From positions 31,088 through 95,087 of the forward strand of contig JAQTYI010000001.1 of assembly GCA_028688325.1 (NCBI GenBank): a stretch of 64,000 nt of DNA. The letters are read 5' to 3'. A program made the position numbers and the translations under genes. The notes below the pieces were generated by a model. It was not told the origin of the DNA and did not search any database. It was given only the letters and a program-made list of their open reading frames with translations. Positions within the stretch are counted from its first letter, which is position 1. The number at the start of each line of letters is the position of its first letter. Shown one piece after another: positions 1-64,000 of the stretch. The stretch is from Candidatus Portnoybacteria bacterium. GTDB taxonomy: Bacteria; Patescibacteriota; Minisyncoccia; Portnoybacterales; GWB1-42-6.

Positions 1-1538
1 ATCGTGGCTGGATCTTTCGGATTGGGATAAGCAGGCCGCAGAAAGAAAATCACGGGCGCCAAATTCTTGGGCAAATCCACGCCTTCGCCGTAATTGGCAA
101 CCGTGCCAACAAGCACACTTCCTTCGCCTTGTTGAAATTTCCTGGCCGCTTCCCTTGGCTTAATGCCATTCCCGTAGCTGATGGCGTCCACGCCTTCCTC
201 GCCGGCCAGCATCAGAAACTTCTCCCGCTCTTTATTTGACACAACCACCACCAAAGAGCGCGAACCGGCATCCTGCAAATCTCGACAGGCCTTTGCTATC
301 TTGCGCAATGACCGGGTTAAATCCTGGCGGCTGCGCGATTTCACGGCCAGATTGGGAGTATCCGAGGGAATCAGTATCTTAGCGTTCTCAACCGGAAAAT
401 CTGATTCAAAAGCATAGAAAGGAAACTTGATCCCCGATTCAAATCCCAATGTCTCCGCGTCACCGATAGTCGCCGAATAAGCCAGAGTCCGAGACGCTAA
501 TATCTTTTTGATAAGCGGAGCCACATAATAAGCCCTGATGACCAAACGATACTGCGTCTTGCTGTTCTCGCCGATCTCTTGCTCATAATAACCGTAGGTA
601 TAATTTAACGGCTTGCGATTGTCCGTTTCCAAGGAATACTCCAGCGACCGCAGATAGCGCGTCAAGCTTCTTGTTATCACTTCCGCGCGCTTCAATGTTT
701 CGTGCTGTTTTAACGCGTCAATCTTGCCATTTTTCATGGCCTGACGAACAGCGCGCATCATCGACCTTGAATCAATGCCGTAAAGATCGGACAGAAGATT
801 GTTTATTTCCGCCGGTTCAAGTAAAGTGGCGGTTCCCGGCTGTCGTTTTTTTACGACCTTCATCATCTTCCGGCGAAAACTGTCCAAAATCTGCGCCTCT
901 TGAATATCGGCATTGTAGAATAGATCCACCGCTTTCTCAAGATGATAATCAGTGATTTCGTAGCTCAAAGAGCCGCGGAATACCCTGGCGATCTGATGCA
1001 CTTCGTCGATTACCAGCCCGGCCGTCTCTCCCCATTCTTCCGAAAAAAGATGAGTGAAAAGATAAAAAGCCATGGTGCAGACCACGATGCCGCCTTGTTT
1101 GGCGTTCCATTTGTCGCCCAAATATGGGCAGGGCTCGGCGCCAGCCACTTCCGTTTCGCCCGTTTCCGCATCAACACGATGAGGACAATCAAGCAAAGAG
1201 CAGGGCGCTGCTTCGGCGGAAATCTCTCCGTTGTAATACAAACACGGATACTCGTTCCGGCCATACATCACTTTGACGTCCGGATGCAGTTTTTTGGCCT
1301 GATCCACAAGGGTCTTGTTGGGCGTGATGTAAAAAAGCGAAGTTTGCCCAGCCGCTTCCAGCGTTTTCAAAAATGTGTAGCCGATAGCGGTTTTTCCGGT
1401 GCCGGTTGGCAATTCCAGCAGCAGCGAACAATCATGTTTTTCAAGCAACATCAACGCTTTTCCCTGATTACCCATAATCTTCGGGTAACGATTCTTCGGC
1501 CAATGCGCCAAAAAATCCAGATGTTCCAGATGTTTCAT
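1..1538 (-). CDS. DinG/XPD (Rad3)-family ATP-dependent DNA helicase with Fe-S domain; 3' end runs off the window
   Basis: Manual reverse translation gives a continuous ORF from the ATG at 1536-1538 to position 1. It has a Walker A-like PTGTGKT, a DEAH-type box VIDEVHQ, a four-Cys cluster (C..C..C..C) typical of XPD/DinG Fe-S helicases, and a C-terminal YGEGVDLP motif. It is missing from the ORF track because no stop lies inside the window. Confidence 0.8.
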   Translation of the reverse strand, partial: MKHLEHLDFLAHWPKNRYPKIMGNQGKALMLLEKHDCSLLLELPTGTGKTAIGYTFLKTLEAAGQTSLFYITPNKTLVDQAKKLHPDVKVMYGRNEYPCLYYNGEISAEAAPCSLLDCPHRVDAETGETEVAGAEPCPYLGDKWNAKQGGIVVCTMAFYLFTHLFSEEWGETAGLVIDEVHQIARVFRGSLSYEITDYHLEKAVDLFYNADIQEAQILDSFRRKMMKVVKKRQPGTATLLEPAEINNLLSDLYGIDSRSMMRAVRQAMKNGKIDALKQHETLKRAEVITRSLTRYLRSLEYSLETDNRKPLNYTYGYYEQEIGENSKTQYRLVIRAYYVAPLIKKILASRTLAYSATIGDAETLGFESGIKFPFYAFESDFPVENAKILIPSDTPNLAVKSRSRQDLTRSLRKIAKACRDLQDAGSRSLVVVVSNKEREKFLMLAGEEGVDAISYGNGIKPREAARKFQQGEGSVLVGTVANYGEGVDLPKNLAPVIFFLRPAYPNPKDPAT

Positions 1539-1634
1539 TGTATTCTCCTTTCAAAGAACTTTCTTGGGAATCTTTTCTAAGGAAAAGATGGCTCCCTTTC
1601 CAAAAATTCCATGGCTGAAATTCTTGGAAAGAGT

Positions 1635-2298
1635 GGTGAGAATCAGTTTTGATTCTCACCCCATAGATTGCCGGACTGAACCGTACACTGCGACACGGAA
1701 CGGTACCTATCCGGACATAAAATTATATAAAGAAAAGAATTTTAATGTAATAATGATGGTAGGAGTTCAAATGAACTCCTACCCCGCACAAAGCAATTCC
1801 GGACCGCACGCCACACTACCGAAGCGTAGCACGCATCACATTGCCTTCATTATTTTTAGTTATGGCAGAACATGATTATCAGAGGTTCTGCCCCACGCCT
1901 AGGTCCGCTAAACTACGCCCCGCACCAGCATGCTGGACATTACCTAACCCTACAAAAAAGAACTTTTCAAAAACTTCAATGACTTGAAATCTTTGAAAAA
2001 TTGACAGGAGTTCTTTTTAAAAAACTCCTGCCCCGAAGAACGCTGCGGCATACTCAACGCTACTGCACCAGAGCGAACTAAGCCGCGCGCAATCATATAA
2101 CATATATGGGTAGTTTTAAAAATTTAATTTTGGCGGGGATTAAATTTCACCCCGCCCCATGCAGGAGTGAAGATTGCTCCACTGCAGAATACTCTGCGCT
2201 GCGATACCAGATTTTTATAAAGAACTTTTCAAAAAATTCAAGCAAGTTGAATACTTTGAAAAATTGGCAGGGAATTTTTTAGATTCCCTGCCCCGAAC
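1635..2298 (-). repeat. Array of six periodically spaced GC-clamped hairpins (F 1635-1660, A 1759-1782, E 1864-1892, B 2005-2030, D 2133-2156, C 2268-2290), each followed on the plus strand by CCCC(G/A)NN; on the minus strand each reads GGGG-stem-loop-stem followed by an A/U-rich tract (terminator-like)
   Basis: Read directly from the sequence. The stems differ between copies but all keep Watson-Crick pairing, e.g. caggagtt/aactcctg versus cagggaat/attccctg versus ggcagaac/gttctgcc. Spacing between hairpins is 118-140 bp. Copies B and C share about 80 bp of flank (aagaacttttcaaaaaNttcaa..ttgaa..ctttgaaaaattgNcagg). Confidence 0.6.
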
Positions 2299-2353
2299 CG
2301 AACAGGAGCGAAACGCGCGATACTTAAGACCGCTTAACACTACTTAGCTCCGA

Positions 2354-2941
2354 TTAGACAGCTTTCTTTGATTCCCACGATTCGATCCTGAACCGACCGA
2401 AAGGTCCGCGCCGCGCCGGCCGAAAATCACCCAGACCGACAGATGAGCCGGCCCTTTCCACGAGCGTTTTGGCCTTGTCTTCAGCGCAGGCCTTCTCATC
2501 AATCGTGAAAGTCGCCGAGAAGACCCATTTGTCAAACCGAGGCCGCACGATGCAGACCGTGATGCCCTTGCCGGGAATAATCCCTCTTCTCTTGTCCGTT
2601 TTCCATTTTTCCTCCTGATTGTGGAAAGGAAAAAAGATTTCCTCAATGGCCAGGAAAGACGGTAACAAAGTCGTATCCTTGGTGGAGATGGCCCGTTTTC
2701 CCTCCAACTTCACCAAACGGCCGGCTTCCACCAGGCAACTGAAAAGATAGCTGGCCGGGATACCGATTATTCCATTTTCGTTCTTGATCACCTTTTTGGC
2801 TGCTTCCTGATCCGGCGTCTTGTCGGCATCCTTGGCTTTCCTGGCGCCTGCTCCGCCAAAAAGCTCGTTTAACATGTCATCCGTCGCCGGATTCATCAGA
2901 ATCGGCGATACTCCCGTGAATTTGGCCTTTACAGTAATCAT
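2354..2941 (-). CDS. Hypothetical 195-aa protein with RAMP-superfamily (Cas6/Cas7-like) hallmarks
   Basis: Strong Shine-Dalgarno site (aaaggagg, 5-nt spacer) before the ATG. The N-terminus is a beta-strand (ITVKAKFTGVSPILMN) followed by GIPASYLFSCLVEAG, which resembles the RAMP IPGSSxKGxLR box. Near the C-terminus is a glycine-rich loop, VGLGDFRPARRGPFGRF (GxG-x7-GxFG). The assignment comes from motifs only. Confidence 0.35.
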   Translation of the reverse strand: MITVKAKFTGVSPILMNPATDDMLNELFGGAGARKAKDADKTPDQEAAKKVIKNENGIIGIPASYLFSCLVEAGRLVKLEGKRAISTKDTTLLPSFLAIEEIFFPFHNQEEKWKTDKRRGIIPGKGITVCIVRPRFDKWVFSATFTIDEKACAEDKAKTLVERAGSSVGLGDFRPARRGPFGRFRIESWESKKAV

Positions 2942-3186
2942 ATTGCCTCCTTTGCGTTTAAGGTCCGTCGAGCATAAATTGTTTGAAAGAACCCCTAAAA
3001 TCCATCGCCAAAAGCGATTATATACAGTATCATATTATGAATATTGTGTCAACCTATTGCCAAAAACATATTTTATGATAATATATAGAAGCTAAAAACT
3101 AATTCACGCCAAATAAAATACACGCTACGCAAAACGCCATTTGGCGTAGATTAGCGTTTATTGATTAGCGTAAAGTAGCTTCTATA

Positions 3187-3444
3187 ATGAAAAAAGACAT
3201 CCATCCCCAGTATTATCCCGAAGCCAAGGCCACTTGCGCCTGCGGCAATTCGTTCATCACCGGCTCGACCAAGCCAGAATTGAATGTGGAAATCTGCGCC
3301 CAGTGCCATCCGTTTTATACGGGCAAGGAAAAACTCATCGACACGGCCGGACGCGTTGACCGCTTCCGCAAGATGCAGGCCAAAAAGACCGACATCTCCG
3401 CCAAAAAAGGCGTGAAAAAAGAACGGATAAAGAAACAGAAATAA
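3187..3444 (+). CDS. rpmE: 50S ribosomal protein L31
   Basis: [10 protein letters not shown] start and a CxxC...CxxC zinc-ribbon pattern typical of L31. Confidence 0.9.
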
Positions 3445-3454
3445 TAAAGACAAG

Positions 3455-3580
3455 ACATTTATTGTTCGAGTGAGCGCAACGAATCGAGAGCTGTAAAAGA
3501 CGGAAATTTAACTTCTCGACTTCAGTTTACCCTGAGCTTATCGAAGGGCTTGAAGAATGAATTTCCGTCTTTTTAAAATT
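3455..3580. repeat. Palindromic intergenic element: 13-bp perfect outer stem aaaagacggaaat/atttccgtctttt enclosing the ttattgttcgag..cttctcgact core; a related copy lies at 51775-51835
   Basis: Inverted repeats read from the sequence; the core is shared with the region at 51775-51835. Confidence 0.5.
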
Positions 3581-3582
3581 CT

Positions 3583-4323
3583 ATGGCCAAAGGCGTCATT
3601 TTAGAAATTCGCGCTGGAGCCGGCGGAGACGAAGCCGCGATTTTCGCGGCTAATCTTTTCCGGATGTATTCAAGATACGCCCAATCGCAAGGTTGGAGCT
3701 TTTTGGTTATAGACGAAAGCCGCAATTCCATCGGCGGGCTCAAAGAAATAACCATGGAAATAACGGGCGCGGAGTCCTATGAACAGCTGAAAAATGAAAG
3801 CGGCGTGCATCGCGTCCAGCGGGTTCCCAAAACCGAAAAGAACGGCCGGGTGCACACTTCCACCGCCACTGTCGCCATCCTGCCCAAAGTTGACGCGGCC
3901 GAGATTAGAATCAATCCGCAAGACCTGCAAATTGACGCGGTGCGCTCTTCGGGACCGGGCGGACAAAATGTCAACAAACGCTCCACTGCCGTGCGAATAG
4001 TGCACTTGCCCACCAACACGGTCGTTTTTTCGCAGACCGAGCGTTCGCAGGCGCAAAACAAAGAAATTGCCATGGAGATCTTGCGCGCCAAGGTCTACGA
4101 AAATATGCGCAACAGGGAAATGGCCAGCTTGAGCCAGGAACGAAGAGCGCAAATCGGCACAGCCGACAGGTCCGAGAAAATACGCACCTACAATTATCCG
4201 CAAAACCGCATCACGGACCACCGCATCGGCAAAAGCTGGCACGACCTGGAAACTATCATCGACGGAAAAATGGATCCGATAGTCAAGGCCTTCCGCATAA
4301 CCGCTGATAAAACGGATTTGTAA
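3583..4323 (+). CDS. prfA: Peptide chain release factor 1 lacking the N-terminal domain 1
   Basis: The sequence aligns to RF1 from about residue 108 onward. It has the PxT (PKT) anticodon-mimic motif of the RF1 type and a GGQ motif. An in-frame TAA lies two codons upstream of the ATG, so the ORF cannot extend 5'. Confidence 0.85.
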
Positions 4324-4463
4324 CGGATTGGCGGGATATTTCGATTCTATCCGTGATATCATCCAAAAAGCAGCAATGTCTGCGGCTTAGCTCTTAACAA
4401 TTCAATATCCAGGAGGAAGCAAAGGTCGTAAATTTTATTATCAATAATTTTTAATTTATCGCT

Positions 4464-5066
4464 ATGGACCCAGCCCAACAGAATTTCTCCATGCCCGGGC
4501 CTCAGTTTGGCAACGGCTCAAATGGCGACTGGCTCAAGAGAAACTCGCACAGGATAGCTTACGCCCTGGTAGCCCTACTGCTTGCCACGGGCGGATTCTA
4601 TTTCTACCGGAGCTACCAAGACAGAACCGCTTTGCTTGAACCGGATTTAAAAGGAATCGTCGCTTTGCCGGCGCCTTCCAGCAGCTCCCCTGCTCAAGCA
4701 AACACGGAAAAGGCAAAAGGCGCCCCGAGCCCGGCTCCGCAAGCCAAGCAAGCCGGCCAAGACATCGTCGCCATCGCCGCCAAAGGCAACGGCGCGACCC
4801 ATCTGGCCCGACAGGCGCTTAAAGAATACCTGAAAGACAAACCGGAACTTGCTCAGAAACTGAAACCGGAGCACCGCATCTTTATCGAGGATTATCTGCA
4901 AAAACATTTGCCCAACAAGCCAAAAACCCTGCGCATCGGCCAGCAACTGACTTTTTCCGCCGATGATTTCCAGGCCGCGATAGATAAGGCCTTGGCCTTA
5001 AACGACAATCAGCTCAAAAATCTCAACAAATATGTTCCCCTCGTTCCTTCTTTAATGACAATCTGA
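4464..5066 (+). CDS. Hypothetical membrane-anchored protein (one predicted TM, Ala/Pro/Gln-rich linker)
   Basis: ORF with a hydrophobic segment (IAYALVALLLATGGFYFY) and no recognisable family. Ends in TGA. Confidence 0.55.
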   Translation: MDPAQQNFSMPGPQFGNGSNGDWLKRNSHRIAYALVALLLATGGFYFYRSYQDRTALLEPDLKGIVALPAPSSSSPAQANTEKAKGAPSPAPQAKQAGQDIVAIAAKGNGATHLARQALKEYLKDKPELAQKLKPEHRIFIEDYLQKHLPNKPKTLRIGQQLTFSADDFQAAIDKALALNDNQLKNLNKYVPLVPSLMTI

Positions 5067-5167
5067 AATAGCATTGCTTGCCGTCCCGAATTTATTTCGG
5101 GATCTCTGTGATTCTGAAACAAGTTCAGAATGACAAATTTTAGACAATATCAAGAAACAATCCAAAC

Positions 5168-5206
5168 TAAAAACCGTCCCGCAACTGCGGGACGGTTTTT
5201 AGTTGC
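5168..5206. terminator. Bidirectional intrinsic terminator between convergent genes
   Basis: aaaaaccgtcccgcaactgcgggacggttttt: a perfect 10-bp stem with A-run and T-run flanks. Confidence 0.7.
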
Positions 5207-5212
5207 TTTCTG

Positions 5213-6526
5213 CTATCTGGCGATGATATTCAGCTGGTCCTGGATAACGCCCGCCATTTCCATCACCTTGTCCCCGTAGAAAGAATATGTGGGATTGTTC
5301 CAGCGCTTGCCTGCGAAATAAATTTGCGCGGCCTTCCATTCGGCATTATAAGTTTGTGCGGCCGCCCCCGCCTGCGTCAATTTAACGCTGGCCGCCACAA
5401 ACGCGTCTTCAATGTTCCAGGGATCGGGAGGATTGTGGCCGGTAAGTTGAGCGACTTTATCCGCATAAGACAGCCAGACCGTAGGCAAAAATTGCGCCGG
5501 GCCCATAGCCCCGCCCCAGCCGTAAGCCGGCTTGCGCGAAACCGGAGTTTTATCCGGATCGAGGTTCAACGAATCGCATATCTGAACGAATGCCTGTTGG
5601 TCCCTGGCATGCATATCGCGCCGCCAAGTGCCGGTGCCCACTTTTTCTCCCCAGCTGGACTCGTTCTTCAGCACCGCCAGCAAAAATGCCGGCCTGATAC
5701 CGGTCAAGTTGGACGCTTGTTTGGCATACTGATACGCTTTTTCCAGCGTCATTGACAACCCGACTCCTTCAAGCAAATACAGATTTTTTCTGATCGCCTC
5801 GGCGTCGGCCTTGGCCTTTCTTGCCAGGGCTTGATAGTTCGATTCTTGCCCTTTGGTTTGCGCCAATAAATTCTTCTTATCATTTTGCTGCGCAGCCAGC
5901 GCCCGGCGCTGAATTTCCTGCAACACATTCAATTGATTCATTTCGTCGCGCCTGTCTTCCAAAATTTGCCGGTCGTTTTCCAGGGTGATTTTTGATTGCT
6001 GTATGGCCGTCATGCTTTCCTGCATGCCTTTTTGGATGTTCTGCAAAGAACTCGCTCTGTCAAAAATATCCGACAATTTTTCGTTGCCCAATATCATCTC
6101 CAGCGTTCCCTGCTGGTCGGCCTCATACACCGCCCGGACATATTCGGCGAGCAGCTGTCTTTCTCTGTCAAGCTTTAATTCGGCCTGGCCCAGAGCTAAA
6201 TTCTTGTCTGAAATCCCGGCTTCAACCGCGCGGATATCCAGAGCGGTGCGCCGTATCTCGAGCCCGGCCGCTTTAATTTTACTGTCCAGCAAGGAAATCT
6301 CCCTTTTTAAAGTGCCGCCTTGTTGTTGCAAATCTGAAATATTGGCGCGATATATATCGATTTGCTTTTGAATCTCGTCTATCTGCTGGCGCAAATTATT
6401 TTTTTGATCATCGGCAAGCGTGGCTGAAGCAAAACCAAAAGGAGAAAAAACCGAAACAAAAAACCACCCCGCCGCAAAAAGCAGAGTGGCCTCGTGGAAA
6501 AATTTATTTTTAAAAAGTTTTCCCAT
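5213..6526 (-). CDS. Secreted coiled-coil protein with a C-terminal lytic transglycosylase (MltB-like) domain
   Basis: N-terminal signal/TM segment, a long Gln/Leu-rich coiled coil, then a C-terminal region with an ES catalytic motif (LKNESSWG) and GAMGPAQFLP resembling the MltB motif GAMGQxQFxP. Confidence 0.6.
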   Translation of the reverse strand: MGKLFKNKFFHEATLLFAAGWFFVSVFSPFGFASATLADDQKNNLRQQIDEIQKQIDIYRANISDLQQQGGTLKREISLLDSKIKAAGLEIRRTALDIRAVEAGISDKNLALGQAELKLDRERQLLAEYVRAVYEADQQGTLEMILGNEKLSDIFDRASSLQNIQKGMQESMTAIQQSKITLENDRQILEDRRDEMNQLNVLQEIQRRALAAQQNDKKNLLAQTKGQESNYQALARKAKADAEAIRKNLYLLEGVGLSMTLEKAYQYAKQASNLTGIRPAFLLAVLKNESSWGEKVGTGTWRRDMHARDQQAFVQICDSLNLDPDKTPVSRKPAYGWGGAMGPAQFLPTVWLSYADKVAQLTGHNPPDPWNIEDAFVAASVKLTQAGAAAQTYNAEWKAAQIYFAGKRWNNPTYSFYGDKVMEMAGVIQDQLNIIAR

Positions 6527-6547
6527 CCCGAAAAATTTTTAAAGCGA

Positions 6548-7231
6548 TTATTTTACTTGTTCCGCTTCCGCTTCGGCGGCAGCGGCAGCAGCCGCTTTTT
6601 CTTCCTCGCCGACGACCTTAACTTCGGCTACCGCTTCAACCGGCTTGACTTCCAATTCTTCCATCTCTTTGTCGGAACGCGGCGGCGACACCAAGGCGAC
6701 CGTTTCTTCCAAGTCGGCCAGAATCTTAACGCTGCCAGACAGCGCCAAATCCTTGATGTGAATTTTATCCTCGAATGTCGCCAGCGAAGAAATATCAACT
6801 TTGATTTCCTTGGGCAAGTCCTGCGGCAGCGCTTCAACTTCAACTTCCTGCATGGCGCGGACTAAAACGCCGCCGTCCGCCTTCACCGCCGGCGATTCGC
6901 CGATAAACACGAAAGGAACCTTGGCTTTCATCTTTTCATCCATTTTCACCTCAAAAAAATCCGCGTGTATCACCTGGCCGTTCAAAATATCTCGTTCAAG
7001 ATCGTGGATAAAAACATTGCGCTTTTTGCCGTCCACAGACAGGGACAAAAGAGTGGTTTCGCCGGCTTCCTTGAAAATGCCTTCAAAATCCTTGGCATTA
7101 ACCGTAATAGATATCGGTTTTTTCCCGTGGCCGTATAAAACAGCCGGAATAAATCCGGTTTTTCTCAAAGCGCTCACTTTTTTGCCAAGGATAATCCTTG
7201 GGTCGGCTTTTAGTTCCAACATGAAATTCAA
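6548..7231 (-). CDS. rplY: 50S ribosomal protein L25/general stress protein Ctc
   Basis: N-terminal L25 fold motifs (RKTGFIPAVLYGHGK..ISI) and an acidic/Ala-rich C-terminal tail typical of the Ctc form. Confidence 0.85.
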   Translation of the reverse strand: MNFMLELKADPRIILGKKVSALRKTGFIPAVLYGHGKKPISITVNAKDFEGIFKEAGETTLLSLSVDGKKRNVFIHDLERDILNGQVIHADFFEVKMDEKMKAKVPFVFIGESPAVKADGGVLVRAMQEVEVEALPQDLPKEIKVDISSLATFEDKIHIKDLALSGSVKILADLEETVALVSPPRSDKEMEELEVKPVEAVAEVKVVGEEEKAAAAAAAEAEAEQVK

Positions 7232-7328
7232 TTAACAATTAACAATTAACAATGTATCACAATCTTGGGGTAAAAACAAGTACCGCTTTTAAAAAGCGGC
7301 CTTATTGCTTATTACCGGCTGTTTGCCG

Positions 7329-7538
7329 TCAATTAACTTTGATTATTTGCACAGGGCAAATTTCCGCGCTTTCCTTGGCGCAATCGGCCGCTTCGGCTTC
7401 CAGTTCCATATTCTCGCCGTTCATTTTGCCGCCAACAATGGAAGCCAGGCCGTCATCGGCCATAAAAAAATATTTCGGGCAAACTGCGGCGCAACTTCCG
7501 CAACCGATGCATTTTTGTCTTTCTTGGGTTATTTTCAT
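7329..7538 (-). CDS. Small 4Fe-4S ferredoxin
   Basis: CIGCGSCAAVCP (CxxCxxCxxxCP) plus a second C..CP pair; 69 aa. Confidence 0.7.
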   Translation of the reverse strand: MKITQERQKCIGCGSCAAVCPKYFFMADDGLASIVGGKMNGENMELEAEAADCAKESAEICPVQIIKVN

Positions 7539-7656
7539 TCAACCCGGCGCCAATACGCGAACTTTACGAATGCCACGAAATTATTGGCGGCATTCATGCA
7601 TCATTTGCACATTGGCGTCGCTTTATAAATTACAAATTAAATTCTATCACAAATCT

Positions 7657-8769
7657 TCATAAAAGGCGATTCTTGTTTTTATGCTCCGCCAGCGACTCAT
7701 TCACGAACTTCTTTATTTTATCCTTAAAAACTTCCTTGTCGAACCTCTCTGCCTGCTGGCTGATGTATCTGGCGTTAAAATCAACCGGATTGAATTTCTT
7801 GAGCGCGCCAATCAATGCTTCGGGCGTTTGCTCGTCAAAAAATATGCCGGTTTTGCCTTCCTCCACTATTTCCAGCGCCCCGCCGCCGCGGAATGCTATC
7901 ACGGGCCGGCCCGCGGCCATGGCCTCAACGGCGGAAATGCCGAAATCCTCTTCTTGCGGAAAAATGAACGCCCGGCAATGCGCAAAATAATTAGGCAATT
8001 CCTTTTCCGCCACCAAGCCCGTAAATTCAATGTTCGGACCGGCTATTTTCCGAAGATGCCTCCTGTCCGGCCCGTCGCCGATAATTTTCAGCGGCCAGCC
8101 CAATTTGTTAAAAGCGACGATGGCCAGGTCGATTTTTTTATACGGCAAAAATCTGGCCAGCATTAAAAAATAGTCGTTATTTTTTCCGCTCAAATAAAAT
8201 CGCCTGGTTTTAACCGGCGGACAAACAACCTCCGCTCGCCGGCCGTAATATTTTTTAATGCGCGAAGCGACAAATCGGGAATTGGCCAGATAAACATCGG
8301 GCCTGGCCGAAGCCGCTTCGTCCCAAAGACGCAGATAATTCAAGAAAGGCGGGATGAACCGCTTGATCAGATTTGGATAACTGAACTCGTTTATGTATTT
8401 TTGGCTGTCGTCCCAAACATACCTGGTTGGCGTATGGCAATAGCAGATATGCAGCGTCCCCGGCCGGGTGATGATGCCCTTGGCGAAACTGGCCGAGTCA
8501 GAAATCACCAGGTCGTATTTCGCTAAATCGAACTGTTCAACAGCTAAGGGCATCAGCATCAAAAACGGCCGGTGATGGGATTTGACCATCGGTATCTTTT
8601 GCAAAAATGATGTTTTTATCTTGCGCCCTTCAAAAGCCGACCCCGTGCGCCGCCTGTCATAGACCAAAGTAAAAATGGGCGCTTCCGGCCAAATTTCACA
8701 AAAGGCCTCCAGCACCCGCTCGGCTCCGCCGTATTGATTTAAATAGTCGTGCACCAGCGCAACACGCAT
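7657..8769 (-). CDS. Glycosyltransferase family 4 (GT-B fold)
   Basis: N-terminal HDYLNQYGGAERV and C-terminal GT4 motifs (E..G.P.I; ..FPQEEDFGISAVEAMAAGRPVIA). Confidence 0.8.
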   Translation of the reverse strand: MRVALVHDYLNQYGGAERVLEAFCEIWPEAPIFTLVYDRRRTGSAFEGRKIKTSFLQKIPMVKSHHRPFLMLMPLAVEQFDLAKYDLVISDSASFAKGIITRPGTLHICYCHTPTRYVWDDSQKYINEFSYPNLIKRFIPPFLNYLRLWDEAASARPDVYLANSRFVASRIKKYYGRRAEVVCPPVKTRRFYLSGKNNDYFLMLARFLPYKKIDLAIVAFNKLGWPLKIIGDGPDRRHLRKIAGPNIEFTGLVAEKELPNYFAHCRAFIFPQEEDFGISAVEAMAAGRPVIAFRGGGALEIVEEGKTGIFFDEQTPEALIGALKKFNPVDFNARYISQQAERFDKEVFKDKIKKFVNESLAEHKNKNRLL

Positions 8770-8797
8770 AAAAAATTTAATAGTAAAATTGTATTTT

Positions 8798-8990
8798 CAA
8801 GCCGCCCATAGCGAAAAAATAATCAGAAAATCGAGATGAGCGAGTCGTTTAAAATCGCGTGCTATGGTGGGGCCCCAAGCGTCAGCTTGGGGCGTTGCGG
8901 ATAGCGATTTTAGATGAGCGAATCCGATTTTCTTTATTTTTTACGCTCGGGCGCGGTCTTTTGGCTACTTTTCTGCTGACAGAAAAGTAG
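8798..8990. repeat. About 200-bp structured intergenic repeat family, copy 1
   Basis: Shares ccgcccatagcgaaaa..aatcgagatgagcgag..cgtttaaaatcgc..ggggccccaagcgtcagcttggggcg..gcgattttagatgagcgaatccgatttt..ctacttttctgNNNNcagaaaagtag with the copies at 17907, 42311 and 49781, and more distantly with the copy at 62121. Confidence 0.75.
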
Positions 8991-9000
8991 CAAGATGATT

Positions 9001-10422
9001 TTATTTTCTCCTCCCCAACAGCACCACCAACGGCGTTTTAAATATTATCTTCAGATCCAGCCACAGAGACCAATTCTCGATATAATAAGCATCCAATTTC
9101 GCCTCTTCATCGAAATCTATTTCCGAGCGCCCAGAAATTTGCGCCAGCCCCGTGATGCCGGGCTTAACATTGAAAACTTTTTTATGCCACCTCTCATATT
9201 TGGCAACCTCTTTGGGCATATGCGGCCGGGGCCCGACCAAGCTCATATTACCAAAAAGCACATTAAAAAATTGCGCCAGTTCATCCAAGCTTGAGGCCTC
9301 CAGAAAACGGCCGAATTTCGTGCGGCGCGGATCGTTTAGAACCTTAAACACGGGGCCCTGCCGTCCGCTCTGCTTGGCGGCCAATTCATCTTCAAGCTCG
9401 CTGGCCTTGCCGTCTTTATCATACTGAGAACCGGTGCAATACTCTATTTTCATTGACCGGAATTTATAGGTATTGAAAATACCGTCCGGCCCGACGCGCT
9501 CATTTTTATATATCACGGGGCCCGGAGAATCCAGCTTCACCAGAGCCGCCACCACGGCCATGATGGGCGAAAAAATCACAATGCCGAAAATCGAACCGAA
9601 AAAGTCCAGCACTCTTTTGATTATTTTTCCCCAACCGTCAAGCGCCGTGCGCTTTAATTCAACCAGCGGAATTCCCGCCAGCGAGTCAAATTCGACATTA
9701 ATGGTCAGCGTCTGGAACAAATTGGGCACGAATTTAAAGGATAAGCGCCTCTCTTCGCAAAAATCGATCAGGCCCAAGACCTGCTCGCGGGCAAAATCGG
9801 GATTAGCCAGCATAACATCGTCTATCGATTCGCGCTTCACCGCTTCTTTTATTTTATCCAGGTCTAAATCCTGAAAATGTCCGGCCACATTATAGCCAAG
9901 AGATTTTTCGTCTTCCATTTCGCTTATCAATTCCTGCGATATCCTGTCTCCGCCCACGACCAAAATATTATGAACGCCGTATTTATAACGCGTGACTAAA
10001 AATCTTTGGATGGCGCGAACGACTATCCTGCCAAACAACACGAAAAATATCGCCAATATCCAGGCCGCGAATATCAAAAAACGAGAGTCAAACCATTCCC
10101 GGCGGATAAAACTATAAATAATCACCACGGCTAACCCCGCCGAAGCGCCAATGAGAATGCGCGCAAAGTTCTCCAAGATGCCGTTGGCGCGGCGTATCTC
10201 ATAAAGCCCGGACAGCGCGAAAATAATCAGCATAAAAAAGCCGATGAGCGCCGTTAAGCCCAGATATTTTTCCAGAGGCAAATTGATGCCAAAAAGCACC
10301 GGCCGCAAGCTGGCAACCAAAGAGCTTGTGCGCAGCCAATAAGCCGCCAGCCCGGCCAGCAATAGCATCAGATAATCCACCGGCACCAGCGCGGCTGTAA
10401 AAATTAGTTCGGATCGTTTCAT
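9001..10422 (-). CDS. Polyprenyl-phosphate sugar phosphotransferase (WbaP/bacterial sugar transferase family)
   Basis: N-terminal multi-TM region plus the C-terminal Bac_transf signature (VGPRPHMP..KPGITGLAQISGRSEI..WSLWLDLKIIFKT). Confidence 0.85.
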   Translation of the reverse strand: MKRSELIFTAALVPVDYLMLLLAGLAAYWLRTSSLVASLRPVLFGINLPLEKYLGLTALIGFFMLIIFALSGLYEIRRANGILENFARILIGASAGLAVVIIYSFIRREWFDSRFLIFAAWILAIFFVLFGRIVVRAIQRFLVTRYKYGVHNILVVGGDRISQELISEMEDEKSLGYNVAGHFQDLDLDKIKEAVKRESIDDVMLANPDFAREQVLGLIDFCEERRLSFKFVPNLFQTLTINVEFDSLAGIPLVELKRTALDGWGKIIKRVLDFFGSIFGIVIFSPIMAVVAALVKLDSPGPVIYKNERVGPDGIFNTYKFRSMKIEYCTGSQYDKDGKASELEDELAAKQSGRQGPVFKVLNDPRRTKFGRFLEASSLDELAQFFNVLFGNMSLVGPRPHMPKEVAKYERWHKKVFNVKPGITGLAQISGRSEIDFDEEAKLDAYYIENWSLWLDLKIIFKTPLVVLLGRRK

Positions 10423-10474
10423 TTACTTGTATTCTACTCCCAAAATCGCCTTAAAATCAAGATTACTGCCAGCT

Positions 10475-10502
10475 TGACAACATTTAAAACAAATTATAAA
10501 AT
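10475..10502 (+). promoter_or_regulatory. Sigma-70-type promoter for the RNase P RNA
   Basis: TTGACA, 16-nt spacer, TAAAAT; placed about 4-8 nt upstream of the GAAGTCC start of the RNA. Confidence 0.55.
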
Positions 10503-10505
10503 ATT

Positions 10506-10948
10506 GAAGTCCAAGCAAATCGGGCAATCGCCCTTCGCTACGCGAAGGGAGGAAAGTCCGAACTCTCTCTCCCTGCCACGGCGGGGTTAAAAAAGGTAGC
10601 GGCTAACAGCCGTCCATCGTAAGATGCGAGGTGCGAACAGTGACGATTTTATCCGAAAGGATAAAATCGCCCTCCGAAGCTTTACGCGTAGGAGGGCGCA
10701 ATTTGACCATAAGAAATTGCAAAATTTCCAAAGTCAAAATGAAACGGCAAAATCCTTACCGGGTGCAAGATCAAACTATGAGACCGCAAGCTTGGTTCTC
10801 ATAAGACAAGTAGATCGCCCGAGCCCCGCAGCAATGCGGGGCCCAGACAGATGATTGCCCATTCGCTCGTTGCATCGCCCAGGACTTGTCCTGAGCGAGC
10901 GCAGCGAGTCGAAGGACAAAATTCGGCTTATAGATTTGTTTGGACAAT
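10506..10948 (+). ncRNA. rnpB: RNase P RNA (bacterial type A-like)
   Basis: 5' GAAGUCCAAGC (P1); P3 hairpin cccttcgc-ta-cgcgaaggg; P4 5' strand AGGAAAGUCCGAAC; P4 3' strand ACAAAAUUCGGCUUAUA near the 3' end; the closing strand gatttgtttggac pairs with gtccaagcaaatc. A terminator hairpin follows at 10949-10980. Confidence 0.75.
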
Positions 10949-10984
10949 AAAAAATCGCTTCGAAAGAAGCGATTTTTTTATTTG

Positions 10985-11190
10985 AATTATTTTATGCCTC
11001 ACAACCAGTACTTCCCCGCCGGTGCGCTTAAGCATGGTCGTCAGAATTCTAATGCTGGTGGTTTTACCCGCGCCGTTCGGCCCCAAAAAAGCGAATATTT
11101 CGCCTTGAGCGACACTAAAAGAAGCGTGTTTTACCGCTTCAAAATCGCCGAACTTTTTGACCAGATCATTGACCTCTATGATATTCATAT
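10985..11190 (-). pseudogene. N-terminal fragment (about 68 aa) of an ABC-transporter ATP-binding protein
   Basis: MNIIEVNDLVKKFGDFEAVKHASFSVAQGEIFAFLGPNGAGKTTSIRIL.. (Walker A), then loss of similarity. The ORF runs into the rnpB 3' end and terminator. A normal ABC ATPase is longer than 220 aa. Confidence 0.5.
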
Positions 11191-11192
11191 TT

Positions 11193-11822
11193 TCAGCGCA
11201 TCTGCTCCAATTTTTGATCAATCACTTTTTTAAAATCATCGAATGGCAAGGCGCCTATGAGTTTTTGTCCGTTAATGAAAAAGGTTGGCGTGGAATCAAC
11301 TCCGCGGCCGGAGCCCTCCTCATACCACTTGGCCAGCTTGCCCTCATCTTTATTGGCATCGAAACAAGCGTTGAATTTTTGGCTGTCCAAGCCGGCATTG
11401 ACCGCCATATTTTTCAAGTCGCCTTCATTGGAAATCTGATCCTGGTGGGAAAAAAGATAGTCGTGATAAACGACAAATTTATTCTGCTCTTGGCCGCAGA
11501 GCGCGGCGCGGCCCAGCTCATAAGGCGGCAGAACATAGATTATTATTTTGACTTTCCCGGTTTTCACATATTCTTCTTTTATCTGTTCCAGCGCGCCGGA
11601 GGCGAAACGGGCGCAAGCGGGGCAAATGAAACTGGTATATTCTTCCATGGTTACGGGCGCGGAAGAATCCCCGATTAAAATTCCGGATTCAAAAGCGCCG
11701 GTCGGAGAAATTACCGGCTGAGACACTCTCGCAACGGGAGCTTGTTTTGAATAATACCAGCCGCCGCCTATTAATAAAGCGGCCAGAATAATTGCAATGG
11801 TGATAATTTTTTTATCGGACAT
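11193..11822 (-). CDS. DsbA-family thiol:disulfide oxidoreductase, membrane-anchored
   Basis: N-terminal TM segment and a thioredoxin-fold active site CPAC (FICPACARF). Confidence 0.75.
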   Translation of the reverse strand: MSDKKIITIAIILAALLIGGGWYYSKQAPVARVSQPVISPTGAFESGILIGDSSAPVTMEEYTSFICPACARFASGALEQIKEEYVKTGKVKIIIYVLPPYELGRAALCGQEQNKFVVYHDYLFSHQDQISNEGDLKNMAVNAGLDSQKFNACFDANKDEGKLAKWYEEGSGRGVDSTPTFFINGQKLIGALPFDDFKKVIDQKLEQMR

Positions 11823-12138
11823 ATTATTTGTTTTATGATATAAAATCCGTTTTTAAATCCTGCCCGGCCCGGCTATTCGTCAATTAATTGCTGCTGCGCT
11901 TTGCCTCGCTTTACCAGAATGTTCCGGTAATAATTTTCCGGGGAAGAAACAAAATCGTGATAAACATGCAAAAAATAAAAAATACTCGCCACTTCCAAAA
12001 TAATCACCGCCACCAGCCCGAATTTTATCGGCGTTCTTTCCATAGTTTCCGCGAACAACGCCAATGCCGGCCAATAACACCGGTAAGTTTATCTTTTTCG
12101 CGTTATTGGGCGTTAAGTTCGCGTTATTGGCAACTACC

Positions 12139-12807
12139 CTAAGCTCTAATATATTTTTCCCAGCGCTCAAAAAGCCCGGCGGTGGCCCGCACATCGTCGG
12201 CACAGTATTTGGCAATCTCCAAATATTTGCCTTTCTTGAAATATTCCTGCACTTTGTCGCCGCTCATGCCCTCGGTCTTGGCGCTGTCCAGTTTGAATGT
12301 CCGGCAATAAAAATCAAGCGAAAAACGCCGAAAGGCGCCGTAAAAAGTCAGTTGATCCAACAGATCGATATGCTCATCGTCTTTATAACGGTAAGGCATC
12401 AAATTCCTGGTCGGCCGCACCTTCAGGACGCCTGAGCGCAACATAATATATGGGCAATCAAAGCCCCGCCCGTTAAAGGTGATGAACTGGTTGTAGTTTT
12501 TGATTTCCTGCCAAAACTTTTCCAAGATTTCTTTCTCGCCCATAGCCAAATATTCCATGCCGCCCTCTATCACCGGTTCTGTGTTTTTCCCCGGCGACTG
12601 AAAATAAACCCGCCCCTTGTTCGTATCGGGGTTTAAAAGGCAAATGGCGGCGATTTCTCCGGTCAGGGGCCAAAGGCCGAGTTTTTCTTTGACCTCTTTA
12701 TTTTTCTTTTCGTCTTCGCCGGATTTTAAAATATACTTTTGCGCTTCCTCCGGCAATTCGTCAAAATTGGCGCCAATGGTTTCAATGTCAAAAACTATTC
12801 GACTCAT
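12139..12807 (-). CDS. DEDD-type 3'-5' exonuclease (RNase H-like, PolB-exonuclease-like/YprB family)
   Basis: Exo I motif FDIETIG and RNase H-like fold motifs further downstream; 222 aa. Confidence 0.6.
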   Translation of the reverse strand: MSRIVFDIETIGANFDELPEEAQKYILKSGEDEKKNKEVKEKLGLWPLTGEIAAICLLNPDTNKGRVYFQSPGKNTEPVIEGGMEYLAMGEKEILEKFWQEIKNYNQFITFNGRGFDCPYIMLRSGVLKVRPTRNLMPYRYKDDEHIDLLDQLTFYGAFRRFSLDFYCRTFKLDSAKTEGMSGDKVQEYFKKGKYLEIAKYCADDVRATAGLFERWEKYIRA

Positions 12808-12880
12808 AATGATAGATTTAAAAAAACAAACAAAAAAACATCCGTTTTTATTTCGCCTTTGATCAACTCTGTTGATTTTA

Positions 12881-13034
12881 TTAATCGCCCGCGAACTTTT
12901 GGCCCGGCTTGGCTTTGGTTTTGGCGCGGTGCGCCATATCTTGCCGTATACAGCGGTTTATTTCCTGCACATCGTCAAACTTGCCCTCTTTATCGCGCTT
13001 GACCCAAAAAGTTTTCTTGTGGGGCCTTAATTGG
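12881..13034 (-). CDS. Possible small basic protein (51 aa); not in the ORF track because it is shorter than 60 aa
   Basis: Manual translation: MKRTQLRPHKKTFWVKRDKEGKFDDVQEINRCIRQDMAHRAKTKAKPGQKFAGD. The intergenic location is otherwise empty. Confidence 0.25.
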
Positions 13035-13113
13035 GTTCTTTTCATTTCGCAAATAGGCACGAATCAATCACATATTTCACGAATATATTAGTGCAATTTG
13101 TGAAAAATTCGCG

Positions 13114-13893
13114 TTAATTAGCGATTGATACCTTTTTCATTATATCACCCTGCTGGATTTTTAGCACTACATCCATACCTTCAATCACCCGGCCAAAAAC
13201 CGTGTGTTTCCCGTCTAAATGCGACTGGGCCGATTCGGTCACGATGAAAAATTGGCTGCCGTTGGTATCAGGACCGGAATTAGCCATAGCCAGCACGCCA
13301 GCTTCCATTTTGTGCGAAGCGAGATCCCGCGTATATTTATATCCCTGCGCTTGATATGATTTTATGGTGTCTTCCGAGAGCCCCAGCGACCAAGGGTTTA
13401 TTTCATCCGCGAAAGAATATCCCGGCCCGCCCGTGCCGTCGCCCTTGGGGTCGCCGCCCTGGATGACAAAACCCGGCACTACGCGATGGAATGTCAGCCC
13501 GTTATAAAATCCCTTACCCGCCAAATTAACGAAATTCGCCACGGTTTTTGGCGCGTCTTTGGTGAAAAGTTCCAGCTTTATATTACCCCTCTCAGTTTGT
13601 ATCATCATTATTTTATTGGTTAAATTTTCTTGATTATTGCCGGCCTGCGGCGAGAAAGACGGGAATGCCTGCTCCGGCGAGACGCTCGCTATCGGCGAAG
13701 GCGAGAGCAAGGAGGGATTCAGCCCAGCCAGTCGCCAATTCAAGAATTTGGTTATGCCGAATATCAGTGCAGCCAGAACTACGAGTCCCGCCAGCACGCC
13801 GATAATAATGCTCTTATTGCGCTGCCGGCGCAATTCATCTTGCTGCTCGGCCTCTATTTTTTTCTGTTCGCGGATCTTTTGTATTTTTCCCAT
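13114..13893 (-). CDS. Cyclophilin-type peptidyl-prolyl cis-trans isomerase with N-terminal membrane anchor
   Basis: [25 protein letters not shown] and an [15 protein letters not shown] cyclophilin signature. Confidence 0.85.
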
Positions 13894-13894
13894 A

Positions 13895-14371
13895 TTATTT
13901 GCTTATCTGATATATTGCCGCGCCGAAAGCCACGGAAACATTCAATGATTCTTTTTGGCCCCTCATCGGTAAAAAAACGATTTTATCGCACCTTTTTAAA
14001 ATTTCCCTCGAAAGCCCCTTAACCTCGTTTCCCAGTACCAGCGCCAAAGGAAAGCGTGGCTTGAATTTAAAAATATTTTTCGCTTGTGAGTTTTTTTCCA
14101 GCGCCACGATTTGATAGCCATTCTTTTTCAAATCATCCAGCGCCCGCCAGGTCTGCCAAACGCGCTCATACGGCACGGCTTGTTCCGCGCCCAAAGCCGT
14201 TTTGGCCAGCTTGGAATGGGGCGGATGAGCGCTGTAGCCGCCTAAAATTATTTTACCGACGCCCGCCCCGTCCGCCGTGCGAAAAATAGACCCCACATTA
14301 AAAGCGCTGCGGATATTATGGCAAACAACGATTATTTTATTTGTCAATTTTTTCGTCGATTTCCTTGGCAA
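13895..14371 (-). CDS. SpoU/TrmH-family RNA 2'-O-methyltransferase
   Basis: SPOUT motifs: [25 protein letters not shown], and a C-terminal S.NVSVA.GAAIY segment. Confidence 0.8.
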
Positions 14372-14759
14372 TCTTTTCTTCTCCTTTCTTGACCGCGCCC
14401 AGCTGATTTTCTATTTTGCTGAGTAATTTTTTTATCTCATCCACTCTTTCAACCAGGGTTAGTGTTTCTTCAAGACGAACCTCGGTAACTTTTCTCCGAC
14501 CGCGCCAAGCGCCTATCAAAACTTCATCCCCAATGGCGATCGCCACCAGCAGGCCCGAAATCAATAAAATCGCTAACCCAAAAAAAATCGAAACCCAGGG
14601 ACTTAAGTTCACCCCGTCGGCCAAGTGCCAAACCCCCCGCCAGGTCAAAACGATGCCCACAATCCCGACCAGCGCATAAAGCAACGGCCAATGGCTCAGC
14701 CAATGACGGACCTTATCTTCCAGAATATCAAAAAATTTGTAAATTTTATCAAATAGCAT
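14337..14759 (-). CDS. Hypothetical membrane protein
   Basis: Two or three hydrophobic helices and a C-terminal coiled-coil-like tail. Overlaps the downstream gene by 35 nt. Confidence 0.45.
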   Translation of the reverse strand: MLFDKIYKFFDILEDKVRHWLSHWPLLYALVGIVGIVLTWRGVWHLADGVNLSPWVSIFFGLAILLISGLLVAIAIGDEVLIGAWRGRRKVTEVRLEETLTLVERVDEIKKLLSKIENQLGAVKKGEEKIAKEIDEKIDK

Positions 14760-14878
14760 GCTGTGTATTTTGACATCGTTCGGCTAATATGCCCCGTCGG
14801 ACGCATTAGCCTCCCTGGTCAAAAGAAAAAAGTGCCGACCCGACCTGCGGGCTTGTTAAAAAGATTATACTCGGAAAT

Positions 14879-15124
14879 TTATTCTCTGACAAATAAATTG
14901 TAAACCCAGGCGAAAAACCAGCCCAAAATAAAACCGATAACGGCGTGTTCTATCGCCATCACCAAAGCGCCGGCCCAGGAATAGGAAACCCAGTGCAACG
15001 CCGCGGCGCGGGTTAAGATATCGCTGGCGCGGCACGTCAGCAAAGAAAAAGCCATCACCAAAAACACGATAAGCGCGTCAAAAATCGCAAAAGCCCAGGC
15101 CAAAGCAATTTTATCAAATTTCAT
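14879..15124 (-). CDS. Hypothetical small membrane protein
   Basis: 81-aa ORF, predominantly hydrophobic. Confidence 0.4.
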   Translation of the reverse strand: MKFDKIALAWAFAIFDALIVFLVMAFSLLTCRASDILTRAAALHWVSYSWAGALVMAIEHAVIGFILGWFFAWVYNLFVRE

Positions 15125-15176
15125 ATGTTTATGTGGAAATATTAGTTTACCGGTTCGACCGCGCCGGCTAAATAGC

Positions 15177-16016
15177 TTATTTCTGGCAGGCGGGGCAAAA
15201 ATGCGCCGAGCGCCCTCCTATTTTTATCCTTGCCACCCTGCCTTTACATTTTACACAATTTTCCCCTTCTCTGCCATAAACTTTCAACTTTGCCAGAAAC
15301 CCTCCCTTGCGGCCGAAGGCGTCCAAATAGTTGTTGGCCGAGGTGCCTTTCGATCGTATGGCTTCGGGCAATATCTTTTTAATGCCTTGATAGATTTTTT
15401 TTATCTCTCCCTTCTTCAGCGACTGGTTGCGCCGCAAGGGATGAACGCCCGCAAAGAATAATATTTCATCCGAATAAATGTTGCCGATGCCGGCGATAGT
15501 TTTCGGGTCCATTAAAAATTGCTTGATTTTTGCTTTGGGCTTTTTGGCCAGCAACGCTTCAAAATCGGCTAAGGCGAAATCTTTTTCCAGGGGCTCCGGC
15601 CCCAAGCCCTCTTTTATGAAAAATTCACCGAGTTTATTCGTGTCTGCCAGCTTAATATACCCGAACTGGCGCAAGTCGTTGAATAACAAACGGGTTTTAT
15701 CGCTGAAATGAAAAACCAGATGCGTGTGCTTGCTTTCTGCCATTAACTGTTTATTGCTTGCCGTTGACTGATATACCATCTGCCCCGTCATTTTAAGGTG
15801 CGCCAAAAAACTCCAGCCATTATCCAGTTCAAAAACCAATAATTTAGCGCGCCGACCGACTTTTCTTATTTTTGCACCTTTAAGGGCGCGCTTAAATTGC
15901 GCCAGCGGCGTTTTAACCATTTTAGCCAAGCGCACTTCAACTTCTTTTATTTTTTTTCCGCCAATCAACTTGGAAAGCTGCCGGCTGATTGTTTCAACTT
16001 CGGGCAATTCTGGCAT
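15177..16016 (-). CDS. mutM: Formamidopyrimidine-DNA glycosylase
   Basis: The N-terminus after Met is PELPEVE, with Pro2 as the catalytic nucleophile; H2TH domain; C-terminal zinc finger CxxC..CxxC. The ORF-track start 30 nt upstream (MNIAEFLLPGM) lies inside a MITE. Confidence 0.85.
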   Translation of the reverse strand: MPELPEVETISRQLSKLIGGKKIKEVEVRLAKMVKTPLAQFKRALKGAKIRKVGRRAKLLVFELDNGWSFLAHLKMTGQMVYQSTASNKQLMAESKHTHLVFHFSDKTRLLFNDLRQFGYIKLADTNKLGEFFIKEGLGPEPLEKDFALADFEALLAKKPKAKIKQFLMDPKTIAGIGNIYSDEILFFAGVHPLRRNQSLKKGEIKKIYQGIKKILPEAIRSKGTSANNYLDAFGRKGGFLAKLKVYGREGENCVKCKGRVARIKIGGRSAHFCPACQK

Positions 16017-16150
16017 ACCAGGTAGTAGAAATTCGGCTATATTCATAAATCCAAACGGACTTAATTAGTTTTGCCAAATTCTATGGTTTTATCAAACTCT
16101 ACCAGTCAGCGATGATTCGGTTAAACCGCCGAATTTTCACTACCTGGTAT
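16014..16150. mobile_element. MITE copy 1a with 20-bp terminal inverted repeats (cataCCAGGTAGTAGAAATT ... AATTTTCACTACCTGGtat), flush against the mutM start codon
   Basis: Perfect TIRs read from the sequence; ATA flanks on both sides, consistent with a 3-bp target-site duplication; the internal sequence is about 80% identical to copy 1b at 48770. Confidence 0.65.
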
Positions 16151-16252
16151 AAATTCAAGCTTATATCTGTTGCTTATATTTTACTCGCCAAACGCCGTAA
16201 AGCCAAGGTATGGGCGAAATAAAAAAGGGAGCCGCATGGACTCCCCGACCGG

Positions 16253-16645
16253 TCATTCATTGCCGGCCACTTCATAAAAAAAGTACAAACACCGCGCTGT
16301 TTTTACGGCAAAATCCTTTCTTTCCCGGAGCAAGGACAGCGGCCGCAGCAGAGCAGAAGACACTTCTTCTATTTGGCCAAGCCGCTGATCAATAAAATAT
16401 ACCACGACCTGCCTCCCCCGCTTTTCTTCGCTCACGGCTATATAGACCTTCCCTTTGTCATAACTGACACAACCCGTCTCCCTGATCATCGTTTTTACTT
16501 CCCCAACTACTTCGTCGACTGTTTTCAGGTAGGCAGCCGACTTTTCGCCGCCATCGAACAAAATTAATCTTTCGGCCTCGCTTTTATCAGAAATCGCAAA
16601 AAGAGCAAAACAAACCGTCAACAACCACCATATTGCCTTTTTCAT
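16253..16645 (-). CDS. Hypothetical secreted protein (signal peptide MKKAIWWLLTVCFALFAIS)
   Basis: ORF using an internal Met that starts a classic signal peptide. Confidence 0.4.
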   Translation of the reverse strand: MKKAIWWLLTVCFALFAISDKSEAERLILFDGGEKSAAYLKTVDEVVGEVKTMIRETGCVSYDKGKVYIAVSEEKRGRQVVVYFIDQRLGQIEEVSSALLRPLSLLRERKDFAVKTARCLYFFYEVAGNE

Positions 16646-16676
16646 AGCTCCTCCTTTGCCTTTGCCGTAAAAAAGT

Positions 16677-17894
16677 TTATAAAAGAACCTTGCCGCCAAT
16701 AATCACCCCGCAAACATCCCCGCCTTGCGCCGCATAGACCAAATGCGAGACCATATTATGACGCGGCTTTAGGCGCGGTTTGTCAAAGTCAATCAATACT
16801 ATATCGGCCTGCTTGCCGATGTCAATGGAACCGATATTTTTATCAATTTTCAACGCTTTGGCGCCGTTTATGGTCGCCATGTCCAAAATTGTCTGTGCGT
16901 CGGCCGCAGCGGGGTTTCTTTCGTCCCATTTATGGATCAGCGCGGCGATTTTCATCTCGCCAAACATATCCAGACAATTATTTGACGCCGGTCCGTCTGT
17001 GCCCAGTGCCACATTAACCCCGGCCTTCAATAATTTTCCCAGCGGCGCGACACCCGAAGATAGTTTCAAATTGGAAACCGGACAATGCGCCACGCTCACT
17101 TTTTGTTTGGCTAAAATTTTTATTTCCTTTTCGCTCAACCAACAGCAATGGGCCGCCACAACATTACCGCCCAAAAATCCTATTTTTTCCAAATATTCAA
17201 CCGGTTGGCATTTGTGTTTTGCCAGGCAATTTTTTACCTCCTCCTCTGTCTCCGATAAATGAATATGCAGCAACAGATCGTTGTCATCGGCAAATTTTTT
17301 ACACCAGCGCAAGGTCTCCTCGCTCACCGCATAAATCGAATGCGGAGTCAAAACCAGTTTTATGTCTTCACCCGTTTTCGATTTTAAGCGTTCGTATTCC
17401 GCGGCAATTTGCGCCGGACCAATGTCCATTCCGCCGCTATCCAACGCCGTCAAACCGACAAAATCCTGCAAACCTATCTCCCGCGCCGCCCTTATTTCCT
17501 GCGCCGGCTGCCAATACATATTATTGAAAGTCGTCGTGCCGCTTTGCAGCATTTCTTGGCAAGCCATTTTCGTTCCCCGACAAATATCTTCCGGCCCCAA
17601 TTTTGCCTCGGCCGGCCAAATCTTTTTTTCCAGCCAATCATTAAGCGGCATATCGTCGGCAAAACCTCTCAATAGCGACATGGCTGCGTGAGTGTGCGCG
17701 TTGATGAGTCCAGGAATCGCCACTTTGCCGCGCCCGTCGATTGTTTTCTTTTTCGCCTTGGCATATTTTTTCTCTAATTTAGCACTTTGGCCGATATCGG
17801 CGATTTTATTCCCCTCAGCCAAAATAGCGCCATCTTCAATGATTTGGCGCTTGCTGTTTTGGGTTACGATGGTTGTGTTCTTAATGAATATCAC
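16677..17894 (-). CDS. Amidohydrolase-family deaminase (MtaD/SAH-MTA deaminase-like chlorohydrolase)
   Basis: Metal-binding HxH (INAHTHAAM), HLSE, and C-terminal D.G..DIVL motifs of the amidohydrolase superfamily. Confidence 0.75.
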   Translation of the reverse strand: MIFIKNTTIVTQNSKRQIIEDGAILAEGNKIADIGQSAKLEKKYAKAKKKTIDGRGKVAIPGLINAHTHAAMSLLRGFADDMPLNDWLEKKIWPAEAKLGPEDICRGTKMACQEMLQSGTTTFNNMYWQPAQEIRAAREIGLQDFVGLTALDSGGMDIGPAQIAAEYERLKSKTGEDIKLVLTPHSIYAVSEETLRWCKKFADDNDLLLHIHLSETEEEVKNCLAKHKCQPVEYLEKIGFLGGNVVAAHCCWLSEKEIKILAKQKVSVAHCPVSNLKLSSGVAPLGKLLKAGVNVALGTDGPASNNCLDMFGEMKIAALIHKWDERNPAAADAQTILDMATINGAKALKIDKNIGSIDIGKQADIVLIDFDKPRLKPRHNMVSHLVYAAQGGDVCGVIIGGKVLL

Positions 17895-17906
17895 CTTGTT
17901 TTTTCT

Positions 17907-18136
17907 CCGCGCATACGAAAAACTTTAAGACAAAATCGAGATGAGCGAGGCGTTTAAAATCGCGTGCTGTGGCGGGGCCCCAAGCGTCAGCTTGGGGCGT
18001 TGTGCATAGCGATTTTAGATGAGCGAATCCGATTTTGTTAAAGTTTTATCGCCGCACGGGAACTCTTTTGCTACTTTTCTGGTTACAGAAAAGTAGATTA
18101 AATTATATTAACCTGGATTCCCGCTTTCGCGGGAAT
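17907..18136. repeat. About 200-bp structured intergenic repeat family, copy 2
   Basis: See copy 1. This copy adds a terminal hairpin attcccgc-tttc-gcgggaat. Confidence 0.75.
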
Positions 18137-18150
18137 GACAGCCGGAGATA

Positions 18151-19185
18151 TTAATTCAGGTTCAACGAATGTATATCCAAAATATATCCCCGATAATCGC
18201 CGCTGCCGACATATTTATAGGTCGGCAAGCCGATGAGCTGGCCGGCCGAATTTATCGCCGCGCCGCCGGAATTGCCCCTGTCAATTTGCGCGTCCGTGCC
18301 AAAATATATATCGCCGGAAGTCAGATTACTGATTATCCCCTTGGTCACGGAAAAATTGAATTTGGCCGATTCCGGGAAGCCGACGATGTAAACCGGATCG
18401 CCGATCTGCGGCTGGCCAACAGCCGACCGAAAAAATTGAAAAGAGTTCAAAATGGGCGCGTTCTGCGTCTGGCCGCCGGCATCCTGATAGATTACATCCT
18501 GAACTTTCAGCAAGGCCGCATCGCGTCCGCTAAAATACCCTGCCACCACCGCCCGATATTCCCTTTTATAGCTCTGGCTGGCGGTGTCATAATCGCCGCT
18601 AAAAAGCACCAGGCAGTAATCGGGCGTTTGCCCGGAAGAAAGCTGCGCCACATGCTGATTGGTTAAGATTTTTCCATCGCTGCTTATCAAAACTCCCGAA
18701 CCCAATTGCCAGGCGCCCAGAGATTTATTTTCACAAGCGATTTGCACCACCTTTTCACTGGCTTTCCATGTTTGTATCAAATTAGCATCACCTCCCGCAA
18801 AGGGCGTTTGGCCGCTTTGCGCCTGAAGCTGCTGCAATTGTTTTTCCAGCGAACTGATTTTTTGGTTTGCGCTGCTTAACGCTTCTTGCGTTTTCAGGTC
18901 CGGCGCTGGAGAGGGCGAAGCGAAAGTCAATGCAACGGCCGAAGGTTGTTTTTTCAGCGCCTCAACTTCTCTTCTTAATTGATCAATCTCCGATTGAGTT
19001 GAAGTTCCGTTGGTATTCAACGATTTAGGAACCAAAGAAAAATCCAATTTTAAATTATTCTGGCCGCCAAAAACTGAGGTAATTTCCCTGAAGATCTTGG
19101 TTTGATATTTGTATATTAAAAAACCGGCCGCACCGACGGCCATTAAAGAAATGGTGACCAAAAAAATAAAATATCTCCTGCTCAT
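18151..19185 (-). CDS. Trypsin-like serine protease (HtrA/S1C-like, no PDZ domain) with N-terminal TM and coiled coil
   Basis: Catalytic triad contexts LTNQHV (His), DAALLKV (Asp) and GNSGGAAIN (Ser). Confidence 0.7.
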   Translation of the reverse strand: MSRRYFIFLVTISLMAVGAAGFLIYKYQTKIFREITSVFGGQNNLKLDFSLVPKSLNTNGTSTQSEIDQLRREVEALKKQPSAVALTFASPSPAPDLKTQEALSSANQKISSLEKQLQQLQAQSGQTPFAGGDANLIQTWKASEKVVQIACENKSLGAWQLGSGVLISSDGKILTNQHVAQLSSGQTPDYCLVLFSGDYDTASQSYKREYRAVVAGYFSGRDAALLKVQDVIYQDAGGQTQNAPILNSFQFFRSAVGQPQIGDPVYIVGFPESAKFNFSVTKGIISNLTSGDIYFGTDAQIDRGNSGGAAINSAGQLIGLPTYKYVGSGDYRGYILDIHSLNLN

Positions 19186-19189
19186 TTTA

Positions 19190-20422
19190 TTACAATGTAA
19201 ACAGATAATAAAACAATAAAACATCGCCCAAAACCAGAAGAACCATAGTCAGCCACCCGCCAAACACGCTTAAGCGCGTGCAGCAAAAATTTCCCATTAC
19301 TTTAGGTTCTCTGGCCAAGCGCAAAATTAAATAGATTATGACCGGCGTTATAGCGCCGACCATTACCTGCGAATAAAATAACGCCTTGATGGGGTTCAAG
19401 TCAAACAGCAACGCGGCCAGACAGAAAACAAAACCGAATGTTATCATCCCGTAAAACCCTTTGGCTTGGCTCGGTTTCCGGTTCAAACCCTCGGGCAGCT
19501 TGAAAAATTCGGCTATGCCATAAGCCGAAGAAACCGCCAAAATAGGAATTGCCAAAATACCCGAACCGATAAGGCCCAAACCGAACAGTTTCGTGGCCCA
19601 CGGCCCGGCCACCGGCGCCAACGCCCGGGCGATGTCTTTAACGGTCAAAATATTTATATCGGTCTTGAGCATAACGCTGGCGCTGGCCACGATGACAAAA
19701 AACGCCGCTAAGGCGCTGTAAATAAATCCCAGCACCACCGCCCGGCTCGAAGAGCTGATCTGCTTTGCGCCTCGCGCCTCTTCGATTTCCTGTTCCGTCT
19801 GCCAAAAAAACGCGTAGGGAGAAAAACTGGTTCCTATCAAGCCCAAGGCCGCCATAAAATACGCAATATTAAATTTTATCGGCGGATAAATGATCGATTT
19901 GAAAATCAAGCCCCAATCGGGCTTAGCCAGGATGCCGGCAAAAAAATAAGCCAGAATGATGCCGGCGAACCAGAAAAAATACCGGGCGATCTTTTTATAG
20001 CTGTCAAAAACTATCACATACCAGACGAAGATTATCAGCGGAACGATGAAATAAATATAATTCCAGCTGGTTAAAAGCTGGAAACCCGCGGCCATGCCGA
20101 TAATATCGGCCACCAGCGTCAGAAGATTGGCCACGACCAAAACCAACACCGCCAAAAGGGCCACGCGCCGGCCGAAATGTTCCTTTATCAAAGTTATGAG
20201 CCCCTTTTTGGTAACATCGCCTATTCGCGCCGTTATCTGATGGATGGCGATAAGCAGAGGAGTTGAAACCAAAAGAAGCCAGAGCTGAGAAAACCCCGTT
20301 GTCGCACCGATCACCGAGTAAGTGGAAATGCTTGACGGATCGTCATCCGCGCTGGCCGTTATGATGCCCGGCAGATAGGACCGGCGAAATCGTTTTATCG
20401 GTTTTAAAAAATAGTGGAGCAT
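19190..20422 (-). CDS. NRAMP-family divalent metal (Mn2+/Fe2+) transporter
   Basis: GIITASADDDPSSISTYSVIGATTGF..LWLL matches the NRAMP DPGN-region consensus; 10-11 predicted TM helices. Confidence 0.7.
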   Translation of the reverse strand: MLHYFLKPIKRFRRSYLPGIITASADDDPSSISTYSVIGATTGFSQLWLLLVSTPLLIAIHQITARIGDVTKKGLITLIKEHFGRRVALLAVLVLVVANLLTLVADIIGMAAGFQLLTSWNYIYFIVPLIIFVWYVIVFDSYKKIARYFFWFAGIILAYFFAGILAKPDWGLIFKSIIYPPIKFNIAYFMAALGLIGTSFSPYAFFWQTEQEIEEARGAKQISSSSRAVVLGFIYSALAAFFVIVASASVMLKTDINILTVKDIARALAPVAGPWATKLFGLGLIGSGILAIPILAVSSAYGIAEFFKLPEGLNRKPSQAKGFYGMITFGFVFCLAALLFDLNPIKALFYSQVMVGAITPVIIYLILRLAREPKVMGNFCCTRLSVFGGWLTMVLLVLGDVLLFYYLFTL

Positions 20423-20555
20423 ACAATTAAAGTATATCTAAATTACCGCTAAAAATAAAGATTCGGGCGCAAAACTTTAACCTGGCGCTAAAACCCCGCC
20501 ATGGCGGGGTTTTAGCGCTTTACTCAAACGCTTATTTATCCGTTAATTTACCGAT

Positions 20556-21524
20556 TCACTTCGTCTTCACCGGCGTCAACGGCGCCTCGCCAGATAGTAC
20601 CGCGATAATATTTTTGGCCGCCAATTCGCTCATGGCCGAGCGGGTTTCTTCCGTGGCCGAAGCGATATGGGGCACAAGTACCGTATTTGGCAACTCGGCC
20701 AATCCCGGCGCCATTTTCGGCTCTTGCTCATAGACATCCAAGGCCGCGCCTTTTATCTCGCCGGCTTTTAATGCCTCCACCAATGCGGCTTCATCAACTA
20801 TCGGACCGCGGGAAGTGTTGACCAGGTATGCCGTCTTTTTCATCATCTTCAATTTTTCAGCGTTTATCAGGTGCTTGGTTTCCGGTGTCATCGGGACATG
20901 GATAGAAACGAAATCCGATTGCTGCAACAAAGTATCCAAATCCGCGAACTGCAGATTATATTTTTTCTCCAGCTCCTCATTACGCTTGGCATCATAATAT
21001 AAAATTTTCATTTCGAAGCCATCAAACATCCTCTTGGCCACGGCCGCGCCGATCCGGCCAAAACCCACTAATCCTAAGGTCTTCCCCACCAAGTCATTCC
21101 CCAAAAACATCATCGGCCCCCAGCCCATATATTTGCCGTCGCGCATGAACTGGTCCGCCTCGACCACCCGCCGGGAAATGGCGAATATCAAGGCAATCGC
21201 CATTTCGGCGACCGACTCGGTCAGAACATCGGGGGTATTAGTAATAATCACATTATGCGCCGCCGCGTCTTTTAAATTTATGTTATCGTAGCCCACCGCG
21301 TAGTTGGCGATGATTTTCAACTGCGGCCCGGCCGCGTCCATCAATTCCGCGTCCATTTTATCGGTCAGTAAAGATAAAATTGCGTCCACGCCTTTAACTT
21401 TGGCCAGCAATTGTTCGCGCGGCAAGACCCCGTCAACGGCCGACACTTCCACTTCAAAGCCCTTTTCCTGGAGTATTTTTATACCGGCTTCCGGAAGGCG
21501 CCGGGTCACAAAAACTTTTGGCAT
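20556..21524 (-). CDS. D-isomer-specific 2-hydroxyacid dehydrogenase (glyoxylate/hydroxypyruvate reductase-like)
   Basis: NAD-binding GLVGFGRIG and catalytic motifs (R..G, E, H in PHIAS). Confidence 0.85.
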   Translation of the reverse strand: MPKVFVTRRLPEAGIKILQEKGFEVEVSAVDGVLPREQLLAKVKGVDAILSLLTDKMDAELMDAAGPQLKIIANYAVGYDNINLKDAAAHNVIITNTPDVLTESVAEMAIALIFAISRRVVEADQFMRDGKYMGWGPMMFLGNDLVGKTLGLVGFGRIGAAVAKRMFDGFEMKILYYDAKRNEELEKKYNLQFADLDTLLQQSDFVSIHVPMTPETKHLINAEKLKMMKKTAYLVNTSRGPIVDEAALVEALKAGEIKGAALDVYEQEPKMAPGLAELPNTVLVPHIASATEETRSAMSELAAKNIIAVLSGEAPLTPVKTK

Positions 21525-21560
21525 ATGTTTTACTTTCTTAATTTAAAATAATTATTCGTA

Positions 21561-22433
21561 TTATGCTTTACCGGCCGAACCGAACATCCTGATCTTTTCC
21601 GCCACCACTTTTTTAACCTCCTCAAAACTGTGCTCCAAAATCTTATACGGCGTGGTTTCGTCGGGTTTTTCCGCCAATTCCTTATCCAATCCGGCTTTAT
21701 AGGCCAAGCGAAGTTCCGTGTTGATGTTGACTTTCGCGATTCCCATCTCTATCGCCTTTTTAACATCTTCAGCTGGAATGCCGGAACCCCCGTGCAAAAC
21801 TAAAAACGCCTTATCGCCAATAGCTTCTTTAATCTCCGCCAGGCGCTTCAAGTGCAGTTTTTCTTCGCCCGCCGCGAAAACGCCATGCGCGTTACCGATA
21901 ACCACGGCCAAGGAGTCCACGCCTGTTCTCTCAATAAAATCCAACGCCTGTTCCGGGCTAGTCAGATCACTTTCTTTAATTTCCAGTTTTTCCTTATGCA
22001 AAGATGAGGCGCCCCGCAGATAACCTAGCTCCCCCTCCACGATAATTTCCCGGTCAAAAGTTTTTTCCACCTGCCGGATGTATTTTACGACTTCATTCGT
22101 CTGCGCCAAGTTCTTCTCATAGGGCAAAGAAGAGCCGTCAAAATGCACGGCGTTGTAGCCCGCGGCCACGACTTTTTTTATTATCTCCAGGCTCTTGCCA
22201 TGGTCCAGATTCAAAATTATCGGCAATTTGGTCGCCTCGCGCCAGGCCTCAACCAAAGCAGCGGCTTCGCGCATACCGATAAAACCCGCCTCCCCCTCGG
22301 AAGTTGAAACGATTATCGGCGATTTCAATTCTTGCGCCGCGGCCACAATGGCCTTTAAAATTTCCGCGGTGGAAAAATTAAAGGAACCCACGGCGTATTT
22401 TCCTTGTTGGGCTTTTTTTAGAATTTCTTTCAT
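21561..22433 (-). CDS. fba: Class II fructose-bisphosphate aldolase
   Basis: Zn-binding LNLDHG, VLHGGSG and the class II FBA/tagatose-bisphosphate aldolase family fold. Confidence 0.85.
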   Translation of the reverse strand: MKEILKKAQQGKYAVGSFNFSTAEILKAIVAAAQELKSPIIVSTSEGEAGFIGMREAAALVEAWREATKLPIILNLDHGKSLEIIKKVVAAGYNAVHFDGSSLPYEKNLAQTNEVVKYIRQVEKTFDREIIVEGELGYLRGASSLHKEKLEIKESDLTSPEQALDFIERTGVDSLAVVIGNAHGVFAAGEEKLHLKRLAEIKEAIGDKAFLVLHGGSGIPAEDVKKAIEMGIAKVNINTELRLAYKAGLDKELAEKPDETTPYKILEHSFEEVKKVVAEKIRMFGSAGKA

Positions 22434-22437
22434 ATTT

Positions 22438-22900
22438 TAACTACTAAATACTAATTTTTACGAATATACTAAAAATTATTTAATATTCAAAACTCTTTTA
22501 AATTTAACTCCAGTTTTTGAGAAGTGAGCAATAATTCCCAGCATCAAACCCTTGGCTTTTAAATAAGAATACAGCTGGCTAATATCTTTTTTAGAAAAAT
22601 AATCCCTGACTTTAATTTCTAAAACTATTTTGTCGTCGATCAAAAAATCGAAAAAATACTTTCCCACTATGCTCCCGCGATAGTTAATTTTTACCGGCAA
22701 TTGCTCAATAAAAACGATCCTTTCTCGTTCCAAATCTTTAGCTACTGCTCTTTGATAAAAAACTTCTTTGTGGTTGCTGCCAATATTGCTCCATACATTA
22801 AACAAAATACCCACAATCTTATAAGATAACTCCGGATATACCAAATCATCCCTTATCTTCACCATTTTGTATATTAGTACAAATTAGTATTTAGTAGTTA
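22438..22900. mobile_element. 463-bp cassette bounded by perfect 20-bp inverted repeats (TAACTACTAAATACTAATTT) that carries the GxxExxY gene
   Basis: The left TIR at 22438-22457 is the reverse complement of 22881-22900. The cassette fills the gap exactly between the fba start codon (22433) and the stop codon of the upstream 422-aa gene (22898-22900). Confidence 0.65.
22476..22865 (-). CDS. GxxExxY-family protein (PD-(D/E)XK-like)
   Basis: YPELSYKIVGILFNVW..G.....EVFYQRAVAKDLE..KINYRG matches the GxxExxY family pattern; 129 aa. Confidence 0.7.
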   Translation of the reverse strand: MVKIRDDLVYPELSYKIVGILFNVWSNIGSNHKEVFYQRAVAKDLERERIVFIEQLPVKINYRGSIVGKYFFDFLIDDKIVLEIKVRDYFSKKDISQLYSYLKAKGLMLGIIAHFSKTGVKFKRVLNIK

Positions 22901-24166
22901 CAACTCGATGAATCCTTTCTCAATATTGTTCAAAACTAATTCCCTCAACTTTTCCTCCCCCATAAATTCCATGAATATCTTATTCCACAGCGATTCCTGC
23001 TGGTGATAAAGATATTTTCCAAGACCCCCGTGGGTCAAGGCCACGATATTGTCTATCAGATCAAAGCTCACGATTTCTTCGCCTTTTTTACCGGCCAGGA
23101 ATATATCGCCGGCAAAATCATCGGCGCCACGCCAAAATTCCATATCGGCTTGCGGATATTTTTCCGCCAAAAGATCCATTTCTTTTTCCGCCCGCAGCCA
23201 ATGTAAATTCTCCGTGTTCACATGGGGCTCAAAAAGCCGCGGATCCTGAGGATCCGCCTTGGCCAAATATCTTTGGATAACTCTCCAAGATATTTTTCCG
23301 TCCTGCAAAGCGGCGCCCGATGCTTTGCCGGAAAGTAAATCCACAATGTTTTTTCCAAAGTCCGGCCGCTTTGCGTATCGCCTGAACAACTCGCAATAAA
23401 AATCGATTTCGTGAATATAGTGCAAGACCAAACTGAATGTTTCCGCGATCCGGCCGGGAGCGTAGACATGGACGCCGCCGTTCCCGTTAGAGGCCTCGGG
23501 GATGATAAAAACAAGGCCAAGCTCTTTCAAGTGGCTGATGTGATGAAGCTTTTTGCCGACAAATTTAGCGCCGATCTTCGCCCATTTTTCAGAAAGCACG
23601 CGCACTTTTATTTCCCTTTCTTCAAAATTATCCGCGGTTAAGTCATTATACGGCCTGAAAAATGTTTCGTTCAGCCAACGCTCGTTTTCCACAAAGCGCA
23701 AGGCGGCAAAAACTTCATACAAATTCTCCTTGGCCAGCATTTCTTGCACGCCGGCGTACCCTAAATCGCCCAAAATATTTTTGGGCGGATTCAAGAACAA
23801 AAAATCGCGCAGTTTTTCTTCTTGCAAAAAAAATCCGTTTTTTACGCCAGAAATTTCCTTTATCTTGCCTATCATGACTCCGCAGCCGTCCTGCTTGCTC
23901 AGATCCGGCTCGCCCAAAAATTCATAGAATGCCTTGTCGGCTTCTTTGGTTTTTTCAAAAAGCTTCGCCTGCACCAATTGAGCATCGGCTTTTTCTTCCG
24001 CTATGCCGAGTTCCTTTAATTTTTGCTTGACTATAGCTTCGTTCTCCTTGCAAATTTTTTCGGCCACGCCGGTTGTGCCGGTCAATTTTTCCATTTTGGC
24101 GAAAATCTCGGCCAAAACGCTTTCGGGCGAACGCAATAATGCGGCGATTTTTTGGACTGGTGTCAT
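22898..24166 (-). CDS. Hypothetical protein (422 aa), no family recognised
   Basis: Long uninterrupted ORF between the mobile cassette and the sugar-kinase gene. Confidence 0.5.
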   Translation of the reverse strand: MTPVQKIAALLRSPESVLAEIFAKMEKLTGTTGVAEKICKENEAIVKQKLKELGIAEEKADAQLVQAKLFEKTKEADKAFYEFLGEPDLSKQDGCGVMIGKIKEISGVKNGFFLQEEKLRDFLFLNPPKNILGDLGYAGVQEMLAKENLYEVFAALRFVENERWLNETFFRPYNDLTADNFEEREIKVRVLSEKWAKIGAKFVGKKLHHISHLKELGLVFIIPEASNGNGGVHVYAPGRIAETFSLVLHYIHEIDFYCELFRRYAKRPDFGKNIVDLLSGKASGAALQDGKISWRVIQRYLAKADPQDPRLFEPHVNTENLHWLRAEKEMDLLAEKYPQADMEFWRGADDFAGDIFLAGKKGEEIVSFDLIDNIVALTHGGLGKYLYHQQESLWNKIFMEFMGEEKLRELVLNNIEKGFIEL

Positions 24167-24176
24167 TTTATGGAAT

Positions 24177-25169
24177 TTATTTTTTTATACCCTGCGCGGA
24201 TACTTGCACCTTTTCCCAGGGCCCCCATTCTCCTTTTTTCAACAAGCCGTTTTTGGCGCCAAGCTTTTGAATCGTGCCAGTGGCGTTGGCTGTGCCGAAT
24301 TGTATGGCCTCGCTGACTGAGCCGCCGTTGATTATCGTTGCCGCAAAGCCAGAACCGAACGCGTCGCCCGAGCCCGTGCGATCAACATAGCCGGATTCGG
24401 GAATCCCGGCCCGATAAATGTTCTTGCCGTCCGAGACCGCCACGCCGTCTTTTCCCTTGCTCATCACTGCGATACCCGGCACCAGTTCGTCAAATTTTTT
24501 GAACAGTTCCTCTTCTTCCTTAAAATAAATGCCGGTTATCAGTGTGGCTTCTTCTTGATTAACCAATAAAATGTCTATTTTGTTCAAAAGTTTTTTTAAA
24601 ACATCCAGGTCTTTTGTTAGCTGATCGTGGCCGGGATTTACCGCCAATTTGATTTTATTATCCGCGGCAAAATTAATTATCGGCTCAAATGTTTTTGATG
24701 CCTCGCCCGACAACCCCGAAAGATAGAACCACCTGGACCGCTTCAGCCGCTCAAAAGGAATATCTTCCAGCGATAAAAGATGCGACGCCCCCTCATACAC
24801 CAAAATGCTCCTGTCTTTGCCGAGAGCGGATAAAATTATGGAATGGGGCGTGCTCGCCTTTTGAGTCGTCTTTATAAAACTGCAATCAACGCCCAAATCG
24901 TTCATTTCGCGAAATACTTCCAGCCCGCTTTGGTCATTGCCTATAAGCCCGACATACGCGGTTTCCAGCCCTTGCAGCGCAAACGACGCGGCACAATTTG
25001 TGCCGCCTCCGCCCGTGGCGAAAACCAATTCTTCAATGTAAATTTTCCCGCCCGCTTCCACGGCCAAGGCCTTGCCGGTCACAAATTCCGGACTATCAAT
25101 GATTTTAAATTCCTTGCCGCGCACGAAAATATCGCGTGTGGCCGAGCCGAAAGTTATTACATCATACAT
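24177..25169 (-). CDS. PfkB-family carbohydrate kinase (ribokinase/fructokinase-like)
   Basis: PfkB signature 2 DRTGSGDAFGSGF and an N-terminal GG motif (ATGGGGTN). Confidence 0.8.
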   Translation of the reverse strand: MYDVITFGSATRDIFVRGKEFKIIDSPEFVTGKALAVEAGGKIYIEELVFATGGGGTNCAASFALQGLETAYVGLIGNDQSGLEVFREMNDLGVDCSFIKTTQKASTPHSIILSALGKDRSILVYEGASHLLSLEDIPFERLKRSRWFYLSGLSGEASKTFEPIINFAADNKIKLAVNPGHDQLTKDLDVLKKLLNKIDILLVNQEEATLITGIYFKEEEELFKKFDELVPGIAVMSKGKDGVAVSDGKNIYRAGIPESGYVDRTGSGDAFGSGFAATIINGGSVSEAIQFGTANATGTIQKLGAKNGLLKKGEWGPWEKVQVSAQGIKK

Positions 25170-25212
25170 AAATTATGATCTGTCATTCTGGCGAAAGCCA
25201 GAATCCAGGTTT

Positions 25213-25470
25213 TTATAATTCGTAATACAAATCGCGCCATTGAGGATTTATTTTTTCAATCAATTCTATTTTCCATTTTCTTTTCCAATTTTTCAGTTGT
25301 TTTTCTCTATTTAAAGCGCTGTATGCATCATTGATATAATCATAATAAACAAGCGAATGTAACTTGTATTTCTTAGTAAAGCCCATCGACCGCATTACTT
25401 TTATGTTCCCAAATCCTTTTTTTCAAATTAGAAGTAACTCTTATATATAAAGTACCGTTTCACCCGCCAG
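25213..25470 (-). pseudogene. Degraded GIY-YIG nuclease-family gene (multiple frameshifts)
   Basis: The track ORF (MGFTKKYKLHSLVYYDY..REKQLKNWKRKWKIELI) matches the C-terminal half of small GIY-YIG proteins. Upstream, YYVYILAGG (the GIY-YIG N-terminus) and LKKRIWEHKSN lie in two other frames separated by stops. Confidence 0.5.
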
Positions 25471-25535
25471 CAAGAATATAAACATAATAATTCTTCAAAT
25501 TCATTCCTGGATGCCGGGTCAAGCCCGGCATGATA

Positions 25536-27791
25536 CTAATTGATAGCTTTTTTTATCTGCTCCAATATCCCCTGCGGATCAAATTGCGCCAGTTTATAAA
25601 CATCCGCCACCGGTCCGGATTTAAGAAATTTGTCTATCTCCAGAGTCCGCTTTTCATAATCGGCCGGCAGCATAAACGGGTCCAAAAAGCCCGACCAGCC
25701 GTTATGGATAGTGATGACAATTTTCCTGTCTTCATCCGAAAAGATTTCCTCGGCTTTGGCCGGATTGTTCCTGCGCAGTTCCACAAAAAGCTCAGGCGAG
25801 GTCACCGCCACGATCTTAACATCCGAGTCCTTTTCCAGCTCCGGCAGGATTTCCAAGGTATTGGCCAGCGATTGCCCGCCGCAGATCGCCAAACAAATCT
25901 TACGCTTGCCGTTGTTTGCAAACGGCTTAAAAACATACGCGCCGTTAACCGCTTCCCTGGCCGCGGGAACCGTAAAATCGCCATACGCCCCATCTCCGCG
26001 CTTCAAAACAGGCGTCAGCGGACGCATCACGGAAAAAGCCACCGGCTCTTGTTTGGCCATCGCGTAAAAAAGCATTTCTACCGCTTCGTTGGCGTCCATG
26101 GGCTTATAAACTTTGATGCCGGGATACGCGTCAAAAAGCGCCATCCAGAAAAGCCCCTGATGGGTCGGGCCATCTTCACCCGTCTCGGGGCCATCGTGCG
26201 CCGCCAACATGATGAAAAATCCGTTCATAGCGGGATTGACCATATTGTTGATTATCGCCATGCGCACCGCGTTGCCCATCATGGAAGTAAAAACGCCGTA
26301 GGTTGAAAAAATGCTCATGGCCTTAAAACCGCCCGGCAAAATATCCTGCGTGATAGTTGCCGACATCATCGCCATATTGGGCTCGGCGATGCCGAATCTG
26401 AATCCCCTGCCCAACGGATTTTTCGCATTGACTATGCCGTAGATATTTTCCGCGGCCGCCGTCAGGGTTGATTTTGCCAGATCATCCGAGCCGGCGTAAA
26501 AAAACGCGCTCTGCCCCATCATCCATTTAAAGAATGCCTCGGTCGCTTTCCGGACAGCCGCCGGCTCGCCTTCTTTGAAAACCAGCTCCGGCGGCAAAAC
26601 AGCCGGCCGCTTGATGGAACGGTAATCGGCCATGGGTCTGCCGGCCAATGCCGCTTTCATCTTTTCCGCCAGCTCGCTTTCGGGTTTCAACATTTTTTTG
26701 CTGACTTCCATGCGCTCCAGAACATAAAACACATCATCGCGCGTAAGCTTGGATAAAACGACTTTGACATCGTCGGCGGTTTGCCCTTCAACGCCCGGAA
26801 TATCAAAACCGAGTTTTTTCATTATCTCGACATATTCCGGGTGCGGCGCCGGCGTGCCATGCGAATCGGCCGTGCCTTCCAATTTTCCGTAATCCTTGCC
26901 TTTGATGGTATGACAGACAACCGCCGTGGGCCGGCCATTGCCAAAACCCGCGCACGCTTTTTTGTACGCTTGCGCCAATTCCAAAACATTGTGGCCGTCA
27001 ACTTCTATAACATTCCAGCCAAAACCCAGCCAATGGTTCAGATACGGAGTTGAAATAACATCGGTAATAGGACCGTCAATGCCAAAGCCGTTCCAGTCCA
27101 CCGAGACAATGATATTATCGCCGCCCATGGAAACGATGGTATTTCGCGCTTCGTAGCTTATGCCTTCTTCGGTTTCCGCATCGCCAGATAGAACGAAAAC
27201 TTTTCCATCCAGGCCATTGGTTTTTTGCAGCATCGCCAAAGCCAGCGCGCAGGAAAGGCCGTGTCCGGATGAGCCGGTTGATGCGTCAGCCAAAGGATAT
27301 TTTGACTCCACATGGCCGCTCGGGCCGTCGCAGCGCCGGAACTTTTCCAGGCAAACCGGCAAGTCAAAACCCAAAATTTCCTTATCGGCCTTGGTGCCGC
27401 CTTTTTCTATAACATCATATATTAAAGCCAAAATCGCATGATGCAGCGGCGTGCAGTGGCCCGCGGACCAGACAACCCTGTCGCGGCCGGGGTTTTTCGG
27501 CGCCATCGGATCAAAAGCCATCACGCCCGAAAATATCATCGCCAAAAGCTGTTCCACCTTGGAAGAAGAACCGCCTGGATGTCCGGATTTTATGCCATCG
27601 ATCGCGGCGAACGCCAAACCGCGGATAATTTTTGCCAGCCGATTTATTTTTTCCACATCGAGACCCTCGATCGGCGCCAATTCCAAACCTTTAATATTCA
27701 AATATACTCCGCCTTCGGATTTGAATTCAAATCTTTGCGGCTCGGCCCGTTTTAAAGCATCCAGGTCTTTTTGCTCGAGAATATTATACAT
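25536..27791 (-). CDS. tkt: Transketolase
   Basis: TPP-binding N-terminus GHPGGSSS, DGHN motif, and pyrimidine-binding and C-terminal domains. Confidence 0.85.
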   Translation of the reverse strand: MYNILEQKDLDALKRAEPQRFEFKSEGGVYLNIKGLELAPIEGLDVEKINRLAKIIRGLAFAAIDGIKSGHPGGSSSKVEQLLAMIFSGVMAFDPMAPKNPGRDRVVWSAGHCTPLHHAILALIYDVIEKGGTKADKEILGFDLPVCLEKFRRCDGPSGHVESKYPLADASTGSSGHGLSCALALAMLQKTNGLDGKVFVLSGDAETEEGISYEARNTIVSMGGDNIIVSVDWNGFGIDGPITDVISTPYLNHWLGFGWNVIEVDGHNVLELAQAYKKACAGFGNGRPTAVVCHTIKGKDYGKLEGTADSHGTPAPHPEYVEIMKKLGFDIPGVEGQTADDVKVVLSKLTRDDVFYVLERMEVSKKMLKPESELAEKMKAALAGRPMADYRSIKRPAVLPPELVFKEGEPAAVRKATEAFFKWMMGQSAFFYAGSDDLAKSTLTAAAENIYGIVNAKNPLGRGFRFGIAEPNMAMMSATITQDILPGGFKAMSIFSTYGVFTSMMGNAVRMAIINNMVNPAMNGFFIMLAAHDGPETGEDGPTHQGLFWMALFDAYPGIKVYKPMDANEAVEMLFYAMAKQEPVAFSVMRPLTPVLKRGDGAYGDFTVPAAREAVNGAYVFKPFANNGKRKICLAICGGQSLANTLEILPELEKDSDVKIVAVTSPELFVELRRNNPAKAEEIFSDEDRKIVITIHNGWSGFLDPFMLPADYEKRTLEIDKFLKSGPVADVYKLAQFDPQGILEQIKKAIN

Positions 27792-27803
27792 AACAAACTT
27801 TTC

Positions 27804-28538
27804 TTAAATTATTTTTTTAAAATCTTCCAGCGCCTTAGCGGGATCGTCGTCGGCAAAAATCGCCGAGCCAACAACTAAAAAACCAGCGCCGGCTTCAGCC
27901 AGCTTTAAAATATTTTCTTTATTCACTCCTCCATCCACTCCTATTTTAACATCGGGATACTTTTGCCGCAATAAAATAATTTTGGGGATAACGCTCTCTT
28001 CGAATTTTTGCCCGCCCTGCCCCGGCTTGACGCTCATCAGAAGAACCATATCAATCTCGCTGATGAAATTATTCAGCACGGTTATCGGCGTTTCCAGGTT
28101 CAGCGCCACGCCGAATTCCTTGTTGTTCCTGTGCGCTTCTTGCGCAAGATTGGAAATCGGAAAACCCGCGCCAACCTGCGTTTTATACGGTAAAATTTCG
28201 TGATTGTGTATTTTCTCTATCGCCTCCCAATGCAAAATGACTCGTCCGACCTTGCTGTTTAGCCACTCATTCAAAACCCGATGGGGATTATCCACCATCA
28301 AGTGCGCCTCCAAAAAAAGATTTGTTTCTAATTTTTCCAGATCATTTACTGAGGGTTTACCCTGAGCGAGTCCCGAGCCGTGGTCGAGGAACGAGTCGAG
28401 GGGCCAGGTTTTATCGGACACAAAAATACCGTCCATAACATCAAGCTGAACGGTCTTCGCGCGCCTCTCAACGAGTTTGATTTTTTCCTTTAACTCGTTA
28501 AAATCTTTAGCAATGATGGCGGGAATGATTTCTGACAT
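27804..28538 (-). CDS. rpe: Ribulose-phosphate 3-epimerase (with an extra segment that matches a palindromic repeat)
   Basis: IIPAIIAKDF, DVMDGIFV, HLMV and VDGGVN..GAGFLVVGSAIF motifs. It is about 20 aa longer than typical Rpe. The extra segment coincides with the repeat ccctgagcgagtcccgagccgtggtcgaggaacgagtcgagggg at about 28355-28400. Confidence 0.8.
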   Translation of the reverse strand: MSEIIPAIIAKDFNELKEKIKLVERRAKTVQLDVMDGIFVSDKTWPLDSFLDHGSGLAQGKPSVNDLEKLETNLFLEAHLMVDNPHRVLNEWLNSKVGRVILHWEAIEKIHNHEILPYKTQVGAGFPISNLAQEAHRNNKEFGVALNLETPITVLNNFISEIDMVLLMSVKPGQGGQKFEESVIPKIILLRQKYPDVKIGVDGGVNKENILKLAEAGAGFLVVGSAIFADDDPAKALEDFKKII

Positions 28539-28544
28539 AAATTC

Positions 28545-28640
28545 CTAATGTCTAATGAAATACCCAATGCCAAATGTCCAAATGTCCCGCAGAGCGGGAC
28601 TGAATTAGAAATTAGTAATTAGAAATTTGACATTTTTATT
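28545..28640. repeat. AT-rich ATGACA/TGTCAT-rich palindromic intergenic element
   Basis: Member of a family also present at 30965-31135, 31860-31990, 32805-32890, 36535-36715 and 62600-62695. All are tandem aaatgacNaa units arranged as long imperfect palindromes at gene boundaries. Confidence 0.5.
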
Positions 28641-29076
28641 CTTCCATCTCCTCCGCTTTCCTCAGCCGTCTTATATGCCGCTCGTCTTCGGAAAATTCCG
28701 TATCCAGCCAAATCTTCACGGCTTTCTTGGCGGTCTCGGCATCCGTCACCCGGCCGCCCAGGCATATCACATTTGCGTTCAGATGATCCGCCGCGTCCTG
28801 AGCCGTAAATTCGTTATAGACGACAACAGCCCGGATTCCCGCCACTTTATTGGCGGCCATGCACATCCCCTGCCCCGTGCCGCAGATCAAGATCCCGCCG
28901 GCGTTTTCATCCTGCACAACTTGCTCGGCTAATTTTAAAGCATAGTCGGGATAATCGTCCGCCAAGTCCAATTCGTCGGCACCCAAATCAACCGTTTCAT
29001 AGCCCTCTTTGGCCAAAAATTCTTTTAATTCCTCTTTTAGCGGATACCCGCCATGATCCGCGGCGATGTAAAGCAT
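28636..29076 (-). CDS. rpiB: Ribose-5-phosphate isomerase B
   Basis: RpiB/LacAB family: ADHGG, ILICGTGQGM, CLGGRV. Confidence 0.85.
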   Translation of the reverse strand: MLYIAADHGGYPLKEELKEFLAKEGYETVDLGADELDLADDYPDYALKLAEQVVQDENAGGILICGTGQGMCMAANKVAGIRAVVVYNEFTAQDAADHLNANVICLGGRVTDAETAKKAVKIWLDTEFSEDERHIRRLRKAEEMEE

Positions 29077-29084
29077 AATTAATC

Positions 29085-29172
29085 GTCATCCTGAGCACAT
29101 TCGCTCCGCTCAGTATAAACTCCGCGAAGGATCTATAATAGATTCTTCGGGCTACGCCCTCAGAATGACAAA
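29085..29172. repeat. Palindromic element of the gtcatcctga...cagaatgac family (intergenic copy)
   Basis: cgtcatcctgagcac..gaaggatctataatagattcttcggg..cctcagaatgacaa. An in-frame homologue lies at 43253-43356 inside the GT39 gene. Confidence 0.6.
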
Positions 29173-29177
29173 TTATT

Positions 29178-29822
29178 TTATTTTGACATTTTTCTTCTCC
29201 ATTCCTCAATCTCCTTATGATTCCCTCCCAATAACACCTCCGGCACCTTCCAATCATTAAACTCCTCGGGTCTGGTATATTGCGGATATTCCAGATAACC
29301 ATCAGATGAGAAACTTTCCTCTGCTAAACTATCTTCTTTACCCAAAACGCCTGGTAAAAGCCGCGCCACAGCATCCACCACTATCATAGCAGGAATCTCG
29401 CCGCCCGTCAGCACAAAATTACCCACAGACAGCTCTTCGTCCACTATATGCTCCGCTACCCGCTCGTCCACCCCTTCGTAGCGCCCGCAAATCATTATCA
29501 AGCGGTCATATTCGGCCAGCCGCCTGGCATCAGCTTGCGTGAACGGTTTCCCTTTGGCGGAAAACAATATTAGGCGATCATTACTCTTTTTCTTTATGGC
29601 TTTAACGGCTTTATAAATCACATCCACCTTCATCACCATTCCCGGCCCGCCGCCATAAGGACTATCATCCACTTTTTTATGCTTGTCGCTCGCCCACTTG
29701 CGCAAATCATGCGCCTTGATTTTTATCAACTTTTTCTTCTGCGCCCGCGCCAAAATGCTCTCGCCAAAATACGAGTCGAAGATTTTCGGAAAAATTGTAA
29801 TGATGTCAAATTTCATAGACAA
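29178..29822 (-). CDS. trmD: tRNA (guanine37-N1)-methyltransferase
   Basis: SPOUT/TrmD motifs: DIITIFP, YGGGPGMVM, GRYEGVDERV. Confidence 0.9.
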   Translation of the reverse strand: MSMKFDIITIFPKIFDSYFGESILARAQKKKLIKIKAHDLRKWASDKHKKVDDSPYGGGPGMVMKVDVIYKAVKAIKKKSNDRLILFSAKGKPFTQADARRLAEYDRLIMICGRYEGVDERVAEHIVDEELSVGNFVLTGGEIPAMIVVDAVARLLPGVLGKEDSLAEESFSSDGYLEYPQYTRPEEFNDWKVPEVLLGGNHKEIEEWRRKMSK

Positions 29823-29883
29823 AACAAAAGCCGCGCTATTTATAGAATAGCACGGCTTTTGCGTAATTGCGAAGCAAATTCGA

Positions 29884-30210
29884 TTAGAATTTCAGATCGT
29901 CAACCATCTGGTCGACATTTCTCGCAGGGGCTTCGGAGCGTTCGCGGACGACTCTGCCGCCTTCCGGCTCTTCGATCTTGAAATTGATGCGAGCGTTGTG
30001 CTTGGCACCAATGACTCGAAGCAGTGTGCGGATTGCGCGAGCTGTGCCACCCTGGCGGCCGATAACCTGACCCATATCCTGGGGATTGACCTTGAGAGTC
30101 AAAAGAACTCCCATTTCGTCAATCTTGCGGTCGGTTGAGACCTCTTCCGGGTGATCAACTAAACCCTTGATCACAAACTCCACAAACTCCTGATCGGCGT
30201 ATTTAGCCAT
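29884..30210 (-). CDS. KH-domain RNA-binding protein (YlqC-like)
   Basis: GxxG KH motif (VIGRQGGTARAIR) and the conserved rpsP-KH-trmD gene order. Confidence 0.8.
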   Translation of the reverse strand: MAKYADQEFVEFVIKGLVDHPEEVSTDRKIDEMGVLLTLKVNPQDMGQVIGRQGGTARAIRTLLRVIGAKHNARINFKIEEPEGGRVVRERSEAPARNVDQMVDDLKF

Positions 30211-30340
30211 ATCTTTCTTTCCGTATATTTATGTAATTTTTAATTTAGTAGCCGACCTGTCCATCCGTTTATGGCGGAGAACTGTCTACTATTATCCACA
30301 ATATAGCATTTTAAAAATGTAGTGTCAATTTTCTCGCATT

Positions 30341-30380
30341 CTCTCCCCTCTTTTCGTAAAGAGGGGTTGGGGGGGAGATT
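30341..30380. repeat. Poly-G/poly-C palindromic element (intergenic copy of the family inserted in miaB/gatB/gatA/miaA)
   Basis: ctctcccctcttttcgtaaagaggggttgggggggagatt. Confidence 0.5.
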
Positions 30381-30557
30381 TAGTTTCTTATTTTTTTACA
30401 AATAAAAAAGGAGAACGGTTTTCCGCTCTCCTCTCGCGTTATTCAAAAAAGTAAATAAAATTCACGCAGTCATAAAATTCACGCAGTCAGAGTGCGTGAG
30501 ATTACTCTATTATAGGTCCTTCGGTCGCTGCTGCTCCCTCAGGATGACAGAATACCG

Positions 30558-30962
30558 TTATTCTGTTTTAACTTCTTCCGCCGATTTTTCTTTTTTCGGC
30601 TCTTGCGCAACAGGGGCTTCGGCCGACTTGGCTTTGGCATCCTCGGCGGCCTTGATCGCGTCGGCTTCTTTCGCTTTTCTGGCTTCAACGGTTTTTTTCT
30701 TTGGGTGCCAGGCCTTGACTTTGGCGCCGGTGATTATTTTCTCGTTCACGAAAAGATTATGCACGGTGTCGGACATCTGCGCGCCCTTGGAAATCCAGTA
30801 CTGGATGCGTTCTGTTTTCAATTGCTTGGCTTTCTCTATCGGGCTATAGGAACCTAATATTTCGATGAACTTCCCGTTAACGGGATTTGTTTTCTCAGTC
30901 AAAACAACCCTGAACGAGGGTTGATTCTTTTTGCCGATCCTGGTCAATCTGATTACGAGCAT
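30558..30962 (-). CDS. rpsP: 30S ribosomal protein S16 with a Lys/Ala/Glu-rich C-terminal extension
   Basis: MLVIRLTRIGKKNQPSFRVV S16 N-terminus. Confidence 0.9.
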   Translation of the reverse strand: MLVIRLTRIGKKNQPSFRVVLTEKTNPVNGKFIEILGSYSPIEKAKQLKTERIQYWISKGAQMSDTVHNLFVNEKIITGAKVKAWHPKKKTVEARKAKEADAIKAAEDAKAKSAEAPVAQEPKKEKSAEEVKTE

Positions 30963-30964
30963 AA

Positions 30965-31135
30965 AATATAAAATTAATTAACTATTAAAAGATATACGAA
31001 AAACGATAAAATGTCAAATGACGAATGACTAATGACAAATCAATTTCAAAGCCCAAAATCCAAATTTTGACATTGGACATTAGGATTTTATTTGTCATTT
31101 GTCATTGGAAATTAGTCATTTAAGACAAGTTCCTT
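30965..31135. repeat. AT-rich ATGACA/TGTCAT palindromic intergenic element
   Basis: aaatgtcaaatgacgaatgactaatgacaaatc ... gacattggacattagg ... tttgtcatttgtcattgg. Confidence 0.5.
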
Positions 31136-31162
31136 CGCTTCGTTCAGGATGACAAATTGGCC

Positions 31163-31912
31163 CTACTTCCCGCTCGCCCCGTTCCACCCCTTGGCCGCCA
31201 GCGCGTTTTCAGCCGCTTTTTGCTGGGCATCCTGCTTGGAAACCCCCTCGCCCTCAGCTACCAGCTCATCATTCAAATATACCCCTATCTTAAAATTCTT
31301 TGCGTGATCCGGCCCCCACTCTTTCAAGACCTCGTAGCTCGGCGTGATGCCCGCCCGCTCCTGCGCCTCTTCCTGGAACATGCTTTTGGCGTCGCGATAC
31401 GCTCCTTCTTTCAGAATTTCCGGCAGATGAGCCAAGATATTTTTTTCTATGAACTCGCCCGCCACCTCGATTCCCTGGTCCAGGAATATCGCGCCGATAA
31501 GCGCTTCCATCGTGTTGGCTAAAATATACTGGCGCGCCCGGCCGATATCTTTGGATTCGCCGCGGCTTAACATCAAAAAATCATTAAGACCGATGGCTTC
31601 GGCGATTTCCGCTAATTTTTTAGCGTTGACCAAAGCGGCGCGCCAATTGGTCAGCTCGCCTTCGGGATTGGGATAGGTCGCGTAGAGATGCTTGGTGACG
31701 ACCAATTCCAGCACCGCGTCGCCCAAAAATTCCAACCGCTCGTTATGGGGCAACTGGAAATCAGGATTTTCATTCAGAAAAGACCGGTGCACGAACGCCT
31801 GCTGCAGCAGATCCTTATTTTTAAAAGATACGCCTATCTTATTCTCGAGTTTAAATAGCTCCTTCATTACAAAATCCAAATGACAAAATCCAAATGACCA
31901 ATCAATGACCAA
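31163..31912 (-). CDS. rnc: Ribonuclease III
   Basis: ERLEFLGDAVLELVV RNase III signature and a C-terminal dsRBD. Confidence 0.9.
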   Translation of the reverse strand: MVIDWSFGFCHLDFVMKELFKLENKIGVSFKNKDLLQQAFVHRSFLNENPDFQLPHNERLEFLGDAVLELVVTKHLYATYPNPEGELTNWRAALVNAKKLAEIAEAIGLNDFLMLSRGESKDIGRARQYILANTMEALIGAIFLDQGIEVAGEFIEKNILAHLPEILKEGAYRDAKSMFQEEAQERAGITPSYEVLKEWGPDHAKNFKIGVYLNDELVAEGEGVSKQDAQQKAAENALAAKGWNGASGK

Positions 31913-31990
31913 GCCCTAAATCCCAAAAATTCATTTTGACATTAGGATTTGGGATTTTATTTGTCATTGGGACTTTGACATTTGACATTA
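31860..31990. repeat. AT-rich ATGACA/TGTCAT palindromic intergenic element
   Basis: aaatccaaatgacaaaatccaaatgacc..cctaaatcccaaa..tttgggatttt..gtcattggg..gacatttgacatt. Confidence 0.5.
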
Positions 31991-31994
31991 AAAA

Positions 31995-32432
31995 TTACTC
32001 GTCTTTCTGCGGCTCGCCAATCTCGCGGTATACGGTTCCCAAAACTCCGTTGACGAATTTGCCCGATGATTCGCCACTAAAACTCTTGGCCAGTTCAATG
32101 GCTTCATTGATAGCCACTTTTGGCGGCACCTCCCGGCGGTCGCCCAGCAAAAGCTCATAAAGTCCCAAGCGCAAGATGTTGCGGTCGGTGATGGTTATCT
32201 GCTCCAAGGGCCATTCCGGAGCGGATTTTTCGATTATCTTATCGAGCTTGGGATAATTTTCCGCCACGCCCTTAACCAGCCGCTGGATGAAATCCGCGCC
32301 GTCCATTCCGGGCCCAAATTCAGCCGTATTTTTAGCCACCGCTTCCTTTAATTTATTCTCGTCCTTGCCCCAAAAATCCCACTCATAGAGCGATTGCATG
32401 GCGATGGATCTGGCAAGGTGTCTGTTGGCCAT
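31995..32432 (-). CDS. nusB: Transcription antitermination factor NusB
   Basis: R.R.AR..A.Q.LY N-terminus and the NusB fold; 145 aa. Confidence 0.85.
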
Positions 32433-32447
32433 ATTTTCCTTATGTCA

Positions 32448-32535
32448 TTCCGAGTATAGCGAGGAATCTCCCGCGAATGCGGGGCCGCCCATTCGGGCGA
32501 GATCCCTCGTCGCTACGCTCCTCGGGATGACAATC
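32448..32535. repeat. About 90-bp imperfect palindrome of the gtcattcc...gggatgac family
   Basis: gtcattccgagtatagcgaggaatctcccgcgaatgcgggg..gagatccctcgtcgctacgctcctcgggatgacaa. Confidence 0.55.
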
Positions 32536-32798
32536 TATTTATGCTCGTGTTCTTCATGAGCGGCTTCTTCCTGCGCCGCCAGCTCTTTCTGGCGCTTTTT
32601 CTGCTCGCGCTTGGTGAGCTTTTTCATCACATCCAAAACTTCGCGGCCTTTATAAGTGCCGCAATTTTTGCAGGCGATGTGCGGCAAAACGGGCTGGCCG
32701 CATTTAGGGCAACTCTTAACTCCTGTTGTTTTCAGCGCTTGGTGAGACCGCTGCCTGTTTCTTTTTGATTTGGTGTGTCGTTGTCGTGGTACCGGCAT
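32535..32798 (-). CDS. rpmF: 50S ribosomal protein L32
   Basis: MPVPRQRHTKSKRNRQRSH start, CPKCG..C..CG zinc ribbon; an acidic/His tail is added. Confidence 0.85.
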   Translation of the reverse strand: MPVPRQRHTKSKRNRQRSHQALKTTGVKSCPKCGQPVLPHIACKNCGTYKGREVLDVMKKLTKREQKKRQKELAAQEEAAHEEHEHK

Positions 32799-32891
32799 AT
32801 CTTTAAAATTTCTAAATCCTAATTTCTAATTTCTAAACCAATCCTCGCTCCGCGAGGACTTCATTAGACATTAGATATTAGAAATTTGTCA

Positions 32892-34970
32892 TTATTTAGT
32901 GAACGGTATCAGCCCCATATTGTCCAAATAGCTTCTGGCGCTTTTGTTGTTCGGCTCAATTTCCAAAACTTTTTGCCAGGCGCGGCGCGCTCCGGAAAAA
33001 TCCCCCTCCTGATAATAAATCCTGCCCAGCGGCAGATAAGCATCAATATATCCGTCGTCCAATTCTATCGCCTTTTTGAAATAGGCCTTGCTTCGTTCGG
33101 TATCGTTTTTTGCCTCGCAGAGCATCCCGTTCGCCAGCCAAACCTGCTTGGCGCCGGGATTTTGTTCCAGCGCCCGGTCAAATGCCTGAATGGCCAAATC
33201 GTTAAGGCCCGCTGTTTGGAAAAACGAACCCAAACGCACTGAATCAAAAAAATCATTGTCGACCAAGTATTTGTAAATATACCGGCCTAAATTTTCTTGA
33301 TTCAAGGCGTATTTGAGGATCAAGGGTTTATTGGCTTGATTGTCCCGGGCCCAGATAACGATTGCCGAGTCGAGATAAACCATCTTCCAGCCGCTCCTTT
33401 GCACCATCCGGCGAATAAATGATTGCCCCCAGGGAGTCGCGTCGGTATGGGCGAAAAAAACAAAATTTATCCCATAGGTATCATCTGCGTATTTTTGCCA
33501 GGCCGCATCGCCTGTCTGCATCGGAATATATACCGATTGAAAAAAATCCGCCGGATACGCTTCGGGCCGGCCGTCAATAAAAACTTTGTAATCGGGCCAG
33601 GCCTTCCAAATAAGAAAACCGCCGATATCAAAATTATTGAACATGGGGCCGGAAACCCTATTCTGTTTTAAAAAATCAATCGCCGCATCCGCTCCCGCCG
33701 GGATGCCCAAGCCGAAGCGCTCGCTTTCCATTGATTTTAAGTAAAAACGGTTGGAAACAACCGAGTAAATACTCCCAATTAAAATAACAAAAATAAGGGC
33801 AATGGTCAAGAGATGCGCGACGCCTCTCAGCCGGATTTTCTCCCATCTGGCAAAATATCTGGCATATTGCTCGCGAGCACAAGCAAAATTAGCCGATAAA
33901 ACCGGGATAGCCGCCAGCCCCAACAACGGAAAATTGCGTATAGCCGACCAAGAAGTTATAACGAAAAATACCGATAAAAACAAATAAAACGGCCTCATCT
34001 TGCGCCAATTGAACAAAAAAGAGACAGCCAGCGCCGCCAGCGTTATTTTAAAAAAAATGATCGCGGGATTGAACATCAGCTTCTCCAAAAAGAACGGCGA
34101 CTGATTTTCCGCGATGGAATAGCCGTAGTTGTTAAAAATATAAAAGGGATAAAGTGCGCCGCGCCAAACATTGGGGTTTGCCAGCGCCGCCGCGCCGGCG
34201 AGCAACCCAAGCAAAATAACCTGCGCCATATAACGGTCCAATTTTTTCTGCCGCGCCAAAAGATACACGGCGCGGCGGCGCATCCAGAGCCGATCCAGAA
34301 AAAAGAAAAATATCAGCGCAAGGCCGTAGATAAAAGAAATATGCAAATTGACCCAAAGCAGCTCCAGCGGGATAAGTAGCCAAAAAGACCGGGAGATTTT
34401 TTCTTTATTTTTGTCCAGGATAAAAAGAAACAGAGCGAAAAGCAAAAATCCGAAGGTCTCGGGCCTGATATCCGTGCGCTCCAAAATCAATCCCGCGCCG
34501 AGAATTGCCGCCAAAATGGAAAAAATTAAATATTTTTTTCGCCAAGCCAGCTTCCAGACCAGCGCAAACGCCGCCAAAATGATTAAAGCGTTAAAAATTA
34601 TGAGGCCCTTAATGCCAATGGCCAAAGACAGCAAATAATAAATGACTTCGCTCAGCCAGTGATGATTGACGAATGGAAAGTTGGGATTGGTATAAGAAAA
34701 AAAGTTGGTATCCGGGATCTGCTTAGTATGCCAAATTAATTCGCCCAATTTCAAATGCCGGCCCAAATCCTGATTCACGGCCGAAGCGCTGTGAATTAAA
34801 AAAACCGCCAATGTCATCAAGACCAGCTCGACTAATATCCACTTCGAAACGACCGGCCAGCCGAGATCAAACTGGCGGCGATCGACGCTTTTTTTATTTT
34901 TTGGCGCCTCGACCGGCTGCGAAAATCTTTGATCGTCGGGGATCAATTGAAACATATTTTTATTATACAT
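32892..34970 (-). CDS. Large polytopic membrane protein with C-terminal TPR repeats (putative glycosyltransferase/oligosaccharyl-transferase-like)
   Basis: More than 10 hydrophobic helices, then TPR-like repeats (AIQAFDRALEQNP, AYFKKAIELDDGYIDAY, ARRAWQKVLEIEPNN). Confidence 0.55.
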   Translation of the reverse strand: MYNKNMFQLIPDDQRFSQPVEAPKNKKSVDRRQFDLGWPVVSKWILVELVLMTLAVFLIHSASAVNQDLGRHLKLGELIWHTKQIPDTNFFSYTNPNFPFVNHHWLSEVIYYLLSLAIGIKGLIIFNALIILAAFALVWKLAWRKKYLIFSILAAILGAGLILERTDIRPETFGFLLFALFLFILDKNKEKISRSFWLLIPLELLWVNLHISFIYGLALIFFFFLDRLWMRRRAVYLLARQKKLDRYMAQVILLGLLAGAAALANPNVWRGALYPFYIFNNYGYSIAENQSPFFLEKLMFNPAIIFFKITLAALAVSFLFNWRKMRPFYLFLSVFFVITSWSAIRNFPLLGLAAIPVLSANFACAREQYARYFARWEKIRLRGVAHLLTIALIFVILIGSIYSVVSNRFYLKSMESERFGLGIPAGADAAIDFLKQNRVSGPMFNNFDIGGFLIWKAWPDYKVFIDGRPEAYPADFFQSVYIPMQTGDAAWQKYADDTYGINFVFFAHTDATPWGQSFIRRMVQRSGWKMVYLDSAIVIWARDNQANKPLILKYALNQENLGRYIYKYLVDNDFFDSVRLGSFFQTAGLNDLAIQAFDRALEQNPGAKQVWLANGMLCEAKNDTERSKAYFKKAIELDDGYIDAYLPLGRIYYQEGDFSGARRAWQKVLEIEPNNKSARSYLDNMGLIPFTK

Positions 34971-34996
34971 TAAAATAATGATAAATAAAAAATCGC

Positions 34997-35728
34997 TTAG
35001 CCATCAAAAGATTCTTTTTTACAAGGCACGAAACTCCGCCGATGTATGGAGCAGGCGCCGTATTGTCCGATGGCCGCCATATGCGCTCGCGTGCCATAGC
35101 CCTTATGAGAATCAAAGCCGTATTGCGGAAATTTGGCATGATATTTTAACATCAGCCGGTCGCGCGTGACTTTGGCGATAATGGAGGCCGCGGCGCAAGA
35201 CCAGATCTTTTCGTCTCCGCGAGTTACGGCTTTTTGGCTGACAGACAGGTCTTCCAATAAAAAATTGCCGTCCAGCAGGAGATAATCCGGCTCCCCTTTC
35301 AAGTCAACCAGCGCCCGCTTCATCGCCAGCTTTGTCGCTTCCAGAATATTTATCCGGTCGATTATTTTTTCCGAAACGATGCCGATGCCATATTTTATAT
35401 CGGGGCTGGCGGCCAAGATTTCAAACCACCTTTCTCGCTGATTGGCGGAAAGCTTTTTAGAATCGCGGATTTGAAGCCGCTTTTCTGTCCTTCTCGCGCC
35501 ACGCCCCTCGGTAGCCATGGGCGAAGGAGGGAAAGCGGGACTCCAGGGCCTGGATCCCGGGTCAAGCCCGGGATGACAAATCAGGACCGCCGCAGCAACC
35601 ACCGGTCCGGCCAGCGGCCCGCGGCCGACCTCGTCCAGGCCGACCACAAAATCATAGCCCTGCCGCCAAAGCTTTTGCTCATAACTGAAATCCGGATTTA
35701 TGGATTTTTGCTCTGCCAGTATTATCAT
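34997..35728 (-). CDS. rnhB: Ribonuclease HII carrying an in-frame insert of about 30 aa encoded by a palindromic repeat
   Basis: GLDEVGRGPLAGPVVAAAV...DSKKLS are RNase HII motifs. The extra CHPGLDPGSRPWSPAFPPSPMATEGRGARR maps onto the repeat ccagggcctggatcccgggtcaagcccgggatgacaa at 35530-35577. Confidence 0.85.
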   Translation of the reverse strand: MIILAEQKSINPDFSYEQKLWRQGYDFVVGLDEVGRGPLAGPVVAAAVLICHPGLDPGSRPWSPAFPPSPMATEGRGARRTEKRLQIRDSKKLSANQRERWFEILAASPDIKYGIGIVSEKIIDRINILEATKLAMKRALVDLKGEPDYLLLDGNFLLEDLSVSQKAVTRGDEKIWSCAAASIIAKVTRDRLMLKYHAKFPQYGFDSHKGYGTRAHMAAIGQYGACSIHRRSFVPCKKESFDG

Positions 35729-35793
35729 GGCACAATTCTAACATATTTTGCTGCTTGCTTGTGCGGCAAAGCAAAATTGCCTATAATATAAAG

Positions 35794-35930
35794 CATATGC
35801 CAGGTAGTGAAAATTTGACGGGTTATTTTTTCCGTAAAAATCCTGCCGAATCTTTACAACCTCGGCAAATATGTATATATAATAAATTTGACTTATTAAT
35901 TATTTAGTCAAATTTCTACTACCTGGTATG
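35794..35930. mobile_element. MITE copy 1c (same 20-bp TIRs as 1a and 1b, divergent interior), flush against the start codon of the 35928 ORF
   Basis: catatgCCAGGTAGTGAAAATT ... AAATTTCTACTACCTGGtatg; TATG/ATG flanks consistent with a target-site duplication. Confidence 0.6.
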
Positions 35931-36533
35931 GCGGAAAATAAATTAGGCCTCAATTGGTCGGCCGCGGAAAAAGCCCTGGCCGAAGGAACTTTTTCTGGCT
36001 ACAAAATCGGCATACTGGAAACCGAAAAGATATTCGAGGAGTTGCTCAAGAATAAGCAGATCCCCGGCGGCTCAACCGAACGCAAAATAAAATACATTCA
36101 GCGCTTTTTAAGCTTGCCGGATAAGCTGGATTACAGCCAGCATGTTTATGAGCGCATCCTGCACGAGCCGCATTTTGAGATATCGCGCGAAGAAACAAAG
36201 CACATAATTTCCGGCTACTGGCAGGCCATGCTGGACATTGAAGAAGCGGTCGCCTCTTTGAGCATGCGGGAAAAAATTTCACTAAGAGCCCGATATATTT
36301 CAGCTATGGCGGTAAAAAATGCGCGCAATGTTGTTTTGGCGATTTTGGGCGTCTCCGCTGTTATCTGGTTCCTGGCCGAAACGAATATCGGCAAAAAGAT
36401 CGCCTCTGTAATTATTGCCGCCAATCATTTTTTTATTTTTAAATTTCTGTTCTGGACAATGGTCATATTGGCAATACTGCTGGTCATCGGCGGCGTACTG
36501 TATTTTTTGACAAGAAGGAAGAAGCGCTTTTAG
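35928..36533 (+). CDS. Hypothetical membrane protein (C-terminal TM helices)
   Basis: ORF whose ATG immediately follows the MITE TIR. Confidence 0.5.
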   Translation: MAENKLGLNWSAAEKALAEGTFSGYKIGILETEKIFEELLKNKQIPGGSTERKIKYIQRFLSLPDKLDYSQHVYERILHEPHFEISREETKHIISGYWQAMLDIEEAVASLSMREKISLRARYISAMAVKNARNVVLAILGVSAVIWFLAETNIGKKIASVIIAANHFFIFKFLFWTMVILAILLVIGGVLYFLTRRKKRF

Positions 36534-36534
36534 A

Positions 36535-36715
36535 ATGCCAAATGACGAATGCCTAATGACTAATCAATACCAGCTTCGCTGGTATCCCGCAGTTGCGGGA
36601 TGATTGCCGAGGCAATCAAAGCTCAAAATCCAAATTTGACATTGAGGCATTGGGATTTTATTTGTCATTAGTCATTGGAAATTTGTCATTTCATAAAATT
36701 TTACCAAATCACATC
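36535..36715. repeat. AT-rich ATGACA/TGTCAT palindromic intergenic element with three central mini-hairpins
   Basis: ccaaatgacgaatgcctaatgactaatcaa..taccagcttcgctggta..tcccgcagttgcggga..gattgccgaggcaatc..gacattgaggcattggg..tttgtcattagtcattgg. Confidence 0.5.
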
Positions 36716-36720
36716 CGATA

Positions 36721-39700
36721 ATGAAGTTTACCCACCTCCATGTCCACTCCCACTATTCCCTGCTCGACGGTCTCGCCAAGATAGACGGGCTTGTCGACCG
36801 CGCGCTGAAATTAGGAATGGATTCGCTGGCTTTAACCGACCACGGCTCGCTTTACGGCGCGGTGGAGTTTTACAAAAAAGCCAAAGCCAAGGGGCTAAAG
36901 CCCATAATCGGTACGGAGCTTTATGTGGCGCCGGAAAAACTGACTGATAAGCGCCCTCGCATAGATGATAAAAATTACCATTTAATCTTGTTGGTTAAAA
37001 ACAAGACCGGATATCAAAATCTGGTTTTTTTGATGACCGAGGCCTGGCTCAAGGGATTTTATTACAAGCCCCGCATCGACAAGGACTTGCTGCGCGGCCG
37101 CGCCGAAGGCCTCATCGCCTCTTCCGCGTGTTTGGCCGGTGAAATTCCTCAGGCCATATTAAAAGGCAATCTCGATAAAGCGAAAGAGTTGGCTTTGGAA
37201 TACCAGGAAATTTTCGGCGCAGGCAATTTTTTTCTGGAATTGCAACACCATGCCAATTTGCCCGAGCAAGCCAAGGTCAACGCCGAACTTATAAAAATAA
37301 GCAAGAAAACCGGCGTGCCGCTGGTCGCGACAAACGATGTTCATTATCTAACTCCCGATCAGGCCCAAGCCCAGGATATATTGATGCTGGTCAACACCAA
37401 CGCGGATATCGACGACCCGGAACGCCTGTCGATGAGAGACAATGATTTTTCTTTGCGCCCACCACAGCAATTGATCGATTATTTCCAAGATGTTCCCGAA
37501 GCCATCTCAAACACACAAAAAATCGTCCAGCAATGCAACTTTGAATTCGAGCTGGGCAAATACCAGCTGCCGCATTTTAAAGTGCCGACCAAACAAACGC
37601 CCGAAGCGTTCTTGAAAGAACTTGCCTACAAAGGCATCAGCCACCGCTATCCAGGACAGACCAGCCAAGAAGTTCTGGAGCGGCTTGAATATGAGCTGGG
37701 AGTCATCAACAAGATGGGCTTCGCTTCGTATTTTTTAATCGTGCAAGATTTTGTCAATTGGGCAAAAAACCAGGGCATAGGTGTCGGCCCCGGCCGCGGT
37801 TCGGCCGCCGGCTCCATTGTCGCCTACCTTTTAAACATCACAGAGATAGAACCCTTAAAATACGACTTGCTGTTTGAAAGATTTTTGAATCCCGAACGCA
37901 TTTCCATGCCGGATATCGATTTGGATTTTGCCGACAATCGCCGGGACGAGGTCATCGCGTATGTGCGCCAAAAATACGGCGATGACCATGTGGCTCAGAT
38001 CATCACCTTCGGAACTATGGCGGCCCGCGCGGCCATCCGCGACACCGGCCGCGCCATGGGCGTGGCGTATCTCCTTTGCGACCAAGTGGCCAAAAGTATT
38101 CCCTTCGGCCTGACGCTGGACAAAGCTCTCACCGACTCCCAGGAATTCAAACAGCTTTATGATTCCGACGAGCAAGTCAAAAAACTTATAGATACCGCCT
38201 TGGTGTTGGAAGGCGTGGCGCGCCACGCTTCCACCCACGCGGCTGGAGTCCTTATTACCAAAGACCCGTTAAATACCATCGTGCCCTTGCAGCGGCCGAC
38301 GCAAGACAGGGAAAACGGCGGCAATGTTTCCCAATACGAAATGCATGCCATTGAAGACCTGGGTCTTTTGAAAATGGACTTTTTGGGGTTGAAAACCCTA
38401 ACCCAGATAGAAAATACTGTTAATATCATCAAAAATACCAAGGGCGAAAAAATAAATGCGGGCGCGCTGGCGTTGGATGATAAAAAAACCTACAAGCTTC
38501 TGCAAGAAGCGAAAACCACGGGCGTGTTCCAGCTGGAATCGGGCGGAATGAAACGGAATCTGAAGGAATTAAAGCCCACGGTTTTTGAAGATATTATCGC
38601 CATGGTGGCATTATACCGGCCCGGCCCGATGGACTTCATTCCGGATTTCATCGCGCGCAAACACGGCCACAAAAAAATCGAATATATCCACCCGGCGCTG
38701 GAAGGCATCATCGGCAACACCTACGGCGTCGTCGTCTATCAAGAGCAAGTCATGGCCATTGCCAGCCGCTTGGCCGGCTTTACCATGCCCGAAGCCGACA
38801 CGCTGCGCAAAGCCATGGGCAAAAAGATAAAAAAACTCATGGACGAGCAGCGCGAAAAACTCATCCAGGGCATGACGCGCAATAATATCACCGGCGGCAT
38901 CGCCGAAAAGATATGGGAATTCATCGAGCCCTTTGCCCAATATGGCTTCAACAAAGCGCACGCCACCTGCTACGCCCTGCTCGGATATCAGACCGCGTAT
39001 CTTAAAGCCCACTACCCGACGGAATTTATGGCCGCGTTGATGAATTCCGAATCCGACGATATCGAGCGCATCGCTTTTTTAGTGGACGAATGCCGACAGA
39101 TGAAGATCGATGTTCTGCCGCCCGACATCAATGAAAGTTTGGGTTCGTTTACCGTGATGAAAGACGGCGCCATCCGTTTCGGGCTGAAGGCCGTGAAAAA
39201 TGTCGGTTCCAATGTGGTGGATGCCATTGTTAAAGAAAGAAAACAAAACGGCGCGTTCAAAACCATCGCCGAAGTCATTGAAAGAGTGAAGGACAAGGAC
39301 TTGAACAAAAAATCTTTGGAAAGCTTAATAAAATGCGGCGCGCTGGACGCCATCGGCGAACGCGGCCAATTTTTGGCGAACCTTGAAGCGTTGTTAAACT
39401 ATGCCCGCGAAGTCCAACGGCCAAAGACCAACGGCCAAGCCAGCTTATTTGGCGGAGCGGAAAATAAAAATCTTCTGCCGCCGCTGAAATTGCAGGAGGC
39501 GGCTCCGGCCGGCAAGAAAGAAAAGCTGGACTGGGAGAAAGAATTGCTGGGGCTTTATGTTTCCGAGCATCCGGCCAGGGAATACGAAAAAGTCATTTTA
39601 CAGCGCGCTTTTATGCCGTCCAAGCTGACGCACGAAATGGTCGGCAAATCCTTGAAAGTCGGCGGCGTTTTGAGCCATGTTAAAAAAATAATCACCAAAG

Positions 39701-39915
39701 CGGGAAAGCCAATGCTATTTGTGGGGTTGGAAGATGAAAAAGCCAAACTGGAAATTCTGGTCTTCCCCAAAATGCTGGAGCGCACTCCGACTTTCTGGCA
39801 GGAAGGCAAAGTCGTGATTGTTTCGGGGCGACTGGACGACAAAGAAGGCAATTTCAAACTCCTTTGCGAAGAAGTGCAGGAGCTGAACGCCAACCACCTC
39901 AAAAACGCGCAGTAA
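36721..39915 (+). CDS. dnaE: DNA polymerase III alpha subunit
   Basis: PHP domain (HLHVHSHYSLLDG), polymerase core (GVGPGRGSAAGS), OB-fold; 1064 aa. Confidence 0.9.
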   Translation: MKFTHLHVHSHYSLLDGLAKIDGLVDRALKLGMDSLALTDHGSLYGAVEFYKKAKAKGLKPIIGTELYVAPEKLTDKRPRIDDKNYHLILLVKNKTGYQNLVFLMTEAWLKGFYYKPRIDKDLLRGRAEGLIASSACLAGEIPQAILKGNLDKAKELALEYQEIFGAGNFFLELQHHANLPEQAKVNAELIKISKKTGVPLVATNDVHYLTPDQAQAQDILMLVNTNADIDDPERLSMRDNDFSLRPPQQLIDYFQDVPEAISNTQKIVQQCNFEFELGKYQLPHFKVPTKQTPEAFLKELAYKGISHRYPGQTSQEVLERLEYELGVINKMGFASYFLIVQDFVNWAKNQGIGVGPGRGSAAGSIVAYLLNITEIEPLKYDLLFERFLNPERISMPDIDLDFADNRRDEVIAYVRQKYGDDHVAQIITFGTMAARAAIRDTGRAMGVAYLLCDQVAKSIPFGLTLDKALTDSQEFKQLYDSDEQVKKLIDTALVLEGVARHASTHAAGVLITKDPLNTIVPLQRPTQDRENGGNVSQYEMHAIEDLGLLKMDFLGLKTLTQIENTVNIIKNTKGEKINAGALALDDKKTYKLLQEAKTTGVFQLESGGMKRNLKELKPTVFEDIIAMVALYRPGPMDFIPDFIARKHGHKKIEYIHPALEGIIGNTYGVVVYQEQVMAIASRLAGFTMPEADTLRKAMGKKIKKLMDEQREKLIQGMTRNNITGGIAEKIWEFIEPFAQYGFNKAHATCYALLGYQTAYLKAHYPTEFMAALMNSESDDIERIAFLVDECRQMKIDVLPPDINESLGSFTVMKDGAIRFGLKAVKNVGSNVVDAIVKERKQNGAFKTIAEVIERVKDKDLNKKSLESLIKCGALDAIGERGQFLANLEALLNYAREVQRPKTNGQASLFGGAENKNLLPPLKLQEAAPAGKKEKLDWEKELLGLYVSEHPAREYEKVILQRAFMPSKLTHEMVGKSLKVGGVLSHVKKIITKAGKPMLFVGLEDEKAKLEILVFPKMLERTPTFWQEGKVVIVSGRLDDKEGNFKLLCEEVQELNANHLKNAQ

Positions 39916-39927
39916 GCAGAATTATTA

Positions 39928-39957
39928 TTGACAGCGTTCGCCTAAAAAGCGTAAAAT
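39928..39957 (+). promoter_or_regulatory. Sigma-70-type promoter (TTGACA, 18-nt spacer, TAAAAT) driving the thrS leader
   Basis: Read from the sequence immediately after the dnaE stop. Confidence 0.5.
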
Positions 39958-39963
39958 GTATTC

Positions 39964-40182
39964 ATAAACGAGCAATAAAGCGGACTCACCAACCCCTCGA
40001 CAGACCCAGGGCAAGCCGTCCAAAGCTGTCAACGCTCACGCGGGATACCGGCGCGCTGGTATTATAAAGAGTCCGGCTTTTATCTTAAAGCCGGAAAATT
40101 GGGTGGAACCGCGAGGTATAAAAATACCCCGTCCCAAATATCTTCTTAATTGAAGATTTTTAGGACGGGGCTTTCTTTTTAA
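39964..40182 (+). ncRNA. Putative T-box leader (Thr specifier ACC) upstream of thrS
   Basis: AAAATTGGGTGGAACCGCGAGG at 40095-40116 matches the T-box consensus AAUUAGGGUGGNACCGCG. A candidate specifier ACC-A lies in gactcACCAacc. An intrinsic terminator follows at 40127-40180 (ccccgtcc...ggacgggg plus a T-run). Confidence 0.5.
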
Positions 40183-40360
40183 TTCTACTGCGCACGGTCG
40201 GGATAAAAGAAATCCCATGTTTTCCGATCCATGGGCTCCAGATCGACGCAACCGCAGCTTCGGCAGTCCACGATCATCCTTACGACATTTAATTCTTTAC
40301 CGTCCGGACTTGCCTGCGGCCATTCCTGAAACATCGCTGAACATTGCCCTTTGTCAGCGA

Positions 40361-40468
40361 CTAATGTACCGCACACTGCGGACAGCACCAAACAACATCT
40401 TCCGGCAATTCCACTGAGCCGCCGCAAGCCAAATAGCCCAAACCTATCCTGGTTTTTACACCGCTCAT
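40361..40468 (-). CDS. Small Cys-rich ORF (35 aa, CxxC) with a strong Shine-Dalgarno site; may be a frameshifted, longer zinc-ribbon/rubredoxin-like gene
   Basis: aaaggaggagaat-ATG; MSGVKTRIGLGYLACGGSVELPEDVVWCCPQCAVH. The overlapping 80-aa track ORF (40185-40427) in another frame carries CRSCGC. Confidence 0.3.
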   Translation of the reverse strand: MSGVKTRIGLGYLACGGSVELPEDVVWCCPQCAVH

Positions 40469-40523
40469 ATTCTCCTCCTTTAAGAACTGTATTTATACCA
40501 CTTATTAACTTTAATAAAAAACT

Positions 40524-42278
40524 ATGTCAACTAAAAACGAAAGTCAATTGGAAATCCTCCGCCATTCTGCGGCTCATGTTCTCGCCGCCGCGGTTTTAGA
40601 GATGTTCCCCGAAGCCAAATTTGCCATCGGGCCAAATATTGAAGACGGGTTTTATTATGATTTCGATCTGCCCCGCACGCTAATACCGGAAGACCTGGCT
40701 TTGCTGGAAGAAAAAATGTGCGCGATAATCGGGCAGGATCTGCCTTTTGAAAAAAGCGAAGCGGATGCAAAAGAAGCTATAAAGCTGTTCAAAAAAGCCG
40801 GCCAGCCGTATAAGGTTGAACTGATAGAAGACCTGGCCAAAAATGAAGGCGCAGAGAATGTCTCGCTTTATAAATCCGGCCCATTCGTGGACCTGTGCCG
40901 CGGCCCGCATATTGAATCGGCCGGTAAGATAAAACCGGACGCTTTCAAATTGCTCAAAATTTCCGGCGCTTATTGGCGCGGCAGCGAAAAAAATAAGATG
41001 CTCCAGCGCATCTACGGCACGGCCTGGGAATCAAAAAAGGACTTGGCCGCGTATTTGAACCGCCTGGAAGAAGCGGCCAAACGCGACCACCGAAAAATTG
41101 GCAAAGACCAGGACTTATTTTCTTTCCATGATGTGGCCCCGGGCATGCCGTTTTTTCATCCCAAGGGAACCGTCATTTATAATCTGCTAAAAAACTTCTG
41201 GGTTGAAGCGCAAAAAGAATTTGGTTACGATAATATCCTCTGCCCCTCAATGCTGGATGTGGCCATCTGGAAAAAATCCGGCCACTGGGACCACTATAAA
41301 GACGATATGTATTTCATCAAAGCCGGAGAAGACGAGAAAGAATACGCCTTGCGGCCCATGGATTGCCCGGGCGCCATTTTGATATATAACAATTCTTTGC
41401 ATTCTTATCGCGAACTCCCCTTGCGCTATGCCGAACCGGGACTCATTACCCGTAAAGAAAAGTCCGGCCAACTAAACGGCCTCTTGCGCGTGCAGCAATT
41501 TGTGCAGGATGACGCGCATATCTTTTTAACTGAGGGACAGATAGAACAAGAAGTGAAAAATGTCATCAATTTAGTAGATAAAATATATAAGCCGTTCGGT
41601 ATCAAGTATAAAGCGTATCTTTCTACCAGACCCGATGATTATATGGGCGACATCAAATCATGGGAAAAAGCCGAAAACGCGTTAAAAAATATTTTGGATG
41701 AAGTTTACGGACAAGATAATTACGGCCTAAAAGAAAAAGACGGCGCATTTTATGGGCCCAAAATCGACTACCAGCTGGAAGACGCCATTGGCCGCACCTG
41801 GCAGTGCGCCACCATCCAGCTGGACTTCCAAATGCCGGAAAAATTCGGCTGCCGCTATATTGATAATGAAGGCAAAGAGCAACGACCCGTAATGATACAT
41901 CGCACTATTATGGGCGCATTTGAGCGCTTTATGGGCATCCTGATAGAGCATTATGCCGGCGCCTGGCCCGCGTGGCTGGCGCCTGAACAGGCCTGGCTCT
42001 TGCCCATCGGCGAAAAGCATACCGACTATGCCAACTCGGTCGCGCAAAAACTCCGCGCCGCCGGCATTCGCATTGCCGTCAAAAATGAAAGCGACACTAT
42101 CGGCAAAAAGATCCGCGCAGGCGAACAACAAAAGGTATCGTATCTTCTGGTTATGGGCGATAAAGAAATCGCCGCCGATTCCGTCGCCGTGCGCGAACGA
42201 GGCAAGGGAGACCTGGGGGCAATGAAGGTTGAAGATTTTGTTGAAAAAATAAAAGAAGAGATCGACAATAAATCATAG
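40524..42278 (+). CDS. thrS: Threonyl-tRNA synthetase (lacks the N-terminal TGS domain)
   Basis: Editing-domain HSAAH, class II aaRS motifs, C-terminal anticodon-binding domain; 584 aa. Confidence 0.9.
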   Translation: MSTKNESQLEILRHSAAHVLAAAVLEMFPEAKFAIGPNIEDGFYYDFDLPRTLIPEDLALLEEKMCAIIGQDLPFEKSEADAKEAIKLFKKAGQPYKVELIEDLAKNEGAENVSLYKSGPFVDLCRGPHIESAGKIKPDAFKLLKISGAYWRGSEKNKMLQRIYGTAWESKKDLAAYLNRLEEAAKRDHRKIGKDQDLFSFHDVAPGMPFFHPKGTVIYNLLKNFWVEAQKEFGYDNILCPSMLDVAIWKKSGHWDHYKDDMYFIKAGEDEKEYALRPMDCPGAILIYNNSLHSYRELPLRYAEPGLITRKEKSGQLNGLLRVQQFVQDDAHIFLTEGQIEQEVKNVINLVDKIYKPFGIKYKAYLSTRPDDYMGDIKSWEKAENALKNILDEVYGQDNYGLKEKDGAFYGPKIDYQLEDAIGRTWQCATIQLDFQMPEKFGCRYIDNEGKEQRPVMIHRTIMGAFERFMGILIEHYAGAWPAWLAPEQAWLLPIGEKHTDYANSVAQKLRAAGIRIAVKNESDTIGKKIRAGEQQKVSYLLVMGDKEIAADSVAVRERGKGDLGAMKVEDFVEKIKEEIDNKS

Positions 42279-42310
42279 AGTTCCTCGCGCATATAAAGAA
42301 CCTTATCATT

Positions 42311-42587
42311 CAAGCCGCCCATAGCGAAAATGGGGGTTGTTCTGCCGCGCATACGAAAAACTTTAAGACAAAATCGAGATGAGCGAGGCGTTTAAAATCG
42401 CGTGCTGTGGCGGGGCCCCAAGCGTCAGCTTGGGGCGTTGTGCATAGCGATTTTAGATGAGCGAATCCGATTTTGTTAAAGTTTTATCGCCGCGCGGGAA
42501 CTCTTTTGCTACTTTTCTGGTTACAGAAAAGTAGATTAAATTATATTAACCTGGATTCCCGCCCCGCATTTGATGCGGGGCGGGAAT
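42311..42587. repeat. About 200-bp structured intergenic repeat family, copy 3 (extended)
   Basis: Nearly identical to copy 2. The terminal hairpin is lengthened to attcccgccccgca-tttga-tgcggggcgggaat, with pairing preserved. Confidence 0.75.
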
Positions 42588-42600
42588 AACAATATATACG

Positions 42601-44103
42601 ATGAATCTCCTTAAAAAATCCTGGCCGTTCATATTCCTGACAGCTTTATCGCTCATAATCCACTTCTCCTTTTTAAGCTACCCCAGCCAGGTGGTTTTTG
42701 ACGAGGTGCATTTTGGCAAGTTCGCGGCCGCCTATTCCACGGGCCAGTATTATTTTGACATCCATCCGCCGCTTGGCAAACTGATGATAGCGGGTTTTAC
42801 AAAATTGGCCGGCATTGATCCGGTTTTTGATTTTAACAACATCGGCGAGAATATGCCCGCCGGCACTCTTTTTGCCATGAGATTTCTGCCCGCGCTTTTT
42901 GGCGCACTTTTTGTTTTGGCCTTTAGCTGGTTGGCGTGGCTCGCAACTCGCGACAAAAAAATCGCCCTACTGGCCGGTTTTTTGATATTGCTGGATAACG
43001 CTTTTTTAGTGCAATCAAAATTCATTCTGGTGGATATTTTTATGCTGTTTTTTGAAGTTTTAACGCTCTGTTTTTTCTTCCTGTGGCAAAGGCAAAAAAG
43101 CTTTGGCGCAAAATGGTTTTCATATTTATTCTTGACCGCAATATTTTTCGGACTGACAATTTCCATTAAATGGACAGGGTTGGCGACTATCGGCATCATT
43201 GGCGTTATTTTGTTTATAAAAATATTTAGCAAAAAAATATCTATCTACTTAAGTCATCCTGAACCGCCAGTGGGCGGTGAAGGATCTTTAATAGATTCTT
43301 CGGCCTCGACGGAGTTTATGCTGAGTGAAACGAATGTGCTCGGCCTCAGAATGACAAAATTAAACTTGCTCAAAGAATGGCTGGTTGGTTTTTCTGCTAT
43401 CATACTTATCGGTTTCCTCGTATACCTCATCCCCTTCTATATCCACTTCGACCTTCTCCCCAACTCCGGCCCGGGCGATGCTTTTATGAGCCCGCAATTC
43501 CGGCAGGAACTGCAATACGGCCGCGCCAATGTTTATCAGCCGCTGCCCTTTTGGCAAAAATTTACAGAGCTCAATAAAACCATGTATACGGCCAGTACCA
43601 ACCTGACCACCGAGCATCCTTTTGGCAGCAAGTGGTATAGTTGGCCGCTGAATAGCAAGCCCGTCTATTATTGGAATAGGGATGAAATTGCGAGCCGCCC
43701 CGACTGGCAAGCCAAGATATTTTTTTCCGGCAACCCTGCAATCTGGCTCATAGCGGCCATAGGCATAATTTTCGTTCTAATAAAACTAGCAACCAAAAAA
43801 GGTCGGCGCGATTTCGGTCCGTTTTTTTTTATTTTATTGATAGCTTATTTTGCCAATCTCCTGCCGTTCATTTTTATTAAACGGGTGGCGTTTCTATACC
43901 ACTATCTGCCCCCGGCGATTTATGCCAATTTTATTTTGACTCTGCTCCTGGCTAAGCTCTGGCCGAAAGAAAAAAACTTTTTTACCGCGGCTATAATTTT
44001 TGTTATTCTCGGATTCATCCTGCTCTCGCCGCTTTCTTACGGCTGGCCGATGCCGCCAAAACTCGATTGGGCGGAAACAAACTTCATCGGTCTTTTTCAT
44101 TAA
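42601..44103 (+). CDS. GT39/PMT-family (ArnT-like) membrane glycosyltransferase with an in-frame insert of about 35 aa encoded by a palindromic repeat
   Basis: The FDEVHFGKFAAAY PMT motif and many TM helices. The extra SHPEPPVGGEGSLIDSSASTEFMLSETNVLGLRMTKL maps to the gtcatcctga...cagaatgacaaa repeat at 43253-43356. Confidence 0.7.
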   Translation: MNLLKKSWPFIFLTALSLIIHFSFLSYPSQVVFDEVHFGKFAAAYSTGQYYFDIHPPLGKLMIAGFTKLAGIDPVFDFNNIGENMPAGTLFAMRFLPALFGALFVLAFSWLAWLATRDKKIALLAGFLILLDNAFLVQSKFILVDIFMLFFEVLTLCFFFLWQRQKSFGAKWFSYLFLTAIFFGLTISIKWTGLATIGIIGVILFIKIFSKKISIYLSHPEPPVGGEGSLIDSSASTEFMLSETNVLGLRMTKLNLLKEWLVGFSAIILIGFLVYLIPFYIHFDLLPNSGPGDAFMSPQFRQELQYGRANVYQPLPFWQKFTELNKTMYTASTNLTTEHPFGSKWYSWPLNSKPVYYWNRDEIASRPDWQAKIFFSGNPAIWLIAAIGIIFVLIKLATKKGRRDFGPFFFILLIAYFANLLPFIFIKRVAFLYHYLPPAIYANFILTLLLAKLWPKEKNFFTAAIIFVILGFILLSPLSYGWPMPPKLDWAETNFIGLFH

Positions 44104-44120
44104 AGGCGTTCTGTGATAAA

Positions 44121-44597
44121 ATGCGGTTATATATGCCGACCAAGAGAAAATATCCTTACAATCGCGAACGGCTCTTGTTGACCGCCCTGGTCGCGGTAAC
44201 ATTTTTCGGCTTCCTTTTGTGGTCCATAGAACAAACCGCGTCCGAACAAGAAGACCTTCTAACCGCCTCCGCGATCATCAGCTTTCCAAACAGCAACAGA
44301 TCGATCAGGGCCTTGTCACCAAAGATTGGCGCCGCCATAAAAAGCCCCGTGGTAATTTCAGGGCGCGCCTCTGTTTTTGAAGCGGTGTTGCAAGCAAGGA
44401 TAAAAGACGCTTCCGGCCTGACCCTGGCACAAACGAAAATCATGGCAAAAGAGGGGCAGAAAATGTCGCCCTTCAGCGCTTCGGTAAAATACAAAAAGCC
44501 GACCAGGCCCAAAGGAACGATTGAAGTTTTCTCTCTTTCCGCCAAAGACGGCTCCGAGATCAACAAAATAACTATTCCGGTCGTTTTTAAAGATTAG
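44121..44597 (+). CDS. Hypothetical membrane-anchored protein
   Basis: ORF with one N-terminal TM segment and no recognisable family. Confidence 0.45.
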   Translation: MRLYMPTKRKYPYNRERLLLTALVAVTFFGFLLWSIEQTASEQEDLLTASAIISFPNSNRSIRALSPKIGAAIKSPVVISGRASVFEAVLQARIKDASGLTLAQTKIMAKEGQKMSPFSASVKYKKPTRPKGTIEVFSLSAKDGSEINKITIPVVFKD

Positions 44598-44696
44598 TAA
44601 TCGCTAATTTGCGCGAATTGACACGAATAAAAAACGAATAATATCGATGCGGCGGCGCTTGTAAAAGAGCCGCTGTTTTGTTAGTATGCCAACGAT

Positions 44697-46022
44697 ATGA
44701 ACTATTTTACCATTACCTATGGCTGTCAAATGAATAGGTCCGACAGCGAGAAAATCACGACCCGCCTCCGTAAAATGGGTCACCAACCGGCCAAAAACGC
44801 GGCTCTGGCCGAATTAATAGTGGTTAATCTTTGTTCGGTCAGAGAAAGCGCCGTCCATCGCGCGCTGGACCAGATACATAAACTATCTGATGGTCGAAAA
44901 AAAATAATCGCGGCCGGATGCATTCTGCCGCAAGACAGAAAAAAGCTGGCTGCCAAAAATATCGCTATCTGGCACCCGGATGATTATTTTTCGCAAGTCC
45001 CCCTGCGGGAAAGCGAATTCAGCGTGTTCGTGCCGATAATGACCGGCTGCAACAACTTCTGTTCTTATTGCGCCGTGCCCTTCACGCGGGGCAGAGAAAA
45101 ATCACGCCCCGCCAAAGAAATAATCGCCGAAATAAAAAAACTGCTCAAAAACGGAGCTAAAGAGATAATTTTGCTTGGGCAGAATGTGAATTCTTATAAA
45201 GATACCGCCGAAACATTTAATCCCCCCACCCCCCTTTTGCGTAAGGGGGGCGAAAAACCCGTATCTGCCTCCCTTGTAAAAAGGGGGGCGGGGGGATTAA
45301 AAAATACCTCGATCGACTTTCCGGCCCTATTAATAATAATCAACGCCCTCTCCGGCAACTTCCGCCTTTCCTTCATCACTTCCCATCCCAAAGATATGTC
45401 GGATAAGCTGATTGAAACGATGGCCAAGTGTAAAAAAATTATTCCTTATTTGCATTTGCCCGTTCAAAGCGGCGACGACAAGATCTTGCGGGCTATGAAC
45501 AGACATTATAGTGTCGCGCATTATAAAAATTTGATAAAAAAGATCCACTCCTCCTTTGCCCGCTGGCGGGCTTCGGAGGACAAGCCGCCCTTTTCTCCCA
45601 TAGCCATCTCCACCGACATAATTGTTGGCTTTCCCGGCGAAACTGCTAAACAATTTCAAAACACGCTAAAACTGATAAAGAATGTTAATTTTGATATGAT
45701 ATATTTTGCCCGGTATTCTCCGCGATCCGGCACCGCGGCCGCCAAATTAAAAGACAATGTTTCGCCGAAAGAAAAAAGACGCCGGGCGCAAGTGATAAAT
45801 TCCCTGCTAAAAAAACAGGCACTGGAGTTGAATAAAAAATATATCGGGCAAGAAGTCGAGATACTGGTGGAAAAAGTCGACGCGAACTGGGCCCGGGGAA
45901 AAACTTCAACTAACAAGGAAGTGATGTTGCCGCGAAAAAAATTGAAGATAGGACAATTTACAACGGTAAAAATAACCGAAGCCGCCGCTTGGCATTTGAA
46001 GGGATTAGAAAAGCCGCGCTAA
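44697..46022 (+). CDS. miaB: MiaB/RimO-family radical-SAM methylthiotransferase (likely tRNA i6A37 methylthiotransferase) with an in-frame insert of about 25 aa
   Basis: N-terminal MTTase domain (YGCQMN), radical-SAM CNNFCSYC, TRAM domain. The insert TFNPPTPLLRKGGEKPVSASLVKRGAGGLK is encoded by the poly-G/C palindrome at 45218-45300. Confidence 0.85.
   Translation: MNYFTITYGCQMNRSDSEKITTRLRKMGHQPAKNAALAELIVVNLCSVRESAVHRALDQIHKLSDGRKKIIAAGCILPQDRKKLAAKNIAIWHPDDYFSQVPLRESEFSVFVPIMTGCNNFCSYCAVPFTRGREKSRPAKEIIAEIKKLLKNGAKEIILLGQNVNSYKDTAETFNPPTPLLRKGGEKPVSASLVKRGAGGLKNTSIDFPALLIIINALSGNFRLSFITSHPKDMSDKLIETMAKCKKIIPYLHLPVQSGDDKILRAMNRHYSVAHYKNLIKKIHSSFARWRASEDKPPFSPIAISTDIIVGFPGETAKQFQNTLKLIKNVNFDMIYFARYSPRSGTAAAKLKDNVSPKEKRRRAQVINSLLKKQALELNKKYIGQEVEILVEKVDANWARGKTSTNKEVMLPRKKLKIGQFTTVKITEAAAWHLKGLEKPR
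45218..45300. repeat. Poly-G/poly-C palindromic element inserted in frame in miaB
   Basis: aatccccccaccccccttttgcgtaaggggggcgaaaaacccgtatctgcctcccttgtaaaaaggggggcggggggatt. Confidence 0.7.
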
Positions 46023-46204
46023 CATTAAGTCAGCCGGCCATCTAATATACATGTATTCTGACCTTGCTTGAGCGGCGCGAATTTTGGCGTGCCGCCTTTG
46101 CCGGCCGTAAATAAAACGCGTTTTCCGCACAAAAGAACTATAACAACAAAAAAGTGCCGTTTTCGGCGCCTTTTATACACTCATTTTAACTTTTTACCGA
46201 ACCT

Positions 46205-47224
46205 ATGTCAAAGCCAACTTATCCCCAAAAACCGATAATCGTCGTGGTCGGCCCCACGGCCTCGGGAAAATCCGACTTAGCAGTTAAGCTCGCTAAAAAA
46301 TTCAACGGCGAGGTTATTTCGGCCGATTCGCGCCAGGTTTACAAAGGCATGGATATCGGCACGGGAAAGGTGCCTCTCTCAAGTCCCCCCCTTGCGCAAA
46401 GGGGGGCCAGGGGGGTTAAACCTGCTGGCTACTACGGCGGCATTGCACATTATTTAATCGATGTGGCCTCGCCAAGCCGCCGATTTACCGCCGGGCAATA
46501 CAAAAAACTGGGGCAAGCAGCAATAAAAAAGATACAAGACAAAAACAAGATTCCCATCGTTTGCGGCGGCACCGGATTTTATATCCGCATGCTTGTGGAC
46601 GATCTGCAAGTTCCGGCCGTCAAGCCGGACTTAAAACTGCGCGCCAAATTGGAGAAAAAGACAACACAAGAACTATTCGCCGAGCTTAAAAAACTGGATC
46701 CGCGCCGCGCCGCGGAAATCGACCGCGCCAATCCCCGTCGGCTCGTTAGGGCGCTGGAGATAATTTATCTAACTGGCAAACCCGTGCCGCCGCCCCCCCC
46801 CTCTGTCATTCCGGGCTTGACCCGGAATCCAGAACCTGGATCCCGCATCAAGTGCGGGATGACAAATAATAATGTATTGTTCCTCGGCATCCGCCTCCCC
46901 CGACCCAAACTCGCCAAACGCATCAAAGCGCGCCTGGCTAAACGCCTTAAACAAGGAATGCTCGCCGAAGTCAAAAAACTCCGCGCGCAGGGCGTTTCCT
47001 GGAAACGACTGGACAGCTTCGGCCTGGAGTACCGCTGGCTGGCGAAATTTTTGCAAAACAAAATCTCCTATGAGGAGATGGTTGAGCGCCTGCAAAAAGA
47101 TATAGAACATTATGCCAAACGGCAGATGACCTGGTTTGGCCGCGATGAACGGATTCGCTGGATAAAAAATTCTGCGCAAGCGGAAAAATTTATGGCCAAA
47201 TTCTTGAAAAAATCAGCTCTCTAG
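46205..47224 (+). CDS. miaA: tRNA dimethylallyltransferase with two in-frame repeat-derived inserts
   Basis: P-loop GPTASGKS, and SADSRQVYKGMDIGTGK. Insert 1 at about 46384-46420 is LSSPPLAQRGARGVKPA (poly-G/C family). Insert 2 at about 46790-46866 is PPPPPSVIPGLTRNPEPGSRIKCGMTNN (gtcattcc...gggatgac family). Confidence 0.85.
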   Translation: MSKPTYPQKPIIVVVGPTASGKSDLAVKLAKKFNGEVISADSRQVYKGMDIGTGKVPLSSPPLAQRGARGVKPAGYYGGIAHYLIDVASPSRRFTAGQYKKLGQAAIKKIQDKNKIPIVCGGTGFYIRMLVDDLQVPAVKPDLKLRAKLEKKTTQELFAELKKLDPRRAAEIDRANPRRLVRALEIIYLTGKPVPPPPPSVIPGLTRNPEPGSRIKCGMTNNNVLFLGIRLPRPKLAKRIKARLAKRLKQGMLAEVKKLRAQGVSWKRLDSFGLEYRWLAKFLQNKISYEEMVERLQKDIEHYAKRQMTWFGRDERIRWIKNSAQAEKFMAKFLKKSAL

Positions 47225-48772
47225 TTTTTTCTTCAACATCCCAACCACCACCTGAGGATTGGCCTTGCCCTTCGTGGCGGCCATGACTTTGCCGACAAGA
47301 AACATCAGCGAGTTTTGCTTGCCTTTTTTAAAGTCCGCCACCGGGCCGGGGTTGGCGCTTAAAACTTCTTCGATTGCCAGATTCAGCTCTTCCTCATCGC
47401 TCACCTGGCCCAAGTCCTTTTCGGCAATGACATGCGAGGGATCCGCTCCCGTGGCGAACATTTCCGCCAGCACCGTTTGCGCGCCGGAAGATGAAACCAC
47501 GCCTTGCGCTGTCAGTTTGATGAACTCGGCGAATTTGGCCGGTGTGATTTTTACGGCGGAAAAATCATTGCCCGACTGATAAACCAGCCGCTGGAGCTCC
47601 GTAATCAAATAGTTCACCGCCAGTTTTGCCGATTTGGCATAGTCAATTTTCGGCTCGGCCATTTTAGCCAAAGCCGCCAATTCGCTGGCCGTTTTTTCAA
47701 AATAATTTCCCAGATCGAAATTAACGACTAAAACATCGATATCTCCGGCCGACAAACCGTATTCTTTGGCGAATCTCTCCCTTTTTTGCGCCGGCAATTC
47801 CGGAAGCTCTTTTTTCAATTCCTCGCTCAAGATCACCAACCCCTTTAGCGGCGGCAGATCCGGCTCGGGAAAATAGCGGTAATCATGCGCCTCTTCTTTC
47901 GCGCGCTGACTGAATGTCTCGCCTGTTGCATCATCCCAACCGCGCGTTTCCTGAATTATCTTTTCGCCCGCTTCCAACGCCTCGGTTTGCCTTTTTATCT
48001 CATAGTCAATCGCCCGCTCAACTACTCGAAAAGAGTTTAGATTTTTTATCTCTACCTTCGTCCCTAATTTCTTTAACCCTCCTGCTTCCCCCTTTACAAG
48101 GGGGGCAGATACGGGTTTATCTCCCCCCTTACGCAAAAGGGGGGTTGGGGGGTTAAAGTCCACGGGCCGTATACTAATATTGACTTCGCACCTCATCTGC
48201 CCTCGCTCCATATCCGCATCGGAAATTCCCAAATATCTAAAAATTAATTGCAACTCCTGGCAAAATTTGCGTGCCTGAGCGCCGGATTTTATATCGGGCT
48301 CTGTTACCAATTCCATCAACGGCACGCCGGCGCGGTTTAAATCCACAAGCGAATAGTCAGCTCCCTTGGGATGCGTTAATTTGCCGGTGTCCTCCTCAAG
48401 ATGTATCCGGGTTATCCTGACGCGGGCTTTTTCATCGTTTTCTCCGATATCCAAATACCCGCCTTCAATTAGCGGCTGGTCGTATTGTGAGATCTGGTAA
48501 CCCTTAGGCAAATCGGGGTAAAAGTAGTTCTTGCGGTCGAACTTGGATGTGTCGCCGATCTGGCCTCCCAGGGCCAATCCCGCCTTTAGAACCATATGCA
48601 CCGCTTCCTCGTTGATGACAGGCAAGGTTCCGGGCTGGCCGGAGCAGACGGGGCAGATATCAACATTGGGCTCGGTTTCAAGGCCCAGCCCGTTGGGACA
48701 AGAACAAAACATCTTGCTCTTGGTTTTCAGCTCGGCGTGGATTTCCAGGCCTATAGTCGGTTCGTATTTCAT
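47213..48772 (-). CDS. gatB: Asp-tRNA(Asn)/Glu-tRNA(Gln) amidotransferase subunit B with an in-frame insert of about 25 aa
   Basis: Starts MKYEPTIGLEIHAEL and has GatB/YqeY domains. The insert DFNPPTPLLRKGGDKPVSAPLVKGEAGGLK is encoded by the element at 48073-48156. The track start (MNITEFLLPGM) lies inside MITE 1b. Confidence 0.9.
   Translation of the reverse strand: MKYEPTIGLEIHAELKTKSKMFCSCPNGLGLETEPNVDICPVCSGQPGTLPVINEEAVHMVLKAGLALGGQIGDTSKFDRKNYFYPDLPKGYQISQYDQPLIEGGYLDIGENDEKARVRITRIHLEEDTGKLTHPKGADYSLVDLNRAGVPLMELVTEPDIKSGAQARKFCQELQLIFRYLGISDADMERGQMRCEVNISIRPVDFNPPTPLLRKGGDKPVSAPLVKGEAGGLKKLGTKVEIKNLNSFRVVERAIDYEIKRQTEALEAGEKIIQETRGWDDATGETFSQRAKEEAHDYRYFPEPDLPPLKGLVILSEELKKELPELPAQKRERFAKEYGLSAGDIDVLVVNFDLGNYFEKTASELAALAKMAEPKIDYAKSAKLAVNYLITELQRLVYQSGNDFSAVKITPAKFAEFIKLTAQGVVSSSGAQTVLAEMFATGADPSHVIAEKDLGQVSDEEELNLAIEEVLSANPGPVADFKKGKQNSLMFLVGKVMAATKGKANPQVVVGMLKKKLES
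48073..48156. repeat. Poly-G/poly-C palindromic element inserted in frame in gatB
   Basis: The reverse complement is nearly identical to the miaB copy (ttaaccccccaaccccccttttgcgtaaggggggagataaacccgtatctgccccccttgtaaagggggaagcaggagggttaa). Confidence 0.7.
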
Positions 48773-48903
48773 ACCAGGTAGTAGAAATTCGGTTATATTC
48801 ATAAATCCATACGGATTTTTAAATTGCCGAATTCTATAGTTTTATCAAATTTTGCCAATTAGTGATAGTTAACTAAACTGCCGAATTTTCACTACCTGGC
48901 ATA
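48770..48903. mobile_element. MITE copy 1b with 20-bp TIRs, flush against the gatB start codon
   Basis: cataCCAGGTAGTAGAAATT ... AATTTTCACTACCTGGcat; the interior is about 80% identical to copy 1a; ATA flanks. Confidence 0.65.
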
Positions 48904-48911
48904 TCTATATT

Positions 48912-49754
48912 CTACTCTTTTTTTGAAGCCAAATAAACATTCCTCAAAAGCAGTGCTACGGTCAATGGGCCAAGGCCTCCCGGCACCGGCGTTAAAAACG
49001 CCGCCTTGCCTTCTACGCTTTTTGCGTCTACATCTCCTGCCACCTTACCGTCGTGATACCGAGTGACACCGGCGTCTACTAAGATTGCGCCTTCTTTTAT
49101 CATCTCTCCTTTTATCATCTGCGGACAGCCGCAAACCGATATCAAAATATCCGCTTCTTTTATTTTTTTTTCCGCGCCAAAAACCACGCAGGTATTGCGC
49201 ACCATATAATCAATATCCGCCCCTTCGCGCTTTAAAATTATTTTCAAGGTCTCTCCGAATTTTTCGGAGTTCACCAGCGCCAACATCTTCTTACTGTCAA
49301 ATTTATTTTTCATCGCCGCCTGCAATACCGCCAGGATGGCCGAGGGCAAGACCGGTATCAGATTTTCTTTGCTCCTTTCCAGCAGTTTTTTATTTTCCTT
49401 GTGAAATCCATCAACATCCTTGGCCGGATCAATGGCATCAATAATTCTGTCGACATTCAAGACCGCCGGCAAGGGCAGTTGGACGATTATGCCGTTAACA
49501 TCCGTATCCTCGTTTAAATGTTTGATATAAGAGGTTATTTCATCTTCCTTGGCTTGAGCACCGAACCTGTGCTCAACCGCTTCGATGCCCACCTTGGCGG
49601 CGGCCGCCTTTTTCAGTTTTATATAAAGCTTGGAGGCCTCATCATCGCCGACCAAAACAATCGCCAGCTTTGGTGCTCTTTTTTCCTTGCTCACACTTTC
49701 TTTCAATTCCTTTAAAATTTTATTGGCCAGTGCTTTACCGTTGAAAAGTTTCAT
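48912..49754 (-). CDS. folD: Bifunctional methylenetetrahydrofolate dehydrogenase/cyclohydrolase
   Basis: FolD motifs (K..A...GI, NGIIVQLPLP, GVTPGGVGP). The internal Met (MKLFNGKAL) is preferred because the upstream ATG lies inside repeat copy 4. Confidence 0.85.
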   Translation of the reverse strand: MKLFNGKALANKILKELKESVSKEKRAPKLAIVLVGDDEASKLYIKLKKAAAAKVGIEAVEHRFGAQAKEDEITSYIKHLNEDTDVNGIIVQLPLPAVLNVDRIIDAIDPAKDVDGFHKENKKLLERSKENLIPVLPSAILAVLQAAMKNKFDSKKMLALVNSEKFGETLKIILKREGADIDYMVRNTCVVFGAEKKIKEADILISVCGCPQMIKGEMIKEGAILVDAGVTRYHDGKVAGDVDAKSVEGKAAFLTPVPGGLGPLTVALLLRNVYLASKKE

Positions 49755-49780
49755 TAAATTTATAAATAATGATTCGGATT

Positions 49781-49973
49781 CCCCACCCATAGCGAAAAAA
49801 TAATCAGAAAATCGAGGCGAGTTGAGCGTCTAAATTTGCGTGCTGTGGTGGGGCCCCGACCGTCAGGTCGGGGCGTTGCGGATAGCAAATTTAGCGAGAC
49901 GAGCCAGATTTTCTTTATTTTTTACGCTCGGGCGCAGGTCTTTTGGCTACTTTTCTGCCTGCCAGAAAAGTAG
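49781..49973. repeat. About 200-bp structured intergenic repeat family, copy 4
   Basis: The central hairpin is ccccgacc-gtca-ggtcgggg here versus ccccaagc-gtca-gcttgggg in copies 1-3: compensatory changes with pairing preserved. The distal hairpin is ctacttttctg-cctgc-cagaaaagtag. Confidence 0.75.
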
Positions 49974-49985
49974 CGAGGAAAAAAA

Positions 49986-51215
49986 CTAATATCTAAAATC
50001 CTTATATATAGGAAACTTCTTTACCAGTATTTCCACTTCCTTTTTTATCTCACTCCGCAATTTTTTATTCTCAAAATCCTTAAGCAACTGAGCGATCAGC
50101 CCCGCTAAAAATGCCGCGTCTTTTTCCTTAAATCCCCTGGTGGTAATGGCCGGCGAGCCCAAACGGATGCCGGAAGGATTGAACGGCGGGCGCGGATCGT
50201 TGGGAATAGAATTGCAATTTAAATATATGCCGAGTTTATCCATTTCATTTTGCACTTGGCGCATATCCAAATTAAAATCAGTCAGATCCAAAACCATTAG
50301 ATGATTATCGGTGCCGCCGCTGACAACTCTTATTCCTTGCTCTGCAAATTCCTGCGCCATAGCATGGGCGTTTAAAATGACTTGGTGCTGATATTTTTTA
50401 AATGCCGGCGCCATCGCTTCCAAAAAACAAATCGCCTTGGCCGCCACGATATTATCCAGTGGCCCGCCCTGCGTGCCAGGGAAAACGCCTTTATCAATAA
50501 GACGCGCCAGCTCTTTTTTGCACAGTATCAGCCCGCCGCGCGGGCCGCGCAAGGTTTTATGGGTCGTTGAAGTAACAACATCGCAATGCGGAAAGGGATG
50601 ACTATGCTCGCCCGCGATAACCAGACCCGCGATATGGGCGATATCCGCCATCAGATAAGCGCCGACTTTTTTGGCGATCTTTGAAAAACCCTCGAAATCC
50701 AGCTTGCGCGAATACGAGGTCGTACTGACGACTATGAGCTTGGGTTTCTGCTCCAATGCGATTTTTTCCACCTTCGCCAGATCGACAAGCTCGGTTTTTG
50801 CGTCAACTCCGTAATGCGCAAAATTATACATCTGTCCGGAAAAATTGACTGGCGAGCCGTGCGTCAAATGCCCGCCGTTGGCCAAACTGAAGCCCAAAAT
50901 TTTATCGCCGGGTTTGAGCAGCGCCAGGTAAACCGCGGCATTGGCTTGGGAACCGGAATGCGGCTGAACATTGGCGTGCTCGGCGCCAAATAACTTTTTG
51001 GCGCGCTCCACGGCCACGCTTTCTATCTCATCAATGAACTCATTGCCGCCGTAATATCTTTTGCGCGCATAACCCTCCGAGTATTTATTGGACAAGGGCG
51101 TTCCCATAGCGCGCAAGACCTCCTCGGAAGCGTAGTTTTCCGAAGGAATCAAAGTCAGCCCGTCCCGCTGGCGAACAATCTCTTTTTTGATTAACTTGTT
51201 TATTTTTTTATCCAT
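49986..51215 (-). CDS. glyA: Serine hydroxymethyltransferase
   Basis: PLP-binding HKTLRGPRGG and SHMT N-terminal motifs. Confidence 0.9.
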   Translation of the reverse strand: MDKKINKLIKKEIVRQRDGLTLIPSENYASEEVLRAMGTPLSNKYSEGYARKRYYGGNEFIDEIESVAVERAKKLFGAEHANVQPHSGSQANAAVYLALLKPGDKILGFSLANGGHLTHGSPVNFSGQMYNFAHYGVDAKTELVDLAKVEKIALEQKPKLIVVSTTSYSRKLDFEGFSKIAKKVGAYLMADIAHIAGLVIAGEHSHPFPHCDVVTSTTHKTLRGPRGGLILCKKELARLIDKGVFPGTQGGPLDNIVAAKAICFLEAMAPAFKKYQHQVILNAHAMAQEFAEQGIRVVSGGTDNHLMVLDLTDFNLDMRQVQNEMDKLGIYLNCNSIPNDPRPPFNPSGIRLGSPAITTRGFKEKDAAFLAGLIAQLLKDFENKKLRSEIKKEVEILVKKFPIYKDFRY

Positions 51216-51264
51216 AATCTTTCCGCGTTAATCCGTGTATTGTTAAATCCGCGTCAATCAGCGA

Positions 51265-51690
51265 TTATATTATTCCGCTGCTCCCAAATCTTTTTTCTCC
51301 CCTATTGGTCGCCGGCATTTCCTGAACTTCTTCAATTTCCGGCATCTCTATCTTTTGGATAAGCAACTGGGCAATTTTTTGCCCCTTTTTTATCTCAAAG
51401 TCCTCTTGGCTCAGGTTAACCAGGCCTATCAGATATTCGCCGGTATAGTTGCTGTCATAAACCCCGCCCAGCGTCTTTATGCCGAATTTATGCGACGGCC
51501 CGCCTTTATCCCAAATAAGACCGACAAAGCCATCCGGAATTTTAATGGCTATTCCGGTCGGACAGGAAATCCTTTGCCCGGGCTTTAAAACAACATCTTG
51601 CGATGAATAGATATCCATTCCCGCATCCCCCTCGCTCCCAAAGTTCGGCAACTTCGCCTCGGCTGATAATTTTTTAACCTGAATTTTCAT
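51265..51690 (-). CDS. dut: dUTP diphosphatase
   Basis: dUTPase motifs (G.DIYS, GLIWDKGG, GVYDSNYTGE, RGEKRFGSSG). Confidence 0.85.
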   Translation of the reverse strand: MKIQVKKLSAEAKLPNFGSEGDAGMDIYSSQDVVLKPGQRISCPTGIAIKIPDGFVGLIWDKGGPSHKFGIKTLGGVYDSNYTGEYLIGLVNLSQEDFEIKKGQKIAQLLIQKIEMPEIEEVQEMPATNRGEKRFGSSGII

Positions 51691-51839
51691 CTTAAAATTT
51701 GAAACGGCGCAAATAAAAAAGGGGTTCTTGATATTTAATTTATACCAGAAAACCCCCGTTTAATCAATGACGCTATTTTTATTGTTCGAGCTTGTCGAGA
51801 ACTATTTTAACTTCTCGACTCCGCTCTAAGAATAATTGA

Positions 51840-53261
51840 CTATACCTTCCTTTCAGAAAAATAATCCCCCGACTTGCGCAAATCGATGTCGCGGCCGCAA
51901 TAACGCGCCCCCTCGGCGCATTTGCCTGTCTTAAAGCACGGCGGCTCAAGCACACTCAAAAGGGATGCTTTATTGCCGCGAATCGATTCTATGCCTTGAC
52001 GCAGACCACGACCGAGATGATATATCTCCTCCTGGGCGCACCAGCAAAGACGCTTGCCCTGCTCGTGAAAAATGGCATTGAGCGAGCCCTTCTTGTCGTA
52101 GGACACCATCGCCCCATAAGGCGCGATAGCCGCGGATAGGGTTGGCGGCAAGGATTTGGCCAAATCCAGCCATGCATACAGATATTCCTTGGCAATTCCG
52201 GCCATATTCGGCAGCATCGCGATAACCGGCGGCAGATAAAAATTGCCCGTCAAAACCGGCTTGCCGCGGCGAATGGTGCGATGGCGCTGGTCCTGGCCCA
52301 TGCAGGCCAAAGAAATTTCCACCGAGGTTTTCACATCATGGATATTGTTATCCATATATTCGGGCAGAAAATGAAGCAAGTCCACCGGATACATATCTTC
52401 CGGCTCGGGAAGGACAATCTGGCCATCAATATCGCCCAGATTTGCCAAAATTAATCCCGGTTTGAATTTTACCCGGCTGTCAATCCGCAAAATATTTGGC
52501 GACCAAGTCCGGCCCCGGCGGGAAAACATATAAGCGACTTCCGGGTGGCGCGCCAAAACCAGATCCGCCATTTTTTGCGTCAGATGCATTAAGCCCGGAG
52601 TCCAGGCCGCTTTATAAAGAGACACCAAACCGATCAGGTCAAAAGTATGATCAAACCCGGTCGGAAAAATCGCTGAGATGAACGAGCGCAGCTGTTCCTG
52701 TGCGATTTTGGGAGCATTGGCCTCTATATACTTTGCCGGGGCATTGGGCCGCTCCTTGGCGATGGTTTGGGCGGTTAGCTTCGTCGCCGCTTCGATATGG
52801 CGATGGTAAATTTCTACGCCATTTTTTGCGAAATCCATTACCCGCTTCAACGACTCCGCCGGCAAGTCCGGCCAGAGTATCCGGATGTATTCTTCGATGG
52901 AAGGAAAATCTGGATTCAAAAACATTTTGGCGCAAAAACGGCCGCTGCGCTGGTCGGAATTGTAGAAAGGATGATCCAGGTGCGCGCCGAGCGTGATATC
53001 GCTTACCGCGATGCCTTCGATGTCAAAGGTGAAATAATGATGCTCCAGGGTCGTGTGATGGCTGGTTTCAAAAAGACGGCCTTTCACATTGATCTGGCTG
53101 CCCAATTTTGGCGACTCGGCCTGATAACATTTTTGCGCCGCGTGGCTGGCCAAGAGCAAAAGACCGTCCCTCTTTTTAAACAACGCCGAAATCACACGAT
53201 AAATTCTGTCCTGCCATCTTTCCACTAATATTGTTTCTGCTCTTAATTTTACTTCTATCAT
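51840..53261 (-). CDS. Tandem ThyX-like (flavin-dependent thymidylate synthase family) fusion protein with a Cys-rich C-terminal tail
   Basis: N-terminal half: HHTTLEHHYFTFDIEGI..HLDHPFYNSDQRSGRF aligns to the ThyX segment HETPFEHIVFTF..FRHRIASYNELSGRY, but the RHR motif is replaced by LDH. C-terminal half: EISLACMGQDQRHRTIRRG retains RHR. The tail has CWC..CFKTGKC..C. Confidence 0.55.
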   Translation of the reverse strand: MIEVKLRAETILVERWQDRIYRVISALFKKRDGLLLLASHAAQKCYQAESPKLGSQINVKGRLFETSHHTTLEHHYFTFDIEGIAVSDITLGAHLDHPFYNSDQRSGRFCAKMFLNPDFPSIEEYIRILWPDLPAESLKRVMDFAKNGVEIYHRHIEAATKLTAQTIAKERPNAPAKYIEANAPKIAQEQLRSFISAIFPTGFDHTFDLIGLVSLYKAAWTPGLMHLTQKMADLVLARHPEVAYMFSRRGRTWSPNILRIDSRVKFKPGLILANLGDIDGQIVLPEPEDMYPVDLLHFLPEYMDNNIHDVKTSVEISLACMGQDQRHRTIRRGKPVLTGNFYLPPVIAMLPNMAGIAKEYLYAWLDLAKSLPPTLSAAIAPYGAMVSYDKKGSLNAIFHEQGKRLCWCAQEEIYHLGRGLRQGIESIRGNKASLLSVLEPPCFKTGKCAEGARYCGRDIDLRKSGDYFSERKV

Positions 53262-53285
53262 CTTTTCCTCCTTTTTATGATTATC

Positions 53286-53891
53286 CTATAAAACCGCTAA
53301 GATTTCTTGATGCACCGCTTCCGCGCTTTTTTCTCCGTCAACCACGGCAAACGCTTTGCTGAAACGCTTTGACCGAGCCAACATTTCGTAATTGGCCGCC
53401 ACCTTCCGCATCTTTTCCAACTTCTCAAAGATACGAATATTTGTTCCTCTGCCGTTTATCCGGCGCAAGCATTCTTCGGGATCAACACGCAAAAGAACGA
53501 CCTTATCCGGGCAGAGGAAATCATCGTTAAGCGACAACAGCTTGCGCAATGGCACATCGATGCTGCCAAACGCCACGGAAGAAAAGGCATATCGGTCGCT
53601 CACGACTATTTTGCCTTCCCGCAACATCGGAATAACTTCTTCTTCTAAGTGCTCGGAGCGGTCTTGCGCGAATAATTCCTGTAATTTTAAAGGAGCTGCT
53701 TGTTCCCTGCCTTCCAGAATATCCTTTATTTTCTTTCCCGCTCCCGTGCGCTGAGTCGGCTCTTTAGTTAAAAAAACAGGCAAGCCGCGCTCGGCAAAAT
53801 GCTTTTTCAAGCGCCTGGCCTGTTCGCTTTTGCCCGAGCCGTTCAAGCCCTCAAGAACGATAAATCTTCCTCCGTAAAGATTTTGTTTCAT
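53286..53891 (-). CDS. tmk: Thymidylate kinase
   Basis: P-loop GLNGSGKS, DRY-like motif, lid region. Confidence 0.85.
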   Translation of the reverse strand: MKQNLYGGRFIVLEGLNGSGKSEQARRLKKHFAERGLPVFLTKEPTQRTGAGKKIKDILEGREQAAPLKLQELFAQDRSEHLEEEVIPMLREGKIVVSDRYAFSSVAFGSIDVPLRKLLSLNDDFLCPDKVVLLRVDPEECLRRINGRGTNIRIFEKLEKMRKVAANYEMLARSKRFSKAFAVVDGEKSAEAVHQEILAVL

Positions 53892-53971
53892 AATTCCTCC
53901 TGCGTTATGAGATACACCTAATTTACTTCAATGGAACAAAAAAAGCAAGAATGATTTTTTCGCTTTTTTTA

Positions 53972-54490
53972 TCATTGCTTGTCATAATTTTCCAAAGAAT
54001 CGTCGATTATATCAAGCTTGACTTTCGCCTTCTTGAAAAGCTCCCGGCTTTGTGCGTCGGCGTGGTATCTTTTCTGCGCCACTACCCTTTTGATGCCGAC
54101 CCTGGCAATGCGCCTGGCGCAATTGATGCAGGGGGTCATTTTGCAATAAAGCGTGGCCCCGCGCAGAGCGATGCCGTCCATGGCCGCCTGTAAAATGGCG
54201 TTCTCTTCAGCGTGCAGAGTGCGCACGCAATGTTGGGACTGATTGCCTTTATTGTCAATAAGAGTAACCATCAAATGCCCCGCCTCGTCGCAATGCTTGT
54301 CTCCTGGAGCCGAACCGACATAACCGGTGGTTAATATGGTATTTTTATCGCTCACTATTATCGCACTGCTTCTCCCGCGATCGCAGGTGGCGCGCCTGCT
54401 CAACGGCTCTATTAATCCCAAAAAATACTCGTCCCAATTCGGCCGGCTGTATTTTATAATCTTTGATTCGAGTTTTGCTTTTTTTGCCAT
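53972..54490 (-). CDS. dCMP deaminase (ComEB-like)
   Basis: Zinc-binding HAE and PCINC motifs. Confidence 0.85.
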   Translation of the reverse strand: MAKKAKLESKIIKYSRPNWDEYFLGLIEPLSRRATCDRGRSSAIIVSDKNTILTTGYVGSAPGDKHCDEAGHLMVTLIDNKGNQSQHCVRTLHAEENAILQAAMDGIALRGATLYCKMTPCINCARRIARVGIKRVVAQKRYHADAQSRELFKKAKVKLDIIDDSLENYDKQ

Positions 54491-54605
54491 AAAGATAGTG
54501 ATTGGCTGCTTAAAAAAGACAAATTATTGTCATGCCGAACTTGTTTCGGCATCTCAGCCATGGATCCTGAAACAAATTCAGGATGATAAAAATATAAAAA
54601 ATGCT

Positions 54606-55151
54606 CTAATTCTTTAAAATCTCGTCCACTTGTTTATACAATTCCTCATAACTCCCATTATTGTCTATTAAAAAATCAGCGCGGTTTTTCAGATCCTTTA
54701 TTTGCAGCTCCGACTCATCTTCATTCGCCTTCTTGAAATCATCGAAGGTTTTCTTGGCATCATCCGCATTTTCTCCTCTCTTCACGATACGCTCATAACG
54801 GATATTCATATCGGCCTCCAAATAAGTCAGCTTGAATTTCGGATTGGCTTTTAAAAATTTTATATCGGCCAAACGGCGGATACCGTCGATGACTATAACT
54901 TCGCCGGCCTCTTTTTTTACGTCTTCCGCCATGACCTGCGCGAATAGATCTTCGCCGAAGCTCTGGCGCAAGACAGTAGACAATTTTTGCATGTTGTCGC
55001 GCGATTGTTCCAGCGACAACCTGTCCAGCACATCGCGCAGCATTGTTGAAAAACGCCGGGTTTTGGCGCTATATTTTTCCGTCGCGTATTTGGCGACAGT
55101 CCCCTTACCCGAAGCCATTTCTCCCGCCAGCCCCAAAATTATTTTCATCAT
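54606..55151 (-). CDS. P-loop nucleoside/nucleotide kinase-family protein (dNMP/adenylate-kinase-like)
   Basis: Walker A GLAGEMASGKGT; its position in the thymidylate cluster suggests a nucleotide kinase. Confidence 0.5.
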   Translation of the reverse strand: MMKIILGLAGEMASGKGTVAKYATEKYSAKTRRFSTMLRDVLDRLSLEQSRDNMQKLSTVLRQSFGEDLFAQVMAEDVKKEAGEVIVIDGIRRLADIKFLKANPKFKLTYLEADMNIRYERIVKRGENADDAKKTFDDFKKANEDESELQIKDLKNRADFLIDNNGSYEELYKQVDEILKN

Positions 55152-55264
55152 TTCGATAGAGTTTATCTTCGTCAGTATACTAAATTTACACCGCCCAAAA
55201 ACAAAAAGCAAGCTCCGCTGGAAGCTTGCTTTTATGCCCAACTATTGATGTCTGACATCAATAG

Positions 55265-55687
55265 TTACTCTACCTTAATGCCCATACTGCGCGCCGTTCC
55301 TTCCACTATTTTCATAGCGGCTTCGATGTCGTTTGCGTTCAGGTCGGCCATCTTTTTCTCGGCTATTGTCTTGATCTGATCTTTTGAAACTTTGCCGACT
55401 TTTTCCTTTAAAGGATTGGCTGCGCCTTTTTCAATGCCGGCCGCCTTGCGCAGCAAATCCGCCGCGGGCGGGGTCTTGAATTTCAGCTCGTATGTCCGGT
55501 CCTCGTAGATTATGACTTCCACCGGAATGACATCGCCGATGTTCTTTTTCGTGCCCTCGTTGAAACGGCTGCAAAATTCCATCAGGTTAAGCCCGTGGGG
55601 GCCCAGCGCTTGGCCCACCTTTTGGCCGGGAGTCGCCTGTCCCGCGGGCAACTGCATTTTCAATAATGTTTTTACTTTTTTTGCCAT
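55265..55687 (-). CDS. rplK: 50S ribosomal protein L11
   Basis: [26 protein letters not shown]. Confidence 0.9.
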
Positions 55688-55734
55688 AAATTTATTTAAT
55701 ACGCGGCCAGAAGCGTGCGGCGTATTTTTACTGT

Positions 55735-56277
55735 TTATATCTTTTTAATCTGTAAAAAGTCCAGCTCCACCGGCGTTTCGCGCCCGAACATGGAAATCAG
55801 CACTTTCAGGCGGCCGCGCTCTTCATCAACCTCCGCCACCTTGCCGTCAGTGTCCTTGAACGGCCCGTCCACGATCTTAACCGAATCGCCCAAAACGATA
55901 TCCATTTTATATTTGGGCTCTTCAACGCCCATCCGTTTTTGCAATTCTTTTATCTCTTCGGGCGAAATGGGAGTGGGAGTTGTGCCTGAGCCCACAAAAC
56001 CCGTAACTCTCGGGGTATTGCGCACAACATACCAGGAGTCGTCCGTTACAATCATTTCCACCAGGACATATCCGGGATAGATCTTTTCTTCCACCACTTT
56101 CCTTTTACCCGCTTTAATTTTGATCTTTTTCTCAATCGGAACCAGAACACTGAAGATCTTATCTTCCATGCCCATTGAGTCAATGCGCTGGCGCAGATTG
56201 CGCGCCACCGCTTCTTCGTATCCGGAATAAGTATGCAGAACATACCAATTCCGCCCCCTTGAGACCTGTTTTGCCAT
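55735..56277 (-). CDS. nusG: Transcription termination/antitermination factor NusG
   Basis: NGN domain ([11 protein letters not shown]) and a KOW motif (GD.V.I..GPFKD..G.V). Confidence 0.9.
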
Positions 56278-56291
56278 AATAAAAATTTTTG

Positions 56292-56477
56292 CTAAATAAT
56301 GAACTTATTCATCAACAGTTGAAAGACGAAATCCGCCAAGCCCAAAAACAAAGCCGCGCCCAGTGAAATTCCAACCACCGTCAAAGTATAGTTGTAGGTT
56401 TCCTGGCGCGTGGGCCAGGTGACTTTTTTAAGCTCAGCTTTCACCTCGCTGAAGAATGTGATGATGCGATTGAACAT
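56292..56477 (-). CDS. secE: Preprotein translocase subunit SecE
   Basis: 61 aa with a single TM segment, KKVTWPTRQE, and the conserved secE-nusG-rplK order. Confidence 0.8.
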   Translation of the reverse strand: MFNRIITFFSEVKAELKKVTWPTRQETYNYTLTVVGISLGAALFLGLADFVFQLLMNKFII

Positions 56478-56534
56478 ATTCGTATTTTTTTGTTTTTTAA
56501 AACCCCCTCGCGGGGGTTAAAGTATCTATGCTGT

Positions 56535-56563
56535 AGAATACTCTCCGCCGCTTTATCTGTCAA
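56535..56563 (-). promoter_or_regulatory. Sigma-70-type promoter for secE-nusG-rplK (TTGACA, 17-nt spacer, TATTCT); the 5'-UTR carries a poly-G/C hairpin (56497-56522)
   Basis: Read on the minus strand. The UTR hairpin aacccccgcgagggggtt belongs to the poly-G/C repeat family. Confidence 0.45.
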
Positions 56564-56588
56564 TAGTTTATAAACAACAACATAATAT

Positions 56589-56700
56589 GTCATTCCCGCC
56601 CCACATCAAGTGGGGGTAAACTCCAGCGGGAATCCAGGGCCTGGATCCCGGGTCCCGCCTTCGCAATGCTTCGGCGAGGCAAGCAAGCCCGGGATGACAA
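56589..56700. repeat. Composite palindromic repeat (gtcattcccgc..gcgggaatcc + agggcctggatcccggg..cccgggatgacaa), intergenic
   Basis: Same modules as the in-frame copies in rnhB (35530-35577) and miaA (46804-46866). Confidence 0.6.
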
Positions 56701-56712
56701 AATTATATATAT

Positions 56713-58872
56713 TTATATATCCAAATTCACAACATTCTTAGCATGCGTTTGAATAAATCTCTTCCTAGGCGCGACTTCATCGCCCATCAGAATATCGAAA
56801 ACTTTATCCGCTTCTTTGGCATCGGCGATGTTCACCTGTTTTAACATGCGCCTGGCCGGATCCATAGTGGTTTCCCAAAGCTGCCCCGGATTCATTTCTC
56901 CAAGACCTTTATAGCGCTGGACGCTGACGCCGCTGATTTTTTCTTCATCTTCCATAACCTCGCTCTCGCTTTCTTCCGCTTCTTCTTTGGCCACCTTGCC
57001 GCCTTTGGCCGCAGCTTTAGCCGCCGCTTTATCCGCTTTCAACTTTTTGAATTCCCCTATCAATTTATCCCTTTCGGCTTCATCATACGCATATCTAACA
57101 TCTTTGCCTTTAGCCACGCGAAAAAGTGGCGGCTGGGCGATATAAATATTTCCCGCGTCTATCAAGGGCTGAAAATATCGGAAAAACAAAGTCAAAAGCA
57201 AGGTGCGGATATGCGCGCCGTCCACATCGGCATCGGTCATAATGACGATGCGGTGATAACGCAATTTTGATATGTCGAAAGAATCGGCAATAGCCGTGCC
57301 AAGGGCGATTATCAACGCCTTAACTTCTTTGGAGGTTAAGGCCTTATCCAGCCGCGCTTTTTCCACATTCAAAATTTTTCCGCGCAACGGCAGTATCGCC
57401 TGGAATTTCCGGTCGCGGCCTTGCTTGGCCGAGCCGCCGGCCGAATCCCCCTCAACTATGAAGAGTTCCGATTCTTCCGGCTTGCGCGAAGAGCAATCGG
57501 CCAATTTTCCCGGCAAGGCCAAGCCCTCCAGAATGCCTTTTCGCAAAACGGTATCCTTGGCCGCTTTGGCCGCCTGGCGAGCCTTGGATGCCAAAATACA
57601 GGTGCCTAAAATTTCCTTGGCGTCATTGGGATTTTTTTCCAGATATTCTTCCAGGCCGTAGGCCACAACGGTATCTACCGCCGTGCGCGCTTCTGGATTG
57701 CCCAGCTTCGCTTTGGTTTGGCCTTCAAATTGCGGCTCGCGCAATTTCACGGAAATCACGGCCGTTATTCCCTCGCGCACATCATCGCCCGTCAGATTCT
57801 CGTCGGAACTTTTCAGGAAATTATTCTTGCGGGCATAATCATTGAGCCCGCGCGTCAAAGCGGTGCGAAAACCCGTTAAGTGCATGCCGCCTTCAATGGT
57901 ATAAATATTATTGGCAAAGCTCATTTCGTAGCCCTGCAGATCATCGGTGTATTGAAACGCAACTTCCACTTGAAGACCCTCTTCTTCGCGATTAACATAA
58001 AAAATGTTGGTGTGGCGGACTTCGTTGTCATTGTTCAAAAATTTTACATAAGAGACGATTCCGCCTTCAATGAAAAAGCCGTATGAGCGCTCGCCCTTGT
58101 CTGGGCCGCGCTCTTCCATGATGATTTTTTTCTTGCCAGCCACCTGGCAGACGCCGAAAAATTCCTCGGCTTTTTTATTAACCTGGCGTAAGTCGCGGAT
58201 AATTATCTTGGTGCCCTTCACAAGGTATGCCTGCTGGCGTAAATGCCCGATAATGGTGTCCCGGTTGAATCTGATATCTTTGAAAATTTCCGGATCCGGT
58301 TCAAAATAAATGGTGGTGCCCTGCGCGTCGCACTTGCCGACTTTTTTCACACTGTGCTTGGGCTTGCCTTTGGAATATTCCTGAACATACAAAGAGCCGT
58401 CGCGGCAGACCTCCGCGCGCAGCCAAATGGACAAAGCGTTGACCACAGAAACGCCCACTCCGTGCAAACCGCCGGAAATTTTATATGACTCTCCTCCGAA
58501 TTTTCCGCCCGCGTGCAAGGTGCAAAGCACGGTTTCCAAGGCCGATTTTTTCGTTTGCTTGTGAATGTCCACCGGAATGCCGCGACCGTTGTCTTTCACG
58601 CGAACGCGATTTTGCGGCAAAAAAGACACTTCGATTTCCGAAGCGAAGCCGGCCATGGCCTCATCGAGAGAGTTATCCACCACTTCCCAAACCAGATGAT
58701 GCACGCCGTCTATGCCCGTTGAGCCGATATACATTCCCGGGCGTTTGCGCACCGGGTCCAAGCCCTCCAAAACATAAATATCCTTGGCTTCATAAGAAGC
58801 GTTGGCAACATTGCCATCGCCGCCATCGCCGCCGTTGCCGTTCTTGCCGTTTTGGCCGTTATTTTTTGCCAT
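56713..58872 (-). CDS. gyrB: DNA gyrase subunit B
   Basis: GHKL ATPase, TOPRIM (EGDSAGGS), and a Gly/Asn-rich N-terminal extension. The start is taken at MAKNNG. Confidence 0.9.
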   Translation of the reverse strand: MAKNNGQNGKNGNGGDGGDGNVANASYEAKDIYVLEGLDPVRKRPGMYIGSTGIDGVHHLVWEVVDNSLDEAMAGFASEIEVSFLPQNRVRVKDNGRGIPVDIHKQTKKSALETVLCTLHAGGKFGGESYKISGGLHGVGVSVVNALSIWLRAEVCRDGSLYVQEYSKGKPKHSVKKVGKCDAQGTTIYFEPDPEIFKDIRFNRDTIIGHLRQQAYLVKGTKIIIRDLRQVNKKAEEFFGVCQVAGKKKIIMEERGPDKGERSYGFFIEGGIVSYVKFLNNDNEVRHTNIFYVNREEEGLQVEVAFQYTDDLQGYEMSFANNIYTIEGGMHLTGFRTALTRGLNDYARKNNFLKSSDENLTGDDVREGITAVISVKLREPQFEGQTKAKLGNPEARTAVDTVVAYGLEEYLEKNPNDAKEILGTCILASKARQAAKAAKDTVLRKGILEGLALPGKLADCSSRKPEESELFIVEGDSAGGSAKQGRDRKFQAILPLRGKILNVEKARLDKALTSKEVKALIIALGTAIADSFDISKLRYHRIVIMTDADVDGAHIRTLLLTLFFRYFQPLIDAGNIYIAQPPLFRVAKGKDVRYAYDEAERDKLIGEFKKLKADKAAAKAAAKGGKVAKEEAEESESEVMEDEEKISGVSVQRYKGLGEMNPGQLWETTMDPARRMLKQVNIADAKEADKVFDILMGDEVAPRKRFIQTHAKNVVNLDI

Positions 58873-58888
58873 AATAATTTTACTTGTT

Positions 58889-59266
58889 TTATTGTTCTTT
58901 CTCTTGGTATAAAAACGCCATTTCAATGGCAGCGGTTAAGATCAAAAAGATCAGCGCCGTCCACCAATAAAAAACCCGGTAAACATTCATTATTAAAAAT
59001 CCGACCAGCAACAAAGCGAGCAGGGTCCCTTCGCGGAACGAAACCGTCAGCAAGCTGTCGGACAACCTTCCCGCGCGCCGGCCGCGCCAGTAAAAACCGG
59101 CCAGACCGAACCCCCCGCACAGCGCCAGAAATAAGCTGGAAAACAGCAAAATTAAAATACCGGCGCCTCCGCCGTCGGGCGAAACAAACCATAAAATTGC
59201 CGTAAAAGAAATTAGAGCCAAAAAACTGGCCAGACCAATGCCCCAGAGATACGATTTTAAGGTCAT
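58889..59266 (-). CDS. Hypothetical small membrane protein
   Basis: 125 aa, about four hydrophobic helices. Confidence 0.45.
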   Translation of the reverse strand: MTLKSYLWGIGLASFLALISFTAILWFVSPDGGGAGILILLFSSLFLALCGGFGLAGFYWRGRRAGRLSDSLLTVSFREGTLLALLLVGFLIMNVYRVFYWWTALIFLILTAAIEMAFLYQEKEQ

Positions 59267-59436
59267 TTTCCGCGTTTATTTTATACTTTAATTTTAGTAT
59301 ATTTTCAATCAAAAAACAAGCACCGAATGTGGATAAAACACGCAGCAAACACACAGGGTAAAATAACCTAAAAAACCGCCCAAACAGGCGGTTTTCTGCG
59401 GCGGGGCTTACACCCCTTCGCTCACTTTGTTCGCTG

Positions 59437-59512
59437 CGGGCCGTACGGGATTCGAACCCGTGGTCTTCTCCGTGACAGGGAGACGCGTTAAGCCTGGCTA
59501 CGCTAACGGCCC
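59437..59512 (-). tRNA. tRNA-Asp (GTC)
   Basis: Manual fold: acceptor GGGCCGT/ACGGCCC, D arm GCGTAGCCAGGC, anticodon loop CTGTCAC, T arm GGTTCGAATCC. CCA is not encoded. Confidence 0.85.
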
Positions 59513-59537
59513 ATAAACATTTTCACGATAAAACTCG

Positions 59538-59611
59538 TAGCTGCGAGTGGACTCGAACCACTGACCTGGCGCTTATGAAGCGCCCGCTCTAACCGACTGA
59601 GCTACGCAGCC
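59538..59611 (-). tRNA. Elongator-type tRNA-Met (CAT), or Ile2 if the C34 is lysidinylated
   Basis: Acceptor GGCTGCG/CGCAGCT with G1·U72, D arm GCTCAGTCGGTTAGAGC, anticodon loop TTCATAA, T arm AGTGGTTCGAGTCCACT, pyrimidine11:purine24. Confidence 0.85.
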
Positions 59612-59805
59612 CAACTACGCTCCGATTTTCATCGGAGCTTCGATGGGCAAGTGATGTAATAAATAAACTTCTTGCCCTTCCGAAGCTCAAATGCAATTTG
59701 GGCGAAGGAGGGAGCTACGCAGCCATGCACCCTCTCTATAAAAAATAATAACGCCTGAACTAAATTCTGTCACCATTTAATTTACGGCGCTAATATTTTA
59801 ATATG

Positions 59806-59876
59806 TTGCGGGGCCCGGAATTGCACCGGGGTCTGGGGCTTATGAGACCCCCGAGATACTTCTTCTCTACCCCGCG
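59806..59876 (-). tRNA. Initiator-like tRNA-Met (CAT) with atypical D and T loops
   Basis: C1xA72 mismatch, A11:U24, and an acceptor/anticodon arm very similar to E. coli tRNA-fMet (CGCGGGG..CTCATAA..CCCCGCAA). The D loop AGAAGTA lacks G18G19 and the T loop is TGCAATT (G55). Confidence 0.6.
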
Positions 59877-59892
59877 ATAAGTTGACCTTGAC

Positions 59893-59921
59893 AGTATAAC
59901 TAAAAATATTGAATTTAGCAA
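59893..59921 (-). promoter_or_regulatory. Promoter for the tRNA cluster (TTGCTA, 17-nt spacer, TATACT) 16 nt upstream of the initiator tRNA
   Basis: Read on the minus strand. Confidence 0.45.
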
Positions 59922-59971
59922 GCTGAATTAAATAAAAATAACCTGCAAAATAATGAGGTTATCTTTATTTA

Positions 59972-60003
59972 AGCACTTTTAAGCTATAGCTTAAAAGTGC
60001 TTA
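59972..60003. terminator. Perfect 15-bp palindrome aagcacttttaagct-at-agcttaaaagtgctt downstream of the 60021 gene
   Basis: Read from the sequence; the flanks are A/T-rich. Confidence 0.5.
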
Positions 60004-60020
60004 AATGCGCTTATTCGCCC

Positions 60021-60545
60021 TTACGACAAATACTCCAATTCCCTCAATGCCGCTTCAAAATCGGCGATTGTTTTTTCCGCTTCTTCCTGCGATAAATGGA
60101 AATTGGGCTGATGCACTATCATATCGCGGGTCCTGTGCCCTTCCCAAACTTTATCCACGCTCCCAACTTCTTGAACCTCTATTTGTTTCAATCGCTCTTC
60201 AAAAGTGGCGCCGGGCAGACCCATGCGCTTTAAAATTTCGTCCATTAAATTGTCGGCCTCAATGACCGCCAGTTTCAAGTTCGCCTCGTCCCCTTTTTGC
60301 AAGCGCGCTTTCACTTGCTCCCAGCGCTGATTGGGATTCAGCCCGTAAGCAAAATTTTTAGCCAAAGCGCCCTCCCTTATCCACCAGCCCGCGTCCGATC
60401 GTTTCAGCAAAACCACTATCATCCATAAAAGCAATACGGAAACCAGCCAGCTGGTAATTTGCAATATCAAAACTATCGCGCTGATATTGGCAGAGCCGAA
60501 ATAATTGACTATCAGGTCATAGAGATCCAGAAAATATGTGATCAT
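60021..60545 (-). CDS. Hypothetical membrane protein
   Basis: 174-aa ORF with an N-terminal TM pair. Confidence 0.45.
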   Translation of the reverse strand: MITYFLDLYDLIVNYFGSANISAIVLILQITSWLVSVLLLWMIVVLLKRSDAGWWIREGALAKNFAYGLNPNQRWEQVKARLQKGDEANLKLAVIEADNLMDEILKRMGLPGATFEERLKQIEVQEVGSVDKVWEGHRTRDMIVHQPNFHLSQEEAEKTIADFEAALRELEYLS

Positions 60546-60596
60546 ACTTACAATTATTATATAAAATTTCTACTTTATTTGCTACTCGCCCCATCT

Positions 60597-60627
60597 TGTC
60601 ATCCCGGCTCAAGGCCGGGATGACAAA
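60597..60627. repeat. Short perfect palindrome ttgtcatcccggcc-tcaa-ggccgggatgacaa (gtcat family)
   Basis: Read from the sequence. Confidence 0.55.
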
Positions 60628-60655
60628 AAAAGAAAAAATAGATGCTATTCGCAGA

Positions 60656-62113
60656 TTAGAATCGCATTGCGTCTTCAATGGTTTGAGCAACCCGAAAAAT
60701 CAAGTCCTCCGAAAAATGCGGGCCGATTATTTGCAGACCGACGGGTAATTTTCCGATCTTGCCGCAAGGCATTGATAGGGCCGGCACACCGGCCAAATTC
60801 ACCGGCACGGTGTAGATATCGGATAGATACATCGTCACGGGGTCGTTGATCTTCTCGCCTATTTTAAAAGCGGTCGTTGGCGCCACCGGCGTCATTATCA
60901 AGTCAACTCCGGCAAACGCCTTTTTAAAGTCATCGGCGATCCTGGTGCGCACTTTTTGCGCGCGCAGATAATAAGCGTCGTAGTAACCGGAAGACAAAGA
61001 ATAAGTTCCCAGCATAATGCGCCGGCGCGCCTCCGCACCCAAATACTGGCCGCGACTTTGCAAATAGACATCCAGTAAGCCGCTAAGCGCTGATTGCTTA
61101 TCGCTAATCGCGGATGTGCCGTATTTTATCCCGTCAAAACGCGCGAGATTCGCCGAGACCTCCGAAGCCATAATAATATAATAACAGGCCAAGGCATACT
61201 CGGAATAAGGCAAACTTATTTCCACGATTTTAGCCCCAAGCGCGGTCAATTTGCCGATGGCGGCGCTTACCAGTTTTTCCACCTCCTTATTAAGGCCTTT
61301 GGCAAAATATTCTTTGGGGATCCCAATTTTCAAATTATTAACCCCCTTTAATCCCCCCTTTAAAAGGGGGGCTGGGGGGTTAGCGCTGGTCGCGTCGCGC
61401 GTATCTTTTCCTTTTATAGCGTCAAACACCATCTTGCAATCGGCCACATTCTTGGCTAACGGCCCTATCTGATCCAAAGAAGAAGCCATCGCCATAACGC
61501 CATAGCGCGACACCGCGCCGTAAGTCGGTTTAAATCCGACAACTCCGCAAAAAGAAGCGGGCTGGCGGATGGAACCGCCGGTGTCCGAGCCCAAAGAAAA
61601 AACGCATTCATCCGCCGCCACGGCCGCGGCCGAACCGCCCGAAGAGCCGCCGGGCACCCGCTCTAAGTCGTTGGGATTTTTAGTCGCCCCGTATGCCGAG
61701 TTCTCCGTGGAAGAGCCCATGGCGAATTCATCCATATTGGTCTTGCCTAAAAATATCACGCCCGCCGATTTTAATTTCCTGATGACCGTGGCGTCGTAGG
61801 GCGCCACATAATTGGCCAATATTTTGGAAGCTGCGATGCATTTTTCTCCTTCAACCAAAATATTATCTTTGATGGCGCAGGGCACGCCTTCAAGCGGCCC
61901 GATTTTCAAACCGGCGGCAATTTTTTCATCGACTTTTTCGGCTTGTTCAAGCGCCAGCTTTTCCGTCGTCGACAAATAAGCATGGACTTTGGCGTCCTCT
62001 TTTTTTATATATGACAAAAACCCCTTCACCAATGCCTTGGCGGTGAATTCCTTATTTTTAAGCCCATTGTGGACTTGGGAGATTGTCAGATTTTTTAATT
62101 CCATGGAGTTCAA
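60656..62113 (-). CDS. gatA: Asp-tRNA(Asn)/Glu-tRNA(Gln) amidotransferase subunit A
   Basis: Amidase signature (GGSSGGSAAAVA) and Ser-cisSer-Lys triad. The segment TSANPPAPLLKGGLKGVNN is encoded by a poly-G/C palindrome at 61338-61384. Confidence 0.9.
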   Translation of the reverse strand: MNSMELKNLTISQVHNGLKNKEFTAKALVKGFLSYIKKEDAKVHAYLSTTEKLALEQAEKVDEKIAAGLKIGPLEGVPCAIKDNILVEGEKCIAASKILANYVAPYDATVIRKLKSAGVIFLGKTNMDEFAMGSSTENSAYGATKNPNDLERVPGGSSGGSAAAVAADECVFSLGSDTGGSIRQPASFCGVVGFKPTYGAVSRYGVMAMASSLDQIGPLAKNVADCKMVFDAIKGKDTRDATSANPPAPLLKGGLKGVNNLKIGIPKEYFAKGLNKEVEKLVSAAIGKLTALGAKIVEISLPYSEYALACYYIIMASEVSANLARFDGIKYGTSAISDKQSALSGLLDVYLQSRGQYLGAEARRRIMLGTYSLSSGYYDAYYLRAQKVRTRIADDFKKAFAGVDLIMTPVAPTTAFKIGEKINDPVTMYLSDIYTVPVNLAGVPALSMPCGKIGKLPVGLQIIGPHFSEDLIFRVAQTIEDAMRF

Positions 62114-62120
62114 GTTTGCA

Positions 62121-62310
62121 AACCGCCCATACGAAAAATTTTGTTATAAATTCGCGATGAGCCGAGCGTCTAAAATCGCCGGCGGGACGAGAAAGCGAAA
62201 CGAGTTGTTCGCGGTGATTTTAGCGAGGCGAATTCGAATTTGTCAAAATTTTATCGTCAGGCGGCGGTTTTTCCGCCGCTTTGGCGTTTACCCCGTTCTA
62301 CGGGGCCGGC
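62121..62310. repeat. About 200-bp structured intergenic repeat family, copy 5 (divergent)
   Basis: Shares the 5' box aaccgcccatacgaaaa..gcgatgagc..gcgtctaaaatcgc and a two-hairpin 3' architecture (gcggcgg-ttttt-ccgccgc; ccccg-ttcta-cgggg), but with different stem sequences. Confidence 0.55.
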
Positions 62311-62329
62311 AAAAAAGCGGCAAAAGATT

Positions 62330-62611
62330 CTAATCAAAGACAGCTTTAACTTTTATATAATTATCTTTCGCCTCCGGCGCGTTGGCCAAAAGTTTTTTCC
62401 GGCTTTCTTCCTGCCGCTTGATTCCTTCGTCGCGGCGCATCACACTATTTAAGCCCGTCGCCTGCAAAGTCGGCTCAACGCCTTCGACATCAACTTCCTT
62501 TAATTTATCGATAAAATCCAAAATCGCCGTCAAATCTTTGGCGAATTTTTTTTCGTCTTCCCGACTCAATCCTAAGCGGGCTAATTTGGCGATATGGGCT
62601 ACATCAAACAT
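62330..62611 (-). CDS. gatC: Asp-tRNA(Asn)/Glu-tRNA(Gln) amidotransferase subunit C
   Basis: 93 aa; V.HIAKLARL..E.....DL..IL.F...L GatC pattern; directly upstream of gatA. Confidence 0.85.
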   Translation of the reverse strand: MFDVAHIAKLARLGLSREDEKKFAKDLTAILDFIDKLKEVDVEGVEPTLQATGLNSVMRRDEGIKRQEESRKKLLANAPEAKDNYIKVKAVFD

Positions 62612-62695
62612 ATAAACCCGACACTAATCCACGAATTGGCACGAATGACACTAATTGATTCGTGCCATTCGTGTGTCATTTGTGTATTGGTGTCG
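62600..62695. repeat. AT-rich palindromic intergenic element (ggcacgaatgacac / gtgtcattcgtgcc)
   Basis: Overlapping inverted repeats between the gatC start and the ligA stop. Confidence 0.45.

Positions 62696-64000
<1,305 letters not shown>

Follow-up and report, generated by a model that had tools for sequence, protein, structure and literature searches.

The rnhB gene in this stretch of Candidatus Portnoybacteria DNA contains a palindromic segment of the form gtcatYc...gRatgac, and the locus raises the question of what such segments are and how they came to lie inside housekeeping genes. The original prediction regarded them as a repeat family inserted in frame in rnhB, miaA, a GT39 glycosyltransferase gene and probably rpe, with further copies in intergenic DNA and in RNase P RNA. 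We analysed the whole stretch of 64 kb, called the window below, and found every predicted copy, at the given position or within 1-3 nt of it (Table 1); this included the intergenic copies placed at 56589-56700, 60597-60627 and 29085-29172.

Table 1. Repeat units and related elements in the window, with strand and genomic context
Feature	Position	Strand	Context
SRM / CGTC-REP unit TGTCATCCCGGGCTTGACCCGGGATCCAGG (minus strand)	35549-35578	-	in frame in rnhB ORF 34997-35728 (-); fits published SRM pattern
Whole RnhB extra segment, residues 51-82	35483-35578	-	SRM unit plus decayed partner or other element (...GGGAAAGCGGGACTCCAGG)
Tail-to-tail SRM doublet encoding SVIPGLTRNPEPGSRIKCGMT	46804-46864	+	in frame in miaA ORF 46205-47224
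Second miaA insert, ~16 aa, LSSPPLAQRGARGVKP	46376-46423	+	in frame; C6/G6 palindrome family, repeat copy 46386-46420
Sister-family composite GTCATCCTGA...TCAGAATGACA	43253-43356	+	in frame in PMT/GT39 gene ORF 42601-44103
Third-variant element CCTGAGCGAG...CGAGTCGAGGGG, encoding PLDSFLDHGSGLAQ	28361-28402	+	in frame in rpe ORF 27804-28538 (-)
Third-variant element TTGTCCTGAGCGAGCGCAGCGAGTCGAAGGACAA	10886-10919	+	at P19 position of RNase P RNA (10512-10946)
C6/G6 palindromic composite	45216-45304	+	in frame in miaB-like radical-SAM gene ORF 44697-46022
Inverted copy of miaB-like C6/G6 composite	48069-48157	-	in frame in gatB ORF 47213-48802 (-); 85% complementary
SRM doublet, extra hairpins nested in both loops	56588-56699	+	intergenic; fold z -3.6
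Symmetric hairpin TGTCATCCCGGC-TCAAG-GCCGGGATGACA	60597-60625	.	intergenic; fold z -9.4
Sister-family composite	29085-29170	+	intergenic; different element in its place in L001
Composite TGTCATTCCGAG...CTCGGGATGACA	32443-32532	+	intergenic; fold z -5.0
Single unit TGTCATTCCCGCGAAAGCGGGAATCCAG	18113-18140	-	intergenic; equals Neisseria NTS consensus (PMC11893778) except first base
Single unit, nested hairpin in loop	42551-42591	-	intergenic, thrS-PMT
Doublet, stems ATGCCGAA and ATCCTGAA	54528-54591	+	intergenic
Single unit, stem ATTCTGAA	5106-5136	-	intergenic
Half copies	near 30518-30547 and 31125-31154		
SRM-ssnA-SRM cassette	25181-25535	-	units 25181-25208 and 25507-25535 flank decayed ssnA (GIY-YIG) 25213-25504

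The unit is a hairpin of 28-30 nt, TGTCAT-6 nt-loop(4-5)-6 nt-ATCCAGG, made up of a 5' TGTC tag, an 8-bp stem beginning with AT, a loop of 4-5 nt and a CCAG tail. Single units occur alongside tail-to-tail doublets, whose outer ends read TGTCAT...ATGACA, and the loops of some units and doublets hold further nested hairpins. CGTC-tagged REPs are defined by an unpaired 5' tag (CGTC, with TGTC or CCTC allowed), a stem of 8-9 bp whose first two positions are complementary A and T, a loop of 4 nt (GAAA) in family 1 and 5 nt in families 2-4, and a short tail fitting CCA (PMC3733652). We aligned 14 distinct units, drawn from 21 copies extracted from the window and from the relatives L003, L005 and L008. 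The tag TGTC (TATC twice) stood directly before an 8-bp stem in all of them, and AT/AT was invariant in 14/14. Watson-Crick pairing reached 100% (112/112 cells), partly by construction because units had been chosen at no more than one mismatch; double changes were seen at 5/8 pairs and G-T intermediates at none. Perfect stems with double changes and without G-T intermediates point to a palindrome at the DNA level. The loops were GAAA (4 nt) or CTTGA, CTTGT and TTTGT (5 nt), and most units had the tail CCAG(G). The window holds at least 13 units, four doublets among them, in agreement with the high copy number and inverted dimers of CGTC-tagged REPs. At the level of sequence, these results showed that the gtcatYc...gRatgac repeats correspond to CGTC/TGTC-tagged REP hairpins, that is, to NTS or Ssn-related motifs (SRM), a family that also takes in Neisseria dRS3/NTS and Rickettsia RPE-4/RPE-6 (PMC3733652, PMC11893778).

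We scanned the window with the published SRM pattern HGTCWYN(0-2)YYVSBRHN(0-5)WNVSBRGN(0-2)RNCYNB (PMC11893778) and obtained 4 matches against 0.17 +/- 0.38 in 100 dinucleotide shuffles, an enrichment of about 24-fold. This strict pattern misses many evident copies, including those with long loops, and both the sister family and a third variant fall outside it. In 613 kb of related DNA there were 30 perfect-stem units (about 27 convincing), compared with 0-2 per shuffle. Almost no units were found at 80 loci around RNase P in other Portnoybacteria-like genomes, so the family is patchy, and a genome scan found the same unit across many phyla, including a Rickettsia endosymbiont. Long stop-free stretches contained 54/144 of the matches in that scan, many of them at ORF edges or in GC-rich genomes, so that this crude count gives no more than a hint of intragenic copies. 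Rfam yielded no family for the hairpins, either for the whole window at the gathering threshold or for one region at E<=1.

The original prediction had not recognised that the family was already described (as CGTC REPs, SRM, or RPE-4 and RPE-6). It had also overlooked an ssnA pseudogene, a second insert in miaA and inserts in gatB and a miaB-like gene, together with the intergenic copies starting at 5106, 18113, 32443, 42551 and 54528, the half copies, and the units at 25181-25208 and 25507-25535.

We compared the segments of rnhB, miaA (two sites), PMT/GT39, rpe, gatB and the miaB-like gene with orthologues and solved structures, and that of rnhB also with an AlphaFold model; all are lineage-specific insertions that lie in frame in loops. 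An alignment of RNase P RNAs likewise identified an insertion. Insert-free orthologues or structures were found for RnhB, MiaA, PMT, GatB, the MiaB-like protein and Rpe, as well as for RNase P, and the predicted insertions are thus not conserved native loops. In all six genes we found what defines a Rickettsia palindromic element, an in-frame palindromic repeat absent from orthologues. For RnhB, the 90% identical relative L001 lacks the SRM unit (a 42-nt gap); the insert is missing from 203-aa orthologues, and in others its place is taken by different elements. T. maritima RNase HII (3O3G) aligns only to residues 19-50 and 83-236, and in the AlphaFold model the stretch at about residues 51-84 has pLDDT 46-61 and lacks secondary structure, from which the insert is predicted to be disordered. 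An insert of about 30 aa had been proposed here; some 31 extra residues are indeed present, but the recognisable hairpin accounts for only about 14, and what remains comes from a second, decayed unit or from some other element.

The doublet in miaA, one unit of which fits the SRM pattern, folds into a three-arm structure (z -5.4); as proposed, it is a composite copy, missing from 8/27 orthologues and present in other versions in others. The second miaA insert is extra relative to structure 2QGN and is absent in P0126-P0129, P0132 and other orthologues. In the PMT gene, where the predicted sister-family copy was found exactly in place, the close orthologue in L005 has no such segment, L001 has a different hairpin element and L215 has an SRM doublet at the site. 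The miaB-like composite (fold z -6.4) is partly absent in L001 and missing from close orthologues, and the gatB composite, which encodes nearly the same peptide (FNPPTPLLRKGG.KPVSA.LVK), is absent in L005 and L008. These C6/G6 composites belong to a different family from the SRM units and show the same in-frame behaviour.

The third variant was found at both predicted sites, and both copies are insertions. Rpe has 14 residues extra relative to the solved structures 1RPX and 3QC3, and the rpe element is 18 nt shorter in L001. The RNase P segment is an insertion relative to Rfam RF00010; of 12 RNase P RNAs compared, those of the window and of L131, its closest relative, have it and the others do not. 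P19 is missing or short in 10 relatives. The window segment is 25/26 identical to in-frame trmD inserts of L001 and L003. A pattern for this variant gave 5 matches against 0.6 by chance. The termini like tgtcat/atgaca that all copies were supposed to share are absent here: the rpe copy has none, and the RNase P copy ends in TTGTCCT...AGGACAA. The variant folds no better than shuffles (z about -0.8), and we place it tentatively in the same family by its behaviour and a partial sequence similarity, with tag and significant fold absent. A native GACAAAAT beside the RNase P insert prompted the idea that the TGTC tag derives from the target, which we rejected since TGTC is missing from the empty site of L001.

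The ORFs bearing inserts are uninterrupted, and the prediction that the host frame is kept held in the comparison with the 90% identical genome: intragenic indels measured 42 versus 9+42 nt in rnhB, 36+42 nt in trmD and 9+9 nt in rpe, while only 11/26 intergenic indels were multiples of 3. Such a frame bias is what one would expect of survivorship under selection and does not speak for a special mechanism. Neither outcome that would have refuted the original prediction, native loops or a lack of frame bias, was observed. The syntenic genome differs from the window mainly in the presence, absence or replacement of hairpins, and such differences between genomes 90% identical in DNA indicate that turnover is recent. 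Among window-specific indels of at least 20 nt relative to L001, 9/14 were these or other repeat families, with a like result for L131. Inserts in trmD and thrS occur in relatives and not in the window, and the L001 copy of the composite at 32443-32532 has a 97-nt AT-rich palindrome nested in it. The only clean filled/empty site recovered (42544-42585, against L001), that of the nested single unit between thrS and PMT, differs by an exact 42-nt unit, with no target-site duplication there or at the cassette ends in five loci; left flanks at examined insertions were AT-rich, often TTATT or ATTAT. A classical MITE was considered for the inverted ends of the doublets and rejected on the missing duplication at that single clean site.

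Ssn (cd10448) is described as a GIY-YIG protein of one domain and about 94 aa whose gene is flanked by units; it binds the hairpin in single-stranded form and cleaves a few nucleotides upstream (PMC11893778). We found that the window carries this architecture in decayed form. Its ssnA matches Pfam GIY-YIG (E=4.4e-10) and contains one TGA, one frameshift and a change of YIG to YIR; no intact ssnA was found in the window. The reconstructed protein is a single domain of about 96 aa with Y9/Y20/E67, the same spacing as Y6/Y17/E64 of Nm SsnA. Its homologues of 94-105 aa number in the thousands; none of the best 120 lies on the genome's own 788,852-bp contig, and searches of NCBIfam and PDB sequences gave no match. 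Intact cassettes were present in L005, L008, L211, L213 and L215, with the same two SRMs in the first four. Cassettes with identical flanking units occupy two unlinked loci in relatives, between thrS and PMT and downstream of tkt. A private jump into this genome's tkt-pfkB spacer had been considered and was softened, because L211 has an intact ssnA there, which points to two cassette loci in the clade.

Taken together, these CGTC/TGTC-REP/SRM hairpins are likely to be selfish, recently mobile DNA kept in frame in tolerant loops, with Ssn as their probable partner. Units are gained, lost and replaced between genomes 90-94% identical. Under this explanation, copies in genes would persist only where they are of a length that leaves the frame intact and add their 10-35 residues to a surface loop that tolerates them, to which the dispensable helix P19 would correspond in RNase P RNA; persisting copies are predicted to be simply translated or transcribed. 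The partner would be the small GIY-YIG ssDNA nuclease Ssn, its own gene bracketed by two units. We infer that Ssn mobilises the units: it may nick the strand that is extruded as a hairpin, at a point upstream of the tag, and repair or replication would then place copies at new sites or in the position of older inserts. A genuine though lesser possibility is that the repeats spread without Ssn, by ectopic recombination, gene conversion, hairpin template switching or a transposase elsewhere, Ssn only using the units as landmarks, for example in restricting incoming ssDNA as in Neisseria. Different elements swap at exactly the same rnhB, miaA and PMT sites, as conversion would give, and perfect Watson-Crick stems without intermediates fit arm-to-arm copying. 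No transposase dedicated to CGTC REPs came to light in the survey of Di Nocera et al. (PMC3733652), Ssn is on record as an ssDNA nuclease only, strand transfer or copying not being among its known activities (PMC11893778), and the window ssnA is dead while the units look recent. Yet SRMs flank 71% of ssnA homologues, and Ssn is encoded in 81% of the genomes that have over 200 SRMs (PMC11893778); the cassette occurs with identical ends at two unlinked loci, and a Pfam scan of about 50 window ORFs found no transposase domain, all of which weighs against a spread without Ssn.

That the repeats serve the host, as transformation or recombination marks, as RNA hairpins stabilising or terminating transcripts, or as useful variable loops, appears unlikely. 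The inserts are dispensable and missing from close orthologues, the sequence at a given site is replaced rather than conserved, and the RnhB insert is predicted to be disordered. NTS/Ssn does modulate transformation in N. meningitidis (PMC11893778), CGTC REPs are found mostly downstream of genes and have been proposed to act as RNA elements (PMC3733652), and several intergenic copies sit between convergent or same-direction genes, but T runs are absent after the intergenic hairpins on the transcribed strand and the complete lack of G-T pairs argues against RNA-level selection. Native lineage-specific loops or assembly artefacts are a highly improbable source of the extra segments. The sequence does come from a MAG, and variable loops exist at these protein positions, but the same nucleotide units recur in intergenic DNA, several unrelated genes and an RNA gene, orthologues without the segments exist, and inserts of the same kind appear in independent ENA, JGI, Logan and NCBI assemblies.

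The reading of selfish hairpins with Ssn as probable partner can be extended, more speculatively, to a claim that we hold as rather doubtful: that the Portnoybacteria Ssn cassette and solo hairpins are actively mobile, that Ssn is the missing mobiliser of CGTC REPs and small Rickettsia RPEs, and that nick-provoked ectopic repair makes permissive loops self-renewing hypervariable cassettes. If so, the permissive sites would be RnhB after strand 2, the two MiaA sites, PMT at about residue 220, and P19 and P3 of RNase P, and hypervariable cassettes would arise within otherwise streamlined genomes. Genome pairs 90-94% identical that differ mainly by units, and identical-ended cassettes at two loci, offer natural material on Ssn mobilisation.

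The behaviour itself is of a known kind for selfish DNA, met here in Patescibacteria. With it, the range of selfish hairpin repeats that decorate essential proteins comes to include the Candidate Phyla Radiation (CPR) and its ultra-small genomes, in which each kilobase is thought to be under pressure. This 64-kb window tolerates seven or more in-frame inserts, spread over six housekeeping genes, and one in RNase P RNA. In CPR protein sets, peptides such as VIPAKAGIQ, GSRVKPGMT and FNPPTPLLRKGG are to be read as repeat-derived and not as functional motifs; they inflate protein lengths and may mislead alignments, domain calls and phylogenies. In the literature searched, we found no report of in-frame repeats in CPR or of a link between RPEs and GIY-YIG enzymes.

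Among known systems, REP/REPIN elements carry the tag GTAG, and their RAYT is an HUH tyrosine transposase. Like them, the window repeats are short hairpins with a tag, form inverted doublets and flank the gene of an enzyme; we rejected this system because the tag here is TGTC, not GTAG, and the associated enzyme is GIY-YIG, not HUH, and no RAYT, IS200/IS605 or Y1 transposase domain was found by Pfam among about 50 window ORFs. Vioque is said to have described in 1997 short tandemly repeated repetitive (STRR) sequences inside cyanobacterial RNase P RNA. Those and the window insert are both genome-wide short repeats in a dispensable RNase P helix, but STRR are tandem heptamers in a different helix, whereas the window element is a palindromic-repeat-type insert at P19. 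Rickettsia palindromic elements, reportedly described by Ogata and colleagues in 2000, are said to be inserted in frame into genes for housekeeping proteins, and also into RNA genes, where loops tolerate them. The window repeats are likewise palindromic, in frame in housekeeping proteins and present in an RNA gene, but Rickettsia belongs to another phylum and has another way of life; the classic RPE-1, at about 100-150 bp, is longer and does not obviously consist of the window unit. The Rickettsia endosymbiont of our scan carries the same unit as nested 134-nt composites, with one doublet inside a 1136-aa ORF.

The units fit two described systems, and in one survey RPE-6 is equated with CGTC-1 and RPE-4 with CGTC-4 (PMC3733652). 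In the NTS/SsnA system (Chenal et al. 2025, PMC11893778) the hairpin, the NTS-ssnA-NTS architecture and the catalytic spacing are as in the window; the window ssnA is, by contrast, a pseudogene, and its units occur in frame, whereas the main text of that paper does not mention intragenic or in-frame copies or Patescibacteria. The survey of CGTC REPs (Di Nocera, De Gregorio and Rocco 2013, PMC3733652) found them in Proteobacteria, Chlorobi, Bacteroidetes, Spirochaetes and Thermotogae and not in Patescibacteria; its intragenic dimers encode 20-30 residues, a likeness to the window. CGTC-1 and CGTC-2 REPs and the window units agree in tag, 8-bp AT stem, loop and CCA tail, and both have single units as well as dimers in which the two partners differ in stem. 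The window differs from the CGTC REPs in its dimers, with tags outward and tails inward, in its nested and composite forms, and in the insertion into an RNA gene.

Every repeat copy in the original prediction was found in the window sequence, and a search based on the termini and on hairpins starting with AT recovered additional ones (table below). A unit runs from TGTCAT to ATCCAGG, with two reverse-complementary 6-nt arms and a loop of 4-5 nt between them; counting the AT of tag and tail, its stem is 8 bp. In the doublets, the tails of two units face each other with the tags outward, which accounts for the TGTCAT...ATGACA ends noticed originally. The Neisseria Transformation Sequence (NTS), CGTCATTCCCGCGMAVGCGGGAATCYRG, contains dRS3, and the Ssn-related motif (SRM) is its degenerate form; SsnA, a single-domain GIY-YIG nuclease of 94 aa, binds and cuts these hairpin repeats exclusively in single-stranded form, and its gene typically has the repeats on both sides (Chenal et al. 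2025, PMC11893778). The hairpins were earlier classed as CGTC-tagged REPs, with the tag CGTC/TGTC, an 8-9 bp stem starting with AT, a loop of 4 or 5, a CCA tail, and dimers that often combine unlike stems; CGTC-1 equals dRS3 and Rickettsia RPE-6, CGTC-4 equals RPE-4, intragenic dimers code for 20-30 residues, and a dedicated transposase was not found (Di Nocera et al. 2013, PMC3733652). All of the defining features are also present in the window units, and the copy at 18113-18140 matches the NTS consensus at every base but its first. The window hairpins are members of the CGTC-tagged REP/SRM family.

The published SRM pattern had 4 matches in the window compared to 0.17 ± 0.38 in shuffles, and 613 kb of related DNA contained 30 perfect units (about 27 convincing) compared to 0-2 per shuffle; about 8 of the 27 good units sit in frame within long ORFs. 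The stem sequence differs among copies (ATTCCCGC, ATTCTGGC, ATGCCGGG, ATCCCGGG, ATCCCGCA, ATGCCGAA and others), while complementarity is constant: 112 of 112 cells were paired, a figure inflated by pre-selecting units with at most 1 mismatch, with both-side changes in 5 of 8 pairs, 27 compensatory cells and no one-side-only changes. Despite this selection, the complete absence of G-T pairs from the unit stems points to a palindrome in DNA and not to selection on an RNA structure. When treated as single-stranded DNA, units and doublets gave much stronger folds than shuffles did (z -2.9 to -9.4), and the doublets formed three-arm structures closed by TGTCAT/ATGACA. The TGTCAT...CCAG orientation is on the minus strand in 5 of 6 solo units, and GC skew is negative over the entire window (G+C about 47%); the copies are few, but this may be a strand bias of relevance to a single-strand nuclease.

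Repeat elements of the window and insertions specific to it in comparison with the related locus L001
Feature	Position	Strand	Context
Solo unit	5106-5136	minus	
Solo unit	18113-18140	minus	
Solo unit	25181-25208	plus	flanks decayed ssnA frame (minus)
Solo unit	25507-25535	minus	flanks decayed ssnA frame (minus)
Solo unit	35549-35578	minus	in rnhB
Solo unit	42551-42591	minus	
Unit doublet	46804-46864		in miaA
Unit doublet	54528-54591		
Unit doublet	56588-56699		
Symmetric hairpin	60597-60625		
Sister composite (GTCATCCTGAG...)	29085-29170		
Sister composite (GTCATCCTGAG...)	32443-32532		
Sister composite (GTCATCCTGAG...)	43253-43356		
C6/G6 palindromes	45216-45304; 48069-48157; 46386-46420; 30346-30380; 61347-61385		
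About 190-nt family	8793-9019; 17898-18124; 42336-42562; 49783-49935; 62123-62330		intergenic
AT-rich palindromes	28597-28637; 31007-31123; 31869-31992; 32804-32896; 36531-36693		intergenic
TTCTACTACCTGGTAT pairs	16008-16042 + 16122-16151; 35796-35828 + 35902-35936; 48770-48798 + 48874-48904		intergenic
Window-specific: 42-nt SRM piece			in rnhB
Window-specific: 42-nt unit	42544-42585		
Window-specific: ssnA cassette, two pieces			
Window-specific: 86-nt and 69-nt elements	near 30400		
Window-specific: C6/G6 piece			miaB-like gene
Window-specific: inner hairpin			PMT composite
Window-specific: piece of long-hairpin family			

The predicted in-frame insertion in rnhB, miaA, the GT39 glycosyltransferase gene (PMT) and rpe was borne out by orthologue and structure alignments. 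Among 35 RnhB orthologues, the stretch from GPVxAAAV to RDSKKLS ranged from a few to about 60 residues; two 203-aa orthologues (P0015, P0022) had a few residues only, while others carried repeat-derived peptides (FVIPAKAGIQVSGSRVKPGMT in P0028, similar ones in P0008, P0037 and P0054) or other repeat translations (SSPPQLRRGLRGG in some, VIARKS...TPRND in others). The T. maritima RNase HII alignment covers window RnhB residues 19-50 and 83-236, leaving residues 51-82 extra, and in the AlphaFold model this stretch has pLDDT 46-61 and no secondary structure, with a confident strand and helix on either side, placing the insert in a loop. MiaA contains a 16-aa insert derived from the C6/G6 palindrome family and an SRM doublet (peptide SVIPGLTRNPEPGSRIKCGMT), whose residues are absent from 8 of 27 orthologues; others have variants such as SVILAKAGIQARIPEPGSRVKPGMT. 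The inserts of about 30 aa in PMT, GatB and a MiaB-like enzyme are missing from the related loci L005 and L008, and those of GatB and the MiaB-like enzyme are one element in one frame (FNPPTPLLRKGG...), despite the genes being on opposite strands. Rpe has 14 extra residues (PLDSFLDHGSGLAQ) compared to solved structures, precisely at the third-variant element. The genic copies are therefore insertions and not conserved native loops, given the orthologues (RnhB, MiaA, PMT, GatB, MiaB-like) and structures (RnhB, Rpe) without them. The C6/G6 family (TTAATCCCCCC...GGGGGGATTAA) is likewise in frame in the miaB-like gene, gatB, miaA and probably gatA, and related CCTCCCCTC..GAGGGGAGG hairpins lie in rnhB, in PMT and beside RNase P of relatives (L001, L131).

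Aligned to Rfam, the window RNase P RNA has about 40 nt inserted at P19. In a set of 12 RNase P RNAs from relatives (346-464 nt), 10 have either no P19 or a short hairpin there, and the extension is confined to the window and L131, the relative closest to it. The insert core CCTGAGCGAGCGCAGCGAGTCGAAGG is identical at 25 of 26 positions to in-frame trmD inserts of L001 and L003, which the window trmD lacks, and thrS of L003 carries a related copy. Since the core recurs in this way, the third variant of the original prediction is a genuine dispersed element, with copies in rpe, RNase P and trmD; it lacks the TGTCAT ends ascribed to it, and alone showed no significant folding. L131 has an extra 24-nt insert (cttgcaaggggtttactccgagcg, L131 2739-2762) in the P3 loop, bringing its RNase P RNA to 464 nt. 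An ABC-transporter-like coding sequence of about 1.4 kb is also inserted next to RNase P there (L131 896-2320).

L001 is syntenic with window 24600-45900 at 90% DNA identity, and repeat elements make up 9 of the 14 window-specific insertions of at least 20 nt. In L001, in turn, trmD has a 78-nt composite, rnhB and PMT hold different hairpins, and a 97-nt AT-rich palindrome is nested inside the 32443 composite; L131 (94% identical) showed the same kind of differences from the window. At 42544, the window (filled) and L001 (empty) form a clean pair that differs by exactly TGTTAT...ATCCAGG (42 nt), with no target duplication. Identical protein sites hold different repeat families in different genomes: at PMT residue ~220, the window has the sister composite, L001 has a C/G-rich hairpin element, L215 has an SRM doublet, and L005 has no insert. 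Inserts have thus been gained, lost and replaced recently, and the site reuse could mean that few loops are permissive, that elements target other elements, or that inserts replace one another in a conversion-like manner. The proposed frame bias held between the window and L001: genic indels preserved the frame, whereas only 11 of 26 intergenic ones were multiples of three, an outcome expected from survivorship. A 187-nt segment upstream of thrS (40237-40423), not itself a recognisable repeat, is also missing from L001.

The window ssnA frame, a single copy within the 64 kb, gave a 96-aa protein after repair of one TGA and one frameshift. The full length of this protein is covered by a Pfam GIY-YIG match (E=4.4e-10). 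Its Tyr, Tyr and Glu residues (9/20/67) are spaced as in Nm SsnA (6/17/64), and YIG is changed to YIR. Patescibacteria and other phyla contain thousands of homologues (94-105 aa, 64-74% identical). In relatives, ssnA is intact between the same two units as the window pseudogene, TGTCATGCCGGGCTTGACCCGGCATCCAGG immediately 5' of the ATG and CTGGATTCTGGCTTTCGCCAGAATGACA 3' of the stop; the flanking units differ in L215. This SRM-ssnA-SRM cassette occupies two unlinked loci, the thrS-PMT interval (L005, L008, L213) and the region downstream of tkt (L211 and the window pseudogene). No transposase domain was found among about 50 window ORFs scanned. Ssn-driven spread of the units is plausible: hairpins would extrude in single-stranded DNA, Ssn would nick the hairpin strand upstream of the tag, and repair or replication would then copy the units. 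It is also reasonably likely that the units spread by general recombination or template switching and that Ssn merely uses them as landmarks, in line with the dead window ssnA copy and with no joining activity of Ssn being known.

A second small nuclease cassette with repeat flanks lies at 22435-22903, where a 129-aa PD-(D/E)XK nuclease gene (Pfam PDDEXK_3, 22476-22865) is bordered by 39-nt inverted repeats (22435-22473 / 22865-22903, 90% complementary). The family of about 190 nt, the fifth in the window, is one long imperfect palindrome with ends CTACTTTTCTG..CAGAAAAGTAG, two copies being 98% identical; 53 pairs were predicted, 18 of them compensatory (4 copies). It had no match in Rfam, 4 of 5 copies adjoin a minus-strand start codon (amidohydrolase, glycosyltransferase, folD, gatA), and possible identities are a large MITE and a shared leader. 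The AT-rich palindromes, a family that includes the nested L001 copy, are made of aatgacaaat / atttgtcatt words similar to the ATGACAAAT ends of SRM doublets. At three sites adjoining gene starts, two inverted copies of the motif TTCTACTACCTGGTAT are spaced by about 100 nt; they may be a promoter/operator module or delimit a small element.

An exact-pattern scan with one genome per species found at least 120 stretches; among the matches listed were Alpha-, Beta-, Gamma- and Deltaproteobacteria, Bacteroidota, Planctomycetota, Nitrospirales, Chloroflexi, Zixibacteria, many Patescibacteria, a Nanoarchaeota MAG and a Rickettsia endosymbiont. Literature searches found no report of this repeat family in Patescibacteria, of in-frame copies at such density in their core genes, of RNase P P19 or P3 insertions of this kind, or of Ssn being explicitly linked to RPE-like in-frame inserts. 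In the Rickettsia endosymbiont of Polydrusus tereticollis, the TGTCATTCCCGC hairpin lies in nested 134-nt composites (L058 591-724, 1641-1770), in which an inner doublet with CCTGAA stems is enclosed by an outer doublet, and one doublet lies within a 1136-aa ORF. These composites link the CPR hairpins directly to RPE-like elements, and RPEs have reportedly been known since 2000. The kind of element is already known, as RPEs (2000), CGTC REPs (2013) and SRM/Ssn (2025).

Follow-up and report, generated by a model that had tools for sequence, protein, structure and literature searches.

A candidate tRNA-Thr-sensing T-box with ultrashort Stem I preceding thrS of a patescibacterium

RESULTS AND DISCUSSION

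Organization of the dnaE–thrS locus

The locus lies in a stretch of DNA of 64,000 nt, referred to herein as the window, and comprises dnaE, a leader of ~217 nt, and thrS, with a small cysteine-rich gene on the opposite strand between the leader and thrS (Table 1). The encoded ThrS is 100% identical to a Candidatus Portnoybacteria ThrS, which places the genome in the CPR (Patescibacteria). Related ThrS loci, designated here by L numbers, were collected from genomes and metagenomes and by looking up exact proteins, and the order dnaE–leader–thrS was also found in L161, L165, and L166. Thirteen bases separate the end of dnaE (39915) from a sigma-70-type promoter, and transcription would start near 39964. 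A promoter of the form TTGAC(A)-16..18-TAnAAT occupies the equivalent place in every related leader that was read. An earlier note on this DNA had described a consensus promoter right after dnaE, a T-box leader of ~220 nt, an intrinsic terminator following the T-box, and thrS ~340 nt downstream, all of which were confirmed, the thrS start being located 343 nt after the U-tract of the terminator.

In most relatives, the leader adjoins thrS directly (L002, L072, L083, L084, L131, L161, L163, L166, and L168). The 343-nt gap in the window, with its convergent gene and strong Shine-Dalgarno (SD) sequence, was counted against a function of the leader as an attenuator of thrS, and so were two minor features: a weak promoter candidate proximal to thrS (TTAAGA-17-TATTAA, read by eye) and a weak terminator-like site at 40200-40216.

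Table 1. Features of the dnaE–thrS locus (positions of the window)
Feature	Position	Strand	Remarks
dnaE (DNA polymerase III alpha)	36721..39915	+	NCBIfam NF005298 equivalog, 1447.9 bits; upstream neighbour
Sigma-70-type promoter	39928..39957	+	TTGACA 39928-33, 18-nt spacer, TAAAAT 39952-57; 11/12 match
Decoding module	39970..40037	+	Long-range closing helix GAGC 39970-73 / GCUC 40034-37; three-way junction with specifier hairpin and Stem II
Ultrashort Stem I specifier hairpin	39980..39996	+	GCGG / 9-nt apical loop ACUCACCAA / CCCC; from alignment to family model R1
Stem II-like hairpin	39999..40030	+	GACAG ... CUGUC, inner GGGC/GUCC helix; RNAfold centroid
Stem IIA/B-type H pseudoknot	40039..40062	+	IIA CGCG 40039-42 / CGCG 40052-55; IIB AUACC 40045-49 / GGUAU 40058-62
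Purine string and Stem III	40063..40098	+	AAGAG 40067-71; Stem III UCCGGCUUU 40072-80 / AAAGCCGGA 40087-95; AAA 40096-98
Antiterminator/discriminator	40099..40137	+	A1 UUGGG 40099-103 / CCCAA 40133-37; bulge UGGAACC 40104-10; A2 GCGAGGUAU 40111-19 / AUACCCCGU 40124-32
Intrinsic terminator	40127..40180	+	17-bp interrupted stem CCCCGUCC...GGACGGGG 40127-40170; U-tract CUUUCUUUUU 40171-80
Small Cys-rich (CxxC...CxxC) gene	40185..40468	−	Convergent with the leader, antisense to any read-through; strong SD AAAGGAGGAG; frameshifted
thrS	40524..42278	+	Pfam tRNA_SAD, tRNA-synt_2b, HGTP_anticodon; 584 aa, without N-terminal TGS domain; putative regulated gene

Discriminator, antiterminator, and terminator

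The T-box core, AAAAUUGGGUGGAACCGCGAGG, was located at 40096-40117. The A2 helix opens with the wobble G40111-U40132, and among the 24 thrS leaders compared in this work the first A2 pair is G-U in 12 and A-U in five. Such a G-U wobble at the opening of A2 is the steric sensor of the aminoacyl group. A published list of the features that define a T-box discriminator includes this terminal wobble of A2 and the purine string 5′-RRRxG-Stem III-AA-3′ (PMC7583486), and each of the features listed there is present in the window. Across the 24 leaders, Stem III covaries and is 97% paired, A1 and A2 are 95% and 93% paired, and changes on both sides occur at all 11 pairs of A1 and A2.

Positions 40127-40137 are common to the 5′ strand of the terminator and the 3′ strands of A2 and A1, so that the two structures are mutually exclusive. 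The folding energy of the antiterminator is −12.2 kcal/mol and that of the terminator −26.0 kcal/mol (z = −7.4; 0 of 200 shuffles folded as well). When the region from Stem III through the U-tract was folded together, the terminator outcompeted the weak antiterminator, as would be expected from the energetics of a switch that needs the tRNA to stay on. On the minus strand, the same hairpin is followed by UAUUUUUAU, giving U-rich tails on both strands, and the T-box terminator probably also ends the antisense gene.

The bulge carries UGGA in 24 of the 24 leaders, which predicts U73 in tRNA-Thr. No tRNA-Thr gene was found in the window, where only Asp, Met, and Met tRNAs are present, or in the 23 CPR loci scanned. 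Most of the Firmicutes thrS leaders in the loci fetched by us also carry UGGA, and four T-boxes elsewhere in those loci carry UGGU.

Decoding half of the leader

The helix closing the decoding module was predicted both by RNAfold, from the window alone, and by RNAalifold, from five natural sequences in which its pairs vary (GC/GU/AU). The specifier within it is the triplet ACC (39988-39990), followed by the conserved purine A39991. The alternative triplet CCA, contained in the conserved ACCA, was less favoured because it has no conserved purine after it. An ACC-A specifier in an early stem had been suggested in the earlier note; the motif is indeed present at 39988-39991, but in the loop of a hairpin and not in a stem.

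The specifier helix is weak in the window, with four positions comprising three G-C pairs and one C-C mismatch, which we counted against attenuation, and it was absent from the RNAfold prediction on the window's single sequence. Its loop is identical to that of L082, and its 3′ strand reads CCCC in the window and CCGC in L082 and L162. Among the relatives, the pairs of this helix covary (GC/AU/GU/UA and CG/UA/GC). The K-turn-like GA...GA of the relatives is degenerate in the window (AAUAAA / UCGA), with AA in place of GA, likewise in L161; this AA variant was also counted against a function as attenuator.

Four other pairings were tried and rejected. A 2-bp GG/CC pairing given by RNAalifold, which would bury the CC of ACC, was regarded as an alignment artefact, the 4-bp helix being supported by the alignments of 18 and 24 sequences. 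The pairing GGACUC/GAGUCC (39982-87/40069-74), from the single-sequence fold, is not conserved in L161. A long-range pairing GGAC/GUCC (39982-85/40018-21) around the specifier, an idea prompted by one apparent A-U to U-A swap in L083, was dropped, since L161-L164 show a hairpin and a separate Stem II. Finally, GACAA/UUGUU as Stem II of L083 was replaced by UUUCG/CGAAA, which is compatible with the closing helix.

The nearest relatives of the window (L161, L163, L164, and L083) also have a hairpin at the position of Stem II; inserted after the specifier hairpin and before the closing helix is completed by its 3′ strand, it gives rise to the three-way junction. The internal loops of the window's Stem II-like hairpin are ACCCA and AAAG, and no S-turn was recognised in this hairpin (39999-40030). 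Stem II is missing altogether in the relatives L001, L082, L002, L131, L072, and L162. The pseudoknot that follows is 98.8% paired in a hand alignment of 11 leaders (57.7 ± 4.2 when shuffled), a figure that leans towards the model, its registers having been chosen by hand. These pairs were counted with a script of our own, since MAFFT shifted the columns of the short condensed strings. The partner strands of the pseudoknot change together (GCC/GGC, CGCU/AGCG, GCGU/ACGC, CGUC/GACG, and UGU/ACA).

A long Stem I with a K-turn, an internal specifier loop/S-turn, and a distal interdigitated T-loop platform was not encountered in the leader, in which the 135 nt from the transcription start to the T-box are fully taken up by the 17-nt hairpin, Stem II, the pseudoknot, and Stem III. 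Of the features that the earlier note had named for a check by folding, the mutually exclusive antiterminator and terminator were borne out; in place of the internal specifier loop of a long Stem I, there is a 4-bp hairpin with the ACC in its apical loop of 9 nt.

Conservation and covariation among related leaders

Leaders with a comparable core precede many thrS genes of Patescibacteria, including Moraniibacteria-like and Parcubacteria loci and one Saccharibacteria locus. In all of them the decoding part is tiny, consisting of a helix of 3-6 bp and a terminal loop of 6-11 nt that ends in ACC-A-N, as in GCGG-ACUCACCAA-CCGC (L082), CUAUGG-UUACCAG-CCAUAG (L004), and GCAG-CAACCA-CUGC (L029). A good K-turn signature underlies many of these hairpins: a bulge of 3 nt with GA...GA and, as the closing helix, GAAGC/GCUUC. 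The specifier triplet is ACC in 23 of the 24 thrS leaders and ACU, a synonymous Thr codon, in the remaining one (L132), and the base after it is A in 23 and G in one; apart from that synonymous ACU, ACC-A is the only invariant motif of the loop. In each of the 24 leaders, whether read or modelled, a near-consensus promoter of its own is present and the alternative helix is followed by a U-tract.

In the model-fitted alignment of the 24 leaders, 91.8% of the cells are paired (69.5 ± 1.3 when shuffled), and compensatory changes, affecting both sides of a pair, occur at 17 of the 18 modelled pairs. A condensed hand alignment of 18 leaders, which leans towards the model because its segments were chosen by hand, gave 93.2% paired cells (69.0 ± 1.4 when shuffled) and changes on both sides at 21 of 24 pairs; sliding the partner strands lowered pairing to 30%-49%. 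Additionally, when five natural sequences were aligned by MAFFT without guidance and folded with RNAalifold, the closing helix, Stem II, Stem III, A1/A2, and the IIB hairpin were recovered independently.

Detection by covariance models

An Rfam search of the 64-kb window at gathering thresholds listed no T-box and only RNase P RNA and three tRNAs. In a local E-value scan, RF00230 was the top Rfam match, with 35.9 bits and an E-value of 2.7e-6 (gathering score 93). The alignment is nearly perfect over model positions 160-219, corresponding to Stem III and the antiterminator, and the low score is explained by Stem I, where only 12 nt stand in for 84 positions of the model. Firmicutes thrS leaders, used as controls in the same search set-up, scored 93-135 bits on RF00230, and the related CPR leaders either scored 33-44 bits or were unlisted at E ≤ 1, with none at the cut-off. 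The sub-gathering RF00230 score was counted against a function as attenuator. The RF00230 search named in the earlier note gave the T-box as the top local match, but at 35.9 bits, below 93, it was ambiguous as a refutation test and was replaced by a model of the family itself.

This covariance model, R1, was built from 16 related CPR thrS leaders with the window left out. It matched the window at 39967-40140 over model positions 1-143 of 143, with 76.1 bits and an E-value of 1.5e-19, and its next-best match in the 64-kb window scored 7.9 bits. Over 168 loci, scores were 69-108 bits for the training leaders and 54-88 bits for leaders of this kind that the model had not seen (L017, L031, L118, and L132); weaker scores were obtained for L136 (37 bits) and for L092 and L097 (about 22 bits each), and canonical Firmicutes T-boxes scored 22-38 bits. 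The T-box finding was retained despite the gathering miss because both the local E-value scan and the family model were significant. A chance resemblance to the T-box consensus beside an ordinary terminator might be invoked for a candidate below the RF00230 cut-off, the more so as chance alone would produce the 9-mer RGTGGNACC about once in a window. This explanation, to which we assign practically no probability, is already refuted by the two E-values and by the homologous leaders with compensatory changes at 23 other loci.

Proposed mechanism and state of the leader

T-boxes are the textbook example of RNA sensing both which tRNA is present and whether it is charged. The elements of such an RNA, their mutual exclusivity, their conservation, and their covariation are shown by the sequences of this leader and its relatives. 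From this comparative evidence, we consider it very probable that the leader is a tRNA-Thr-sensing T-box that controls thrS by transcription attenuation and has a reduced decoding module with an ultrashort Stem I. The earlier proposal that thrS of a CPR genome is preceded by a Thr T-box equipped with a promoter and a terminator of its own is supported by the canonical discriminator and by the presence of ACC in 23 of 24 leaders.

In the mechanism that we propose, RNA polymerase would start near 39964 and the nascent leader would fold into a three-way junction with the 4-bp hairpin, whose apical loop would show the Thr codon ACC and the following A; 3′ of this hairpin would come, in order, the Stem II-like hairpin, the IIA/B pseudoknot, Stem III, and the discriminator. 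The anticodon of tRNA-Thr(GGU) would pair with ACC at 39988-90. If the tRNA is uncharged, its 3′ NCCA would pair with UGGA (40104-07) of the 7-nt bulge and stabilise the weak A1/A2 antiterminator; with the antiterminator held, the CCCCGUCC strand would be barred from the terminator, and the polymerase would pass 40180 and continue for 343 nt to thrS along a stretch antisense to the small Cys-rich gene. A charged tRNA would be unable to dock, in which case the −26 kcal/mol terminator would form and transcription would stop at the U-tract around 40180. Binding of the tRNA, sensing of its charging state, and read-through into thrS are deduced from the anatomy of the leader and from the established T-box mechanism.

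Some properties of the leader could also be those of a decaying relic, in which the T-box would yield only a short terminated RNA and thrS would be driven by a separate promoter located beyond the antisense gene. The C-C mismatch of the specifier helix, where L082 and L162 have CCGC, the G-to-A change in the K-turn, and the 343-nt gap with a convergent gene inside it would fit such a state, as would the mosaic nature of the locus: the promoter stretch is 93% identical to that of L161 (ThrS 93% identical), and the discriminator and terminator (40097-40182) are 96.5% identical to those of L162 (ThrS 87%) and 62.5% to those of L161. However, the promoter matches at 11 of 12 positions, the discriminator, the terminator, and all conserved positions are intact, and the family model matches over its full length with 76 bits. 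L161, the closest relative, has the AA variant too, yet it retains the whole leader, and the preservation of the layout in several lineages speaks for selection. We therefore regard decay as quite unlikely.

Relation to known T-box systems

The leader, interpreted as a tRNA-Thr-responsive attenuator, resembles the canonical transcriptional T-box (RF00230; for example, Bacillus subtilis thrS/thrZ and Firmicutes thrS), which likewise lies upstream of thrS. Common to both are the UGGNACC bulge, A1/A2, the G-U wobble, the purine string, Stem III, the IIA/B-type pseudoknot, and a terminator with U-tract that excludes the antiterminator, and the UGGA bulge is that of the fetched Firmicutes thrS leaders. 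Unlike the canonical form, the window leader is without a long Stem I, an internal specifier loop/S-turn, an AG bulge, and a distal loop (IDTM), so that the tRNA elbow would not be contacted. It belongs to a CPR bacterium and carries its specifier 5′ of Stem II, in an apical loop. The T-box control of thrS that the earlier note called classical in Firmicutes is matched in that a T-box precedes thrS, but not in the decoding part, where the specifier is apical and 12 nt stand for 84 Stem I model positions. The glyQS-type minimal T-boxes are likewise reduced and likewise act on transcription; they keep the long Stem I and the elbow platform and have dropped Stem II and the pseudoknot, which is the opposite of what is seen in the window.

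T-boxes with an ultrashort (US) Stem I that act on the translation of ileS were reportedly described by Sherwood, Grundy and Henkin in 2015, and structures are said to exist for the Mycobacterium tuberculosis and M. smegmatis ileS leaders. The window leader has in common with these actinobacterial T-boxes a short Stem I, a terminal loop that holds the specifier with a purine after it, the lack of an elbow platform, and the retention of the Stem II / IIA-B region and of the canonical discriminator. In contrast, US members are associated with ileS and an Ile specifier, whereas the window has ACC (Thr), thrS, and a patescibacterial host, and its Stem II lies within the helix that closes Stem I. 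In the US class, Stem II docks on the specifier–anticodon duplex by means of an S-turn, a motif that was not recognisable in the window's Stem II-like hairpin. The two also differ in output, the US ileS class being a translational SD sequestrator and the window leader having an intrinsic terminator, with hairpin and U-tract, 343 nt before the start codon. The shared ultrashort Stem I with its apical-loop specifier might suggest that the window leader, too, is a translational class II T-box of the sequestrator type. This is contradicted by the anatomy, as CUUUCUUUUU comes immediately after the alternative helix, which is a hairpin rich in G+C, and U-tracts are present in all the relatives too; moreover, SD sequestration is excluded by the distance of the thrS start codon from the switch, and we consider a translational mode of action extremely improbable.

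According to a 2023 preprint, all members of the US class regulate ileS and respond to tRNA-Ile, and reviews describe the ultrashort Stem I as belonging to slow, reversible, translational ileS switches of Actinobacteria. A 2020 review states that transcriptional T-boxes generally require a long Stem I with an elbow-binding platform, which it ties to fast tRNA capture. Given that review, the lack of an elbow platform in the window leader was counted against attenuation. As descriptions of the US design have so far been confined to translational actinobacterial ileS T-boxes, an ultrashort Stem I joined to an intrinsic terminator, with a Thr codon and in a CPR bacterium, as read from the sequences, would be a new combination. 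Our literature search found no paper linking T-boxes with Patescibacteria or CPR, and an earlier description may exist elsewhere.

A broader view, on which we are evenly divided, is that Patescibacteria carry an undescribed class of T-boxes, undetected by the Rfam model, that attenuate transcription and read tRNA-Thr by an ultrashort Stem I with an apical-loop specifier and without an elbow platform; some members would be without Stem II, and in others the terminator would be a long-range helix that competes with Stem III and not with the T-box strand. If so, co-transcriptional sensing of a tRNA would be possible without a long Stem I, and an ultrashort-plus-terminator family, with 24 leaders and strong covariation, would make the kinetic argument for a long Stem I directly testable. 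T-boxes would then be undercounted by Rfam-based surveys, and very compact tRNA-responsive modules (about 125-175 nt) would be on offer for engineering. To our knowledge, almost no gene regulation is known in ultrasmall, host-dependent bacteria, to which T-box regulation would be extended.

The antisense Cys-rich gene

The layout in which a leader, a shared bidirectional terminator, an antisense CxxC...CxxC ORF, and thrS follow one another recurs in the window, L162, L001, L081, L082, and L167, at loci whose ThrS proteins are 68%-87% identical to that of the window. Four Cys are invariant in the small ORFs at the equivalent position in L001, L081, L082, and L167. Pfam and NCBIfam searches with the small antisense proteins gave no family and only sub-threshold zinc-ribbon noise. 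If the class proposed above is real, the read-through RNA in the window's lineage would be antisense to a conserved small zinc-ribbon-like gene, and one switch would have two outputs.

This recurrent layout, together with the U-rich tails that follow the hairpin on both strands, raises the question of whether read-through mainly or additionally controls the convergent gene, by antisense RNA or polymerase collision, in which case threonine starvation would turn that gene off and thrS on. Most related leaders, however, have no such ORF and adjoin thrS directly, the ORF is frameshifted in the window, and the small proteins have neither an assigned family nor a link to threonine; control of the Cys-rich gene appears unlikely to us, and attenuation of thrS remains the preferred interpretation of the leader.

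The earlier note was right that a Cys-rich ORF lies antisense in the gap, opposite any read-through, but the ORF is not intact. Relative to L162, a 2-nt GT insertion breaks it into two frames, one of 35 aa (40468..40361) and one of 80 aa (40427..40185); the ORF of L162 is intact and encodes 95 aa with CxxC...CxxC. The window reads CAGTGTGCGG against CAGTGCGG in L162. The GT insertion reflects either a recent pseudogene or an assembly error.

Variants of the leader among relatives

Among the fetched loci encoding ThrS relatives (numbers with the prefix L), the leader of L132 (2450–2586, on a contig of 848 kb) belongs to the same family as the window leader, and its specifier loop, CAUCACUAA, carries ACU-A, with a synonymous threonine codon, in place of ACC-A; a simple terminator lies 3' of it. 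A non-classical terminator was found in L083 (2884–2984), L161 (2323–2424), L163, L164, L166, L002, L131, and L072, and also in L017 and L031. In it, a segment located 3' of the antiterminator (AGUGAUUUUUGGGCG) forms a helix of some 15 bp with the loop and 5' strand of Stem III (e.g., CGCCCAGAAAUCACU); a U-tract follows the helix. In the RNAalifold prediction, several pairs of this helix show compensatory changes. Since the helix joins Stem III to a strand beyond the antiterminator, the terminator modeled here would be a rival of Stem III, enclosing the antiterminator helices A1/A2 and leaving them intact.

Reduced leaders, of about 125–150 nt, were observed in L001, L082, L002, L131, L072, and L162. 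Stem II and the elbow platform are both apparently absent from them, and only the K-turn, specifier hairpin, IIA/B pseudoknot, Stem III, and discriminator are kept.

Mosaic composition of the window leader and the spacer before thrS

Comparison of window positions 39920–40523 with L161 and L162 revealed a mosaic leader, in which the promoter and decoding module are L161-like and the discriminator and terminator, together with the antisense gene, are L162-like (96.5% and 83.5% identity). The junction of an L161-like 5' part to an L162-like 3' part suggests recombination between T-box modules.

The antisense gene is intact in L162, where it encodes 95 aa, and relative to this homologue the window frame is broken by a GT insertion at about position 40370. 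Small CxxC...CxxC ORFs, sharing four invariant cysteines, occupy the equivalent position in L001, L081, L082, and L167; no known family was found for them. The weak hairpin situated within the window ORF is no more than would be expected by chance. Between the leader terminator and thrS, long inverted repeats that look like small repeated elements were also seen in L161 (2425–2490) and L166 (1932–1990), e.g., TTGTCATTCTGAGGGCGCAGCCCGAAGAATC...GCTCAGGATGACA.

Features of the window outside the leader
Feature	Position	Strand	Remarks
Small Cys-rich gene	40185–40468	-	Strong SD; frameshifted
Weak terminator-like hairpin, GGGAUAAAAGAAAUCCC + AUGUUUUCC	40200–40216	+	Immediately 3' of the main terminator, within the antisense ORF
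Bacterial RNase P RNA, class A	10512–10946	+	109 bits, barely over the gathering score of 100; departs from the model by large insertions and deletions
tRNA cluster	59436–59876	-	tRNA-Asp(GUC), tRNA-Met(CAU), second tRNA-Met(CAU)

Ancestry of ThrS and host range of the leader

The window ThrS (40524–42278) lacks the N-terminal TGS domain. Because its nearest relatives outside the CPR are Firmicutes enzymes (50%–54% identity) whose genes bear canonical T-boxes, the window thrS and its leader may have a history in common with Firmicutes thrS. CPR-like ThrS (54%–55% identity) was also found in MAGs labeled "uncultured Bdellovibrionales" (L017 and L031, as well as L008 and L036), and the same short-stem leader is present in L017 (88 bits) and L031 (69 bits), as scored with R1, a covariance model built from 16 relatives without the window. 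Either these bins are mislabeled, or the short-stem variant extends beyond the CPR.

Other structured RNAs

No tRNA-Thr was found within the 64-kb window; in its tRNA cluster, the second tRNA-Met(CAU) has the lower score (52 bits). An RNase P RNA adjoins the thrS locus in L001 too (129 bits). On the Patescibacteria contig of L072, a SAM riboswitch match at 339–453 scored 36 bits, below the cut-off of 44.4.

Follow-up and report, generated by a model that had tools for sequence, protein, structure and literature searches.

How nearly the same palindrome came to lie in frame in two conserved housekeeping genes, miaB and gatB, is the question raised by this locus. When in-frame 'protein-coding palindromes' were first reported, they were regarded as peculiar to Rickettsia, and intragenic REPs were later found in a few other species. 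The same phenomenon now appears in an ultra-small Patescibacteria genome; the original prediction, made from the sequence alone, had spoken of a CPR-like genome, and the host is Candidatus Portnoybacteria. The stretch of DNA analysed, hereafter the window, covers 64 kb; its contig measures at least 789 kb. We consider it likely that the palindrome is a selfish REPIN- or MITE-like repeat that survives where it lies in frame in a permissive loop, resembling the Rickettsia palindromic elements (RPEs) in its working and standing outside their family.

Results

Two long copies in miaB and gatB

The host genes were assigned by their Pfam domains, namely, UPF0004, Radical_SAM and TRAM in miaB, and GatB_N and GatB_Yqey in gatB (Table 1). 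Each gene holds an element of 84-89 nt composed of two inverted hairpin units of ~32 nt each, separated by a spacer of 17-19 nt. The unit consensus is TAAY-C6-N-C6-TTTnnnnAA-G6, and the miaB copy reads TAAT-C6-A-C6-TTTTGCGTAA-G6 ... G6-C-G6-ATTA. The copies end in TTTAAT/TTTAAC-C6 and G6-ATTAAA/GTTAAA, with terminal inverted repeats of 16-18 nt; TTAA or CTAA flanks both ends of the element, is itself palindromic and could belong to the terminal repeat. Across the window the two copies form an 89-nt inverted pair (85% complementary), and their 85% identity over 89 nt takes in the non-palindromic spacer AAACCCGTATCTGCC. The 22-mer core CCCCCCTTTTGCGTAAGGGGGG occurs three times in the 64-kb window at up to 3 mismatches, and 0 times in 100 dinucleotide-preserving shuffles (chance expectation 0). 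The predicted DNA folds of the two long copies reach -31.4 and -24.9 kcal/mol (z -5.6 and -4.7).

Table 1 Elements and host genes in the window
Feature	Coordinates	Strand	Details
Degenerate intergenic unit	30341-30380	+	CTCCCCTCTTTTCGTAAAGAGGGGTTGGGGGGGAGATT
Host gene miaB	44697-46022	+	441-aa ORF, radical-SAM methylthiotransferase
Doublet element in miaB	45216-45304	+	left unit ~45219-45250, AATCCCCCCACCCCCCTTTTGCGTAAGGGGGG; spacer ~45251-45267; inverted right unit ~45268-45299
Host gene miaA	46205-47224	+	IPPT (Pfam); neighbour of miaB
Single hairpin unit in miaA	46385-46420	+	CCCCCCCTTGCGCAAAGGGGGGCCAGGGGGGTTAAA, read as PPLAQRGARGVK
Second-family in-frame palindrome in miaA	46793-46870		GTCATTCCGGGCTTGACCCGGAATCCAG...CCTGGATCCCGCATCAAGTGCGGGATGACA
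Host gene gatB	47213-48802	-	529-aa ORF, likely start 48772
Doublet element in gatB	48069-48157	-	outer right arm partly decayed (GGGGGAAGCAGGAGGG)
Host gene gatA	60656-62113	-	
Single hairpin unit in gatA	61338-61384	-	read as ANPPAPLLKGGLKGVNN

One of the three forward frames of the element is open, and it reads through as a Pro/Gly-rich peptide because no stop codon can arise within a run of C or G. Both copies lie in that frame and in identical orientation relative to their genes. As originally proposed, both read through within long ORFs, and the translations match the two near-identical peptides exactly as they had been quoted, FNPPTPLLRKGGEKPVSASLVKRGAGGLK in miaB and FNPPTPLLRKGGDKPVSAPLVKGEAGGLK in gatB. 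In MiaB the insert sits in the loop that joins GQNVNSY to IDFPxLL, and in GatB in the hairpin loop that joins RCEVNISI to GTKVEIKNLNSF. Insert-free orthologues are short at both sites, with 3-8 residues where about 6-10 had been expected (GatB ...SISEKGAKKL...; MiaB ...SYKDKN...).

Shorter copies and other palindromes

Related copies had also been reported in miaA, in gatA and between genes at 30341 and 56497, and these fared unequally. The miaA copy was confirmed as a single unit; it adds ~16 residues compared with a relative without it, and is common to two related lineages (L001 and L248) and missing in two others (L003 and L250). The gatA copy is a genuine unit but no net insertion, as it occupies the place of a native linker, with which it aligns gap-free in Aquifex and Pseudomonas GatA, and brings no net gain in length. 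The copy at 30341 is a plausible unit but a degenerate one. At 56497 there is only a hairpin with a 5-bp stem just upstream of secE, whose kinship is not demonstrable. Other palindrome families in the window lie in frame in a PMT glycosyltransferase, in RNase HII and at a second site in MiaA. These hosts, together with those of the hairpin family in other phyla (below), argue against reading a meaningful specificity into the four translation-related enzymes that had been pointed out.

Presence and absence in relatives

Alignment with orthologues identified the inserts as derived, in agreement with the original prediction. The window and L001/L002 carry the gatB copy, and L249, L003, L248 and L250 lack it; it is shared with a relative at 96% GatB identity and lacking at 87% (L249) and 78%. 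The miaB copy is absent in L001, the closest relative, where another palindrome stands at that codon, and L003 miaB has no palindrome at the insertion site. The inserts are thus polymorphic between close relatives.

Other Portnoybacteria-like lineages do have related inserts at this MiaB site, which bears on the ancestral origin that the original prediction had named as refuting it. However, they form a mosaic on the tree, and copies are more alike by subfamily than by position: the miaB copy of the window is 85% identical to its gatB copy, 75-80% to the miaB copy of L247 and 56-60% to that of L248. The related inserts thus do not mark the segment as ancestral to MiaB.

Relative to the empty site, 15 native nt of gatB are replaced by 99 nt in the window. 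The gatB and gatA comparisons revealed no clean target-site duplication or empty-site junction, which counts against a mobile repeat. The missing duplication, and the replacement rather than simple interruption of native residues, would suit a local origin or spread of the palindromes at quasi-palindromic sites, through template switching or fold-back replication and gene conversion, with no transposase involved. The perfect inverted copy of the native flank in the L001 miaB insert (GAATTCGTATCGCGC-AGA-GCGCGATACGAATTC) points the same way, and the clustering of copies by subfamily is what gene conversion would give. However, the spacer and arms are shared by two genes, and copying from a common template is therefore required. 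A conversion-type mechanism is compatible with this, and a purely local origin of this kind seems unlikely to us.

A hairpin family across phyla

The miaB copy fits a cross-phylum hairpin family defined in this analysis and labelled AAT-C6-N-C6-TTTnnnAAA-G6, which comprises an outer C6 after AAT, 1-3 nt, an inner C6, TT(T)-loop-(A)AA and G6, with an optional closing G6-ATT. AAT precedes the outer C run in 102 of the 119 units from an unbiased viral scan, and AAAT-C6 is found in 70% of the unbiased family matches. Family units lie in frame in CopA, chorismate synthase (AroC), MetRS and NadE of other phyla, and Nitrospirota and Nitrospinota are among the phyla with in-frame units in enzymes; in GC-rich genomes the element lies between genes. 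At Portnoybacteria-like loci nearly all strong units (13/14) lie inside long ORFs, and all 13 read through. A 45-nt form, AAT CCC CCC nnn CCC CCC TTT nnn AAA GGG GGG nnn GGG GGG ATT, may be codon-symmetric and may read N-P-P-x-P-P-F-x-K-G-G-x-G-G-I in either orientation.

The family has no entry in Rfam and no description in the literature searched. No variable target-site duplication was found among 30 complete palindromes of the general family, and no parent insertion sequence in the window; in 240 fetched loci, ORFs bracketed by the termini were just ordinary genes with two separate inserts. It is possible, though doubtful, that the window element is a local branch of a pan-bacterial C6/G6 palindrome family with hairpin-specific mobilisation without target duplication. 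Held jointly with this, and equally tentative, are the ideas that low-GC lineages (CPR, Nitrospirota and Nitrospinota) take the family into coding sequence as freely as into non-coding sequence, and that the few permissive loops per protein serve as landing pads for several unrelated palindrome families. If true, this process would rank among the main ways in which loops of CPR housekeeping proteins change length in evolution.

Structural setting of the inserts

In AlphaFold2 models both inserts have pLDDT <50 and form coil between conserved strands or helices, and are predicted to be disordered loops. The sites correspond to 7-residue loops in the solved homologues 3AL0_B and 7MJZ_A. Among Parcubacteria homologues, at least 8 extra residues occupy the loop in 35 of 121 GatB and 60 of 120 MiaB proteins. 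Both loops are insertion hot spots across Parcubacteria, filled by several unrelated repeat families; sister lineages have unrelated peptides in the same loops, and many relatives have none.

Substitution patterns

The pN/pS ratio is ~0.66 in the gatB insert (0.071/0.107) and ~0.06 in the rest of gatB (0.025/0.434); protein-level constraint on the insert is relaxed. The lower pS of the insert counts against a selfish repeat and could indicate constraint on the nucleic acid. The hairpin might then be a functional nucleic-acid element, such as a REP-like topology or recombination site, a determinant of mRNA stability, an RNase III target or a pause site, placed inside genes because the compact genome (~85% coding) leaves little intergenic space, and the peptide a by-product. 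The great stability of the hairpins (RNA fold of the miaB insert predicted at ~ -59 kcal/mol), the conservation of the sequence across phyla and the presence of an RNase III gene in the window are in keeping with such a role. However, the low pS is unexceptional, since 8% of equal-sized sliding windows elsewhere in gatB are as conserved or more; pS in the single unit of miaA is like that of the gene (0.495 vs 0.459); compared with L001, the window gatB copy has a decayed outer stem; and close relatives do without the elements or have unrelated palindromes at the same sites. A nucleic-acid function is improbable on this evidence, and so is a peptide explained as its by-product.

The relaxed constraint bears equally on the proposal that selection favours the inserts as flexible, Pro/Gly-rich modules, by which the loops of MiaB, GatB and MiaA are adapted in episymbionts, for example to new interactions. 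The repeated filling of the same loops in many lineages and the frame kept despite internal indels (PLCVRG vs PLLRKGG) would agree with selection. Against these stand the pN/pS contrast within gatB, the unrelated or missing peptides in sister lineages and other relatives, the predicted disorder and the intergenic position of the same DNA element in GC-rich genomes, and we regard such selection as very unlikely. Finally, although sequencing is error-prone in G/C homopolymer runs, an assembly or binning artefact, the former named in the original prediction as its undoing, is almost certainly not the source, as the gatB copy recurs in three independent assemblies (NCBI GCA_028710785.1, ENA ERZ27247363 and JGI 3300029288), the frames are intact and further MAGs carry related copies.

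Discussion

Proposed origin and significance

As a selfish repeat, the element would be small, palindromic and non-autonomous, with either REPIN architecture or that of a MITE with its 16-18 nt terminal inverted repeats. Members of a single subfamily would have entered different genes of the Portnoybacteria lineage, whether transposed there or copied by gene conversion from one shared source. Its length, a multiple of three, would allow persistence in essential genes, and selection would spare just those insertions that fall in the open frame in a loop tolerating extra residues. Presumably translated, the insert would extend its loop by ~28 disordered residues and would then decay slowly; we infer that it is nearly neutral. 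No transposase or RAYT domain was detected in the ORFs of the 64-kb window scanned with Pfam.

Insertion loops are shared across Parcubacteria and turn over between sister lineages. Reduced genomes in general may thus keep gaining loop insertions from selfish hairpin repeats. Such repeats may explain many odd Pro/Gly-rich, low-confidence segments in CPR proteins, which hamper annotation and alignment as well as phylogenomics and structure prediction. The cross-phylum hairpin family also gives the search for a new mobilisation mechanism something definite to start from.

Comparison with known systems

MITEs with open frames fused to genes include the 107-bp Correia element, ERIC and QMITE1 of Coxiella (PMC2229807, PMC5896051). 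They share with the present element the terminal inverted repeats, small size, lack of own coding capacity and occasional in-frame fusions. However, they are A+T-rich, with TA termini and target-site duplications, whereas the core here is G/C-rich and no duplication was found.

REPINs are extragenic and linked to a RAYT gene (Bertels and Rainey 2011, PMC3116915). The architecture agrees: imperfect palindrome units of 20-40 nt form inverted doublets with a short spacer that fold into one long hairpin, and single units occur too. The GTAG (or CGTC) end tetranucleotide is lacking from the termini described above, the extragenic preference is reversed at the Portnoybacteria-like loci, and no RAYT domain (IS200/IS605-type Y1 transposase) occurs in the scanned ORFs of the window. 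Intragenic REPs tagged by GTAG or CGTC are known from Opitutus terrae, Xanthomonas, Stenotrophomonas and others (Di Nocera et al. 2013, PMC3733652). They too are stem-loop repeats, often inverted dimers encoding 20-30 amino acids, within known genes and occasionally at the same site in related species. In contrast to the present element, they bear the tag, and intragenic copies are a minority, whereas strong units at Portnoybacteria-like loci are almost all intragenic; no RAYT was found in the window.

RPEs are described in the cited accounts as palindromic elements of 105-150 nt inserted in frame in Rickettsia genes (Ogata et al. 2000, 2002; PMC10969869, PMC2229807), and the CGTC tag is reported for RPE-4 and RPE-6 (PMC3733652). 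Judged by these descriptions, membership in RPE-1 to RPE-10 was rejected: the element lacks a CGTC or GTAG tag, measures 84-89 nt and resides in Portnoybacteria. The likeness to RPEs that the original prediction had drawn thus fails as family membership and stands as functional analogy, since the inserts are derived, palindromic, frame-keeping and sited in predicted disordered loops of a CPR bacterium. As far as those accounts go, both systems have terminal inverted repeats and a long stem-loop, lie in frame in conserved housekeeping genes of a reduced-genome, host-dependent bacterium, and encode a conserved peptide tolerated in loops, with intergenic copies as well. A guanylate kinase compared with and without its RPE insert gained no benefit or bore a slight cost, according to the same literature (PMC2229807). 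On the same descriptions, the present element differs from RPEs in its shorter length, its core of G/C runs and its Patescibacteria host; its sequence family extends over many phyla, whereas RPEs belong to one genus, and its loops are reused by several unrelated repeat families that turn over between sister lineages.

Sequence, anatomy and reading frame of the copies

The inserts in miaB and gatB are 85% complementary over 89 nt and constitute the longest inverted pair in the window. The 22-mer CCCCCCTTTTGCGTAAGGGGGG common to both copies had three matches at ≤3 mismatches in the window and none in 100 dinucleotide-preserving shuffles. Both copies are located within long ORFs without a stop and would be translated as FNPPTPLLRKGGEKPVSASLVKRGAGGLK (miaB) and FNPPTPLLRKGGDKPVSAPLVKGEAGGLK (gatB), thereby confirming the in-frame palindrome and the nearly identical peptides of the original prediction; the predicted insert or junction tryptic peptides include GGEKPVSASLVK and DTAETFNPPTPLLR. 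The host genes were identified using Pfam as MiaB (UPF0004, Radical_SAM and TRAM), GatB (GatB_N and GatB_Yqey) and MiaA (IPPT), and matching to solved structures identified GatA.

The long copies are both doublets, each built from two ~32-nt units in inverted orientation. The left unit reads TAAY-C6-N-C6-TTTTGCGTAA-G6, the right unit is its imperfect reverse complement, CCYCCC-TTGTAAA(AA)-G5-6-N-G6-RTTA, and the spacer comprises 17–19 nt (CGAAAAACCCGTATCTG and AGATAAACCCGTATCTG). Folded as single-stranded DNA, each doublet gives a single long hairpin (−31.4 and −24.9 kcal/mol; z = −5.6 and −4.7 against shuffles). One of the three forward frames is stop-free and is used by both copies; two frames are open in the reverse orientation. 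Rfam assigned the element to no family and returned only sub-threshold chance matches to miRNA families. Searching a profile of the insert peptide against 1.84 billion representative proteins yielded two weak matches, both translated repeat arrays, and a concatenated 87-aa insert-peptide query retrieved nothing at E ≤ 1 among 3262 candidates; the peptide lacks the length and complexity that such searches need. An exact 22-mer scan of a metagenome collection that excludes the source genome matched one contig, which was already among the loci compared.

Related copies had also been proposed in miaA, gatA and two intergenic positions. The single units in miaA and gatA and one degenerate intergenic unit were recovered, and the gatA unit adds no length because it aligns without gaps to the linker native to GatA in Aquifex and Pseudomonas. 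The hairpin at 56497 was rejected as a copy, being a simple 5-bp stem directly upstream of secE. In the Portnoybacteria-like loci (the window, its closest relative L001, and the relatives L247 and L248), the 13 intragenic units all share the register CCC-CTT (Pro-Leu), with other registers often open, and these units represent approximately six events and are not independent.

Coordinates of the features in the window and in the loci of relatives
Feature	Location	Strand	Remark
miaB doublet	45216-45304	+	
gatB doublet	48069-48157	-	
miaA single unit	46385-46420		
gatA single unit	61338-61384		
Degenerate intergenic unit	30341-30380		
Units in Pro-Leu register	45229-45250, 46385-46406, 48088-48144, 61353-61371		
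miaA palindrome, other family	46793-46870		GTCATYCCGGGCTTGACCCGGRATCCAG...
RNase HII palindrome, other family	35534-35600		GTCATYCCGGGCTTGACCCGGRATCCAG...
PMT palindrome, other family	43264-43341		...STEFMLSETNVL segment
Intergenic repeat family	8796-8991, 17907-18141, 42345-42562, 49786-49974, 62123-62179		150-230 nt
PDDEXK_3 gene	22476-22865		
Inverted repeats around PDDEXK_3	22435-22473, 22865-22903		39 nt, 90% complementary
RNase P RNA (class A)	10512-10946		435 nt
L001 ORF between gatB and miaA	L001:4289-4828		179 aa
L001 miaB insert (different family)	L001:7240-7310	-	codons after QNVNSY
miaA of relatives	L248:4494-5690, L250:1841-2953		

Distribution among relatives and spread of the doublets

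The window MiaB is 100% identical to a protein of another Candidatus Portnoybacteria MAG (GCA_028710785.1; 788,852-bp JAQTTM010000001.1), and relatives keep the gene order SHMT-FolD-GatB-MiaA-MiaB-Gmad2-PMT-ThrRS-DnaE. The gatB and miaA 3′ ends overlap in the window, which lacks an ORF without Pfam match that is present at this site in L001. The gatB doublet is shared by the window and L001/L002 (GatB 96% identical; 7 of 87 nt differ) and is absent from the relatives L249 (GatB 87%), L003/L004 (78%), L248 and L250. The miaA single unit is present in the window, L001 and L248 and absent from L003 and L250. The miaB doublet of the window is absent from L001, in which the same codon bears a palindromic insert unrelated to the doublet (RAERDTNSSSEALAKADG), and from L003, which reads SYQDQKIDF without insert. 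This distribution indicates that the inserts are derived and polymorphic among close relatives. An assembly artefact was excluded because three independent assemblies carry the gatB copy.

An ancestral MiaB segment is the alternative to insertion, and same-family doublets do occupy the same MiaB site in the more distant L247 (GCA_018827895.1) and L248 (JGI 3300025317), yet copies cluster with those sharing their spacer, which defines a subfamily, and not with those at the same genomic position. The spacers of L247 and L248 are shorter than and different from those of the window. The window miaB doublet is 85% identical to the gatB doublets of both the window and L001, 75–80% to the L247 miaB doublet and 56–60% to that of L248; the two gatB doublets are 92% identical, and the L001 gatB and L247 miaB doublets 82–88%. 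Such clustering fits transposition or gene conversion from a common source rather than one ancestral MiaB insertion, and is the pattern expected if the doublets spread by copy-paste rather than by simple vertical descent.

No clean insertion junction could be reconstructed: relative to the nearest empty gatB site (L249), 15 native nt (SEKGA) are replaced by 99 nt (RPVD plus the element). TTAA or CTAA occurs on both flanks of the doublets and is indistinguishable from an extension of the terminal repeat because it is itself palindromic. The first hairpin of the L001 miaB insert repeats the native flanking codons perfectly in inverted form (GAATTCGTATCGCGC-AGA-GCGCGATACGAATTC), suggesting that this repeat family arose by fold-back or template switch.

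Between the window and L001, pN and pS were 0.071 and 0.107 in the gatB insert, 0.025 and 0.434 in the rest of gatB, 0.084 and 0.495 in the miaA single unit, and 0.082 and 0.459 in the rest of miaA; therefore, the gatB insert peptide is far less constrained than the enzyme. The low pS of the gatB insert is not exceptional as a sign of DNA or RNA constraint, given that 8% of equal-sized gatB windows were equally or more conserved in a sliding-window control, and the miaA unit shows no lowered pS. The outer arm of the window gatB copy has three G's fewer than that of L001. In our reading, the insert is a passenger undergoing slow decay; the hint that its nucleic acid is constrained or was recently homogenised is weak and unproven.

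Insertion hot spots and turnover of repeat families

Both inserts map to loops. On Thermotoga GatB (3AL0_B), the GatB insert is positioned between residues 205 and 213, and on Bacteroides MiaB (7MJZ_A), the MiaB insert is positioned between residues 221 and 229. In AlphaFold2 models (mean pLDDT 83 and 85, respectively), the inserts are predicted as coil with pLDDT <50, at GatB residues 209–235 between strands 193–203 and 240–245, and at MiaB residues 177–202 between strand 156–160 and helix 208–216. At least 8 extra residues were detected at exactly the GatB loop in 35 of 121 Parcubacteria GatB (8 at the next most variable site) and at the MiaB loop in 60 of 120 MiaB (17 at the next site). The hot-spot segments derive from repeats and fall into several unrelated peptide families, for example, NPPxPL...GG (the C6/G6 element), SSLR..AKQSR..VHEIAS..PRND, DRNSSSEALAKxD, TDYGL and REIADKRGIGTRND, and in a MiaB tree calculated with the loop left out, sister lineages alternate among three of them.

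In-frame palindromes of other families were found in MiaA and PMT, within ~21 kb syntenic with the relative L003, and elsewhere in the window in RNase HII. The L001 copy of the second-family miaA palindrome contains a further nested 33-nt insert, and MiaA of L248 and L250 carries up to three separate repeat-derived inserts, with several tandem C6/G6 units (NPPQLSFTKRGGVPPFRKGRLGGIYSPPLGGVRGDF...) at the second site versus a different family in the window. An intergenic family (4–5 copies, two 98–100% identical) is MITE-like because it is bracketed by CCGCGC...GCGCGG; Rfam detected nothing in it at the gathering threshold. A small PD-(D/E)XK gene between inverted repeats looks like a compact mobile cassette. 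The RNase P RNA scored 109 bits against a 367-position model, just above the gathering score of 100, and may carry insertions; in Rickettsia, RNase P RNA bearing Rickettsia palindromic elements (RPE) carries insertions.

A cross-phylum family of C6/G6 hairpins

The degenerate pattern C6-N1-3-C6-TTT-N4-7-G6 matched at least 120 viral-contig loci, whose sequences range from 34 to 72% GC. Among the viral matches listed, the unspecified flank was conserved, with AAAT before the outer C run in 83 of 119 units and AAT in 102 of 119. A related pattern in reference genomes recovered, among the matches listed, Nitrospirota, Nitrospinota, Deltaproteobacteria, Cyanobacteria, Planctomycetes, Aminicenantes and one Patescibacteria MAG. 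For viral loci, taking the longest open frame that spans the element was uninformative, as 95% of random positions there also have open frames of ≥100 codons; a test requiring ≥80 open codons on each side, stratified by GC, was used instead. Among the genome matches listed, 51% of 87 units at GC <50% were open on both sides (random positions, 49%), compared with 5% of 41 units at GC ≥50% (random, 52%); in the former, units were thus at least as frequent in open frames as random positions, and in the latter almost all lay outside genes.

The inspected in-frame cases are real enzymes with the insert within Pfam domains or linkers: a CopA-type ATPase (VMIVAI[NPPSPPLIKGGEGGL]LGFIAVADTLK), chorismate synthase and MetRS (two inserts each) and NAD synthetase. 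CbiG/CobJ and a Nuo-like subunit are further in-frame hosts among the loci concerned (L195, L219, L174, L184, L127, L202 and L215, from Nitrospirota, Nitrospinota and others). A specificity for translation enzymes was rejected because hosts are diverse in the window and in other phyla. The 45-nt simple form reads N-P-P-x-P-P-F-x-K-G-G-x-G-G-I whichever its orientation. This family showed no variable target-site duplication, and the loci searched contained no ORF bracketed by element termini as an autonomous parent.

Comparison with known systems

The best-supported reading is a selfish REPIN/MITE-like palindrome, which would persist in coding sequence through its length in multiples of three, its nearly stop-free frames and its landing in permissive loops. 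Neither such elements in Patescibacteria nor the C6/G6 family was found described in the searchable literature. Beyond the original prediction, whose observation was confirmed, our analysis adds the hot-spot loops, the turnover of several families and the cross-phylum family. The element is not a member of the RPE or intragenic REP families because it lacks a GTAG or CGTC tag and differs in host and length, and no RAYT was seen in the window ORFs scanned. The proposed resemblance to RPE is supported as an analogy: the element would work, as an in-frame palindrome accommodated in loops, like RPE as summarised in PMC10969869 and PMC2229807, and like the REP dimers located within genes of Di Nocera et al. 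(PMC3733652).
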